Shown: positions 1 through 64,000, numbered from the stretch's first letter. The stretch is DNA of 64,000 nucleotides from Marsupella aquatica (GCA_973895155.1 OZ316899.1:12244834-12308833), one strand, 5' to 3'. Made by a program: numbers and translations. Notes: generated by a model not told the origin, from the letters alone.

Positions 1-1
1 T

Positions 2-2205
2 TTGTACATCTTGCAAGGAGATGTCATTGCTCCTCCAGTGGGGCATGTAGATTCTATGGTGGAATGTTTGGATGCAGCGGCGACATCTGCCATAGAGTCA
101 TCTTTGGTTGCTTCAATTGAAGCACCCTCAACATCTGGTCGCACACAAGCCATAGATTTGTGGCATGCACGGTTGGGGCATTTGAGTGGTAAAGGATTGG
201 TAGCCTTGGCAAACAGAGATTTGTTACAAGGCGCTCAATCTGGTAAACTCTCTTTCTGTGAAGATTGCATCTATGGCAAGTAGAGGAGAGTGAGTTTTAG
301 TTCTAGTTCATACCATTCTCATGAGATTCTTGAGTATGTACATTTGGATGTTTGGGGTCCAGCGCCAGAGCCGTCGTTGGGTGGAGCCAAATATTTTGTG
401 ACGTTTGTTGATGATTACTCTCAAATGTGTTGGCTGTACTACATGAAGGAGAAGTCTCAAGTATTTGAGATCTTCAAGGAGTGGAAAGCCATGGTGGAGC
501 TACAAACTGGGAAGGAGTTGAAGTATGTTTGGTCAGATAACGGTGGCGAGTATAAGTCCAATGAGTTTGACCAATTTGGTCGGGACCTTGGCCTCAGGCA
601 TCATTACACTGTATCGGAGACCCCGCAACAAAATGGAGTTGCAGAAAGGTTGAACCAGACATTATTGGAGAAAGCACGCAGCATGCTATGTAAGTCCAAG
701 TTGTCCAACAAGTTTTGGGCTGAAGTTGTCAACCAAGCTACATACGTCTACAATCTGTCACCACACAGTAGTAAGTTGATGCAGACTCCATTTGAGTTGT
801 GGTATAAGAGACCTGCTGATTACTCTAGACTCCAAGTTTTTGGGTGTGCTACCTATCTTCACATTGAGCAGACACACAGGTCTAAATTGGATCCCAAGTC
901 TAAGAAATGTATAAGTAGGATCCCAAGTCTAAGTTGGATCCCAAGGCTATAAATTATGGGATCCTATCCATTGCAAGGTAGTTGTGAGCATAAATGTTGT
1001 TTTTGACAAAGAATGATTGTCAAGACCTCGGGATAATCAGGAGGAGCAGGTGGAGGAACCCACTATGGTGGAGCTTGACGGTGCTAAGGAAGTTGCTAGA
1101 ACCTCTAGTAGGGGTGCAGTTCCTCAATTAAGGCATTCCACAAGGGCCAATCTTGGCCAACCCCCTAATAGATTTGGTTTTGCAGATCCTCGTGTTCACA
1201 TAGTTGAACTCGACGATGATCCCGATGTTATATTGCTCACTGAAGATGGAGACCCTTCTAGCTATGAAGAAGCTATGGTCTCTCCAGAAAAGGATAAGTG
1301 GATGGAGGCAATGTTGAAGGAGATGAATTCTTTGAAGAAGAATTCAACTTGGCGCTTAACTAACATGCCTCGTGGGAAGACACTGGTTCCTTGTAGATGG
1401 TTGTACAAGAAGAAGCAGGATGGCACTTACAAGGCACGCCTTGTGGCCAAAGGGTACACCCAAAAGGAGGACTTGGACTACACGGAGATTTTCTCACCAG
1501 TTGTCAAACTTGCTACTATCCGTGTTTCACTTGCGATTGTGGCATTCCATGATCTGGAATTAGATCAAATGGATGTAATTATTGCTTTCTTGCATGGATT
1601 GCTTGATGTGGAGATTTATATGGCTCAGCCTCCAGGTTTCATTGACGAGAAGACTAGACACTTGGTCTGTCAGCTCTTGCGCTCGTTATATGGATTGAAG
1701 CAGAGTCCCAGACAATGGAATAAGCATTTTGATTCCTTCATGCTGTCTCAAGGGTTCATGCGGAGTGAACATGACTGTTGTATTTACATGAAGGAGGTGG
1801 AGAATTACTCACGCTTTGGTTACATTGTGCTGACACTATACGTGGATGACATCCTAATCCTGGTTGAGAATAAGTCTGATGTTGCCCATCTCAAAGCAAT
1901 GTTGAGTAAGGAGTTTTCAATGAAGGACTTGGGTTAGACCAAGAAGATCCTAGGGATGGAGATTCATTGTGATAGGGAGCAGAGGCAATTATGGTTGTCT
2001 CAGAGGCAGTATTTGGAGAAGGTACTTGCCAAGTATGGGATGGAGAATGCAAAACCAGTTGGTACTCCATTGGCTTCCCACTTTAAACTCTCAAAGAATG
2101 ATTGCCCTTCTAGTGAGAGTGATAGATTGGCGATGAAACATGTTTCCTATGATAGTGTCGTGGGTAGTTTATGTATGCAATGACATGCACTAGACTTGAC
2201 ATTGC
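2..2205 (+). pseudogene. pol: Copia pol, integrase and reverse transcriptase part (stops/frameshifts)
   Basis: WHARLGH..CEDC zinc motif, HLDVWGP, FVDDYS, SDNGGEY, TPQQNGVAER, KARLVAKGYTQ, QMDV..AFLHG, LYGLKQSPRQW, LYVDDIL. Confidence 0.95.
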
Positions 2206-2564
2206 TGTGACGCCGCCGGTACGGCGAGTAATGAGTAATTTGGTCTAAACCGTGCTTAGCACGCGCGTTAGGGGTATCTTAGGCCGCTATGATTAGCATA
2301 ACAACAGTATTTAGGTAGCCATTATGAGTAGGAAATCATTAGTCAATAAGAGGAATTCATGTTCGGGCTGGCGGCGCGTCGCCATTCGCATGCCCGAGTT
2401 ATGAGCGTGGAGGGGCCCCTCCCTCGGGTCCGTATAACAAACTTCGGGAGGCGTCCACTGACACGCGGTGACTCAGACCGGCGGAGTGGCCGGTACACTA
2501 CAAGCGTGAACGGTTCAGCCTATAGGCAACGAGGAGATGTCGGGGGATCGACAAGCCCTCAAGG

Positions 2565-2572
2565 TATAAAAA
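2565..2572 (+). promoter_or_regulatory. Candidate LTR TATA box
   Basis: GGTATAAAAAGGG. Conserved in all four family A LTRs (12609-12616; minus strand 47803-47809 and 59974-59980) and followed by a pyrimidine-rich leader. Confidence 0.7.
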
Positions 2573-2672
2573 GGGAGCCGACCCTTTGTAGTGCAATAGT
2601 CCATCAGTCCACGCGCCAGCTTCGACCCCAGTTCTCTCGTTCGCTCTTAGTCGCCACTACTATCTCCTCTGA

Positions 2673-5308
2673 ATGTCACACACGATCCTCTCCAGTTTGG
2701 CCATTCAATTCTGGACGCAGTTCCTATCTACCGGAAGACACTTGGCCGACTCATTGAAACACGCCAACCCACACCGATACAAAATCAAACGCGAGTACGA
2801 GAGAGCCATCCGCCTAGCAGGACGACACCACTACATCCTTAACTTTGACTACCCGTCTCAGAGCAAGCTTTACCGACCAGCAGAGGTTTCTGGGTACTTC
2901 TTCAACGGAGACAAATATATCGGTTTCTAGGAAGCATTGCTTCGGCTTCCGGACGAGAACTTCAATATCCCGGGTACGATCGACTTGCAACGACATCACT
3001 TCGACCACATCCCTGCTCAGGTTCGGGCTATCATCAACAGCGAGTCCAGCACTACCCGTTCGACAAGGTCGTCTGCACTTGCTTCGGAGAACTTCTACCA
3101 GCACCTGCAGAGCTTCATGGGAACTAGACCCGCAACCGCCGGCGCCGGCCTAGTCGACCCCATACCCGTACCCACACCAACGCAGACTCAGACTCAGGCT
3201 CAGGCTCAGCTTCAGTCTCAGTCTCAGCCTAGCCAACCCCCAACGCCGATCGCCCCGCCAGCAGTACAAGTACGCTCCATCATCAACGCTATGGACCTTA
3301 GCGACAACGACGAGGCTACCCCACTCTTGCTCGGGCGGCCCAGAGGAGCAAACACTCAGGGGGCCGACACTACATCATCCCCTCCCCATGCTCGGACCCA
3401 AGGAGCGGCTCCAACAGACAACACGGTGACCGTGGCCGCCCCGGGCCCAATACTAACGGCGGTAGCACTACCTATGCCCGATAGAGAGGATGGGGAGGTG
3501 TCACCCTCCCCGAGCCAGTCACGGGGGAAGAAGAGGAAGGAACCTGTCTCTGCATCCGGGTTACCATTGGCCAAGGTGACAATGCACCGCATGGGGGAAA
3601 ACATGCATAAGAACATCCTCCATCCCAAGCATGCGGTGTACCTGAAGACTCAGGGATTCGAGCACCTCGCCTCTCTCCCCTGGAGGACATGACGGAATTC
3701 GTCAAGAATTATGATGACGCACGTCAACATACTCGGCTGCGGGGAAGGAATATGTCCCTCATGAAAGAACGGCTCAAGATGATCTTCGGATTACCCGAAG
3801 GTGACCATCAAGTCGAATCACGGGCTCCCGGGGGCAAGGGAGCCAAGTACCAATCCTCGAGTTTTCCCTTAAAGGGAGCAGTGGACAACGGGTTCGTGAT
3901 GAGGACCTGCCTCATCCCCGAGATAGCCAAGCGGCTGGAGTTCCAAAGGTACGCCCTCCACATGATGGAACCCCGGGGGAAGATCTCCGTCGCCCAGGTT
4001 ATCCAGGTCGAGAACTATCGACCTAGGAAGTGGGCGTCGTACTTCACTAAGAAATTCCATGAAGAGATGGAGCGGTGAAGGAAGACGCTGTACATTAGCG
4101 GGAAGGCGTATTTCGCTAGCCACATCAAGATCATTCTTGAGTGGTACGCTCGGTTTGATCGACGAACCCTTCCCTGTGTCAACGTTACAAAGCTGGTCCC
4201 AGCTAGGTGGGTTTTCTCGGCCTTGGAGAGATGGCCCCAACCCAAGGCCCGAAGTCCAGCGGACACGCAAGCTTCATCCACCCCACCTCCACAAGTAGCT
4301 GTAGTCGTAACCGAGGAGGTACCGGATGGGTCGGTTATCGCAACCGTAGATGCGATCCAACAGGCCGGGCTAAGTATAGAAGTCAGTACAGCGGAGGCCT
4401 TACTCGAGCCCGGGTCTCCCAATGACCCACCGGTGGCTATTCCGGAGCGCCGGACATTGCTGCAGGAGGACACTCCAGCCCCTTCCAACATTACGTCCCC
4501 AGGGCTGGATGTCACTGCCCCGGCCCCCGCACGTGTTGACGTCTGCCCGTGCCCAACTCCGGACAGGCACAACCTGGACCACCATGAACTCTTCATACCG
4601 GGTACATTTCTGAACGGGCATCTGGGAGATTTCTCTCATCAAATTGCCCGGGATACCGGGGAGTTCATGGCCCGGAAGGTAGCCTATTTCTTCAATCAGG
4701 AGTTAGTTGCCGCAGTAAAGGCAGGTCGGGCCCAGTCAGAGGCCCTTCAGAGGATAGAGCGGTACCGGGTGGAGTCCGTATACTTAAAGAATGAAGTTGC
4801 AGCTCAAGAGGCTGAGCTTCTGCAACTATGACCCAAAGTTGTAGCCACCGATGAGTTGTTAGCAAAGGCGCACACCCTTACCGCCCTAGCCAAGCAGGCC
4901 AAAGCTGGGAACGAGGCCGAGATTGCACGACTCCGGAACCAGATTGACAGTTTGAAGAATCAAACTGTCATCTGGCAGAAAGACCTGGAGGAGGCCGAAG
5001 AACGGGCCCAGCGAGACACTGCGGAGAAAGCCACGCTACAAGCCGAAGTGGCACGGCTCCAAACCGAAGCCGAGAACCAGGACTAGCTGGCGGGCAAGCT
5101 GACGAGCGACGCCCAACAGCTGGAGGAGGCATGCCAGGAGGCAGCGGAGGAGACAGACGCGGCGAAGCGAGAGAATGAATCTCTGCTGGACCAGGTCCAG
5201 CTCCTCAAGGCAGACAACAAAAACTTTGTAAGCAACGGGATGGCCGCTCCCACTCGGGCGGCTCTGGCAAGCGTGCTAGGCATTAGCGGCAGAGTAGGAA
5301 TAGAATAG
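2673..5308 (+). pseudogene. LTR-encoded accessory protein (family A), disrupted copy
   Basis: ORF pieces 2673-2930, 2937-3692, 3689-4078, 4223-4831 and 4856-5086 are collinear. Lesions differ from those in the 3' LTR copy (e.g. TAG at 2928 is TGG there; a 23-bp deletion near 3685 is intact there). Confidence 0.85.
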
Positions 5309-6193
5309 GGTTAGGAATAGCTAAGTCAGGCAATTGGGACAGGCACCTGCCTTAGTTACAAAAGCACTGCCATGCTGTCCAGCCTGCGTAGATTAGGATC
5401 TTCTAATAAGACAGCCGTTTTTCGGCCTGACAGTCAGATTAGTTAGGACCTAAGTCAGCAAATCTTTGGCCGGGAGGACACTCCGTTCTTCGGCCCTTAG
5501 TATTTAGTGCACCCCTTGGTAGAGGCAGGGGGTTTTTAGTCTCAGAGTTGGACATCCGTGGTATGTGCGGGGAGTCCCGACCTCTGGGAGTGAAAGAGTA
5601 CCAAGGGGAGGGGGTAGGACTAAGCTCGCCGGGCGAGTGCGGAGCCGGGCTCCATTGTAGTGTACTCCCTCGGCCTTGAACCTGTTCATTCCGGAGCTGT
5701 CGGGTCAACCAAGTGTACGCATATGTCCCCTATGTAGTAAAATCCTTTCCCATTATTTCCTTCGTGTAAATCGAGATTGTATGCTTGTGCGCGTGTATGT
5801 GTGTGTAAATCTCGTGTATAGGTGACAACGCCAGGCCGAACGCACTACCCGAGTCGTGCATGGGGTGCAGCTTGCGGATATGTGGTTGCGAGCACGGGTT
5901 GAGGACCTGTATCATTGAATCCGGATTGAAGGCGGACAACACGAAGGCTTAGAAGTCCTTAAGCCGGGGTCGATCCTGTTATCGACTAAGGTACGTTCCG
6001 GCGGCGGAACACAAACCATACCTTGGAGATGTCCGTATCTAACAGTAGGCGCACTTAGCGCTAGTTTACGTGAATTAGGTGCATTACGTTCTTCCCTCCC
6101 TGCCCGAATCCTCATATTTACGAAGGATGTGCCCGTTTAAAGCTGAAGCTCGAGTTAAGGCCAAGGCTGATGACGTGACATAGCCTTTGTTTT

Positions 6194-6211
6194 TGGCGCT
6201 AGATGGAGGGG
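6194..6211 (+). promoter_or_regulatory. Primer-binding site, tRNA-Asn type
   Basis: TGGCGCTAGATGGAGGGG is 17/18 complementary to the plant cytosolic tRNA-Asn(GUU) 3' end as I recall it (CCCCUCCUUCUAGCGCCA). Identical in copy A2. Confidence 0.8.
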
Positions 6212-6304
6212 GCACTCTACATATCGTAGAGGGGAGACATGTGCGTATTTGCCTGGGCAGAATACACCAGGCCCTAGTACTAACCGTCGCATTTACACGA
6301 GTAA

Positions 6305-9300
6305 ATGCCCGTCACTCGTTCTCAAGCAGCTTACTTGAGGAGATTGACCAGCGAACGAGAAGGTGCGACCACAACAAGCTCCGATTCTTCGGGCTCAGAG
6401 GACTCGCAATCGCCCCAACAAATGAACATTCCACCGGGACCTTCGGGGTCCGGTTCGACCGGTCCTACTGCGGTTCCTGTGCCACCACCGCCACCACCTA
6501 TGGCAGCCGCCCCACCGATGGCCCGCGCTGCCCAAGCTCCTCCATAAATATCGCAACGATCGCGGTTTCATTATCGACCTTTCAAAGGGCATCATGGGGA
6601 TGATCCGGATGAATAGTTGGATGAGTTTGAAGCCACTGCTAAGGCTAACGGGAAGACGCCATTAAGTTAACCGTCCTCCCCGGAGTGATGCAGGGAGAAG
6701 CTCGTCCATGGTACAACTCGCTGCCACCCGGGACTACATGGGCACAATTCCAAGCTGCGTTGCTGCAAGAATTTTGTGCTATTGGATCCGAGCAGCGCTC
6801 GCTATTAAAGATCAGCCAGCTTTGCATGGGAAAAAAGGAGTCCCTGCAAAAGTTCATTCAGAAGTTTCAGAAACTTGCTGCCAAAATACGGCCCAGGCCT
6901 GGTGACGCACTCCAACTTACATGGTTCCTCCATGGTTTGCCCACGAATATGCAATTCTGGGTGCGCCAGAATAATCCAATTTCAATGCAAGCAGCCATAG
7001 CGTGCGTCAAAACCTACCGGGAGTCCACCTATAACTCCCGGCGAAGACAGCGGGCACGCCGCAAGAAGGGCAAGTACGAGACCTTCAGTGACAGTGACTC
7101 CGAATTAGACAATGAGAAGAAGAAGAAACGCAAGAAGAAGAAGAAACATTGTTTGACCTTGTCCAGTTCGGAGACTGAATCTAGTTTGGATTCAACTTTG
7201 AACAGCGGGTCCTCCACCTCCAGCTCATCAGGAAGTGATTCGGAGAGTGAGAGCCAGAGCAAGAAGAAGAAAAGGCGGGTTAAGGAGGGGAAAATCAAAT
7301 CTCGTATTCGCAGAACGATACCCGATCCAAAGGCTGCCAAAGCAGACAAGCTTAACAAAATCACGGATCGCCTCAAAGCACTATCAGTACATCTCGCGGA
7401 AAAGCCGGTGGAGAAGAAGAAGCCATCTGAGATTTGAGCCCATGCGTGGTGTTCAAAGTGCTTCCAATCCGGGCATGTCGTGCAAGACTGCCCAAGATGG
7501 AAGAACCGAGTTCACCAGGTGGACTTAGATGATGTCGACAACCCGGGTCCTGAAGTGGAGTCCACGGAGTATTTCTTTGAAGACCCTCCTGATTCGGTGT
7601 ATCAGATTTCAATGGTGGGTCCACGTAACTTAGCAGGTAGAACTGCATACCCCTACCCAAACAATGGCCGAGGCTTCCAAGTTATCAGTAACCCTAGCAT
7701 TCCTCCTAAACCAGGGATTTGGCGATCCCCGGTTTGTTACAACTGTGAGAAACCAGGCCATTTTGCGAGGGAATGCACAGAACCAAGACGCCAGGGGGAT
7801 GGCCGTGGCACGCCACTTTGTCAAGTCTGCAAAATGGAAACTCATTCCACGGCCAACTGTCCATTGGTAATGGCCGCTTGAACAAATGCAGCAAGACCAG
7901 CCCAGGGCGGACCGGCCACGAGTGATGCGGTCGTCCAAATGATTGCGGTGGAATGGCAAGATGACAACACCGAGTGGGTGAATCTGGTGGACGTGGCGGA
8001 ACACCCTAATCCATCTGACAAGGCTGAGTGCTATCGTGTGTCAACAAGAGCCGAACGGAAGGAAGAGAAGTAGGAGGAGAAACACAGGAAAAAGCAAGAT
8101 ACTACTCCGGTGCAGCCAGCGATAGATATACCCCCAGAGAAGGATGATGACTACCGACGGGACGACCCGAAGCTATTTTTCCCCCGCATTGAAGAATTGG
8201 TAAAGAAACAACTGGAGGCCTACAAAGCTCGGGAATACCAGAAGGCAATCGATAAGGACATCAAAGCAACCGAGACCGCCCGACGACAGGAGCAAGAAAA
8301 GCAAGATAAGCAAGAGGAAGCCAAGCAATAGCCGAAGGAAGAAAAGAAGGAGGACTATGATATTAAGGAAGACGTGAAGAGTTGCCCGGTTATAGCAACG
8401 GTAGGACAACTGCTGCAAAACAATCCATAGTACAGACGGCAACTGAGGGAGTTGCTTATGGTCGACGACGGAGACGACTACCCCGAGTTCGGATCGCGGA
8501 TTGCAACATGATATGCGAGGACCTGGGAGCGCCGGACATCTTGATTGAAATTAATAATTGTACCATCAAGATGGTTCTTGTAGACGGAGGAGCGGGAGTC
8601 AACATCATGACTGAAGAAACGTCAATCAAGTTAGGATACCTCACGTATCAACCCACAGCCCGAGCTATCAGATTAGCAAACGGGGCAAGGGTAATTCCAT
8701 TGGGCACGCTTACACGGGTACTCACTCTGGTAGGAGGGGTGGAGTTCTATCTCAACTTCCTAGTCATGAGGCCGGTTCGGCCCTCCTCTTATCCGGTCCT
8801 CCTAGGCAGGCCGTGGCTGTACGATGGCCGTGTGGTCACGGATTGGGGAAAGAAGGAGCTACGGTTCGGGACACCCACAGTACGGGTATCATGGGCAATG
8901 GATGATTATCAGGGCGAAACCCCACAGGGACCTGAGGAATATGATTCGGAGACCTCGGAGGAAGGGGAACTCAACATGATTGAACTCATCTCATCCCTGT
9001 CCGAGGAAGATGTCTTCGGAGTTGAGGCAACCCGCGAAACACATCTCCTGAATTACCCAAAGGCTGCTATTGAGCCCACCCCGAGCACCTCTACTGTCCG
9101 AGATGAGGAAACGCAAAAACGACTCATCGATACGGAGGACACGGCTCCAGCTAAGTAGGGAGCCGATGCTACTTCTACCAGTGCAGAGCCTCGTGACCAC
9201 GAACCAGCCAAACAACCGCCCGAGGCCGAAAACCCGAGACCGAGACATAAGAAACGAGTCTCCTGGGACCCGTCCATCCCGCAGTTGGAGGAAGTAACTC

Positions 9301-12282
9301 CAATCCCGAGACCAATCCCGGTTCCACCCATGTACGGAGGAGTTCGGTTAGCTGAACTTGATGCGAGCCTGGACCCGAGCTTGCGGAACCAGGTTGAAAT
9401 CATCAGGAAGAAGCACTACCAGAAGTACACCATTGGGATGGATAAATTGTTTAACCTGGGCCACGCTCTGACGGGGGAGGCGGAAAAATCTATCCAAGCT
9501 CTGCTCAAGGAATATGAAGATGTGTTTGCATGGAGCCATCACGATTTAACAGGAGTCTCCCCCGAGTTAGGAGAACACACGATCGATTTGAATCTGGGGG
9601 CCCATGCAGTACGGCAGCGACAACGTTGCATGAACCCGAGGTACTCCATCTTAGTGAAGGAGGAAATTGATCGTCTCCTTGCCGCAGATATCATCTACCC
9701 GATAATGGCCAGCGACTGGGTCTCTCCCATCGTGATTGTACCAAAAAAGGGAGGAACGGACGGAAAACCTAAGATCCGGATTTGTCAGGACTATCGTAAG
9801 CTGAACGACGCGACCCGAAAAGACCATTACCCGTTACCATTCACGGATATGGTTCTAGATATGGTAGCCCGAAATGAAATTTATACATTCCTTGACGGGT
9901 ATTCGGGTTATAACCAAATCTGGATTCGCCTCTCGGATCAGCTCAAAACAACGTTCACTACGGAATGGGGGACTTTCGCATTTCGGAGAATGCCGTTCGG
10001 ACTGTGTAACGCTCCGGCCATGTTTCAGCGACTCATGATGAATATCTTCCATGATATCCTACAGGAATTTCTGGAGATATTTATCGATAACTTCGCCATC
10101 TTTGGAACTGTCGCCATGCACCCCAAACACCTAAGACGTACATTACAATGATGCTGAGAGGTTAACCTCAAACTACATCCCGCTAAATGTTTTTTTGGGG
10201 TACAGGAGGGAGTGTTACTCGGGCATCGTGTGTCCAAACGGGGTATCGAGGTGGACCAAGAGAAGGTCGCGGCCTGGATGGCGGTGGTGTTCCTTGTAGA
10301 TCAAAAAGCGGTACGATCCTTCTTGGGCTGTGTAGGGTATTACCGTCGGTTCATTAAAGACTTTGCTAAAATAGCGTTGCCCTTGACTGAGATGATGAAA
10401 AAGGACGCGATGATCGAGGAGACAGATTGCTTTCGAAGAACTCCGTAAAAGACTCACCACCGCACCTATCATGGTCACTCCGGACTGGAATAAGGAGTTC
10501 CACGTGTATGTCGATGTGTCAGGGTTCTGTATTGGATCCGTGCTCAGTCAACTTGATGAGGACGGACGTGACCACCCCATCTACTTCGCTAGCCGTCAAT
10601 TATTCACAGCCGAAAAGAATTATTCCCCCACTGATCGAGAAGCTCTGGGAATAATCTACTCGTGTAAAAAGTTCCGACACTATCTGCTAGGCTATAAGGT
10701 CATATTCCACACGGATCATGATAACCTGAAGTACATGGTCAACAAAGCGGACGTGATAGGACGGATAGCCCGGTGGGTGCTACTTCTCCAGGAATTTAAC
10801 TACAAAGTTTGGGTTCGGCCCGGAAAGGCACACCTCAATGCCGACTTCTTTTCAAGGCTGGACGGCGTACCAGTCGATCAGCCAATTGATGATATTTTTC
10901 CGGATGAGGAGTTGTTCCACGTAGGGGCGGGGACGCCAACGTGGTATGGCTCAATAATCACCTTCCTCTTAACAGGCCACATCCCTGACGGCATCAATCA
11001 GGAAGCCGCCGCTGTGTTTCTATGGAAAGCCGGGCCTTACGTCATGGTACAAGGTCACCTACATAAGGAAGGAGTTAATGGGAAGTTACGATGCTGCTTG
11101 GAGTATAAGGAGACGCTTATCGTGATGCGGGCCTTGCATGAAGAAGAAGCTGGAGGCCATTTCGCGGCTATCACGACAGCCCGAAAGATTCTGGACTCAG
11201 GGTATTGGTGGCCTACGTTGCATCGGGATGTACAACGCTTCATCAAGGGCTGTGACCTGTGTCAGCGGGCTGGGGCCCCGAGACGAGCTCATCATCACCC
11301 TCTCACGTCCGTGCTTCCATTAGCACCGTTCAAAAAGTGGGGTATTGATTATATCGGGCCATTTACTCCCGTTACCCAAAGACGAAGATGCAGGTACATC
11401 CTGCTAGCTATTGACTACTCCACCAAGTGGGTCGAAGCACGGGCTACGGTGAAGGACGACGCCGCAACCAGCGCCAGGTTCTTATATGAACAGATTTTCA
11501 CCCGGTTCGGACCACCCTTAGAGTTGGTAAGCGACCGTGGAACACACTTCCTCAATGACACTATAGCCCAGCTTACGGAGCGTTACCTAGTCAAGCACCA
11601 CAAGACTACCCCGTATCATCCTAAAGCCAACGGGATGACAGAGAGAGCAAATGGTATCATTGGGAAGATCCTCAACAAAACTGTAGCTACGCACAAAACG
11701 GATTGGGACGATAAGTTGTACGCAGCGATGTACTCGTATAATCTAGCTTACAAAACTACTACGAGTCACAGCCCGTACTTTCTCGTGTTCGGCCAACATT
11801 TGTTGGTACCCGTCGAGTTTGAAGTACACACTCCACGGGTCAGTATTCGGGATCGCTTACCTGAATCTGAAAGTTTGTCAGACCGAGCTTATCAGATTGA
11901 AGCCTTAGAAGAGGCACGGCTACTAGCAGCTCAACACGCCGTAATGAAGCAGGCAACTTCCAAGAAACAGCACGACAAAGGACTACGGAAGGTCGACGTC
12001 GTGATAGGCGATCTAGTCCTTCTGTACGATAGTCGGTACATGCAGTTTCCAAGGAAGCTTCATACCCGTTGGTTAGGGCCCTTCCTAGTCAATCAGATCT
12101 ACCATAACGGATCTTTGGAGCTTCCGACGTACGCCGGCGATTTACTCCCCACGCGAGTCAGTTACGATCGTGTAAAGAAATACCACCATCAAGACAACGA
12201 CGCCGAGAGTGATGTTTGCAAGGATGCTTCACAATTAAGCAGGGAGCTATGTGACGCCGCCGGTACGGCGAGTAATGAGTAA
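6305..12282 (+). pseudogene. gag-pol: Gypsy gag-pol polyprotein (Gag, three zinc knuckles, protease, RT, RNase H, integrase with GPF module)
   Basis: MPVTRSQ start, capsid ARPWY..W..F, CCHC x3, LVDGGAGVNIM, WVSPIVIVPKK/DYRKLN/LDGYSGYNQI/MPFGLCNAP, YVDVS/YFASR/TDH, H..H..C..C, WGIDYIGP, SDRGTHF, NGMTER, WLGPF. No chromodomain and no archaeal-type RNase H seen. Confidence 0.95.
12237..12246 (+). promoter_or_regulatory. Polypurine tract of A1
   Basis: AAGCAGGGAG followed by CTA and the LTR start TGTGA. Confidence 0.7.
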
Positions 12283-15200
12283 TTCGGTCTAAACCATGCT
12301 TAGCACGCGCGTTAGGGGTATCTTAGGCCACTATGATTAGCATAACGACAATATTTAGGTAGCCATTATGAGTAGGAAATCATTAGTCAATAAGAGGAAT
12401 TCATGTTCGGGCTGGCGGCGCGTCGCCATTCGCACGCCCGAGTTATGAGCGTGGAGGGGCCCCTCCCTCGGGTCCGTATAACAAACTTCGGGAGGCGTCC
12501 ACTGACACGCGGTGACTCAGACCGGCGGAGTGGCCGGTACACTACAAGCGTGAACGATTCAGCCTATTGGCAACGAGGAGATGTTGGGGGATTGACAAGC
12601 CCTCAAGGTATAAAAAGGGAGCCGACCCTTTGTAGTGCACCAGTCCATCAGTCCATGCGCCAGCTTCGACCCCAGCTCTCTCGTTCGCTCTTAGTCACCA
12701 CTACTATCTCCTCTGAATGTCACACACGATCCTCTCTAGTTCGGCCATTCAATTCTGGACGCAGTTCCTATCTATCGGAAGACACTTGGCCGACTCATTG
12801 AAACACGCCAACCCGCACCGATACAAAATTGAACGCGAGTACGAGAGAGCCATCCGCCTAGCAGGACGACACCACTACATCCTTAACTTTGACTACCCAT
12901 CTCAGAGCAAGCTTTACCGACCAGCAGAGGTATCTGGGTACTTCTTCAACGGAGACAAATATATCGGTTTCTGGGAAGCATTGCTTTGGCTTCCGGACGA
13001 GGTCTTCAATATCCTGGGTAGATTGACTTGCAACGACATCACTTCGACCACATCCCTGCTCAGGTTTGGGCTATCATCAACAGCAAGTCCAGCACTACCT
13101 GTTCGACAAGATCGTCTGCACTTGCTTTGGAGAACTTCTACCAGCACCTGCAGAGCTTCATGGGAACTAGACCCGCAACCGCCGGCGCCGGCCCAGTCAA
13201 CCCCATACCCGTACCCGCACCAACGCAGACTCAGACTCAGGCTCAGGCTCAGCTTCAGTCTCAGTCTCAGTCTCAGCCTAGCCAACCCCCACCGCTGATC
13301 GGCCCGCCAGCAGTACAAGTACGCTCCATCATCAACGTTGTGGACCTTAGCGACGACGACGAGGCTACCCCACCCTTGCTCGGGCGGCCCAGAGGAGCAA
13401 ACACTTAGGGGGCCGACACTACATTATCCCCTCCCCATGCTCGGACCCAAGGAGCGGCTCCAGCAGACAACACGGTGACCGTGGCCGCCCCGGGCCCAAT
13501 ACTAACGGTGGTAGCACTACCTATGCCCGATAGAGAGGATGGGGAGGTGTCACCCTCCCCGAGCCAGTCACGGGGGAAGAAGAGGAAGGAACCCGCCACT
13601 GCATCCAGGTTACCATTGGCCACGGTAGCCATGGCCAAGGTGACAATGCACCGCATGGGGGAAAACGTGCATAAGAACATCCTCCATCCCAATCATGCGG
13701 TGTACCTGAAGACTCAAGGATTCGAGCACCTCGCCTCTCTCCCTTGGAACACTTGCAAGTACTACGGGGAGGACATGACGGAATTCGTCAAGAATTATGA
13801 TGACGCACGTCAACATACTCGGCTGCAGGGAAGGAATATGTCCCTCACAGAAGAACGGCTCAAGATGATCTTCGGATTACCCGAAGGTGACCATCAAGTC
13901 GAATCACGGGCTCCCGGGGGCAAGGGAGCCAAGTACCAATCCTCGAGTTTTCCCTCAGAGGGAGCAGTGGACAACGGGTTTGTGATGAGGACCTGCCTCA
14001 TCCCCAAGATAACTGAGCGACTGGAGTTCCAAAGGTACGCCCTCCACATGATGGAACCCCGGGGGGAGATCTCCGCCGCCCAGGTTATCCAGGTCAAGAA
14101 CTATCGACCTAGGAAGTGGGCGTCGTACTTTGCTAAGAAATTCCATGAAGAGATGGAGCGGCAAAGGAAGACGATGTACATTAGCGGGAAGGCGTATTTC
14201 GCTAGCCACATCGAGATCATTCTTGAGTGGTACGCTCAGTTTGATCGACGAACCCTTCCCCGTGTCAACGTTACAAAGCTGGTCCTAGCTAGGTGGGTTT
14301 CCCGGCCTTGGAGAGACGGCCCCAACCCAAGGCCCGAAGTCCAGCGGACATGCAAGCTTCACCCACCCCACCTCCACAAGTAGTTGTAGTCATAACCGAG
14401 GAGGTACCGGATGGGTCGGTTATCGCAACCGTAGATGCGATCCAACAGGCCGGGCTAAGTATAGAAGTCAGTACAGCGGAGGCCTTACTCAAGCCCGGGT
14501 CTCCCAACGACCCACCGGTGGCTATTCCGGAGCGCCGGACATTGCTGCAGGAGGACACTCCAGCCCCTTCCAACATTACGTCCCCAGGGCTGGATGTCAC
14601 TGCCCCGGCCCCCGCGCGTGTTGACGTCTGCCCGTGCCCAACTCTGGACAGGCACAACCTGGACCACCCGGAACTCTTCATACCGGGTACATTTCTGAAC
14701 GGGCTTTTGGGAGATTTCTCTCATCAAATTTCCCGGGATACCGGGGAGTTCATGGCCCGAAAGGTAGCCTGTTTCTTCAATCAGGAGTTAGTTGCCATAG
14801 TAAAGGCAGGTCGGGCCCAGTCAGAGGCCCTTCAAAGGATAGAGCGGTATCGGGTGGAGTCCGTATACTTAAAGAATGAAGTTGCAGCTCAAGAGGCTGA
14901 GCTTCTGCAACTACGACCCAAAGTTGCAGCCACCGATGAGTTGTTAGCAAAGGCGCACGCCCTTACCGCCCTAGCCGAGCAGGCCAAAGCTGGGAACGAG
15001 GCCGAGATTGCACGACTCTGGAACCAGATTGACAGTTTGAAGAATCAAACTGTCATCTGGCAGAAAGACCTGGAGGAGGCCGAAGAACGGGCCCAGCGAG
15101 ACACTGCGGAGATAGCCATGCTACAGGCCGAAGTGGCACGGCTCCAAACCAAAGCCGAGAAGCAGGACCAGCTGGCGGGCAAGCTGACGAGCGATGCCCA

Positions 15201-16257
15201 GCAGCTGGAGGAGGCAGCGGAGGAGACAGACGCGGCGAAGCGAGAGAACAAATCTCTGCTAGACCAGGTCCAGCTCCTCAAGGCAAACAACGACAACTTC
15301 GTAAACAACGGGATGGCCGCTCCCACTCGGGCGGCTCCGGCAAGCGTGCCAGGCATTAGCGGCGGAGTAGGAATATAATAGGGTTAGGAATAGCTAAGTC
15401 AGGCAATTGGGACAGGCACCTGCCTTAGTTACAACAACACTGCCATGCTGTCCAGCCTGCGTAGATTAGGATCTTCTAATAAGACATAGCCATTTTTTGG
15501 CTTGACAGTCAGATTAGTTAGGACCTAAGTTAGCGAATCTTCGGCCGGGAGGACACTCCGTTTCTTGGCCCTTAGTATTTAGTGCACCCCTCGGTAGAGG
15601 CAGGGGGGTTTTTAGTCTCAGAGTTGGACATCCGTGGTATGGGCAGGGAGTCCCGACCTCTGGGAGTGAAAGAGTACCAAGGGGAGGGGGTAGGACTAAG
15701 CTCGTCGGGCGAGTGCGGAGCCGGGCTCCATTGTAGTGTACTCCCTCGGCCTTGAACCTGTTCATTCTGGAGCTGTCGGGTCAACCAAGTGTACGCATAT
15801 GTCCCCTATATAGTAAAATCCTTTCCCATTATTTCCTTCGTGTAAATCGAGATTGTATGCTTGTGCGCGTGTATGTGTGTGTGAATCTCGTGTATAGGTG
15901 ACAACGCCGGGCCGAACGCACTACCCTGAGTCGTGCACGGGGTGCAGCTTGCAGGTATGTGGTTGCGAGCATGGGTTGAGGACCTGTATCATTGAATCCG
16001 GATCAAAGGCGGACAACACGAAGGCTTAGAAGTCCTTAAGCCGGGGTCGATCCTGTTATTGACTAAGGTACATTCCGGCGGCGGAACACAAACCATACCT
16101 AGGAGATGTCCGTATCTAACAGTAGGCGCACTTAGCGCTAGTTTACGTGAATTAGGTGCATTACGTTCTTCCCTCCCTGCCCGAACCCTCATATTTACGA
16201 AGGATGTGCCCGTTTAAAGCTGAAGCCCGAGTTAAGGCCAAGGCTGATGACGTGACA
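12250..16257 (+). repeat. 3' LTR of A1 (4008 bp)
   Basis: Direct repeat of 2206-6180, followed by TSD ATTGC. Confidence 0.97.
12717..15378 (+). pseudogene. LTR-encoded accessory protein (family A), 3' LTR copy
   Basis: ORF pieces 12717-13298, 13028-13408, 13475-14383 and 14293-15378; about 885 codons once repaired against the 5' copy. Confidence 0.85.
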
Positions 16258-16262
16258 ATTGC

Positions 16263-16847
16263 CCACGCTGTTAGCATTTTGAGCAGATTTATGGCAAACC
16301 TTGTTAAACTTCTCTGGGAAGCAGTGAAGTGGGTTCTGCAATATCTGAAAGGTACCTTAGATTGTGGGATTTTCTTTGATGGGAAAGCAAACTCTACATT
16401 AGAGTTGGAAGGTTTTGTAGATTCAGATTATGCTGATAACTTGGATAACAAGAAGTCTACTACAGGCTATGTGTTTATGCTAGGTGGAGGTTGTATCAGC
16501 TGGAAGTCGGCAACTTAATCATGTGTTGCGTTGTCTACTACTGAGTCTGAGTACATGGTTGCTTGTGATTGCTTGTGAGGCAACCAAGGAGCTGATCTGG
16601 CTACGGAGATTGGTGAGTGATCTGGGTCTTTCACCTGAAAGACCGGTGCTGCTGTGTGACAGTCAAAGTGCTTTGCATCTGGCTAAGAACCCCGTGTTCC
16701 ATGCTAAGACAAAGCACATTGATATTCATTATCACTTCATCCGTGAGGTGATTGAGACAAAGCAAATGCTTCTAGAGAAGGTGGCTTCAGAGCTCGCTTC
16801 AGAGGAGAATGTGGCAGACATGCTTACCAAAGTTTTACCTACCAATA
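16263..16847 (+). pseudogene. pol: Copia pol, RT end and RNase H
   Basis: GFVDSDYAD...KSTTGYVF, CDSQSALHLAKNPVFHAKTKHIDIHYHFIRE, ENVADMLTK. Confidence 0.95.
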
Positions 16848-16874
16848 GGTGGATTGCATGATTGAGGACTACCA
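16848..16874 (+). repeat. Left TIR of Sola2-like element
   Basis: Exact reverse complement of 36077-36103. Confidence 0.95.
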
Positions 16875-18146
16875 TTTTCTCCTTTTTTCTCCTAAAAAAG
16901 GACTCAAGTCCTTTCCATGTTGCATTAAATGTGCAAAATATCCCTCAATGGCCAAGATTGAAAATTCACAGATCAAAGGTTAGAATTAAATGATTGAGAA
17001 ATGATTCCATTATAGCCATTTTTGGATTTAGTAGCCTAACTCTAATTTAAGTCATAAAGTAATTACATGCAAGACGTGTTTAATAAATGTCCTCGGGGAA
17101 GTAGCCTGCATGAATTGACTTTGGAAAGTGGACGATAATTATGTCCTATTGTCCCGCATTATCAAGGACTATTTGAAAACAAGGACTCCGAGTCCTTCCA
17201 TCCTAGCTGCAACAATGACAATAGTGGTAAGGACTTGTGGATGCGACAAGTTTTATCAGCATTCCACAATTTCTCAAACATTTTGATGGTGAAAACCGAG
17301 CTTGAAAACCATAGTTGCCGAAATCAGAAAGTAGTGAACGTTTCAGTGTCGGGTGAGGAAGGGAGAGCAACGATGGTTAGCAAGATAAGAGGTCTACCTC
17401 CATGGACGCATTGACTCACATTGATCGCAATTGATTTAGAGGACTCTCGTTCAAACCATTGAGAATATAGGGGAGCTTTCATTGCAAAATAGCTTGAAGC
17501 TAGACATTGGGAGCTTTCTTTGCATTAGCTTGAAGCTAGACATCGGCAATCAATGGAGGAGGTTTGAAAGGAGCTTTGTTGGCAACACAGACAAGGTAGT
17601 GAAGGAAGTTCAAATTGAGGGGAGCTTTTTCAATAGTTGAATTGTACAATAGCTTGGTATGTTAAACGTCATTTGCCAATTCTGGATTAACTTTGAATTG
17701 AACAGCTATATCATAAATCTATTGTTCAGATGGTGTCTTAAGCTTCCACCGGTTGCTTTAGGTTTGGTTTGCGCAATCATGAAACTCTCGAAACAATGGC
17801 TAGCTTTGTTTTGGTTCCTTAGCTGACTTTTGATAGGTCATAGCGCCCTGTTTGTAGTTTTCAAACAACTATACCAATGAATCATAGATTGAGTACAAGC
17901 CTTCTCAGTAATCAAACCTTTTAAAGGGACTCATCATTTGTTTAAATTGGATGCAGGGCGCGCGGTTGGCCTAAAGCCAATGGAGGAAACTTTACCTGCA
18001 AGTCATTGGTGATTGAACATCCATTTTCAATCTGCAACAGCCTTGAGGTAATTATTGTAGGTGTGCTCCCAATGGTAGTTGAAGTTTTCACCATTGAACA
18101 CTAGCTTTCCTTAGAGATACCTTCTACACTTTGTTCGAATGCAGTC

Positions 18147-18905
18147 ATGGATGCGTCAACTAATCAGCCAGAAGCTCCTCCAACTTCTACCATTCAGCTA
18201 GGAGAAAAGGAGATAGTTGTCCCACACCCTGTTATCCCTCGTAGCGGCAGAGTGCGAACTACTAGCAAACCCAAAGTTTCTGCTTCCCTAGCTATGGACC
18301 ATGCTACGACTGACTCTCCTGCTCCCCTATCTGAGAGTACCAAAGCGTTAAAAGGAAAGGCTAAGGTGGAGGTTCCTGTAGAGTCATGGGATCTTGAAGA
18401 TTACGTTAAGGACGCAGAGTATTTCCACACCACATTTGGTCTTCCAAACAAAGGTATTAATCCTCATAAGATCAAAGACATTTCCAAGGAACAATTGGCC
18501 GAGGTGTTTGGAGAGAAAGACAGGAATGGGTATAAGCTGAGTCTTTGTGTCGGCCTTCCAATTGAGGAGGTTTTGCAACTATCCCAAGTTGTGGATGGTT
18601 ACAACTCACCAGTGAATGGCTTTTTGTCATTCACTTTCATCAAAGGGGCCTATGCAAAGAGGATCCAAAGGTGAAAGGTGGACTGGTGTGTGTATGCAGT
18701 GTCCAAGCTGAAGGGGCAAATTGCCCAATGGGAGCAAGATGGCCCGCAAGATGGTAAGGGTAAGCCAGACGGGCCTCCTTGCATAAGGAGGCTATGTCTA
18801 TATTCACCATCAGTGCCTGCGGAATTTGATCAAGAAAATTTGAAGTGGCTTGTGGATGACCCTTCAACGCATCTCCCACAGCCCGTTGTCGTGCCAAAAG
18901 ATTTC
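18147..18905 (+). pseudogene. Sola2 cargo gene, first exon(s): low-complexity N-terminus plus plant-TE-type domain
   Basis: ATG at 18147. FHTTFGLPNKG...NGYKLSLC...*KVDWCVYAVSKL with one in-frame stop. Cut off by a foreign insert at ~18905. Confidence 0.55.
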
Positions 18906-19600
18906 GGCTCAAGATGGCTTTTATAGGGAATGATGGGCGAGGCCTCCCGGTTGGGTTGCGTGCATGCTAACTCGGAGGGTCTGCTTGGTTGAATGGATTG
19001 AGGTTTGGTGATTGGGTGACTTGTCGTCATCAGGTTTGGTGTTTGGGTGAGTCACCAGGCTTGGAGTTTGGATGAGGGTTGATGGCAGCTAGCTCAGGCT
19101 GGATGGTTGGGTTTTCGATGCTACTTAAGACTTGAGCCTAGGCTCATTGAGGTTGGCGGTTGTCTACTAAGATCTGTTGAGTTTTGTTCTGTGAGTTCCG
19201 CTCTGTTCTGCGGAACTCGACTGTTGTGCGACAGTTTTGGAGTTTTGTGCGAGTGTTGGATCCAAGTGTGGAGTTTTCAATCCAGGCGGAGATTTCTCAA
19301 GTTTGGAGCCTCGTTGGTCCAGGCCCAAGTTTTGTGAGAGCTGTTTTAGACTAGTGGAGTAGCTAGTCAAGTTTTGGTTTTGTGAGCTAAGGAGGAGAGT
19401 TTTTCCGCCAGATTTTGAGTAGATAGTCACTTGAGGAGTTCAGCTCGACAAGTTAGAGGTAGCGGCCCGCCGTAGGGCCAGCTACTAGACTCTTGCGGGC
19501 AAGCTTACTCAAGGGCACCCATTGTAACCTTTGTGAGAAAAGTAAAAAATAAATAAATGAGTGAGAGTTCGCTCCAAAAAGTGCTTGTTGCCTGTCCCAA
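18905..19600 (-). mobile_element. LTR-like fragment inserted in the cargo gene
   Basis: Abrupt composition change, minus-strand CCCTATAAAAGCC TATA context, GT-rich simple repeats. No termini or TSD resolved. Confidence 0.35.
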
Positions 19601-19606
19601 TTGCAG

Positions 19607-20119
19607 CCAGAAACGCGCAGTTTGCCCGAGGAGCCCCTAACTTTAAGTCCTCACAACACCGTCCCACGGATTTCTACCAAGAATGAAACGGCGAGGGACA
19701 AAGCTCACCCAGGGATAGTGGATTCTTGCAGCAAGGGGAGCCCACATCTTAAACCATTGGAAGCTACGGCCCTTTGTGTACCCCAGATAAAGCTTCTCCC
19801 TACCAAGGCCAAGGCTCCTGTTCTCCCTGCATTGCCAAGAAGTCTTTTGCTGTCCATTCTGGATGGGCAAACCATCACAATTGAATGTAGTCTAAAAGAG
19901 ACTCGTCAGCGCATCAATGCGGTTCAGAAGACTATGGAAAGCTTGGAGGGGTCAAAATGGGATCATCCAGCAGTCATCTCTGTCATTCAAGAGCAACGTA
20001 ACAAACTAGAGGAAGAGTTGGGTGAGGTGAGAAGCAAAATGCAGGCAAGGGACACCCTACATGATGACTTGTCAACAAAAATGGAGCTCGAGGAGCTGAA
20101 GGGAGAGCAAGACAAGGAG
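19607..20119 (+). pseudogene. Sola2 cargo gene, coiled-coil exon
   Basis: LKETRQRINAVQKTMESLE...IQEQRNKLEEELGEVRSKM; flanked by TGCAG acceptor and GAG|GTATAC donor. Confidence 0.5.
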
Positions 20120-20748
20120 GTATACTGCTTGTCAGACCATAGGCCTGTCCTTGTTGTAATAAGCCGAAAGAAACAAAAGTAATGCTTCAAACTTTAAAAC
20201 TCCAGTTTCGATCCCATGAAGAACAAATTTGAATCAGAATGAACTCTTTTATCACTTTGAGTGTTTTAGAGTCCTGAGATCTAAAACTTCACTTATTTCT
20301 GAATGGAAATAAAATAAACCAACACAAAAGTAACTGGACTTCTGATTTATGAATCAGGAGAGAAATGTTTTGAGAATGAAATGATAGAATCTGATATCGC
20401 CACTCCTTTAGAAAGGACTATGGTCTTACTATAGACCTAAAGTAGACTTCATGTCTCACTGATTTCACTCCAATATTCATAAAAATGTATAGTAAAACTT
20501 TAACTTATTGATGGACAGAATAATTTCTGATCACAAATGTAATGAGATGCTTAAAAGTGCCGGCAACATGGTTCAACATCAGCGATACGCAACTCAGTTA
20601 AACACTAAGTCATACTCCATAAACAAAGTCACGGTACTCATATTCTGTGCATCACCAGATTATCATCTTGGTCTAACTGTCTCCTTTCTTTCACTGGTCG
20701 GATCATGTTAGTCAAACATGTACTTCAAGCTATACATGTATATCATAT

Positions 20749-22500
20749 ATGTTCCTTAGATCACCTGTTGCATTGGCTAAAAAATTGACAGCTTTGAGCA
20801 GGGTTTTTCTGTGGGGGGCCAACAGACTTGGAGGTAAGAAGATCCCACTTGTGGCTTGGGAGAGACTATCTAGGCCTAAGGTTGACGGTGGCCTGGGCCT
20901 TAAGGAATTTAGATGCCATTCTGCTGCTCTCTTAAGTAAATGGTTCACTGGAGCAATTGATCATCCTGAGTCGGAATGGGCACTGATGTTTGATGAAAAT
21001 TTGAAGCTAACATCCTGGAGGAATTTCAGGGTTGTTCGTAGAAATCAGTACTCAATGAAGGATAAACTACTTTTGTGTTCACCCCGATCCTTTGGCAATC
21101 TCCTGTACACTGGACAGATCTGGACGGCGTGGGAGCAGGTGAGGGAAAATTTGATCTTCTGCCCTGGAAATGGTACCATCCCAGGGCACTGGAGTGTGGA
21201 AGATCTCCTGAGATGCTTGCACTCTTTCTATAACTTACCAGAGGAAGGTAGAGGAGAGATGGTGAAGACATGTGGTAAATTGGGAGTACGCAAGGTGAAA
21301 GATTTCTGGTCTGCGACTGACTGTGCATGGAAGGATCTAACACAACGAATGCAGCGTTTGAGGAATATAGTTGAGTCCGACAAAGATAGTTGTCTTAGGC
21401 TCTTTTGACTATACAGGGAACTGCTTACAGTGTAAACATTACTGACTCCCCAGCTGGTCTTTGGAGATGGTTGGATTTGGATTCAAAACCTATAGCTTTT
21501 GGATTACCTAATCACAGGGTTTATGAGTTACTGAGAACTAAGGGCTCCAATTTCTTTCGACTCAATAGAATCTGGGATGAATCACTGTCTGAGTTGGAAT
21601 GGAGTGGGATTTGGATGGTATTGTGGACCTCTAATCTCTCTTCCCAGGCGAAGACCTTCATTTGGAGAATCCTAGCACAGGGACTCTTCTCTGGTTCTAG
21701 GGCACTTTGGATTAAGAAATCTGACGGATTTTGTGTGCTATGCTTTGGGGAGGTCGAAACATTACCTCATCTTTTCTGTCAATGCAGATATGCTAGATAC
21801 TGCTGGAGTGTGGCCGGGGAGTGGATGAATGGACTGATCATCGGCCGGGATCGTGGTCTGCTCAAATTGCTATTGTCATGCAGGGGAAAAGTTTCACTGA
21901 GTACTCTTCGTGCTTTCCTGATATACCAGATCCTTTGGAGCATCTGGTTGGCTAGGAATGAGCAAACCTTTGATTTGACGAAGAAACAAGTTTTTGACAC
22001 GATCTCTATCATTTCGGGGGCCTTGGATCACTTGTCTACAGTGGCAACTTCCTCCAGCTCTAACCGGAAGCGGTCACGTCTAATTGGGGCCACTGCCTTG
22101 TTAGAAGGGGAAAGGACCGGATTCTGAGGAATGATGCCAGGGTCACATTAGCTTTCTGAGCACTTGCGCTCTGTGCATTAGCAGTGTGCTGCACGCTGTT
22201 TTTCTGGTGCTGAGGGATGCTATCTTAGTTTGTTCTATAAGTGGATGTTGCTGACTTTATTAGTATATCGGTCTTTACATGGAAAGGAGCATCTCTCCTT
22301 CCTTTTAGTTTTGCTTTACTTGCTTCTGCCCACGCTGCTTTGAGCTGTGGCTCTTTCCTGGTTCTGAATGTGAACCTCTATGTACTTTTTCACCCCTTCA
22401 TGGGCTTTATGATGCCCCTGGGCCTGCTTGTTTCCCCATCAGTGGGGTTCACGCGGAGTAAAATTTGGTTAAAAAAATTAACTAAAAATAATAAAAATAA
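20749..22500 (+). mobile_element. 5'-truncated L1-type LINE (ORF2 C-terminus, 3' UTR, A-rich tail)
   Basis: FLWG...LVAWERLSRPKVDGGLGLKEF, zf-RVT-like FIWR...CVLC...ETLPHLFCQC, WSIWLARN; A-rich tail at 22471-22500. Confidence 0.88.
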
Positions 22501-23257
22501 ATATTCTGTGCATCAGAGTATACTTCACTCTTACTAACATCTACTACTGAATTGTCTAGCAAATGTCTCTACAGGGACAAGTCTAGTAGTGAATTCAATA
22601 GAGTCTCAGAAGTTTGCAACCGAATTCAATCACCACAGGAATCTCTCAAATTCATTTACAACTTAAATCACAAGTAGCTTTAGTTCCATACAAAACACTC
22701 TCTCATATTTTGTTAAAATGGAAGGAGGAAGATCTTACATCAAACTCATTCCTGAGTTTTTCTGTTTCTTCCCTGGTTTACTTCGAGAAGAACAGAGTTT
22801 AAGTACTTAAAGTAAGGGTTGCTAAAAGGTATGTCTTTTGGAAATGAGAATCAAAAGAGCACTTCTAAATAAATAAAATGAGTTCTCATTCTAGACTAAA
22901 TATTTCTAAAATTAAGCTAGAGATACTGCTAGGAAATCTGATGGACACTTCTGAAAGCGTCTGAATAAACAGTCACATGAGAGTGCGGGTGATCCTAGTA
23001 ACGTCCGGTTTGGGATGGATGCTTGCAGAAGCGTCCAGTTTCACATCAAATACTTGTAACATGGCGTCAAACAAACTTAAATTGCAAAAACAAATCAGGG
23101 GTAGCCTTTCACACTTGTGTTGCTCAAAATACCTATTGGCTATGTATGTTTTGTTGGGTGGTTGGATTCGGTTTGGCAGGACAAGGCATTGATGCATGAT
23201 GAACTGAAAAATAATGTTGCCATGTGCTGTTTTCTTTTCGGGGGGGGGGGGGGGCAA

Positions 23258-23910
23258 GATAGCTACATTGTTATCTTACGACAAAAGTTGGAGGATGGTA
23301 ACAAGGACATGGAGGCGTTGAAGAACAATGAATCATCTATTCTGAAGGGGATGGCAACATTTGACAAGCTCATAGATACCAGCAACAAGCGCTTTGAATG
23401 GGTACCAGAGAAGGTAGCTCGTCTAAAGTTGTGGAGTCACAGTTGGAAGCAGACTTGAAGCCCCTTGAGTTGTCTACAACAGCTCAAAAGTCTGAACTGG
23501 TTATTTTGGAGTCTCTTTTGTCCAATCCATGTCCCGTGTTGCAACCTCGCTTTGTTCCCACATCAACCGCAATAGTGGGAACGGAAGTGCTTGTGAGTAA
23601 TTGTCCAATTTGTTGCCACGGGTACCATTGTTTCAACTGGGTTCCAGCAAATTGTGGCCACATGTATCATCCACATTGTTTATTTACATTGTTGGGGGAT
23701 AAAACAAGAGCACCCTGTTGCTTTGGATGTGGGAAACCCTTTTTGGAAGATTGGGTTCCAAGTTGGGGTCTTCCAAACATAGGGCAGGACAAGTTGCCAT
23801 CGGGTGAAGGTGGCTATATTCAAGAGCTGAAGGGAACATACGGGGTAAACGGTGCCTGCTTGGGCAGACGTTGTCACCTTGTGCAACAAATGCAGTCCAC
23901 GCAAGCTCTG
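23258..23910 (+). pseudogene. Sola2 cargo gene, coiled-coil plus RING-H2 finger exon
   Basis: CPIC..NCGHMYHPHCL..CFGC fits C3H2C3 spacing; frameshift near 23400; GTATGT donor at 23911. Confidence 0.65.
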
Positions 23911-24616
23911 GTATGTAGAGGCACACTGTCATGTTTTAATTGGTATTTGGTTTCTAAGGTTCCGGTTTTGGGCCATGTAGTAAATTATGTCTTCATTTGT
24001 GTGTGCAGGAAGAAGCCCAAGTCCAAGCTGTGCGGTTGTGCAATGTGAACCACACTATTTCTGTGCATGAACAGGGTGCTCATGAGGATGACTCTCCTGA
24101 AATGCCAGCGTTGGATCCCACATTAATGAACTGCATGTGAGGAAGAAACAGAAGCAGGAGAGTGAATTAGCTAGCAAGGTGACCAGTACCCCATTGACAC
24201 CTCTTGAGCTTGGCACCTTGCCCTTTACTCCTGAGTTTGTGTCTCGTGTTTCATTCAGGCAACTGTTGAGCCTTGTTCAAACTGAAGCAGGAGAAACACC
24301 TCCACGGTCCAGCAGTACAACTGAATCCCTTGTTCTTCCTCCCAAGTGCTTGAACTCCAGGAAACGATTGCAGCTTCTTGTAAGAGACCCATAGCAAATG
24401 GAATCTGAGGGTTTTATGGGTACTATATATGAACTGAATAACATAGAATATTGTTTCATGTGCAGCAGATAAAATCAGGGTGGAAAACAAGAGCCAAAGC
24501 TGTGAATGGAGTCTAACCAATCAAGCAGGTAACTATTGGTTTTCTATCTCAAACCGTTTCCCTTTATGTCTTTGACTAGGGTTGTGACTATTTTGTTTGA
24601 AATTAGCTTGGACAGC

Positions 24617-25060
24617 AAGGCCTAAGGAGTTCAAGTCCTTTATAGGACCCAAGTCCTAGCCTGAGGACTTGAAGTCTATGGGCAAGAGCTCCAGTGAGTC
24701 CTTAGGGTCTTGGTAGAGTCAATGATAGAGTCCTTGGTCAAGGACCCTCAAGGACTTTGAAGGACCCCAAGTTCTTGTGGAAGGACTTTGAAGGACTTGG
24801 AGTCCTCGGGCAAGAAGTCGGAGGTCCTCGGGCAAGGACTGGACTCCGAGTCCTTGGGCAAGGGCTGCCAGTCTTGGGGAAAGGACTAAGAGTCGTCTTT
24901 GGGCACAACTCAGAGTCCTTGGGCAAGGAGTCAGAGTCCTGGGAACGACTATGGGTCCTTGTGGAATGACTCCAAATCCTTGTGGAAAGGGCTTTAAGTA
25001 CTGGCTGGGGGAATGACTTCAAGTACTCAGGGAAGGACTTGACGTCCATGGGGCTCTTGT
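24617..25060. repeat. Array of AAGGAC(T)/(A)GTCCTT motifs
   Basis: Many imperfect GGACT..AGTCC units between a CAG|GTAACT donor (24529) and a TTTTGCAG acceptor (25139). Confidence 0.8.
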
Positions 25061-25139
25061 AACCGGTTTCTTGTAATTGGAACTTCTACGGACACTTTTG
25101 AATTCTTGCTTCTGAGAATGAGGTGCTTCAGTTTTGCAG

Positions 25140-25580
25140 ATGGAGAAGCTTAGCCTGTATGATACTCTTCATGAAGTCAGGATAGATAGGATATGGGGTC
25201 TATGTGCCGGAGGCTTTACTTATGAAGGCTGTGGGGGAGGTTTGAGTGATGGTCGTCCCTGCACTTTGGGGAAGTACAAACACAGGTTGAGAATGCAGAA
25301 TCCCGAGTCACCATTGGGTCCTTGATCTCGCAGCAGACTTCAACACACCTGTACAAGGGATGGGGAAGGAACATACATGTACTGTTTTGCTGTGCAGGTT
25401 GGCAACATTGTGCTTCAAGTGAATGAAGCTAATGGTCAGCAATTGATGGGGATCACGGGCCAGGAGTACAGGGATTCAGACATTGATAGGAGAGACCAGA
25501 TTAGGGATCAGGTTTTGGCTGGGACTTGGATAACCAGATATGTCAAGGGTGACAGGGAAGCTGATCTGTCTTGCCTTTGA
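25140..25580 (+). pseudogene. Sola2 cargo exon(s), possible RPA70C-like OB fold
   Basis: TYEGC...RPC..KYKHRLRMQ / VGNIVLQVNEANGQQLMGITGQEY resembles the zinc-ribbon OB-fold pattern; recognised by eye only. Confidence 0.35.
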
Positions 25581-26148
25581 AGAAAGCAAAGTCAAGGATC
25601 CAGTAGACAAGTCACATGTGGCGCTAGGTGGCCTTAGCAGGCTAAAGAATGTTGTTGTTGACCTAGGGTCAGATATAGTGGATTTGTTCAGATCTTTTAG
25701 CATCAGAAAGTAGGCAGCCTCTACAAGCAAGGGGTTTGAGGATGGTTGGTTCAATGAATTGTGTCTTCAATGATACTTTGTTTTGGATTGAGGCCTTCAA
25801 AGCCTAGTTTTGATTGTAATAGGATGAGCATTTTATGCACCGTATCTTTTGTCACTTTGTATACTCCACGATTCAGTCTCTCCTTCCTCTGTTGGTCAAT
25901 ATGTGAGCTCACGTATCTTGCATAATGCAACAATGATCGTCAGCCCTAGTGGTCATTAGAAGTTTGTTCCTCTCATTCAAAGAGCTGTGTGGTTAAATTC
26001 TAATCGGTCATGTTCTGTCATTTTGTATGGCAACAACTGAAACTTAGCTTGATGTCATGTAATATTGAAAAATCAGAAGGTAACTAGCTCAATGTGGAGC
26101 TGAAGCGCCAGTGATTACAAAGCCACATTTAGTTGCTCTCAACTTGTG

Positions 26149-29100
26149 TGTCGCGCCCCTAACCCGGGCCTTAAATCCAGTTTAGCTCCATGGGGTGACC
26201 TTGACCACCAGTAGGGGTGAGGGTTCGGGCAAGGAGGTGTGTAGTGGCCTCGATTGGCCCTAAGTCGGGCTAAGGCAATATACTTACTGGTATAACACTC
26301 ACGCAACTCATACTAGTCATAGGTATATTTGTTTTCCACCGCTGGAATATTCCCACAGTTAGTGACTCGGACTAACTCCCAGCTTGGGGCTTTCAAGCCA
26401 TCGATGCGATAGAACCTTGTGACATGCAATGGGTGGCAATCCCTACCATTAGTCCACACCCGGTACGTCCCTTGAAATGGCGCCTTTGCTCAGACAAAGC
26501 ATACACACAACACCAGTTACTCGTGGAAACATTAGAGGGAAAAGACTACATTTACTCAGCGAAGAATCAGTTTACATATATAGTTGACTCGACTTCTAAG
26601 GGGGTCAGCAGGCCCAACGGCAGTCGATGCCCAGTCTCTACAAGGCCCCGCCCCGCACTTGCCCAGCAAGCTCGACTCTGGCTCTCACTCCTTGGTGCGA
26701 TATGCTTTGTCTGAGCAAAGGCGATAACTAAGCCTTCTCCCCCTCCCACAGCGGAAAGGGAAGCCTAAATACTACGGTTGCGGAAAGGAACCGGAAGATA
26801 CTACCTTCCGGGGTAATGCCTACTGACTAACTACCCTCTAACTAGCCGGCCGCACTCCTCTGACCGGTTGACCATCGACAACAAGGGCGCTGACCGGAAT
26901 GGCAGCAGCTAAGTCTACTGACCAAAATCTAGTCCGTTGATGGACTCTATCCTACGTTGGCTGATCCTAACTGATCCGGTCCTAATTCTTCCTACTGTGC
27001 CACTAATCGGTGCCTAATGACAACTATTCTGTTGTTACGCCTAACCAAAAGATGCCGCTGACTGAACCGCCTTGCGCGGCGCCTGCTTCCACCCTTCGCT
27101 AACCACCTCTTACGTGCGAGCTGTGGTCAGACTAGGGTTTGTCCCCCTGTCGGGGCGAGACCTCGAGCCGCCTTGATCAGAGGTGGGCCCAGGTCTTCCC
27201 CGCTGGAGGACGAGCAGGGTAATGCAATCCTGCAAGGCCTTGTTGTCCCGCACAGCCTCCTCCGCCTCGTTTGCAGCTTCATCAACCTTTGTCTGGAGCC
27301 GTGCTACCTCCAGGTTGAGCTGGTCGATGGAGTCATGATGGGTCTGGTCTTGCGCCAACAATTTATCCCGTTTGGCGGAGAGACTAGCCACCTGCTGAGT
27401 TGCTTGTAGGAATTGGTTGTTGAGGTCGGTCAGGCTGGTAACCTGAGCCGAGGATTCCGAGCGCAACTAAAGCACGATGTCGTCCAGCTTCTTGAGATCC
27501 ACTTGCGCCCTGCTCAACTCTTGGGTTAGTCCGTGCCGCTGTTCAACGGTGCGAACTAACTCCTCACAGCGGGTAGTGGCCTCCTCCTCGAGGTGTTCTA
27601 CCAGCATTTGGAGGCGCCCAATCTCATTCCCCCTCGCCATGAGTTCTTCTTCCAAGCGGCTTACAATCCGTGGTTGGTGCTCTAACATGAAGAAGGTTGG
27701 TTGCAAGTACGCCGAGACTTGTTGTCCAATGTACGTCGCCAGCTCCCCTGACAGAGTCTGACTAAACTTCTGGACCAGGTCGTAGGCCATGGTCCCCGGG
27801 GCTACTTGGTAGTCCTCCATCCTCTCGGGTACCGATGGTTCCTCGGGCGGGGTGGTGAGCTCCTCTGTAGTCTGCACTGGGGAAGGAAAGGTTTCCTCAG
27901 GTGGTGGAGGGATTGGGGGTGGCTGTACTGCGGGTAGCGGAGGCTTGACGGAAGGGGGCGGCGGAATTTCAGCAGGAGGTGGTGACGGAGTACTAGTCGG
28001 GGCCTCCGGCTTGGGGTTTGGCTGAGGCACGGTAGTCCGCTCGCTCGGGGATGCCTCCCTTGGAGCGGGGGTGACATTAGTCGGGGCTGAGGTGGCCATA
28101 TTCTTTCCTTTGGCCTCCCATCGTGCCTTGTACCAGGTGAGGATGATGGCGATATGACTTCCCAAGTAAGTCTTCCCCCCAATAGCCATACCTCCCTGAG
28201 CCCGCTTAAGCTCCCCCGAGAACCTTCGGTAAAAGAATTGGGCCCAGTTCCGCCGTTTGTACTATTCCACCTACATGATCATGCAAAGGGAGATCTCGGA
28301 TCGTGGCTCAATCATGTGTAGGGTAGTTCGTATGAAGTTAAGCCGCTCCATGTAGATTAAGTTGGTGCACGACCCCTGCTTGTATCCGTTGTCCGTCTCA
28401 CCTTCGGGTTTGAAGTGCCAAGGTGTATACTCCTTATCCCAAATTTGGAGTTCAACTGGCACCGGCCCGGTTGGCAGGCAGAATATCTGTGCCATCTGAT
28501 GCTCTGTAAGTGATAAGGTCTGTCCTGAAACCTTGGTGGTTGATGCGTCAGTGTCGAAATTGGAGATGAACTCACAAATCTCCTTGGGCCCGGCCACGCA
28601 CGGTCTCCATAGCAAGTGAGCAAACTGCTCCAACTGATGCTCCTTGAGGTAGTCTGCGTGGTCAAGTTTCTTGATTGCGATCCAGACTACCTCGGGGACG
28701 CAGATTACCTGTAATAAGTTAGACTTGGGATTATCCGGGGGCCGTTGGGCCTGGTTGGCCGGGGGGTTGGCCGGGGTAGGTGCACGAGCAGCGTTGGTTC
28801 GCGTTGTTGATTTGGGGGCCGGCGTCGTCCTTGCCTGCTTACGAGAACGCTGCTTGAGATGCGGACTAACTCGCTCGGAACCCGAAGAACACTCGGTGTT
28901 GTTCACGGGACGGACTTGGGACTGGGCTGAGGGGCTGGTGGGGTCGGTGTATCCATATCCCAGTTGAAGGCGTTGGAGCTTTCCCCGAGGAACGTAAGAT
29001 TACGCGCCGCTTCCCATTGTCTGCTGATGTCTTCTTGGTGCTTTTTGGCTGCGATTTGCTGGTCTAGGTACCCCGGGATCTTGTCAAACTCTGCCTGAGT

Positions 29101-29950
29101 AAGCCGCTGGCTGCCCTTCAGCCTAAAGAACTTCGCGGGGACTTCAAGAATCGCCTTTGCTACCGATCTAAGCCCTTCCTCGCTGAGATATAGCTCGGTG
29201 ATGTAGTCCCACAGCTCGTTGTAGCTAGAATCCCTAGTGATAGTTGTCTTCTCGTAGTTAACCTGCGCTACCTTGGCCACCAACTTTGTGTATCTTCTTT
29301 CATAAGCGGCTTTCTCGGGACAAGAGTACCAATAAGTCTCGGAGAACTTAGCACCTACCTCGCTAAACAAGGTCCAGAATCCCAAGGCTATAAGGGTCAT
29401 ACTAACCTTTGTAGTCTGGTTCGTCGAGTCCGCGTTTCCGTTGTTTGGTCCGCTTACTGGTGGAGGCCTTCCTTGCCCTGACTAAATCTTGCCACAACCT
29501 GCTCTTATCCCTTGATGATCTCCTTGTAAAGGTCAGCTTGATTCGAGCAAGAAGGCGAGAGAATGGCAGCGTCCGCAAATTTTGAAAGGTAGAAATGATC
29601 AAATGGCCCGTAGCGCCATCGACTTTGCTCTTATGGAGGTGCCAGGGTGAGCTTTGAGCGTGAGTGGGCAAGGTCGTTCCGGTCGTTGATGATGAGCATA
29701 AGTCAGCGTCTTGGTCCAAGCGTGATTCTTCTAACGGATTTTACTCCGCCGCCGCCACCGTACCGCGGTCGAGCGTAATAACCCTCTACTTTAATTCGTA
29801 ATCATCCGATCAACCAACCTACTCCTAACCTATTCATAATGGCAAAGACGGCTATTCGTGCTATTCTACGCTACGGCTACGGTCCTAATGATCGTATAAG
29901 ACCTAATCTATGACCTGCGTTCGGTTAAGTGACACGTTACCCGTGTCACA
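26149..29950 (-). mobile_element. Solo LTR, Gypsy family B (3802 bp)
   Basis: TGTCGCG...GTGTCACA termini with perfect TSD TTGTG (26144-26148 / 29951-29955); no gag/pol inside. Confidence 0.92.
27110..29400 (-). pseudogene. LTR-encoded accessory protein (family B)
   Basis: Collinear ORFs 29400-28903, 28906-28271, 28189-27467 and 27466-27110, homologous to the family A LTR protein. Confidence 0.85.
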
Positions 29951-30602
29951 TTGTGCCAACTGAATATGATCATCAGCAAGATCATTAGCCACAGTTACCC
30001 TTAGTATGGGGGAAATTTGAGCTGTGTGAATGCCTCAGGTTAATTTAGTCCTCTAATCCTCTAATAAAAGAAGCTATTCTGCATGCACTACCATCTTGGC
30101 CCATCACATTCTCAAGTCATTTTTGTACTGATGTTGTCCTCTAATCAAAGTCGGAAGGGTTTTGTTGTTGTTCTTTATGGACCACTCTGCTTTACACAAC
30201 CAATTTTGGCACGACAAAATAGTAGAAAATAGCTCCAAGAGGTTATATTACACTTGGGAAAAATTAAGGCAATGGTTGAACTAGATAACACACAGTTGGT
30301 GAATTTTGAAGTTTCTTCAGGGGTGGTTGGGTGCAGACAAAAAATGAACATTCCAATGCACTGGACAAGCTTATTGATTCCATTTGTCCGACAGGTTGCC
30401 ACCAGCACATGTTAACAACATACTATTCATCCTCAAATGAAATAAAGGTGGAAAAGAACTTATAGCCTTACATTAAATTTAGGAATGTTTTTACAATCTC
30501 ACTGTCTAGGAGCCTCGTGAAATGCTAAATAACTAGCCTACCCTACTACAATGACCTTCTATATGTCTTCATGTACAGCATGATCCATTAGTTTTACAGG
30601 AG

Positions 30603-33600
30603 CTACACCTGCAGCGATTCATAAATCGCTTCTAAAGTGTCTGAATCTAGTGTGTAAAATCTAGCACCTCGTCCCTTGCCTCCCTTGGGCACCTCACATG
30701 GTGTCAAACCAAATTGAATGTGAATTACTTCCCCTGGATGGCAGTGCTGAAAGGAGAAGCAAAATTGAAGATGAACTTGTTTTTTGATCCTGGATATGGT
30801 TGGAACCACCTTCCCTTTAAGGCCATGTCCCCTGCCTTGAATTGTACCTTGTACCCATTAGTGAAACTCTTTGTGACTGTGGAGCACCTCTTCACACTAA
30901 TAAATGTAGAAATCTACATTATCTTCATTTGGTTGACTTGCACAACATGCATAGAAATCTCCCAATTGGACACATTCTGGTAGAGAGAAGTTGTCACGCA
31001 GTCCTTCGCCCTCTCCCATGTTCTCCACATCAGCTCTGACATCTGCCTGCAATACCCCTTTGACCATCTCTAGGCAATACTTGCCTACCCATTCCTTGTT
31101 CTCACAATGCATTGGATCTTCATCAACACAAGCTACACAGAAACAACTGAGCTCCCAAACTTGCAACAGTGTTGACAGACTCTTACTAAATCCATCAAAG
31201 CAGTGCAAAGATCTACAATCCTTGATTGGATCACAATCCCACTTCTTCTGTCTATTTACAGTGCCAACAGGAATTTCCCAAAATATACGTCGAACAAGCT
31301 GCACATCACCATACTCCTGCAATTGACGAAGGGCAAACTTGTCCTTGCAAAACTTCACCACATCTGATGCACCCTCTAGACGATGACCATTCATGCCTTT
31401 TAGTTACTCAGTTGCAAGCCCGGTCTTAATGTGGCCGCCAAGAGCATCCTATTAAAGCATACAAGGAGCACAAATTAGAAAGTTTCTTACTTAGACTGCA
31501 AGTTTGGTCATCCAATTCCAATAGATATGTCACTCATTAGAAACCAACTAAGGCATGCATAGAATTGGGTGTAGAGAATGTTCCCTATAGATACTTACAG
31601 CAACACCCTTCCCATGGCCAGAGGCATGGAAGAACCATTTCATCCGTGCGCCAAACCGGGAGTAGTACCTACTAACGTAGTAAAATGGTCTGCAGGCCTT
31701 GAACTGAGATGCCGCCCCATCAGACCAAACCCAGTGTTGATCAACATGAATTCCCTTATTAGCCATCCACTCCCAGTGCGCATCCGTGTAGTGTTGCACA
31801 AAAAGAGTGTCATGACAATTATCATCACTAATGTAGAAATGGTAATCTGCTATAATATCACGAGTTTTATCAGCATTATGTGCTGCTTTCACAGGCCTAC
31901 CCATTGCAGCTTCAAGTGAATCGGCATCTTCCCTGTGTCTATAGGTAACATGGATTAACAATGTCACTTGCTTACTGTCCCAATGTTGACTCTCAGTCTC
32001 ATTCTGAGGCAAAAAAGTGTAATTTTTGGAGAAATCTACTGAAGAAACAATTGTCCCTCTTGGAAATGTTTTTAGACATTGTCTAAACTGTTGTGATTGC
32101 CAATGGGCTCCAAAGTTATGCACAATAAATGTCTTCATGGTATACATTATTGCTCTCTTAAAATCAACCATGGGAGTTTGCTTATAAACAATCCTCAATC
32201 GCCTATACTTCTTTGTTGCACTCTCTTCAGCCCCTTTCTTTTTTTCTCTCTTCTGTTGGGCAGTGTCATCCAGGTCACGATATTCAAATGTCTGCCATTT
32301 GATCATTTGATTTTGTGCAGGGTCCAACTCTTGAGTGCACCAATCCAACTTCTCTACTCCACATTCTTCACATTCACCCATAATACAGGCATTTTGGTGC
32401 CACTCTGTCTCAGGTAGTCTATGACAAAGAGATTCCTCTATCCAACCACGAACTGAGGTTATGAACTTTGTAGATGCCATACAAGAAGAGATGGGTACAA
32501 CACCCAAGGGTCTACAGGTATCACATTCACAAGGACAGTCCTTAATGTGCTGGTGCCACCTGAATTTGTCAATTGCCTCTTTGAGTAAGTCCATCTCCAC
32601 ATGTTGTTTGCAGCAACAAACATTGATGTCTTTCATCTTACGAACATAATATGGCTTGAAGTATATAAATGACCACATCCCTACAGACACCCCATTCTGC
32701 TCCCTTGTGCACCAGTCATGAAATGCTGAAAAAAATTGGAACTGCACATATACAAGACATACATTATTTTTGTTAGAAAGACTGGTAGGAACGGATACCC
32801 TCAAATATGCAGTCACAAAAACCCATGTATGTGGGTACTACTACTTCCTGAAGGACTTCAGTTCTGCCTGCAACTACAGTCCTTCAGTAAGGGTCCGAGC
32901 TCTTATTGGAAGACTCTACCAGGAGAGGTGAAGGACTAAAGTTCTTAGGGAAGGAGTAGAATCAATCTGGAAGGACTCAAGTACTCAATGCACTCGACTT
33001 AAAAACTTGGAACAGGAGTCCTCGGAAAAGGAGTAATGTCCTTGGAAAAGGAATAGAGTCCTTGGAAAAGAAGTAGAGTCCTTGAGAAAGGACTACAGTC
33101 ATTGGAAAAGGACTGTAGTCCTCAGAAAAGGAGTAGAGTCCTTGGAAAGGAGTAGAGTCCTTGATAAAGGACTATAGTCCTCGAAAAAGGAGTATAGTCC
33201 TTTTACACAGTCCTTTGGAAGGACTATTAAGGTCCTTGGGGAAGGACTACAGTCCTGACCATAGTCCTTCATCAAGGACTGTTAATAGTCCTTGACTAGG
33301 GACTACTAACAGTAGTCCTTTGTCAAAGGACCATAAGGAAAGACTTTGACAAAGGACTAAAGTCCCTAGTCCCGTACATAGTCCCTCCTGAAGGAGTTTA
33401 CCCCTTTGTCAAGGACCAAACTTCTTCCTAAAGGACTATATACAGGACATCAGTCCACAAAATTTATTCAAATCTTACCTTTACAACACACTGGGTACTT
33501 GTAGCGATCACAATGGCTGACTAACAAGGAAAACTACTCATCAAGGAGTGGAGATAAGAGTTCAATCAAATATGGCAAAATGGACATAACAGTTACATCA

Positions 33601-34779
33601 ATCACATAGAGTTTCTCACCTGTGTATCCTCCAGCCAGTGCATTTGATGTGTTTGAACCATTTTCCGTCCTAGTTGCAATCTGGCTTCATTATTGTTACA
33701 TGGAGAAATCCTAGTGTGAGTTTCCCAAAAGTGTTCCACTTGGATTCAAACTTCATCAGAAATCTTGTCTCAATGTACCTTTCTTTCCCCCATAGGATAC
33801 ATTTTTGTACTATCTGCATCAATCCTCATCTTAGATTCTCTATGAAGAATTTGCCGTTGTATACTTTGCAACAAGGTGGTCTTTGCGCTTCCCTGGCTTC
33901 ACTATGCTCAAGGTTTTTCTCACATCAATCACTGCAGCAGCTATAGCCCCATCTACTTTAGGTGAACCTAGTCGTGTCGGCTCGTACTTGTTCAAATATT
34001 TGTGTAACCAGACCCCAGATAGTACTGCCCTCCTTGCACCTAGATTGAATGTAGCAATCTTCTCCAGAATGTACCTAACTATATCTGATGAGACTGCTGT
34101 AATACACCTACGTACGCTTTCGATTGGGAGTTTCACGGTCATCAATAGCAGGGCGCTTCTTCCTTTCATATTCAATTCTCTTCCTGCCTGCATCCTTCCT
34201 TTTCTTCTCAAGCATGGCAGCTTGCTGCACTTGGCGATCACCGCCAGAGTTGTGACCTTGCTCACCTTCATTAAGTGGACCAATGTGGGCTGCCTGCACT
34301 TGTTTGCAATCAGTTTGGGTGCTCTGTTCTACCATTTGAATGTGGGCATCCTGTTCTAGAATGCTTGCACTCAGGGACCCCTGCCTAGACTCTAAAATCT
34401 CGGCAAGGCATGAATGTGCAGTCTCCATAAGAATTTCACTTTCTTCTCTGGCTGTACGCAAGACCATAGTGGCAGCTTCATGAGCCTCATTACTAATTCT
34501 GATCGCCTCTGATTGCCTAGCAACCAATATCTCTCTTTGCCTTGGGTTGCCATCAATTACTAAATCTTGGGATTGTTGCTTTGCACTCTCCATCATGACA
34601 TTGCATTGCTTTTGTGCCTCAAGAATCATTTCATCAGAGAGAGATGGTTGGTGACCACCTCCTTGGTGACCACTTGCTATCTGCTCTTGTTTTTTCAACT
34701 TGGATTCGTGGTTTGCCAATCTTTGCTTCTCCAGCTTCTCTCTTGCTAGGGCATCAGATACCTGATTAATTGTGACCAT
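30603..34779 (-). pseudogene. Sola2-type DDD transposase, three exons (introns 32742-33619 and 31449-31598)
   Basis: VDFSKNY..QNETESQHW..QVT, SDD..HD, WSDGAASQFK, and GHGKGVA|DALGGHIK rejoined across a GT-AG intron; HWLEDTQ|FQFF across the other. Cys-rich zinc motifs. Stop at 31404-31406 and frameshifts. Start approximate. Confidence 0.85.
32851..33455. repeat. Intronic tandem array, 20-bp unit GAGTCCTTGGAAAAGGAGTA (~9 copies at 33016-33200) plus dispersed GGACT/AGTCC motifs
   Basis: Directly visible; lies wholly inside transposase intron 32742-33619. Confidence 0.88.
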
Positions 34780-35320
34780 TTTGGCCTACTCATGTAACAT
34801 AAAGAAGGGATTGAGAAGCTCTGCACGGCCCCTGCTCCCACTCTTTGCTTGCATGTCAAGGAGTGCAATGCAAATTAACATGCGTGACTCAACATCGGCA
34901 CAATCAAAGGCTTGAAACAATCACAGTAGTCCCACTTTGACAGTCCCACTTTGATAGCCTAGCGTTGAACTTCCTTGTCACCTAGTACATACCATGCATT
35001 TCAATTTATAACGAGTACCTCACAAAATCTGAACGCATTTAATCTCTCCTGCTGTACCCTTCTTGAGGCCACCGCAACCTAGATCTGTTCTGTTCTCTTG
35101 AAAAACAAAAGCGAACTTGCATTTAAACTATTTCAATTCTGTCGATTCCAATGCAACTTCAAATCCTATTTCCAAACAAAAGCAAAGCAAGATTTAAAGT
35201 GGCACCTGGTGATTGAGTGACTGCTCGACCATCCTTGCCGTGCTCTTTTCCAATGTTCCATTCTGGAATCAAATGTCATCGACAAACCTACAAGCTCACA
35301 ACGTAATCAAATTTGCAGCT

Positions 35321-35625
35321 TGATTGGCCCTCCTTCCTTTGCTTGTTCCCGCCGCTCTCGTCTAGATTTGAATGTCATTTGCCAAGAGAGGGCTCTAGAC
35401 CCTAAATTAAATCTTAAGCTCAATCAAGGCCTTTCTTTTTGCGTTCCTCAATGTCCCTTTTTGTGTTTGATTGGCCCTCCTTTCTTTGCTTGTTCCCGCC
35501 GCACCTTTCTAGATTTGAATATCATTTTCCAAGAGAGGGCTCTAGACCCTAAATTAAATCTTCAGCTTGATCAAGGTCTTTCTTTTTGCGTTCATCAATA
35601 TCCCTTTTTGCGATTGATTGGCCTT
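35321..35625. repeat. 147-bp tandem duplication upstream of the transposase
   Basis: TGATTGGCC recurs at about 35321, 35468 and 35615 with near-identical intervening sequence. Confidence 0.85.
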
Positions 35626-36076
35626 TGCATTTGGGCTCACACCGCATGACCACTCCTTGAATCAATTCAACCCATATAGCTAGACGTGAATGCATCAATT
35701 CTAGAGGACTTCACTACCCATTTGCGCTCCACAAGGCTCAGCTTCAATACTTTCTTGACAAGTTGCAAGTGGAAAGACAAGAATCTTGAATACCAAAAGC
35801 GCCCGAGTACTTCTATCTGCCACTACTCTGTCTTGCACCTAAGTTCAAAAAGTCCTAAGGGAACAAATAGGGCCAACACTCTCCCATAAAACCAGTTGTC
35901 CAACCATAAAATACATGTCAAGACAAGAAAGGAGTTCCCTCAAGAGCTCAACATAGTAATGAATGTGCCTCATACGTATTTGATTTGTAAAAGTACTTTT
36001 TGCTTTAGATCAGCCTAATCTTGGCCGTTGGTAGTGCAAGGACTTTTAAAAGGAGTGGAAACATTTTTGCCTCCTT

Positions 36077-36103
36077 TGGTAGTCCTCAATCATGCAATCC
36101 ACC
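36077..36103 (-). repeat. Right TIR of Sola2-like element
   Basis: TGGTAGTCCTCAATCATGCAATCCACC. Confidence 0.95.
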
Positions 36104-36230
36104 AGTAGCTTTAGTCATTGTGTGGATATTATTAATGTTAGAGCCAAACCGGAGACTATGTTGATATGTTACTTAGTTCCATATTGTATATCACCTGACT
36201 CATTATGTGAACTGGAGTCAAGGTGGAGAT

Positions 36231-36524
36231 TGTTAGGAATTGACTCAAGTGCCCGGCTTTAGTTAGTTTGGCCTTACTAGGGTTAGTTGACCCTTGGTTA
36301 GTTTAGAATAAGATCCACTTATTTAGGCCCTCACATCTTAGTCTCCCTTGGGGGGTATAGTTGAGGGAGAGCATTCTCTCCCTCATTCTTCACATGTTCT
36401 TTCTCATGAGCTATGGATCCTTCAAGAGTTTCTCCATCATTAGTGTCTTGTAGGTGTAGTTTGAGATTGTGTGCATTCTCATGTTTCCGCATTGCTGCCT
36501 AGTCTGAGTTGACGGTTTCCAAAA
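36231..36524 (+). repeat. Copia 3' LTR (~295 bp; right end approximate)
   Basis: Starts TGTTAGG directly after the purine tract CAAGGTGGAGAT. Ends at about TTTCCAAAA, where Gypsy C coding sequence begins. Confidence 0.7.
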
Positions 36525-39364
36525 CCAATCACCAAGGCAGAACAGATAGAAGCACTACTAGAGGCCAGACGAGCGCAGTGGCCAAAACCTTAGGAAGGGA
36601 GAAAAAGGAGGTTAAGCCAAAGCAAGGTCAGAAAGAGAAGCCGACACCTAAGCCACAGAATCTGAAGCGACCACAATGGAAGAGGTAATGTCCTTGGACA
36701 ACAAAGGAATCAAGTCAGCTGACTCGACTAGCACAGCCGAGATTCCAGTTTATGGAGGGATGAGACTTGAGAGGCTGGAAGCCAAGCTTGACCCAAATTT
36801 GAAAAAGCAGATTAACGTGATCCAAGCACGGCAATACCGGAAGCTAGACCTAGGAGAGGGCAGGGAACTAATTAAACTTGGGCAGAGATCTGGCACCGAA
36901 GCTCGAGAAGGAGATCAGTGAGTTACTGATTGAATTTCAGGATGTGCTTGCATGGAGCCACCAAGATCTAAAGGGAGTAGACCCAAAATTGGGGGAACAT
37001 CAAATTGATCTGATGCTAGGAGCCAAGTCTTTTAGACAGCCAATTCATAGAATGAACACCAAGTATTCCCTGATGGTCAAAGCAGAAATTGACAAACTAG
37101 TGGAAGCAGGAAGCATCACTCCAGTCCTACATTCAAATTGGGTATCCCCAATTGTGATAGTCCCCAAGAAAGCCAGACTAGATGGGAAACCCAAGATACA
37201 GGTTTATCAGGATTACAAGAAGTTGAATGAAGCCACGTTGAAGGACTACTTCCCATTACCCTTTACTGATATGGTTCTAGACATGGTAGCCAGTCATGAG
37301 TTATATTCATTCACGGATGGGTACTCTGGTTATAACCAAATCAGGATTAGGCAAGAGGACCAAATCAAGACCGCCTTCATCATGGAATGGGGGATTTACA
37401 TCTTCAATCGAATACCATTTGGACTCTGTAATGCACCAGTGATGTTCCAGAGGTTGATGGTGAATATTTTTCATGACTACTTGAGAAAGTTCATGGAGAT
37501 CTTCATTGAAAATTTTGCAGTGTTTGGGAAAGCATCAAAACATGCTAAATACCTCAGGAAGACCTTCATGAGATGTAGGGAGGTGGGCCTCAAGTTACAC
37601 CCTGATAAATGTTTCTTTGGAGTGACGGAGGGGGTGCTACATGGTCACAAGGTATCAAGGAAAGGCATCAAGATTGACAAGGGTAAACTAGCAGTATGGC
37701 TGGATATCATGCAACCTAAGAACATAAAGGATGTTTGATCCGTCTTGGGGTGCATTGGCTATTATCGTAGGTTCATAAAAGATTTTGCCAAACTAGCATT
37801 ACCATTGACAAATATGCTCAAGGCAGGGGCAGACTTTGAGCCCACACCAAAAAGAGTGACAACAGTAATTGAATAAAAGTAGATGCTAGTGGAGGCCCAG
37901 TCATGATAGCACCAGACTGGAACAAGGATTTTCATGTCTTTGTAGATGTTTCAGGCTTCCATATTGGTTTAGTACCGAGTCAATTGGATTAGAAGGGGAG
38001 CGACCATCCCATATACTATGCAAGCCGACAGCTTGCCAATGCCGAGAGAAACTACTCAACCATAGAAAGGGAGGCATCAGGAGTCATTTACTCTTGCAAA
38101 AAGTTTAGGCATTATCTACTAGGTTACAAGGTGATCTTTCATACCAATCATGAAAGTTTGAAGTACCTAGTGAAAAAGTCAGATCTTACGGGCAGGGTGG
38201 CAAGATGGATATTGCTATTACAAGAATTTGACTACAAGTTAAACATTGAGTCGGGGAAACTGCATGCCGACTTCTTTTCAAGAATTGCAGGTGAACCAAC
38301 TACGGACTGCATCAACGATCAATTTCCAGACAAAGAGCTATTCATAGTGAAAATAACGGATACATGGTACCTTGATATATTACAATTTCTTAGCACGTCA
38401 AGGTTATAGGCAAGGATAAGCAGGGAAGAAGCCGTAGTTTTTCTATGGAAGGTCAGACAATATTAGTGCATTAAAGGCATCTTACACAGGCATGGAGTCA
38501 TGGAAAAATTCAAAGGTGTTTGGAATAGGGAGAGGTGAAGCGGGTCCTATAGGCTATGCATGGAGAAGAAGTTGGGGGACATTTTGCACCAGTAACCACA
38601 TCTAAAATGATTTTAGATGCCGGCTATTGGTGGCCAACCTTACACAAGGATATACACCAGTTCATCAAGCAATGTGATCCATGCCAAAAAGCAGGAGGGC
38701 CAATGGCTGCCACAAGACATCCACTTCATCCCATTCTACCTCTGACACCATTCAAGAAGTGAGGTATTGATTACATTGGGCCTTTGAAGCCATTGACTCA
38801 TCCTCGGAGAAACAAGTACATCATCATAGCTACGGATTATGCGACCAAGTGGGTAGAGGCCAGGCCAACAACAAAGGATGATGCCGTCACCACTGCTTGT
38901 TTTATGTATGAGAAAATCTTTACCAGGTATGGAGCACCCCTAGAATTAGTGAGTGATAGATGAACTCATTTCTTGTTGATATAATCAGTCGTTTAAGTGA
39001 GCAGTACCTAGTACATCATTGGCCTACCACCGCTTACCACCCAAAAGCAAATGGGCTGACCAAACAAGCGAATGGCGTCATTGGTAAGATCTTAAACAAG
39101 ACAATGGCCCAAAACAAAATCGATTGGGATGACAAATTGTTTGCTGCTGTCTTTGCTTACAATTTAGTCTACAAGTCAACTACCAGCCATACACCTGTCT
39201 TCTTAACTTTCGAACAGGAAGCTTTAGTACCCATACAATTTGAGATTACTACATTTCAAGTTACAATTAAGGAGAGATCGTCAAAGGAAGAAAGCTTAAG
39301 AGAGCGAGAATATAAATTAGAGAGGTTTTAGAAGAGGAAAGGATGATTTCAGCAGAAAGAGTAG
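36525..39364 (+). pseudogene. pol: Gypsy family C host element pol (RT, RNase H, integrase), degenerate
   Basis: WVSPIVIVPKK, DYKKLNEAT, DGYSGYNQI, PFGLCNAP, RVARWILLLQEFDY, GGHF..GYWWPTL..CDPCQ. Confidence 0.93.
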
Positions 39365-39927
39365 TGTATAAGAGTATTTTTGTCGAAATCCATCAATAAG
39401 AGTTTATTTGGGAATTTTTCAAACTTTTTGCTCGGGGGCCTCACTATATGGATGCCTCCCCATCGCCTGCGACATTTTTAGGCCTTGGACCCCCTAAAAT
39501 GTAAGAATTTTTATTTTATTTTTCAACCCCTATAAAGTTGGAATATTTTTGGAATATTCTAAAAATTTGGTTAGAAAGACCCTAATGTTCTTATAAGTCT
39601 CAAAATTGAATTTAAAAGACCCTATTGTTCTTCTGCAAAAATTCTTAAGTCTTCCTTTCAAACCAATAAAACGACCCTATCTTTTGTCGCACATGATGTG
39701 CCATTTTTGTGGAAGTGAAACCCCCAATACTTTTTGGAGCAAAAGATGATGCTTTTTGAAGCGTCCTCACTATTCTAGCGCTTCATGAGGCGTTTGCCTC
39801 TAGTTATTGTTCTAAGTGATTCCTGCTGAGGACGTAGCTCAAAACAGGACGCTACCTGAAGTGAATACCATGAGATAGAAGTTGACTTGTGTCCTAGCTC
39901 TGAAGTAAAAAAACAGACTCGACGCTA

Positions 39928-42900
39928 TGTGATGCCTAGCAAGGAATCACTAGGCCGATTAAAGTGGTAAAACCGGGAGTGTACCTTGAAAACACATTAG
40001 TATAGTAACAAAACAAGGAAAATATAAACAATTAAGGGTGACTATGGAACCCGAGCCGAGGCCGAAAGTAAGGATGCCACGGCAAGGAACGCGATTAGGG
40101 TTAGGGCATGCTAAGTGCTGGCGGCTATGGGTAACCAACGGGAAGGGAGACTAGGAAAGGGGGGGTAAGGACCAATCACAAAGAATGGCGGCTCATTTGC
40201 AAGCATGAACCAAGCAGAGGATTGCAAGAAGCCAACTACTGTCAGTTGCTTAGGCAAGCACTCTGGGCGGGAGCAGATACCTAGTATCAACTCAAGGAGG
40301 GCATGAGCAACTTCAATCAAGTTGCTCATTTTTGGGGATGCTTGTTCAAATGGGCAATTGAGTACATTGGGACCTACAAGGACGAAGAATTGGAAAGGGC
40401 AATTGAGTACATTGGGACCTACAAGGACGAAGAGTTGGAAAGGGCAGCACGAGAACGGCAGGAGCTTGCTCATTTATGGGAATTGCAGAAGTCTGCCTTC
40501 CTTGGAGGGGAGCTCATCAAGGCCAAGTTCTTGTGGACTCCTACTCCCAATCAGCTTGACGACCTTCTGTTTTGTGAGAACAAAATCATCGGCATTCGGG
40601 AAGCCATCAACCGCTGCAACGACGTACATTGGGACCTAAAGGGTAGCACGGAGGTGTGGACAAAGGCAACCGTGCTTGGAGAAACATCCACAGCAGCCGC
40701 CATGAAGAGGAAAGGGCCCAACAATGAAGAGGCCACCCCCGCAAAGAGAACAAGGTCCGCGGCACCAAGGAAGCCAGCTAAGAAAGGGAGGAGGAGGAAG
40801 GGGGAAGCCGAAGAAGAGGAGGTCAACCCAATCAATGTCATTCCAATGAGGGATGACACTTGGAGGGGCTGGGCGTCGACCCTCCCAGAGGAAGTGCAAT
40901 TAAACTTTGCATGAGAGGAGGATGCATGCTTTACGGCTATGCAGACTCGGAAGTACCAAGGCTTCATGGCCGGATCTGGCTTGGAAGCCTTCGTGAAATT
41001 ACCATGGCTGAAGCCGGAGGTGCCGGATTCTGACTTGTTGGAATTTGTGGGATCATGGGATCCCAAGACAAATTCCACAAGGGTGTATGGGAAGGATTTC
41101 TATCTCACTCCCCAGGTGATTTTCGAAGTATTTGGCTTGCCGATGAGCAATAAGACCAAAGTAGATACCCGGAAGACCTTGCCAAACAAGGAGTTCAGAT
41201 TGTTCCCAGGGCCATCAACAAAGAATGGCTTCTTCCGGAACACCTGCACCAACCCGCACATTGGTGAGATGATTGATTTCTTGCGGGTAACCATGCACTG
41301 CAACTTGCCAAGACCAGAGATCGGAAAGGCACAGGTCTACCTAGCGGAAAGGCACAGGTCTACCTAGCCTGATAGCCAAGCCGAGACTACAACAGGTACC
41401 TTCTCACCCAACTAAAGAAGATCTTGAAGGAGGAACAATAGGTGATCGGCCAGGGAAGCGTGTCCTGGCTTGGCTATCACATGCCGTTGTTGTGCCGGTA
41501 TGCCCGGAGTCAGATCTTTGCCCAGGTACTTCTCCTGTAGGCAAGGGCACTAGAGGAGGTTCCGGAACAGAGGCCGACAGTAGAGAAACCCAACCAGCCC
41601 GGCGGTCCTACGATCGAGCAAGTGTTTAGGCCGAGGACGGAAAACTTGCCGATGCAGCAACCAGGCATGCAGAATCTTCTAAAATTGCTGGAGAAGGAAA
41701 AGAAGGTTGTAGCGGCAACATCACCGGTATAGGACACTGCTCAAGAGGCAGGCCTAAGCCAACTCACAAGGGAAAACCCCTTTACCAGAGCCAAGGAAAG
41801 AAGGAGGCCGAAACACAAGCCGGGGGTTCGGATGTATGTGGGAGCCGCAAGTCCAAAAACCGATGGAGAGCAGCCCAAAGCTCATGGTCGCAATAAAGAG
41901 AAGGAGAGGACAGCCTGGAAGCCGGAGGACGAACCACGACCCATATGCTGTGTTTGGTAGGAGGCCACATTTGCAGCAAGATCAAGAGAGGAGCGGGGGG
42001 ACCCGGTAGTCCAAGCCGAGAGGGAGGTGGTGGAGGACTACGACAATGACGACTCCGGCTATGGGTTGGACCATCATGTCCCAAGAGTGAGGACATGTGG
42101 CCCCTTCATCCCCACGCTTCCTAGAGTAGTTTGAGGGGACCCAAACCAACAGAGCAGCCCCGAGTCTCCCCCACCAGATGTCGCTCCCCCGAGATTTGAT
42201 GGGATAAAACAGACGGCACAAGAGTTGTAGGAGCAACTCAGGGAACAAAGAGGAGGAAACCCTGGCCAAGGAGAAGGATTTACCTGGGGGAGAATGGCCA
42301 GAGGACATCCGACTGCTTGTAGAAAAACAAAGCAGAGGGATTCCAAAGGGAGATGTTGGAAAAAAGCCTATTGGAGGAAACCGTGGCTTTGGAGAGGATG
42401 AAGAAGGACAAAGTCATCCGTTGGCTTAGGGAGAAGGAAGCCAAGGTAGAAGACCTGAAGGCGGCCAAGAAAGCCCAAGATGAGCTGCGGATTAAGAGGC
42501 ATGAGCTCAACATCATGCAGGGGCAACTGGATACTGCTCAGTCTGATAACCAGATTATCAAGGATAAACTGACTTGGACCCAAGGGGAGTTGGCCGACGC
42601 GGTCAAGGAAAAGGAGAAATGGAAGCGGGAGCTGAAGGACGTAGAGGAGGCCCACATAGCAACCAACAATCAGGCCATGGCAGAAACACAGAGGAAGGAG
42701 AGGGAGCTAAAGGGGGAGCTTGAGGATCTCCACGGAGCCCTTGAGCAAAAGGAGTCCAAGTTAGGGAAATCCTATCAAGGGATTATTGTGCTATAGCAGG
42801 AGCTTGCATCCTTGACGGCCAACTTCAAGGCCGACCTGCGTGAGAAGGACGATATGCTTGATCAGACTTCCGCCAAGATGAACCCGATGGAGTCTGAGGT

Positions 42901-44507
42901 TGTTCAAGAGCTTGACAAGGAGCTGAGAGCAACCCAAGAAGAGAGGGCTACCTTACAGAAGGAATTGGAGGAAGCACAGAAGGAGCTAGAGAAGGTGTGT
43001 GGGGATCTGGACAAAATGCAGGAGGAGTTGGAGGAAAGCACGCGGAAGCTAGAGAACTTACAACGATGGGCCGACAACCAAACGGAGCGGCTAAAGAAAC
43101 AACCCGCAGTATTTAAGTGCTTGGCCTCATCAGTTCAATCTCCAATTGTGGCAACAAGGTTGCCAGGGGTAGTACTGGTCGAGGGACAAGCCGCGGCACT
43201 CGTACCGATGTCGGAGGTAATTGGCAAGGGGAAGGGACAAGCTGCCAAACAAGGAAAGAAGAAGAAGCAAAAACCTTTTGGGTTAGGCAGCAACGCGGCT
43301 TCTCAGGCCACCATGACCAATGAGGAGAACACGGCACCGGCCTCAGGCAAGGTCACGGCAGAGGATTTGATTGTTCTAGAAGGCGGGGATGGCAAGGCCG
43401 AGCCCGGGAGATCATTGATGAAGCCGTGGTAGTGGATCTATCACTTGAGCATGTCGGGGAGGCCATAGCCAAAGCTGAGGGTGGACCCGGTCAGGCTGCG
43501 GGAGAGTTGACTCGGTCCGGGGCAGGTAATCTATCAGAAGGCAGACCTACGGCAGTGGCTGCGGAGGAAGCATTGGGGGCGTCCATTGAGGATCAGCCAC
43601 CGCTACCATGACAATGGTGGAGGGCCGCTCCTATTAGGGAGGATGGACGTGGAGGAGGCGTGAGTGGGCAGGGCGGGCGCAAATCTCCAAATTTAGAATT
43701 AGGATTAGGACCAAGAGGCGGCCCTAACACTTAGATTAGTGGGATTGCGGATCCACTGGCAAGAGCAACACTTGTGCTCTTGCCTTGCTGTACATAGGTA
43801 GATTACAGTTATGATAGATTAGGCTTACTCTGCAAGGAATTAGGCGGATTCACTGCCAGGATAAGTACCTGGGCAGCGGGGAGTTGAGGGCCTTCTTCTT
43901 TAGCAAGTTTTTAGTGCACCAGCAGGGCTGGGATCAAGTAGTAAAAGAAGCTCTTGGTTAGTTATACAGTGACCCTTGTGTATATTCATGTTTCCTCATG
44001 CCTAAGAGCTGAATAGAGTTGGCCCCACGGCTTAGTTCGCAAATCTTGTGTATGAGAAGTACTGTTTGTATGGCAAGTGCATGGTATAACTCAGTCAGAA
44101 GGAGTCATTTTGCTATTGGTGTGTCGCATTAACTTGTTTGAAGATTGCCCACATCAACTAAGAGTGAAGGGAAGTAAGCAAGGTAGTAAGAGTTGGATGT
44201 GTCGAGCTAAGAGAGGTCTTAGCGGCTAACCCAAGCCAATTGGGGATCATTCCGGCGGCGGAATCCAAACATACCTAAAGGGAGACCAGGAGAGGAAGAC
44301 AAGAGAAGGCATAGAATAGGCTGACTACTTATCTCATGACCCGATGAAGGATCTGTCCAGTATATGTGTGTAAAATGTTAGTAGAAGAGAACTAGTAGCG
44401 TCCCATGCCGATAAGCCGCGGAACCGGCCTCGCCGAGAGTGAAACTTGCGGGAATTGGCTTGTGCAGGGGGGTTTCTTGGGTTTAGGGAGCCATGGGACG
44501 CACCACA
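39928..44507 (+). mobile_element. Solo LTR, Gypsy family C (4580 bp)
   Basis: TGTGATGCC...GCACCACA, TSD CGCTA/CGCTT (one mismatch); same start as the LTR at 60543. Confidence 0.9.
40303..43611 (+). pseudogene. LTR-encoded accessory protein (family C), about 1100 codons
   Basis: ORF pieces 40303-40914, 40939-41367, 42353-42796, 42812-43432 and 43426-43611; conserved central domain then a long coiled coil. Confidence 0.82.
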
Positions 44508-45190
44508 CGCTTCTTGAAGCGTCCGTATTTGATGATAATGGACCTGACGCTTTCTAAAGCGTCCACCTCAATTCAAGCGCTGACTGAAGCGTCCCTGCTC
44601 TAAAGTGAAGGAAAGCTCCGACGCTACCTGAAGCGTCCTCATAAGTACTTGGAAAACCTGACGCTTTCTTAAGCATCCGTTATCAAGTCTTTCCAGACCT
44701 TGACGCTTTCTGAAGCGTCCACTATCTCAAAGGCAACATCAACACTGACGTTGCCTGAAGCGTCCGTCACAGACCTCAACGCTTTGCCAAGGCGCCCACC
44801 CAAAAGACTAGAAGATGGACGCTGCGACCAACTCTCATATTTTAGCCGACCCTTTCCAAAGAGTCCACAAAGTTCTTCTGTATTTTCGACGCTTCGTGAA
44901 GCATCCACCAACTCGTGACACTTAGAAAAGTTGTCAGTTTCCCATTTTTTATAACACTTTGACACTTTTATCGATTTATTTGAGGCACTTAGAGGTCTCC
45001 AAAAAGTTTGAAACTCTGCCAGCATTGAGATTATAGGTAGTAGAGTACCATAGAAAAGTTTCACCTCATTGTGACTTTTAGTTTAGAAGTTAAAATTAGA
45101 TTACAATCATTATTTATTAGCTGTACTATAAACACCGACGCTTTGCAAAGCATCCGCCTCAAATATTGACGCTTCATAAAACGTCCACTA
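44508..45190. repeat. Dispersed imperfect palindromes GACGCTT-N4-AAGCGTC in LTR E
   Basis: About 10 copies here and about 4 more at 39748-39927. Confidence 0.85.
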
Positions 45191-46083
45191 CATTTTTCAC
45201 ATTTCATCTTTAATGAGACTACCCCTTTAGATATTGAGATTTGAAAAGTTATACCCCTTCAGTCTTCTTTCGATTAGAAGTTTATACCTATAAGATACCT
45301 CAGTTTATCCATCATATGGGGGACAAACTTTATTTAGAAAGAGAAGTTTTGAATAGTTTTTCCACCTTCCATTTTAACAAGAATATCTTGCATGGAAGTA
45401 AAGCATGTGTTATCAATTGTGAAAGAATTCAGGAGATTCCTTTTGGTGACTGAATTTTTAATCACACCCTCTTGAGATTCTTATCGAATTCACTGCTAAG
45501 CTTGCTTGCTGTGTCAAGATTTGTTAGCTAATTCAAGGATAGATGTTTGAAGTGAAGGAGCAAAATTCCATCCTCAGAGTATCTTAGTACTGCAACTTTA
45601 CTTTGGCATATATATTAGAGTTTGATTTGAATTGCGTTTCGTTGACAATCAAACCATGTTGATGGCATTTTAATATATATCTCAGTAAATCTGCCGGAAA
45701 TATACTGTGGGTTTGGTGAGCAAGAGAATCCTTCTATTTTTCATCTTTATGATTCCAAAAGAAAATAGAGGATCTGACTTGATAGTTTTAATTTTGTCTA
45801 TATTGAGTCCATAATCTTTACTGAAGGAGTGGCAGTAGCATGTTAAAACCAATCATTTTATAGATTCCTTCTTCCTTTGGATTTATAACTCAAAAATGAT
45901 CGTTTTCTTGTGTTTTGTTAATTTCTTTCTTTGTTTGGAATTGAAAGTTTTAGAGCAAGAGCTCTAAACCATCCAAATTTGTTAATTCATTCAATCTATT
46001 TCCAATTTGTTCTTAAAGGGATTGAATTCCGAGTTTTTAAGGTTATATTGTTACTTGTGTTCTTTCGGCCATACGACAAGTAG

Positions 46084-46182
46084 AACATAGGCAAAATACC
46101 ATGAAGCAACAATACAATAAAAATCTTAAACCAGTTAGTATCCAGATAGGAGACCTAGTATTACTCTATGACAATAGGTATA
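46084..46182 (+). pseudogene. pol: Family C integrase fragment between two insertions
   Basis: EHRQNTMKQQYNKNLKPVSIQIGDLVLLYDNRY. Confidence 0.88.
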
Positions 46183-48168
46183 TGTCACATTGTCAGCCTA
46201 GGCCTTAAATCGGGCTTCGGCTTAGACAGACACATTCTTCGTAAATATGAGGGTTCGGGCAGAGAGGGAAGCCCGGAATGCACCTAACCACGTAAACTAG
46301 CGCTAAGTGCAACTACTATTATTTACGGACACCTCCTAGGTATAGTTTGTGTTCCACCGCCGGAACGTACCTTAGTCGATAGCGAGATCGACCCCGGCTT
46401 ACGGGCTTTTAAGCCTTCGTGTTGTCCGCCTTTGATCCGGATTCGATGATACGGTCACTCAACCCGGGCTCGCAACCACTTACCCGCAAGTTGCACCCCG
46501 TGCATGGCTCAGGTAGTGCGTTCGGCCAAGCGTTGGCACCCATACACGAGATTCACACATATGCAAGCATACAATCTTGATTTACACAAAGGAAATAATG
46601 GGAAAGGATTTTACTACATAGGGGACATACACGTACACTTAGTTGACCCAAAAGCTCTCGAATGAACAGGTCCAAGGCCGAGGGTGTACACTATAACAGA
46701 GCCCGGCTCCGCACTCGCCCCTTAGTCCTACCCCCTCCCCTTCGTACTCTTTCACTCGCAGAGGTCGGGACTCCCCGCACATACTGCGGATGCCCCACTT
46801 TGAGACTAACAAACCCCCCCCCCGCCTCTACCGCAACCGTGGCCAAGGGAACCCAGATACGGTTGCGGGTTCCTTCCTCTTCCTTCCCCGGGACTGATTT
46901 CCGAGGTGACTGGAAGAGGGGGACACTTCCCCATCCTCCCTATCTGGTGGCGGTAGTGCTACCGCCGTGAGTATTGGTATCGGGGCCGCTAGAGTCACCG
47001 TGTTATCCCCTCGGGCTTGCTGGAGTGGCGCCGGGTTGTACGGCGACTGTAGAGTCGTACCCCGCGGCCATCGATTCAGAGGGGGGTGAGCCTCCTTGTC
47101 TTCGGAGCTAATATTCACCGCATTCACCATGGATTGTACTCAAAGAGGTGGTGCGACCGGTGGCGGGGATCGGCTTGGCTGAGGCCGAGGGGGTGTGGGT
47201 GCGAGTACAGGCACGGGCTCGGGTGGGCCGGCACCGGTCGTTGATGGTATAGTTGCCATGAAGTTCTGCAGGTGCCGGTGGAGGTTTTCCGAAGCAAGTG
47301 TAGATGGCCTTGTCAACCGGGTAGTGTTGAACTTGCTGTTGATGATAGCCTGGACCCGAGCGGGGATGTGATTGAAGTGGTGCCGCTGTAAGTTGATCAT
47401 GCCTGGGATATTGAAGACCTCGTCCGGAAGCCAAAGTAGTGCCTCCCAGAAGCCGATATATTTGCCTCCGTTGAAGAAGTACCCTGATATCTCTTTGGGT
47501 CGATAAAGCTCGATCTGGGACGGGTAGTCAAAGTTAAGGAGATACTGGTGGCGGCCTGCTAGGCGGATGGCTCTCTCGTATTCGCGTTCGATTTTGTATC
47601 GGCGCGGGTTGGCGTGTTTCAATGAGTCGGCCAAGTGCCCTCCGATAGATAGGAACTGCGTCCAGAATCGTATGGCCAAACTGGAAAGGATTGTGTGCGA
47701 TATTTAGAGGAGATAGAAGGCGACTAAGGCTGAGTGAGAGAACTGGGGCCAAAGCTGGTGTGTGAACCAAAGAACTGGTGCCCTGCAAAGGACCGGCCCC
47801 TGTTTTATACCCTGAGAGCTCGTCGGTTGCCCGACGCCTCCTTGTCGCTTACAAGCCAAGCCTTTCATGCTTGCAGTGTACCGGCCACTCCGCCAGTTTG
47901 GGTCAGCGTGTGTCAGTGGCCGCCTCCCGGAGTTTGTTATACGGACCCGAAGAAGGGGCCCATTACACGCTCACAACCCGGGCGTGCAAATGGCGACCCG
48001 CCGCCGGCCCGAACACGAATGCCCCTTATTGACTAATGATTTCCTACTCATAATAGCTACCTAAATATTGTCGTTACTCTAATAATTACGGCCTAAGATA
48101 CCCCTAACGCGCGTGCTAAGCGCGGTTAGGCCAAATCACTCATTTCCTGCTGTACCAGCGGCGTCACA
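46183..48168 (-). repeat. 3' LTR of A2, internally deleted (1986 bp)
   Basis: Matches 56430-60337 minus a 1921-bp deletion joined at CTACC (46828-46832). Confidence 0.93.
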
Positions 48169-51100
48169 TAGCTCCCTACTTAATTGTGAAGCGTCCTTGC
48201 AAACATCACTATCGGCGTTGTTGTCTTGATGGTGGTACTTCTTCACACGATCGTAACTGACTCGCGTGGGGAGTAAATCGCCGGCGTACGTCGCAAGTTC
48301 CAAAGATCCGTTAGGGTAGATCTGATTGACTAGGAAAGGCCCTAACCAACGGGTATGAAGCTTCCCCGGAAACTGCATGTACCTACTATCGTACAGTAGG
48401 ACTAGATCGCCCGTCACGACATTGATCTTCCGTAGTCCTTTGTCGTGTTGCTTCTTGGAAGCTGCGTGCTGCTTTACAGCGTGTCGAGCTGCCAATAGCC
48501 GTGCCTCTTCTAAGGCTTCAATCTGATAAGCTCGGTCTGACAAACTTTCAGGTTCGGGTAAGCGATCCCGAATGCTGACTCGTGGAGTGTGTACTTCAAA
48601 CTCAACGGGCACCAACGAATGTTGGCCAAACACGAGAAAGTACAGGCTGTGACTCGTAGTAGTTTTGTAAGCTAGATTATACGAGTACACCGCGACATAT
48701 AATTTGTCATCCCAGTCGGTTTTATGCGCGGCTACGGTTTTGTTGAGGACTTTCCCAATAATACCATTTGCTCTCTCCATCAGACCGTTGGCCTTTGGGT
48801 GGTACAGGGTGGTCTTGCGATGTTTGACCAGGTATTGTTCCATGAGGCGCGCGACGGTGTCATTGATGAAATGCGTTCCCCGATCGTTGACTAGCTCCAG
48901 TGGTGGCCCGAAGCGAGTGAAAATCTGTTCATATAAGAACCCGACGCTTGTTGCGGTGTTGTCTTTCACCGTAGCCCGTGCCTCGACCCATTTGGTGGAG
49001 TAGTCAATGGCTAGCAAGATGTACCTGCATCTGCGTCTTCGTGTAACTAGAGTGAACGGCCCGATGTAATCAATGCCCCATTTTTTGAATGGTGCAAGCG
49101 GAAGTACGGAAGTGAGAGGGTGGTTGTGGGTTCTTCTTGGGGCGCCAGCCCATTGGCACAGATCGCACCCCTTAATAAAGCTTTGTACATCCTGATGTAA
49201 CGTAGGCCACCAATATCCCAAATCCAAGATCTTTCGGGCTGTCGTAATAGCTGCAAAATGGCCTCCAACTTCTTCCTCATGCAAGGCCCGCATAACAATG
49301 AGCATCTCCTTGTACTCTAAGGAGTGTCGTAATTTCCCGTTAACTCCTTCCTTGTGTAAGTGCCCTTGTATCATGACATATGGTCCGGCCTTCCATAGAA
49401 ACGCAGCGGCGGCCTATTGACGTCGTCGGGGATGCGGCCTGTTAAGAGGAAGGTGATCATTGAGCCATACCACGTAGGTGTTCCCACCCCTACGTGGAAT
49501 AACTCCTTATCCGGAAAAGTATCCTTAATAGGCTGATTGACAAGTACACCGTCCAGTCTTGAAAAGAAGTCGGCGTTGAGGTGTGCTTTTCCTGGCCAAA
49601 CCCAAACCTTGTAGTTGAATTCCTAGAGAAGTAGCACCCACCGGGCTATCCATCCCGTGACATCTGCTTTGTTGACCATGTACTTCAGGCTATCATGATC
49701 CGTGTGGAATATGACCTTATATCCGAGCAGATAGTGTCAAAATTTCTTGCACGAGTAGATAATATCGAGAGCCTCTCGGTTGGTGGGGGAGTAATTCTTC
49801 TCTGCAGCAAATAACTAACAACTGGCGTAATAGATGGGGTGGTCACGACCGTCCTCGTCGAGCTGGCTCAGCACGGACCCGATGCAAAAACCGGAAACAT
49901 CAACGTAAACATGGAATTCTTTATTCCAATCTGGGGTAACCATGATGGGTGTTGTGATGAGTCGCCTGCAAAGTTCTTTGAAAGCAATCCATCTTTGTGG
50001 CGTCTCCTTGATCGCAACATCTCTCTTCATCACCTCCGTGAGAGGGAGTGCGATCTTAGCAATTGAAATCTTTGATGAACCGGCGGTAATATCCTATGCA
50101 GCCCAAGAAGGATCGTATCGCCTTTTGATCTACGGGAAACACAACCGCCATCCAGGCCACGACCTTCTCTTGGTCCACTTTGATACCCCGTTTGGACACA
50201 CGATGACCGAGTAACACTCCCTCCTCTACCCCGAAGAAACATTTGGCGGGATGCAATTTGAGATTAACCTCTCGGTATCATTGTAGCGTACGCCGGAGAT
50301 GTTCTGGGTGCATGGCGATAGTCCCAAAGATGGCAAAGTCATCGATAAATATTTCCAGAAATTCCCGTAAGAAATCATGGAAGATATTCATCATGAGTCG
50401 CTGAAACATGGCCGGGGCGTTACACAGCCCAAACGACATTCTCCAAAATGCGAACATCCCCCACTCCATAGTGAACGTTGTTTTGAGCTGATCCAAGAGG
50501 CGGATCTAGATTTGATTATAGCCCAAATACCCATCAAGGAATGTATAAATTTCATTTTGGGCAACCATATCCAAAACCATATCCGTGAATGGTAATGGGT
50601 AGTGGTCTTTTTGGGTGGCGTCGTTCAGCTTACAATAGTCCTGACAGATGCAAATTTTAGGTTTTCCGTCCGTACCTCCCTTTTTTGGCACAATGACAAT
50701 CGGGGACACCCAATCACTAGTCATCACCGGGTAGATGATATCCACGACGAGGAGACAATCAATTTCCTCCTTCACTAAGATGGAGTACCTCGGGTTCATG
50801 CAATGTTGTCGCTGTCGTACTGAATGAGCCCCCAGGTTCAAATTGATCGTGTGTTCTTCCAACTTGGGGGAGACTCCCGTTAAATCGTGATGGCTCCATG
50901 CAAACACATCTTCATATTCCTTGAGCAGTGCTTGGATAGATTTTTCCGCCTCCCCCGTCAGAGCGTGGCCCAAGTTAAAAGACTTATCCATCCCAATGGT
51001 GTACTTCCGGTAGTGTTCCTTCCTTATGACTTCCACCTGGTTCCGTAAGCTCGGGTCCAGACTCGCATCCAGCTCAGCTAACCAAAATCCTCCGTACATG

Positions 51101-53325
51101 GGTGGAATCGGAATCAGTTTTGGATTTGGAATTACTTCCTCCAATTGCGGGATGGACGGGTCCCAGGAGACTCGTTTCTTAGGTCTTGGACTTGGGTTTC
51201 GGCCTCGGGCAGTTGTTTGGCCGGTTCGTGGTCACTAGGCTCTGCACTGGTAGAGACAGCATTGGCTCCCTGCTTAGCTGGAGCCGTGTCCTCCGTATTG
51301 ATGGGCCGTTTTTGCGTCTCATCAGCCCGGGCGGTAGAGGTGCTCGGGGTGGACTCAATAGCAACCTTCGGGTAATTCAGGAGATGCGTTTCCTGGGTTG
51401 CCTCTACCCCAAAGATGTCCTCCTGGGACAGGGCTGAAATAAGTTCAATCATGTTGAGTTCATCTTCCTCCGAGGTCTCCAAATCACATTCCTCGGGTCC
51501 CTGTGGGGTTTCGCCCTGATAATCATCCATTGCCCATGATACTTGTACCGTGGGTGTCCCAAACCGCAGCTCCTTCTTTCCCCAATCCGTGACTACATGG
51601 CCACCGTACAGCCACGGCCTGCCCAGAAGGACCGGATAAGAGGATGGTCGAACGGGCCTCATGACTAGGAAATTGAGATAGAACTCCACCCCTCCCACGA
51701 GAGTGAGCACCTTGGTAAGCGTGCCCAATGGAAGGACCCTGGCCCCATTTGCTAACCTGATAGCACGGGCCGTGGGTTGATACGTGAGGTATCCCAACTT
51801 GACTGATGTTTCCTCCATCATGATGTTGACTCCCGTTCCCCATCCACAAGAACCATCTTGATGGTACAATTGTTAATCTCAATCGAGATGTCCGGCGCTC
51901 CTAGGTCCTCGCATATCATGTTGCAGTCCGCGATCCCAACTTGGGGTAGTCGTCTCCGTCGCCGACCCGTGAGCAACTCCCTCAATTGCTGTCGGTACTA
52001 TGGATTGTTCTGCAGTGTTGCCCTACCGTTGTTGTAACCGGGCAACTCTTCACGTCTTCCTTAATATCGTAGTCGTCCTTCTTCTCCTCCTTCAGCTGCT
52101 GCTGGGCTTCCGGATTTTCTTGCTCCTGTCATTGGGCGGCCTTGGCTGCTTTGATGTCCTTATCGATTGCTTTCTGGTATTCCCGTGCCTCGTAGGCCTC
52201 CAACTGTTTCTTTACCAATTCTTTGATGCGGGGATAAAATAGCTTTGGGTCGCCCCAACGCTAGTCATCATCCTTTTCTGGGGGTATATCTATCGCTGGC
52301 TGCACCAGCGTAGTATCTTGCTTTTTTCCGGCATTTCTCCTCCTATTTCTCTTTCTTCCGCTCGGCTCTTGTTGACACGCGATAGCATTTGGCCTCATCC
52401 GAGGGATTAGGGTGCTCCGCCACATCTACCAAATTCACCCACTTGGTGTTGTCATCTTGCCATTCCACAACAATCATTTGGATGACTGCATCACTCGGGG
52501 CCGGTCCGCCTTGGGCTGGTCTAGCTACGTTTGTTCAAGCGGCTATTACCAGTGGACAGTTAGCTATGGAATGAGCTTCAATTTTGCAAACTTGGCATAG
52601 TGGGGTGCCTCGGCCATCTCCCTGCCGTCTTGGTTTGGTGCATTCCCTTGCAAAGTGGCCTGGCTTCTCACAGTTGTAACAAACCGGGGATCGCCAAATC
52701 CCTGGCTTAGGAGGAATGCTCGGGTTATTGGTAACCTGGAACCTCCTGCCATTGTTTGGGTAGGGGTATGCAGTTATACCCGCTAAGTTACGCAGACCCA
52801 CCGTTGAAATCTGATACACAAAATCAGGAGGGTCTTCAAAAAAATACTCCATGGACTCCGATTCAGGTCCCGAGTTGTCAACATCATCCAATTCTACCTG
52901 GTGGACTCGATTCTTCCATCTTGGGCATTCCTGCACTACATGCCCAGATTGGAAGCACTTTGAACACCACGCATGTGCTTGCGTCTTGGGTGGCTTCTTC
53001 TTCTCCATAGGCTTTTCCGCGAGATGTACTGACAACACTTTGAGACGATCCGTGATTTAGTTAAGCTTGTCTGCTTCGGCAACCTTGGGATCGGGTATCA
53101 TTTTTCAAACACGGGGTTTTATTTTCCCCTCCTTCTTAACCCGCCTCTTCTTCTTCTTGCTCTGGCTCTCGCTCTTTAAATTGCTTCCCGATGAGCTGGA
53201 AGTGGAGGATCCACTGGTCGAAGTCGAATCCGAGCTAGTTTTTGTCTCCGAACTGGATGAGGTCGACCGATGTTTCTTCTTCTTCTTGCGCTTCTTCTTC
53301 TTCTCGTCGTCAGATTTGGAGTCAC

Positions 53326-55821
53326 TGTCACGCGATTGACATGGGTCTTAACACCAAAAATGTCACTATGGGTGCCAAAACCATCTCCTTGTACCTGAGG
53401 ATCACGAAGGGATGTTGTGAAGGCCGGTAAACACCAATTTATGCCCTTAACACCAGACTATCATAGCAAGACTCTATCACACATCACCCAAGCTCAATCC
53501 CAAGGAACCAAGGTTGGGGATCAGATCTGCGCTCATGATAGTTCTGGTGAGAAGGGGTCTTCATATCGGGCCCGTACACACAGGGCCTAGCGCTACGGTG
53601 CACATAGGTCTATACGTATGCTTACTGTCATAGGTATGTTTCTATTCCGCCGCCAGAATGTACCCATAAACCAGTGACTCCTGACTGATTCCCGGCTTAG
53701 GGACTTCTAAGCCATTGCCCCACCACTTTGCCATTCCACTCTCAGCAATCAGAGCTATGACAGTCCTCACCCAGCCCGCTTCAATGCACCCTGTACACCT
53801 CTCAGTGGCGCTGCTAGTCCCATCATACACTCAGATTGCCTCACACACACACACATCCATGAGAGAAATGAGGTCTGAGAGGAAAACTCAATTAAATTCA
53901 AAGATGTGCACAATAGTTCATTGAGAACACTTGATCCGAACACTAGGGCCGAATGCTGTCTCCTCCAGATTGTGACGTGCTTGCCCCGCAAGCCCCATGC
54001 TTGCCATGCAAGCTCAATCCTGAACCTGAGCCCGGCTCACTCCAGATTGCGACGGCAGATTGGACTCAAACCAATCCCGTACTTGCCTTGCAAACTCAAT
54101 CCTGAACTCAACCTCCTTCACTGCACTTCATTCTTGGGGGCACATACAGATCTCACACCTCCAATTCAGAACGTCAAGTTACGCATGCATAGTTGACTCG
54201 ACTTCAAAGCTGGTACCAGGCCTAACGACGATCTATCCCAGACTGCAATGAGGCCCGGCCTCACGCTTGCCCTGCAAGCTCAGCTCTGGCCATAAATCCC
54301 TTAGTGCTCTCTACCAGACAAAGGCCGGGACTCCCCATGGATCACGTAGCCTTGCCAGACTGAACTGTAAATGCTCCTCCTGCTGCCCCTTAATCAATAT
54401 CTCAGCCTCCCTAATGTGCCCACCGCAAATCGAATTGAAATCCTCCCCACAGTTTACAATCACCAATACATCACCCAGCACCAAGGCTCTGTATCGGGGG
54501 AAAAGAACCCAGTTGTGCTACCCACTAGAAAGAGCCACAATCCAGCTCGCAAACCTAGCAACCCGTTGCTGTGAAGCTTGGCTGATTACTCCCTGAGTAA
54601 TAGCACAACCAAGCTCTCCCCAACACGCAGCGTCCAAGTCCAACCTTGCTTGCACAGAGCTCCTCCCTGCTGCTCAGTCTAAGTGAGATCACACAACTGA
54701 AGTCCCCCCTGCCTCTACCGGAGGGCTGCTCTATATACTTTCTCATTGAGCCCAAATGGGTGGATGCTACGCTGCTGGAGCCCCAGCCCAGCCCTAACAG
54801 AGCCGCCACTATCTCTAACTACTGAACCCTAACTCGCAGCTTTATTTCTATCTCAAATTGGCTATGTACTTTGGATTTGGCCCTCCTCCATGGTTTTCGC
54901 GAGCTTGCGCCTCCTCTCCCGATTTCTCTATTCAACCATTTGTTGCGTGGATAACAGCGTTGGAAGCGGCTTGAGCTCCTCTTTCCAACGAGGTCAATTA
55001 TAGCCGATTTGGTCAAATACACAGAGAGTTATGCCCCCGCAACCGAGAGGGGGTACTCACTGCTGCGCTAACCCGAGTTACATAGCTAACCCGAGTTCGG
55101 CTAACCTAGCTATCCTATCTAACCCGAGTAGAGATAACCCGTGGTCTCGGGTTAGGCCGCTACCCGCTATCCGCTATCCGCTAACCTAGCCTAAGCTGAG
55201 CCCGAACCCGAGCTTACCTATGCTAACCTGAGCCCGAGTTTAGGCTAACCCGAGTTCAGTCTAACCCGGGATCAATCTAATCCGAACCCGGGTTAAGCCT
55301 AAGCTGAAGCTGTGCTGACCTGAGCTAAGCTGAAGCTGTTCTTACCTGAGCTAAGCTGAAGCCGTGCTTACCTGAGCTAAGCTGAAGCCATGCTTACCTG
55401 AGCTAAGCTGAAGCCGTGCTCACATAAGCTAAGCCGTGGTCGAGCTTGGGTTAACCCGAAACTAAAGCCGAACCCGCTAATTCCGGCCACAAGTTAACCC
55501 GTCACACTAATCAGGCCGTATCTTCCTTAATACACCTCCGTTTCCCGAGTGTTTTATATCGATTTTACTCGCCTTGACCAGATCTTTCCAATGCTCTTTA
55601 CAGATCTGGATTTGGTGACATATTGAAAGAGATATGGTCGCCGACCACCCGCGACATAACTTTTATTTCCCTACTCTTAATGCCATGATTGCCCTTATTC
55701 TTGCCATCTTGCTAATTGTTATGCCGTATCAATAGCTACTCCTTGCATACAGCAACCTAGTTAATCAGATCATAGAATAAGGACCATGACTGTGACGCCG
55801 ATAACTCCATCGCCTAGATAT
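53326..55821 (-). mobile_element. Truncated LTR fragment, family D, replacing ~315 bp of A2 gag
   Basis: Begins TGTCACG. Carries the shared U5 hairpin at ~53645 and a minus-strand TATATAG at ~54731-54737. Other terminus lost, no TSD. Confidence 0.7.
55068..55480. repeat. AACCCGAG micro-repeats and 26-bp tandem CTGAGCTAAGCTGAAGCCGTGCTTAC (~5 copies, 55296-55436)
   Basis: Directly visible; in the U3-side part of LTR D. Confidence 0.85.
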
Positions 55822-56398
55822 AACTCTTGTAGCAACGCAGCTTGGAATTGTGCCCATGTAGTCTTGGGTGGCAGTGAGTTGTACCATGGATGAGCTTCTC
55901 CTCGTATCACACCGGGGAGGACAGTTAGCTTAATAGCGTCTTCCCCGTTGGCCTTAGCAGTGGCTTCAAATTCATCCAACCATTCATCCGGATTGTCCCC
56001 ATGACGCCATTTGAAAGGTCGATAATGAAACCGTGACTGTTGTGATATTTGTAAGGGAGCTTGGGCAACGCGGGCCATAGCTGGTGGGGCGGCTGCCATA
56101 GGTACCGGTGGTGGTGGTGGTGCAGCAGGGACTGGAGTAGGACCGGCTGGACCGGACCCCAAAGGTCCCGGTGGTATGTTCATTCGCCGAGGCGATTGCA
56201 AATCCTCCGAGCCTAAAGAGTTGGAGCTTGTTGTGGTTGCATTCTCTTGTTCGCTGGTCAATCTCCTCAAGTAAGCTGCTTGAGAATGAGTGACGGGCAT
56301 TTACTCGTACAAATGCGATGGTTAGTAACTCACTAGGGCCTGGTGTATTCTGCCCAGGTGCACCCGCACATGTCTCCCCTCTACTACACGTAGACTGC

Positions 56399-56416
56399 CC
56401 CCTCCATCTAGCGCCA
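56399..56416 (-). promoter_or_regulatory. PBS of A2 (tRNA-Asn type)
   Basis: Reverse complement reads TGGCGCTAGATGGAGGGG, same 13-nt spacer as A1. Confidence 0.8.
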
Positions 56417-56429
56417 AAAACAAAGGCTA

Positions 56430-59400
56430 TGTCACGTTGTCAACCTAGGCCTTAAACCGGGCTTCGGCTTAGACAGGCACATTCTTTGTAAATATGAGGG
56501 TTCAGACAGGGAGGGAAGCCCGGAATGCACCTAACTCACGTAAACTAGCGCTAAGTGTGACTACTATTATTTACAGACACCTCCTAGGTATGGTTTGTGT
56601 TCCGCCGCCGGAACGTACCTTAGTCGATAGCAAGATTGACCCCGACTTACGGGCTTTTAAGCCTTTGTGCTGTCCGCCTTCAATCCGGATTCGATGATAC
56701 GGTCACTCAACCCGGGCTCGCAACCACTTACCCACAAGCTGCACCCCGTGCATGGCTCAGGTAGTGCGTTTGGCCAAGCGTTGGCACCCATACACAAGAT
56801 TCACACATATGCAAGCATACAATCTCGATTTACACGAAGGAAATGGGAAAGGATTTTACTACATAGGGGACATACACGTACACTTAGTTGACCCAAAATC
56901 TCTTGAATGAATAGGTCCAAGGCCGAGGGTGTACACTATAACGGAGCCCGGCTCCGCACTCGCCCAGCAAGCTTAGTCCTACCCCCTCCCCTTGGTACTC
57001 TTTCACTCGCAAAGGTTGGGACCCCCCGCACATACCGCGGATGCCCCCCTGTGAGACTAACAAACCCCCCCTCGCCTCTACCAAGGGGTGCACTAAATAC
57101 TAAGAGCCGAGGACCGGAGTGGCCTCGTGCCCGAAGATTCGCTAACTAACATCCTAACTAAGCTGGCTGTCAGGCCGAAAAATGACTTGTCTTATAAGAA
57201 GATCCTAATCTACGCATGCTGGACAGCATGGCAGTGCCGCTCTAACCAGGGCAGGCTCTTGTCCCTATAGCCTATTTTAGCTATTCCTAACTCTATTTTA
57301 ATCCTACTCTGCCGCTAATGCCTGGCACACTTGCCAGAGCCGCCTGAGTGGGAGCGACTATCCCGCTGCCTCCTGAGCCTGTCGGCATCCTGCTTGAGTA
57401 GCTGGACCTGGTCCAGTAGAGATTCGTTCTCCCGCTTTGCCATGTCCGCCTCTTCCGCGGCCTCTTGGCATGCCTCCTCCAGTTGCTGGGCGTCTCTCAT
57501 CAGCTTATCCACCAATTGGGCCTGCTTTGTGGCTTCTCCTTGAAGCCATGCCACCTCTGTCTTCAAGGTGTCAATCTTGGCTGTGTCCCGCGTCCTCCAG
57601 ATCCTTTTGCCAAATGACGGTTTGTCCCTTCAAACCATCGATCTTGGTCCGGAGCCGTGCAATCTTGGCGTCCTTTCCAAGCCCGACCTGTTTTGCTAAA
57701 GCTGCCCGGGCCTTGGCCTTGGCAACCTGGTCCTCCGTGGCCGTTACCTGAGGCCGCAGTTGCTGGAGTTTAGCCTCCAGGGTTGCCACTTTGTCCTTCA
57801 GGTAGGCAGACTCAACCCGGTATTGCTCTATTCTCTGCGCATGTCCTGCTTTTACAGCCGCAACCAACTCCTGGTTGAAGAAGTAGGCCACCTTCCGGGC
57901 TATGTATTCCCCGGTGTCCTATGAGATCTGTTGAGAGAAATCTCCCAACAACCCGTTCAGAAACATGCCCGACGCAAAGAGTTCCGGATGGTCTAGACTA
58001 TGTCCATCTGGATTTGGGCACGGGCAGAATCCAACCCGTGCGGGAGTAGGAGTGGAAACATCCAGCCCTTGAGGTAAGTCGGTCAAAGGGGCAGTTCTCT
58101 TCCACAACCGTGGGGGGTGGCGGAATCTCCTCGGCTACTATGGTATCTGGTTCGGGTATGGCTTCATCCAGCCCGGCTTCAATTGCATTGACCCGATTGA
58201 TCGCGTCTAAGGTCGCAATGACGTCCATGGGTATGCTTGGTGGGGCGGCAACGGTGGGTTGCGGGGCCGGGGTAGCAGGGCTTGCAGTTGCCAGACTTTG
58301 GGCCTCAGGCTGCGGTCGCCTCACCTGGGCTGGAAACACCCACTTTGACGGGGTTAGCTTGGGCTCATTGATACGTGGGAGGCTGCGGCGGTCAAAACGA
58401 GCGTACCACTCAATGATGATTTTGATGTGGCTAGCAAAGTATGCCTTTCCGTCAAGGTATAAAGTCTTTGTTCTCCGCTCCATCTCCTCGTGGAACTTCT
58501 TGACGAAGAAGGATGCCCACTTCCTGGGCTGATAGTTCTCCACCTGGATGACCTGGGCGGCCGATATTTCGCCTCTGGGTTCCATCATGTGGAGGGCATA
58601 CCGCTGGAACTCCAAGCGTTCTGCCACTTCTGGGATGAGGCACGTCATCATCAAGAATCCGTTGTCCACTGCTCCCTCGGTTGGGAAGCTAGAAGACTGG
58701 TATTTAGCTCCCTTGCCCCCAGGAGCTCGCAACTCTACCCGGTTTATCCCCTCGGGTAGGCCGAAAATCATCCTCAAACGTGCCTCATTGAGACACATCA
58801 CTCTCCCATGCGCTCAGGTTTGTTGACGGGCCTCGTCAAAGTTCTGAATGAACTCCGTATCCTACCCGTAGTACCTGCTTCCGTTCCAAGGGAGAGAGGC
58901 GAGGTGCTCAAACCCTTGGGTCTTCAAATAGCATGCATGCTTGGGGTGGAGGATGTTCTTGTGAACATTGTCCCCCATGCGATGCATGGTCAGCTTGGCT
59001 ACCGCAACCGTGGCCAAAGGCAACCCGGATATGGCCGTGGGTTCCTTCCTCTTCCTTCCCCGGGACTGATTTCCGGGGTGATTGGAAAAGGGGGACACTT
59101 CCCCATCCTCCCTATCTGGTGGCGGTAGTGCTACCGCCGTGAGTATTGGTGCCGGGGCCGCTAGAGTCATCGGGTTATCCCCTCGGGCTTGCTGGAGTGG
59201 TGCCGGGTTGTTTGGCGACTGTAGAGTCATACCCCGCGGCCATCGATTCAGAGGGGGATGAGCCTCCTCGTCTTCGGAGCTAATATTCACCGTATTCACC
59301 ATGGATTGTACTCGGAGAGGTGGTGCGACCGGTGGTGGGGATCGGCTCGGCTGAGGCCGAGGGGGTGTGGGTGCGAGTACAGGCATGGGCCGGATGGGCC

Positions 59401-60337
59401 GGCACCGGTCGTTGATGGTATAGTTGCCATGAAGTTCTGCAGGTGCCGGTGGAGGTTTTCCGAAGCAAGTGTAGACGGCCTTGTCAACCGGGTAGTGTTG
59501 AACTCGCTATTGATGATAGCCTGGACCCGAGCGGGGATGTGATTGAAGTGGTGCCGCTGTAAGTTGATCGTGCCCAGGATATTGAAGACCTCGTCCGAAA
59601 GCCAAAGTAGTGCCTCCCAGAAGCCGATATATTTGCCTCCGTCAAAGAAGTACCCTGATATCTCTTCGGGTTGATAAAGCTCGATCTGGGACGGGTAGTC
59701 AAAGTTAAGGAGATAGTGGTGGCGGCCTGCTAGGCCGATGGCTCTCTCGTATTTGCGTTCGATTTCATATCGGCGCGGGTTGGCGTGTTTCAATGAGTCG
59801 GCCAAGTGCCCTCCGATAGATAGGAACTACATCCAAAATTGTATGGCCAAACTAGAAAGGATTGTGTGCAATATTTAGAGGAGATAGAAGGCGACTAAGG
59901 CTGAGTGAGAGAACTGGGGTCGAAGCTAGTGTGTGAACTGAAGAACTGGTGCCCTGCAAAGGACCGGCCCCTATTTTATACCTTGAGAGCTCGTCGGTTG
60001 CCCGATGCCTCCTCGTTGCTTATAGGCCGAGCCTTTCACGCTTGCAGTGTACCGGCCACTCCGCCAGTCCGGGTCAGAGTGTGTTAGTGGACGCCTCCCT
60101 GAGTTTGTTATACGGACCCGGGAAGGACCCATTACACGCTCGCAACCCGAGCGTGCAAATGGCGACCCGCAGCCGGCCCGAACACGAATGCCCCTTATTG
60201 ACTAATGATTTCCTACTCATAATAGCTACCTAAATATTGTTGTTACTCTAATAATTATGGCCTAAGATACCCCTAACGCATGTGCTAAGCGCGGTTAGGC
60301 CGAATCACTCATTTCCCGCCATACCGGCGGCGTCACA
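56430..60337 (-). repeat. 5' LTR of A2 (3908 bp)
   Basis: Homologous end to end to the A1 LTRs; adjacent to PBS. Confidence 0.95.
57293..59874 (-). pseudogene. LTR-encoded accessory protein (family A2), disrupted
   Basis: ORF pieces 59805-59296, 59386-58862, 58801-57998, 57891-57571 and 57566-57315 match the A1 LTR protein; start codon reads ATA. Confidence 0.85.
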
Positions 60338-60342
60338 GTATA

Positions 60343-60554
60343 GTAAGTTTCCAGGTAAACTTTACACTCGATGGTTAGGACCCTTTAGGGTAAACATGAA
60401 GCTCTCCAATGGGTCTATTCACCTGGCTAACATTACAGGGGAGGTATACCCAGTTTGCATACACTACGACCGCCTAAACAGATATTACATGGACGAAGAT
60501 GAGGTTGTTTGCAAGGACGCTTCACAATTGAGTGGGGAGCTATGTGATGCCTAG
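60343..60554 (+). pseudogene. pol: Family C integrase C-terminus running into the 3' LTR
   Basis: SKFPGKLYTRWLGPF...VCKDASQLSGELCDA*. Confidence 0.9.
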
Positions 60555-62743
60555 TCAGGAATCACTAGGCCTTGTAAAATAGTAAAGCCAGGTGGTATAC
60601 ACTAAAACCCTTAGCATAAGGAGGAAAAAAAAGAAAATATAAACAATTAAGGGTATCCATGGAACCTAGGCCGAGGCCGGGAGTAATAGGTGCAACGACA
60701 ACTAAAGGGCACAATTAGGATTAGGGCACGCTAAGCACCGGAGGCTGCAGGTAATCAAGGACTAAATCAATCAACGGCAGTCTGTAGGGGGGGTAAGGGA
60801 GGTTTGCCAGGAGTGACGGCTCATTCATGCACTTTGATCAAACAAATTGGAAGAAGAAGCCAACGACTATCAGCTGCAAAGGAGAAAACGGTGGGCGGAA
60901 GCACATACCAAGCAACAACATAAGGAGGGAATGAGCAACATCAATCAAGCTGCACATTTTTGGGGATGCCTGTTCAAACGGGCAAGTAAGTACATTGGGA
61001 CCTACAAGGAGGAAGAGTCGGAAAGAGCAGCCCAAGAACAACAAAAGCTTGCTCGGCTGTGGGATTTGCAGAAGTTTGCCTTCTTAGGAGGAGAGTTCAT
61101 CAAGGCGGGATTCTTGTGGATGCCTACTGCCGATGAGTTGGACAGTCTTCTAATTCAAGAGAACAAAATCATCGGCATTGATTGCAATGGGAACATTGGG
61201 ACTTGAAGGGTTGCACGGAGGCATGGACGAAAGCAACAGTGTTGGGGGAGTCGTCAAGAGCGGCCAAAATGAAAAGGAAGATGGCCATCAACAAAGGAAC
61301 CACACCGGCTAAAAGGACAAGGTTGGCAACATCAAGAAGGCCGGCCAAGCAAGAAAGACATAGGCAAGAGGAAGTCGAGGAACAAGAGGTCAACCTAGTC
61401 AATGCCATTCCTACCAAAGATGACACATGGAAGGGTTGGGCAACAATAATACCGTAGGCAGTGCAGCTACATTTTGCACGAGAAGATGATGCATGCTTTA
61501 CAGCCATGCAGACCAAAAAGTATCAAGGCTTCATGTCCGGATCGGGCTTGGAGACCTTTGTGAGATTGCCGTGGCTGAAGCCGGAGGTGCCGGAATCAGA
61601 CTTGCTAGAATTCGTGGGATCATGGGACCACGCGTCCAGCTCAACCAAGATCTACAGGAGGGACTTCTATCTCACTCCCAAGGTGATAGTTGAAGTATTT
61701 GGCTTGCCGATGGGCAACAAGACCAAGGTAGAAACCCGGAAGAACTTGTCAGACAAGGAGTTTAGATCGTTCCCCACGCCATCAACAAAGAATGGCTTCT
61801 TCTGAAACACCTGCACCAACTTGCACATTGGAGAAATGATTGATTTCTTGCGGGTAACAATGCACTGCAACTTGCCGAGACCAGAGATCGGCAAGGTACA
61901 AGTTTACCTGGCAGAGAGGCCAGACCCAAGCCGAGACTACAATGGGTACCTCAACCAACTGAAGAAAATACTGAGGGAGGAACAACAAGTGATAAGCCAC
62001 AGGAGCGTGTCCCGGCTTGGTTATCATATGCCGCTTTTGTGCCGGTATGCCTGGAGTCAGATCTTTGCGCCAATACTTCCCCTGCAAGCAAGGGCGCCGG
62101 AAGAGGAGTCGGAGCCGAGGCCGGCAGCAAGGAAGCCCAAACCGCTCGGCAGCCCCATGATATCGCAGATCTTTAGGCCAATGCCGGAACCCACGCCGAT
62201 GCATCAACCGGCCATGCAGAACCTCTTGCAGATGATCCAAAAGGAGAAGATAGCAACGGTAGCAGAGGCACCGGCCCAGGGCATGGTTGGGGTGGGAAGC
62301 ACCGGAAGACCCACCAGAGCAGATCTATTTTCCGAGGCCACAGAGAGAAGGAGGCCAGAAGATAGGCCAGGGGTGCAGACATCCCAGGGGGCCTCAAGAC
62401 CGGAACCCAAAGGATAAGGGCCCAGGGTTCCTAGTCATGATGAGGAGAGAAGAAGGCGGGTGTGGGAGTTGGAGGAGAGAATCACACACCTGCACAGTAC
62501 CCGGGAGGATGCCGCGTTTGGAGCTAGGCCAAGAGAGGATCCGCAGGCACCAGTACTCCAGGCCGGAAGGGAGGGCATGGAGGAATACAACGAGGATGAC
62601 TTTGGCTATGGGTCAGATCATTCGGTACCAGGGGTGCGGACCTGTGGCCATTTCATTCCCACACTTCCAAGAGTGGTGCGTGGGGACCCGCAACAGCAGA
62701 GAAGCCCGGAGTCTCCCCCACCAGAGTCCCGCTGCCAAATTAC
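60543..62743 (+). repeat. 3' LTR of the family C host element (interrupted), with the N-terminal part of the LTR gene
   Basis: Starts TGTGATGCCTAG after GAGTGGGGAGCTA. ORFs 60847-62768 match 40303-42200. Confidence 0.9.
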
Positions 62744-63905
62744 TGTGGTGTGTCCCATGGCTCCCTAAACCCAAGAACCCGCCTTGAACAAGCCGATTCC
62801 CACCGGTTTTGCTCTTGCCAAGGCCGGTTTCACGGCTTATCAGCATGGGACGCTGCTAACTCCTCTTCTACTAACTTTTTAATCACATATACTGGACAGA
62901 TCCTTCTTTGGGTCATGAGATATGTACCCGACCTACTCTAGGTCTCTCCTTGGTCTCTTCTATCAGTCTCCCTTCAGGTATGTTTGGATTCTGCCCCCGG
63001 AATAATGCCCAATTGGCTTGGATAGCCGCTAAGATCCCTCTCAACTCAACACATCCAACTCTCCATGCTTCTACACTTCCTCTCTCTTTTGTAGTTGATG
63101 TGGGCAATCTTCACACAAGTTGATGCGACACACAATTAGAAAGATGACTCCTACTGACTAAGTTGTACCATGCCTATTGCCATACAAGGAGTACTTCTCA
63201 TACGCAAGCTCTGCAAACTAAGCCGGAAGGCCAACTCTATTCAGCTCTTAGGCATGAGGAAACATGAACATATACAAGGGTCACTACATAACTAACCAAG
63301 AGGTTCTCTTTACTAATTGATCCCAGCCTTGTTGGTGCACTAAAAACTTGCTTAAGAAGAAAGCCCTCGGGTCCCTGCTGCCCAGGTATTTATCCCGACA
63401 ACGTACCTACCTATTTCCTTGTTGCGTAAGCCAAATCTACCTCTAAGTGGAATCTACCTATGTACAGCAGGGCAAGAGCACAAGTGTTGCTCTTACCAGT
63501 GGATCCACAACATTCTAACAAAGGTCTCCAAGCCCGATCCGACCATGAAGCCTTGATACTTTTTGGTCTGCATGGCTGTGAGCATGCATCATCATCTTGT
63601 GCAAAATGTAGCTGTACTGCCGACGATATTATCGTCGCCCAGCCCTTCCATGTGTCATCTCTGGTAGGGATGGCAGTGACTGGGTCAACTTCTTGTTCCT
63701 CGGCTTCCTCTTGCCTATGCCTCCCTTGCTCGGTCGGCCTCTTGATGTTGCCGACCTTGTCCTTTTAGCCGGTGTGGTTTTTTCGTTGTTGGCCATCCTC
63801 TTCATTGCGGCCGTTCCTGACAATTCTCCCAACAGTGTTGCTTTCGTCCACGCCTCTGTGCAACCCTTCAGGTCCCATTGTTCGTCATTGCAGTTGTTGA
63901 TGACG
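62744..63905 (-). mobile_element. Inverted family C LTR, internally deleted
   Basis: TGTGGTGTGTCCCATGG is the reverse complement of the C LTR end. At ~63517 it jumps from the post-ORF region to the start of the central domain. Confidence 0.85.
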
Positions 63906-64000
63906 TACTTGGTATTGCTCATTTAAACGACTGACTATATCATTCAAGAAATGAGTTCCCCTATCACTTACTAATTCTAGGGGTGCTCCATACCTTGTAA

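Follow-up and report, generated by a model that had tools for sequence, protein, structure and literature searches.

A probable solo LTR of a Ty3/gypsy family holds a decayed accessory gene with a predicted VANC-like core

Introduction

What becomes of a gene that lies inside a long terminal repeat (LTR) when the element is reduced to a solo LTR? The question is raised by a 3802 bp unit, here assigned to family B (26149..29950, minus strand), which the initial annotation read as a solo LTR that still holds the whole open reading frame of an accessory gene, under long-term purifying selection and left behind as a trans-acting factor. The window in which it lies, the whole 64-kb stretch of DNA analysed here, is dense in retroelements.

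Boundaries of the family B unit

The ends of the unit are TG...CA, the minus strand reading TGTGACAC...GCGCGACA, and 5-bp copies of TTGTG flank it on both sides (26144..26148 and 29951..29955). The duplication was dropped as sole proof of an LTR, since on its own it is at chance level: 123 TGT...ACA pairs with a 5-bp match occur within the 64-kb window, and a stricter end pattern is observed once against 2.1 times in controls. LTR identity follows from a shared end motif, a collinear layout and a step in depth. First, the motif TTCCRGCGGYGGAA (26334..26347, minus strand) lies 185 nt from the 3’ end of the B unit, 169–171 nt from the 3’ end of the four LTRs of elements A and A’, and ~240 nt from the approximate 3’ end of the family C LTR C1. 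Seven TTCCRGCGGYGGAA sites occur in the window against 0.07 expected, and six of these sit close to the 3’ terminus of an LTR copy; because B, A’ and C1 supplied the pattern, it is the position of the sites and not their count that serves as evidence. Second, the unit is collinear with the LTRs of the complete element A in gene, end motif and 3’ alignment, the last 600 nt of the B LTR aligning in patches with the A LTR. Third, contig depth climbs at both B ends in all four runs, which come from two studies; in run X2 it reaches 4617–9181 in bins 26209–29519 versus 66–366 in the flanking bins (300-nt bins, giving summed contig depth and not copy number). A run search listed four runs with this sequence and no RNA run among them, which has no bearing on expression.

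No primer binding site (PBS), polypurine tract (PPT) or internal sequence adjoins the unit in the 40 nt read on each side, elements A and A’ having both PBS and PPT. Its four long frames give no gag or pol Pfam match, and it has no long inverted ends. These observations bear out the description of a duplication-flanked solo LTR lacking gag and pol. A B-core scan of metagenome contigs for family B relatives confirmed none of 67 stretches; no full-length family B element is seen in the window, so solo LTR status is something that we infer, strongly, and do not observe. The sequence makes it most likely that we are dealing with a solo LTR from a non-chromovirus Ty3/gypsy family with a 4-kb LTR, and the overall anatomy of the unit, an LTR with a whole accessory gene inside, can be assigned with high confidence.

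Related LTR elements in the window

Element A (2206..16257, plus strand) is a Ty3/gypsy element with an ATTGC duplication and a gag-PR-RT-RH-INT coding region, and its two LTRs (2206–6180, 3975 bp; 12250–16257, 4008 bp) are 94.6% identical. The gene order, a pol that ends at the PPT and the lack of a chromodomain match class it as non-chromovirus Ty3/gypsy; its PBS presumably resembles tRNA-Asn. Both LTRs carry the accessory gene in sense, starting ~470–550 nt in and ending 850–960 nt before the 3’ end, its coding sequence taking up about 2.3–2.7 kb of the 4-kb LTR, and in both it is broken. A relative of A, element A’ (46183..60337, minus strand; duplication GTATA), has a broken gene in its 5’ LTR (56430–60337) and has lost the core by deletion from its 3’ LTR (46183–48168). 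Family C is represented by the LTRs C1 (39929..44503, plus strand, 3’ end approximate; core homolog 40906–41364) and C2 (60544..62760, plus strand, downstream part rearranged; core homolog 61467–62051), the latter directly following a pre-PPT motif and PPT like those of A. Between families within this genome, core identity is 23–37%.

The accessory gene of the B LTR

The B gene, on the minus strand, opens with an N-terminal helical domain of 128 aa (29017..29400; model pLDDT 84, no clear solved match), followed by a frameshift zone (28906..28999) in which the frames of the N-domain and the core overlap in different phases, a core domain of ~200 aa with two stops (28109..28720; 36–37% identical to the A core), and a proline-rich linker with a coiled-coil-like C-terminal part and one stop (27113..28108). 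The layout of N-domain, linker, core, proline-rich linker and coiled coil is the same in single-frame natural homologs of 906 and 787 aa, a further single-frame homolog having 623 aa, and the frameshift zone is one frame in the natural homologs P0021, P0023 and P0026. The in-frame stops are all TAG, at 28271–28273 and 28262–28264 in the core and at 27467–27469 in the C-terminal part. The gene is thus full length with one frameshift and three in-frame stops, four breaks in all, and the “whole ORF” of the initial annotation holds for its length but not for its frame, which is interrupted at 28906–28999 and by the three TAG codons. Judged by its sequence, the copy in the B solo LTR is a pseudogene that cannot make the full protein. 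None of the seven LTR copies of the gene in the window, one solo among them, is intact; six are broken by stops or frameshifts, and the A’ 3’ LTR by loss of the core.

Homology between the B and A proteins is real. All four peptide matches quoted earlier are present in the alignments, the cores are identical at 49/133 positions (37%, E 7e-28), and the core alignment score of 336 compares with a shuffle maximum of 51, as does the N-domain score of 66 with a maximum of 54; in either case 0/1000 shuffles reach the observed value. At the DNA level B and A are alignable only in patches of 19–35 nt, as had also been remarked. A representative search returned 16 matches, of which P0002, P0013 and P0016 were dropped as unrelated repeat proteins; in word-index searches, none of 117 candidates passed for the B core among longer proteins, and 2 of 4424 passed with alignment A2.

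Predicted fold and role of the protein

An uninterrupted core domain is present in the 3’ LTR of element A (13631..14296, plus strand), and its sequence was used for the fold model (15-row alignment, pLDDT 88). The best Foldseek match to this model is the VANC21-DNA structure 9LNJ (probability 0.98, TM 0.54, E 0.031), the next having a probability of 0.02. A VIA search of 48161 chains finds 9LNK alone at Z 5 or more, with Z 8.4, rmsd 4.1 and 203 aligned residues against a next value of Z 2.7; a Z of 8.4 is just above the tool’s stated range for common arrangements. Sequence identity of the A core with VANC21 is 9–12%. The model predicts a VANC/PMD-type fold for the A core, and the prediction extends to the B core, which was not the modelled sequence, through their 36–37% identity.

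Sequence-level searches return little beyond coiled coils. These are the only Pfam matches of the LTR-gene proteins (window frames and 15 homolog members) and the only hits in a sequence search of solved structures; PF10536 (PMD) gives no match for these proteins, and a viral fold library gives none at E 0.001. DUF1985 (13% of members) and PMD (20%) appear as weak leads at 0.90 in the atlas, DUF1985 and DUF287 having no Pfam match in the 15 members or in 11 locus ORFs. The model of the N-domain has no clear match, the best being Foldseek E 2.0 and VIA Z 5.8 among helical bundles, a result that is no proof of a novel fold. VANC targets are characterised by dense clusters of short motifs; a search of four LTRs, in their non-coding parts, finds no clustered 6–8-mer enriched (P 0.35–1.0, 12/12 tests).

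VANC proteins are described as containing DUF1985 (PMC5735166), and VANC21 as binding a short motif and stripping methylation from its own family (PMC5735166, PMC10398659). Structural resemblance of VANC to MAIN is reported in PMC13547354, where coiled coils are predicted to mediate the oligomerisation of both VANC and the Athila domain. MAIN and MAIL1, which have the same fold, are described as promoting silencing (PMC5418596). A shared fold by itself shows no function.

The explanation that we favour, at a probability of roughly 0.55, is that of a Ty3 LTR with an accessory gene whose intact product would have a VANC/PMD-type core, bind element DNA and counter silencing. Such a protein would act in trans on the DNA of its own family and keep that family active, and the coiled coil would oligomerise it. 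Taken by itself, an anti-silencing or trans-activating role of the intact product is a tentative assignment from the model, a shade below even odds.

The same anatomy may instead serve another step, such as chromatin tethering of the integration complex, import into the nucleus or assembly of the particle. This is rather unlikely, and it draws on the extra ORFs of Athila, Ogre and Retand, described as having no shown function and with nuclear or accessory roles proposed (PMC7264820), on the lack of target-motif clusters in the non-coding LTR parts, and on the circumstance that about half of the protein consists of the unassigned N-domain, the proline linker and the coiled coil. However, the one match among solved structures is to an anti-silencing protein that binds DNA sequence-specifically, and the cores both diverge strongly between families (23–37% identity in one genome) and look exchanged between A and A’, as changes in VANC specificity would predict.

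Transcription layout

In the 5’ LTR of element A, a TATAAA box (2565..2570, plus strand) stands at LTR position 360, ~105 nt before the first ATG of the gene, and the box is found at position 358–360 in the A 3’ LTR and the A’ 5’ LTR as well. No canonical TATA box was found upstream of the gene in the B LTR. Towards the other end, B has a TATA-like hexamer of putative function (26577..26582, minus strand) 434 nt from the LTR 3’ end, and the A copies have an AT-rich hexamer 436–451 nt from theirs; in B and A alike the hexamer is followed by TG-rich sequence and then by the conserved end motif. The gene probably lies in U3. A long U3 would hold the promoter and the gene, with a short R and U5 behind it, and the gene would be served by its own upstream TATA box (in A and A’) and by the poly(A) signal of the LTR, so that a solo LTR, while young, would form a self-sufficient transcription unit.

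A placement in R or U5, with the TATA box at position 360 as the main promoter and the gene as the first cistron of the genomic RNA, is unlikely. It would make the gene a counterpart of Ogre ORF1 or Retrosat2 ORF0 that slid into the LTR, and it gains from the clearest TATA box of A and A’ being the one ahead of the gene and from the downstream hexamer reading TATATA in only two of the five A, A’ and B copies. Nevertheless, it would call for a strong-stop DNA of ~3.6 kb, and relatives carry the gene 3’ of pol, adjoining U3, and not before gag.

Origin of the LTR position

A scan with a pol alignment covered 79 loci and found the core in sense after pol at eight of them, five by the first profile; seven of these eight were themselves in the search profile. 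At four (L003, L011, L016 and L018, termed LTR-type), the pre-PPT motif, PPT and TG lie ahead of the gene, at two (L001 and L020, termed internal-type) they lie after it, and at the remaining two they are not seen. The circular contig L001 reads pol, a purine tract, a 745-codon frame, the motif with a PPT, a ~1-kb LTR and a PBS, and L020 is arranged in the same way. In the LTR-type loci, the motif, PPT and TGTGGGA come straight after pol with the gene behind them, and the 5’ LTRs of L011 and L016 terminate, ahead of the PBS, in the inverted sequence TCCCACA; in none of the four is a second LTR seen whole. Two of the LTR-type frames are stop-free, with 641 codons in L003 and 632 in L018. A, A’, C2 and B carry the gene within the LTR, L001 and L020 between pol and PPT, which is an internal position of the Athila type. 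The L020 protein aligns with Transposase_32 at E 2.5e-4 and 21 bits, below the cut-off of 45, and the window proteins match neither PF03078 nor PF20167.

The internal position between pol and PPT, kept in L001 and L020, would be the one from which the gene moved into the LTR. A simple shift to an upstream PPT is not supported: the motif before the PPT of A matches that of the second, true PPT of L001, and so it is the gene that moved relative to the LTR start. An RH-INT tree was built from three window copies and 36 of the 79 loci, which were selected by identity with distant rows added; several of its labels, and the link of C1 to the pol upstream of it, are provisional. It unites every LTR-type row in a single clade (bootstrap 82) that branches from among the internal-type rows. 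In the accessory-gene tree, by contrast, L003, L016 and L018 group with the internal-type L001, L008 and L071 and not with the window genes, a pattern that takes two changes (AU p 0.019, the group having been defined once a first tree had been seen). Given the disagreement between the pol and gene trees, the gene either entered the LTR twice, or did so once and was later replaced.

Selection, cassette exchange and decay

Nei-Gojobori estimates of dN/dS on sequence pairs differ between lineages and inserted copies. Between A and A’, dN/dS is 0.06 for the core (CI 0.03–0.13, silent sites being near saturation), 0.17–0.25 for the N-domain and 0.19–0.20 for the C-terminal part, and between C1 and C2 it is 0.19; these values (0.06–0.25) are similar to those of the controls RH-INT (0.09), RT (0.15) and gag (0.21). 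Between the 5’ and 3’ LTRs of element A, the core gives 0.83 (CI 0.43–2.5), the N-domain 0.41 and the C-terminal part 0.80, with intervals that include 1. The comparisons support purifying selection on the gene between lineages, as expected if it matters to replicating lineages, and neutral decay of the copies after insertion. The proposed long-term purifying selection therefore applies to lineages (0.06–0.25) but not to inserted copies (~0.8, every window copy being broken), and the B solo LTR is accordingly read as a pseudogene and not as a demonstrated trans-acting donor.

Unexpectedly, the divergence of A and A’ at silent sites reaches 0.70 for the core and 0.62 for the C-terminal part versus 0.31 in RT and 0.46 in RH-INT, an excess for the core with Fisher p values of 1e-13 and 3e-7. 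DNA identity of the two elements is 59–77% at LTR positions 900–2940 and 82–87% at both ends. This pattern suggests, for these two elements only, that the gene cassette was exchanged between the A lineage and a more distant lineage.

The B solo LTR would have formed by recombination between two LTRs, and the gene was retained because it lies inside the repeat. That a trans-acting gene is left behind, as first proposed, follows from this arrangement as long as the copy is young, and action in trans is plausible given the predicted VANC-like fold, but the B copy itself is a pseudogene. That selection, on the host or on the element family, preserves solo LTRs as functional donors of a trans factor is improbable: the layout permits it, and stop-free LTR-type frames exist (641 codons in L003, 632 in L018), yet the B solo has four breaks, inserted copies decay neutrally, and the analysis covers a single solo LTR.

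Relation to known systems

The extra ORFs of Ty3/gypsy elements of the OTA superclade include Athila ORF1 (PF03078), Transposase_32 (PF20167), Ogre PMD (PF10536) and Retand Transposase_28 (PMC6317226, PMC7264820, PMC11728184), and those of Athila, Ogre and Retand are described as common and as lying in the internal region (PMC6317226, PMC7264820, PMC3485330, PMC11728184). The present gene is likewise a sense accessory ORF of a non-chromovirus Ty3 element. However, the OTA ORFs are described as internal, whereas here the whole gene lies inside the LTR, and the window proteins match none of those Pfam families. A gene wholly within the LTR is present twice per element and once per solo LTR.

VANC21 and VANC6 of the VANDAL elements (PDB 9LNJ, 9LNK; PMC5735166, PMC10398659) share with the LTR gene the core fold, which is predicted here, and, as described, a conserved domain with variable regions, a coiled coil and divergence between families. 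They differ in belonging to Mutator-type DNA transposons and not to Ty3 LTRs, and the LTR gene has 9–12% identity to VANC, an extra N-domain, no tandem target motifs found and an anti-silencing role that is predicted only. That the B unit is a separate non-autonomous or DNA element with a related gene, and not an LTR, is very improbable: its duplication alone is at chance level, its internal region is unseen and VANC-fold genes are known from Mutator-type DNA transposons, but it agrees with true A LTRs in size, position of the gene, end motif and alignment at the 3’ end, and it has TG...CA ends, a 5-bp duplication and no long inverted ends.

The likeness of the LTR gene to MAIN/MAIL1 and the Gypsy-encoded PMD-A consists in the atlas lead to PMD clusters and a fold link through VANC; PMD proteins are described from angiosperms, whereas the gene here gives no PF10536 match and lies inside an LTR (PMC5418596, PMC13547354). 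Mouse mammary tumour virus (MMTV) sag and lentiviral nef are also sense protein genes within an LTR, but in animal retroviruses with LTRs of at most 1.3 kb as against 4 kb here, and with no homology shown (PMC2664473). In the openly accessible literature searched, we found neither a whole gene in a plant retrotransposon LTR nor a VANC fold for a retrotransposon extra ORF. Against that literature, the predicted VANC-like core fold and a gene wholly within a plant LTR are new, whereas LTR ORFs as such have precedents in MMTV and lentiviruses; the element tables in PMC6317226 could be relevant to the novelty of an LTR-borne gene.

The function of plant Ty3 extra ORFs is described as a long-standing question (PMC7264820, PMC6317226), and the predicted VANC fold makes it directly testable. 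Solo-LTR formation also has a different outcome when a gene lies inside the LTR: the replication genes go, and a possible regulator stays until it has decayed. The internal and LTR-borne forms in related elements indicate that uptake of a gene can enlarge an LTR from ~1 kb to 4 kb. A broader proposal, that retrotransposons of early land plants moved a VANC-fold anti-silencing gene into the LTR as an exchangeable cassette, with all its consequences, is speculative and on balance doubtful. Were it true, each element would carry two copies and deletion to a solo LTR would leave a counter-defence gene behind, a cassette swap from lineage to lineage would change which family is protected, and the extra ORFs of Athila/PMD type would be an older form of the VANC system.

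A liverwort Tat lineage, “Tat Z2” (PMC13468544), is described as lacking the extra RNase H; element A shows no second RNase H match in its RT and RH-INT frames, its short broken frames having been scanned only in part. The comparison is one of description and not of sequence, and a term search of that paper gave no hits on extra ORFs or LTR length. The host is probably a liverwort: eleven of the 12 organism-named rows among the 120 pol matches listed are liverworts, and four of the ten clusters of LTR-protein homologs that were looked up are named Calypogeia fissa.

An interrupted gag and an LTR with a deletion in the A relative

The gag of A' (46183-60337, minus strand), the relative of the Ty3/gypsy element A, is interrupted by a 2.5-kb insertion at 53325-55822. 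Two patches of this insertion share 75-78% identity with the 3' non-coding part of B, the family B solo LTR (26149-29950, minus strand), and the conserved 14-nt motif found near the 3' end of the B, A and A' LTRs occurs within it at position 53645. The insertion also carries a 26-nt tandem array (55273-55447), and no match to the core domain of the LTR gene was found across 53325-55822. The insertion is possibly a relative of the B LTR that carries no gene. The 3' LTR of A' itself has lost ~1.9 kb, including the core domain, at position 46828.

Junctions of internal regions and LTRs

In element A, the pol frame reads across the pre-PPT motif and the PPT to a stop codon inside the 3' LTR, and no 3' non-coding spacer is present (12215-12282). 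The primer site is separated from the LTR by 11-13 nt both in A (6181-6212) and in the related locus L001 (7565-7595), and in both lineages this spacer is T-rich and begins with TAG. The pre-PPT motif and PPT at 60508-60543, which precede a family C LTR, are the same as those of family A, although the LTR cores of the two families share just 23-26% identity. Downstream of C2, the family C LTR at 60544-62760, inverted copies of parts of the family C LTR (62744-63892) reveal a rearrangement. A further related locus, L005, has extra ORFs of 152 plus 812 codons in an internal position (2204-5098); this region weakly resembles its counterpart in L020 and gave no match to the core-domain profile.

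Base composition and other repeats

In the LTRs of A, A' and B the CpG observed/expected ratio is 0.75-0.85, compared with 0.53 in C1 (the family C LTR at 39929-44503) and 0.32-0.38 in the flanks; age or coding content alone may explain this contrast. A 429-codon minus-strand frame (31548-32837), with no match in Pfam, adjoins a 20-nt tandem array (32930-33221). Other retroelement fragments comprise Ty1/copia integrase and RT sequences at the start of the window (284-1937) and a LINE zf-RVT fragment to the left of the B solo LTR (21399-22127).
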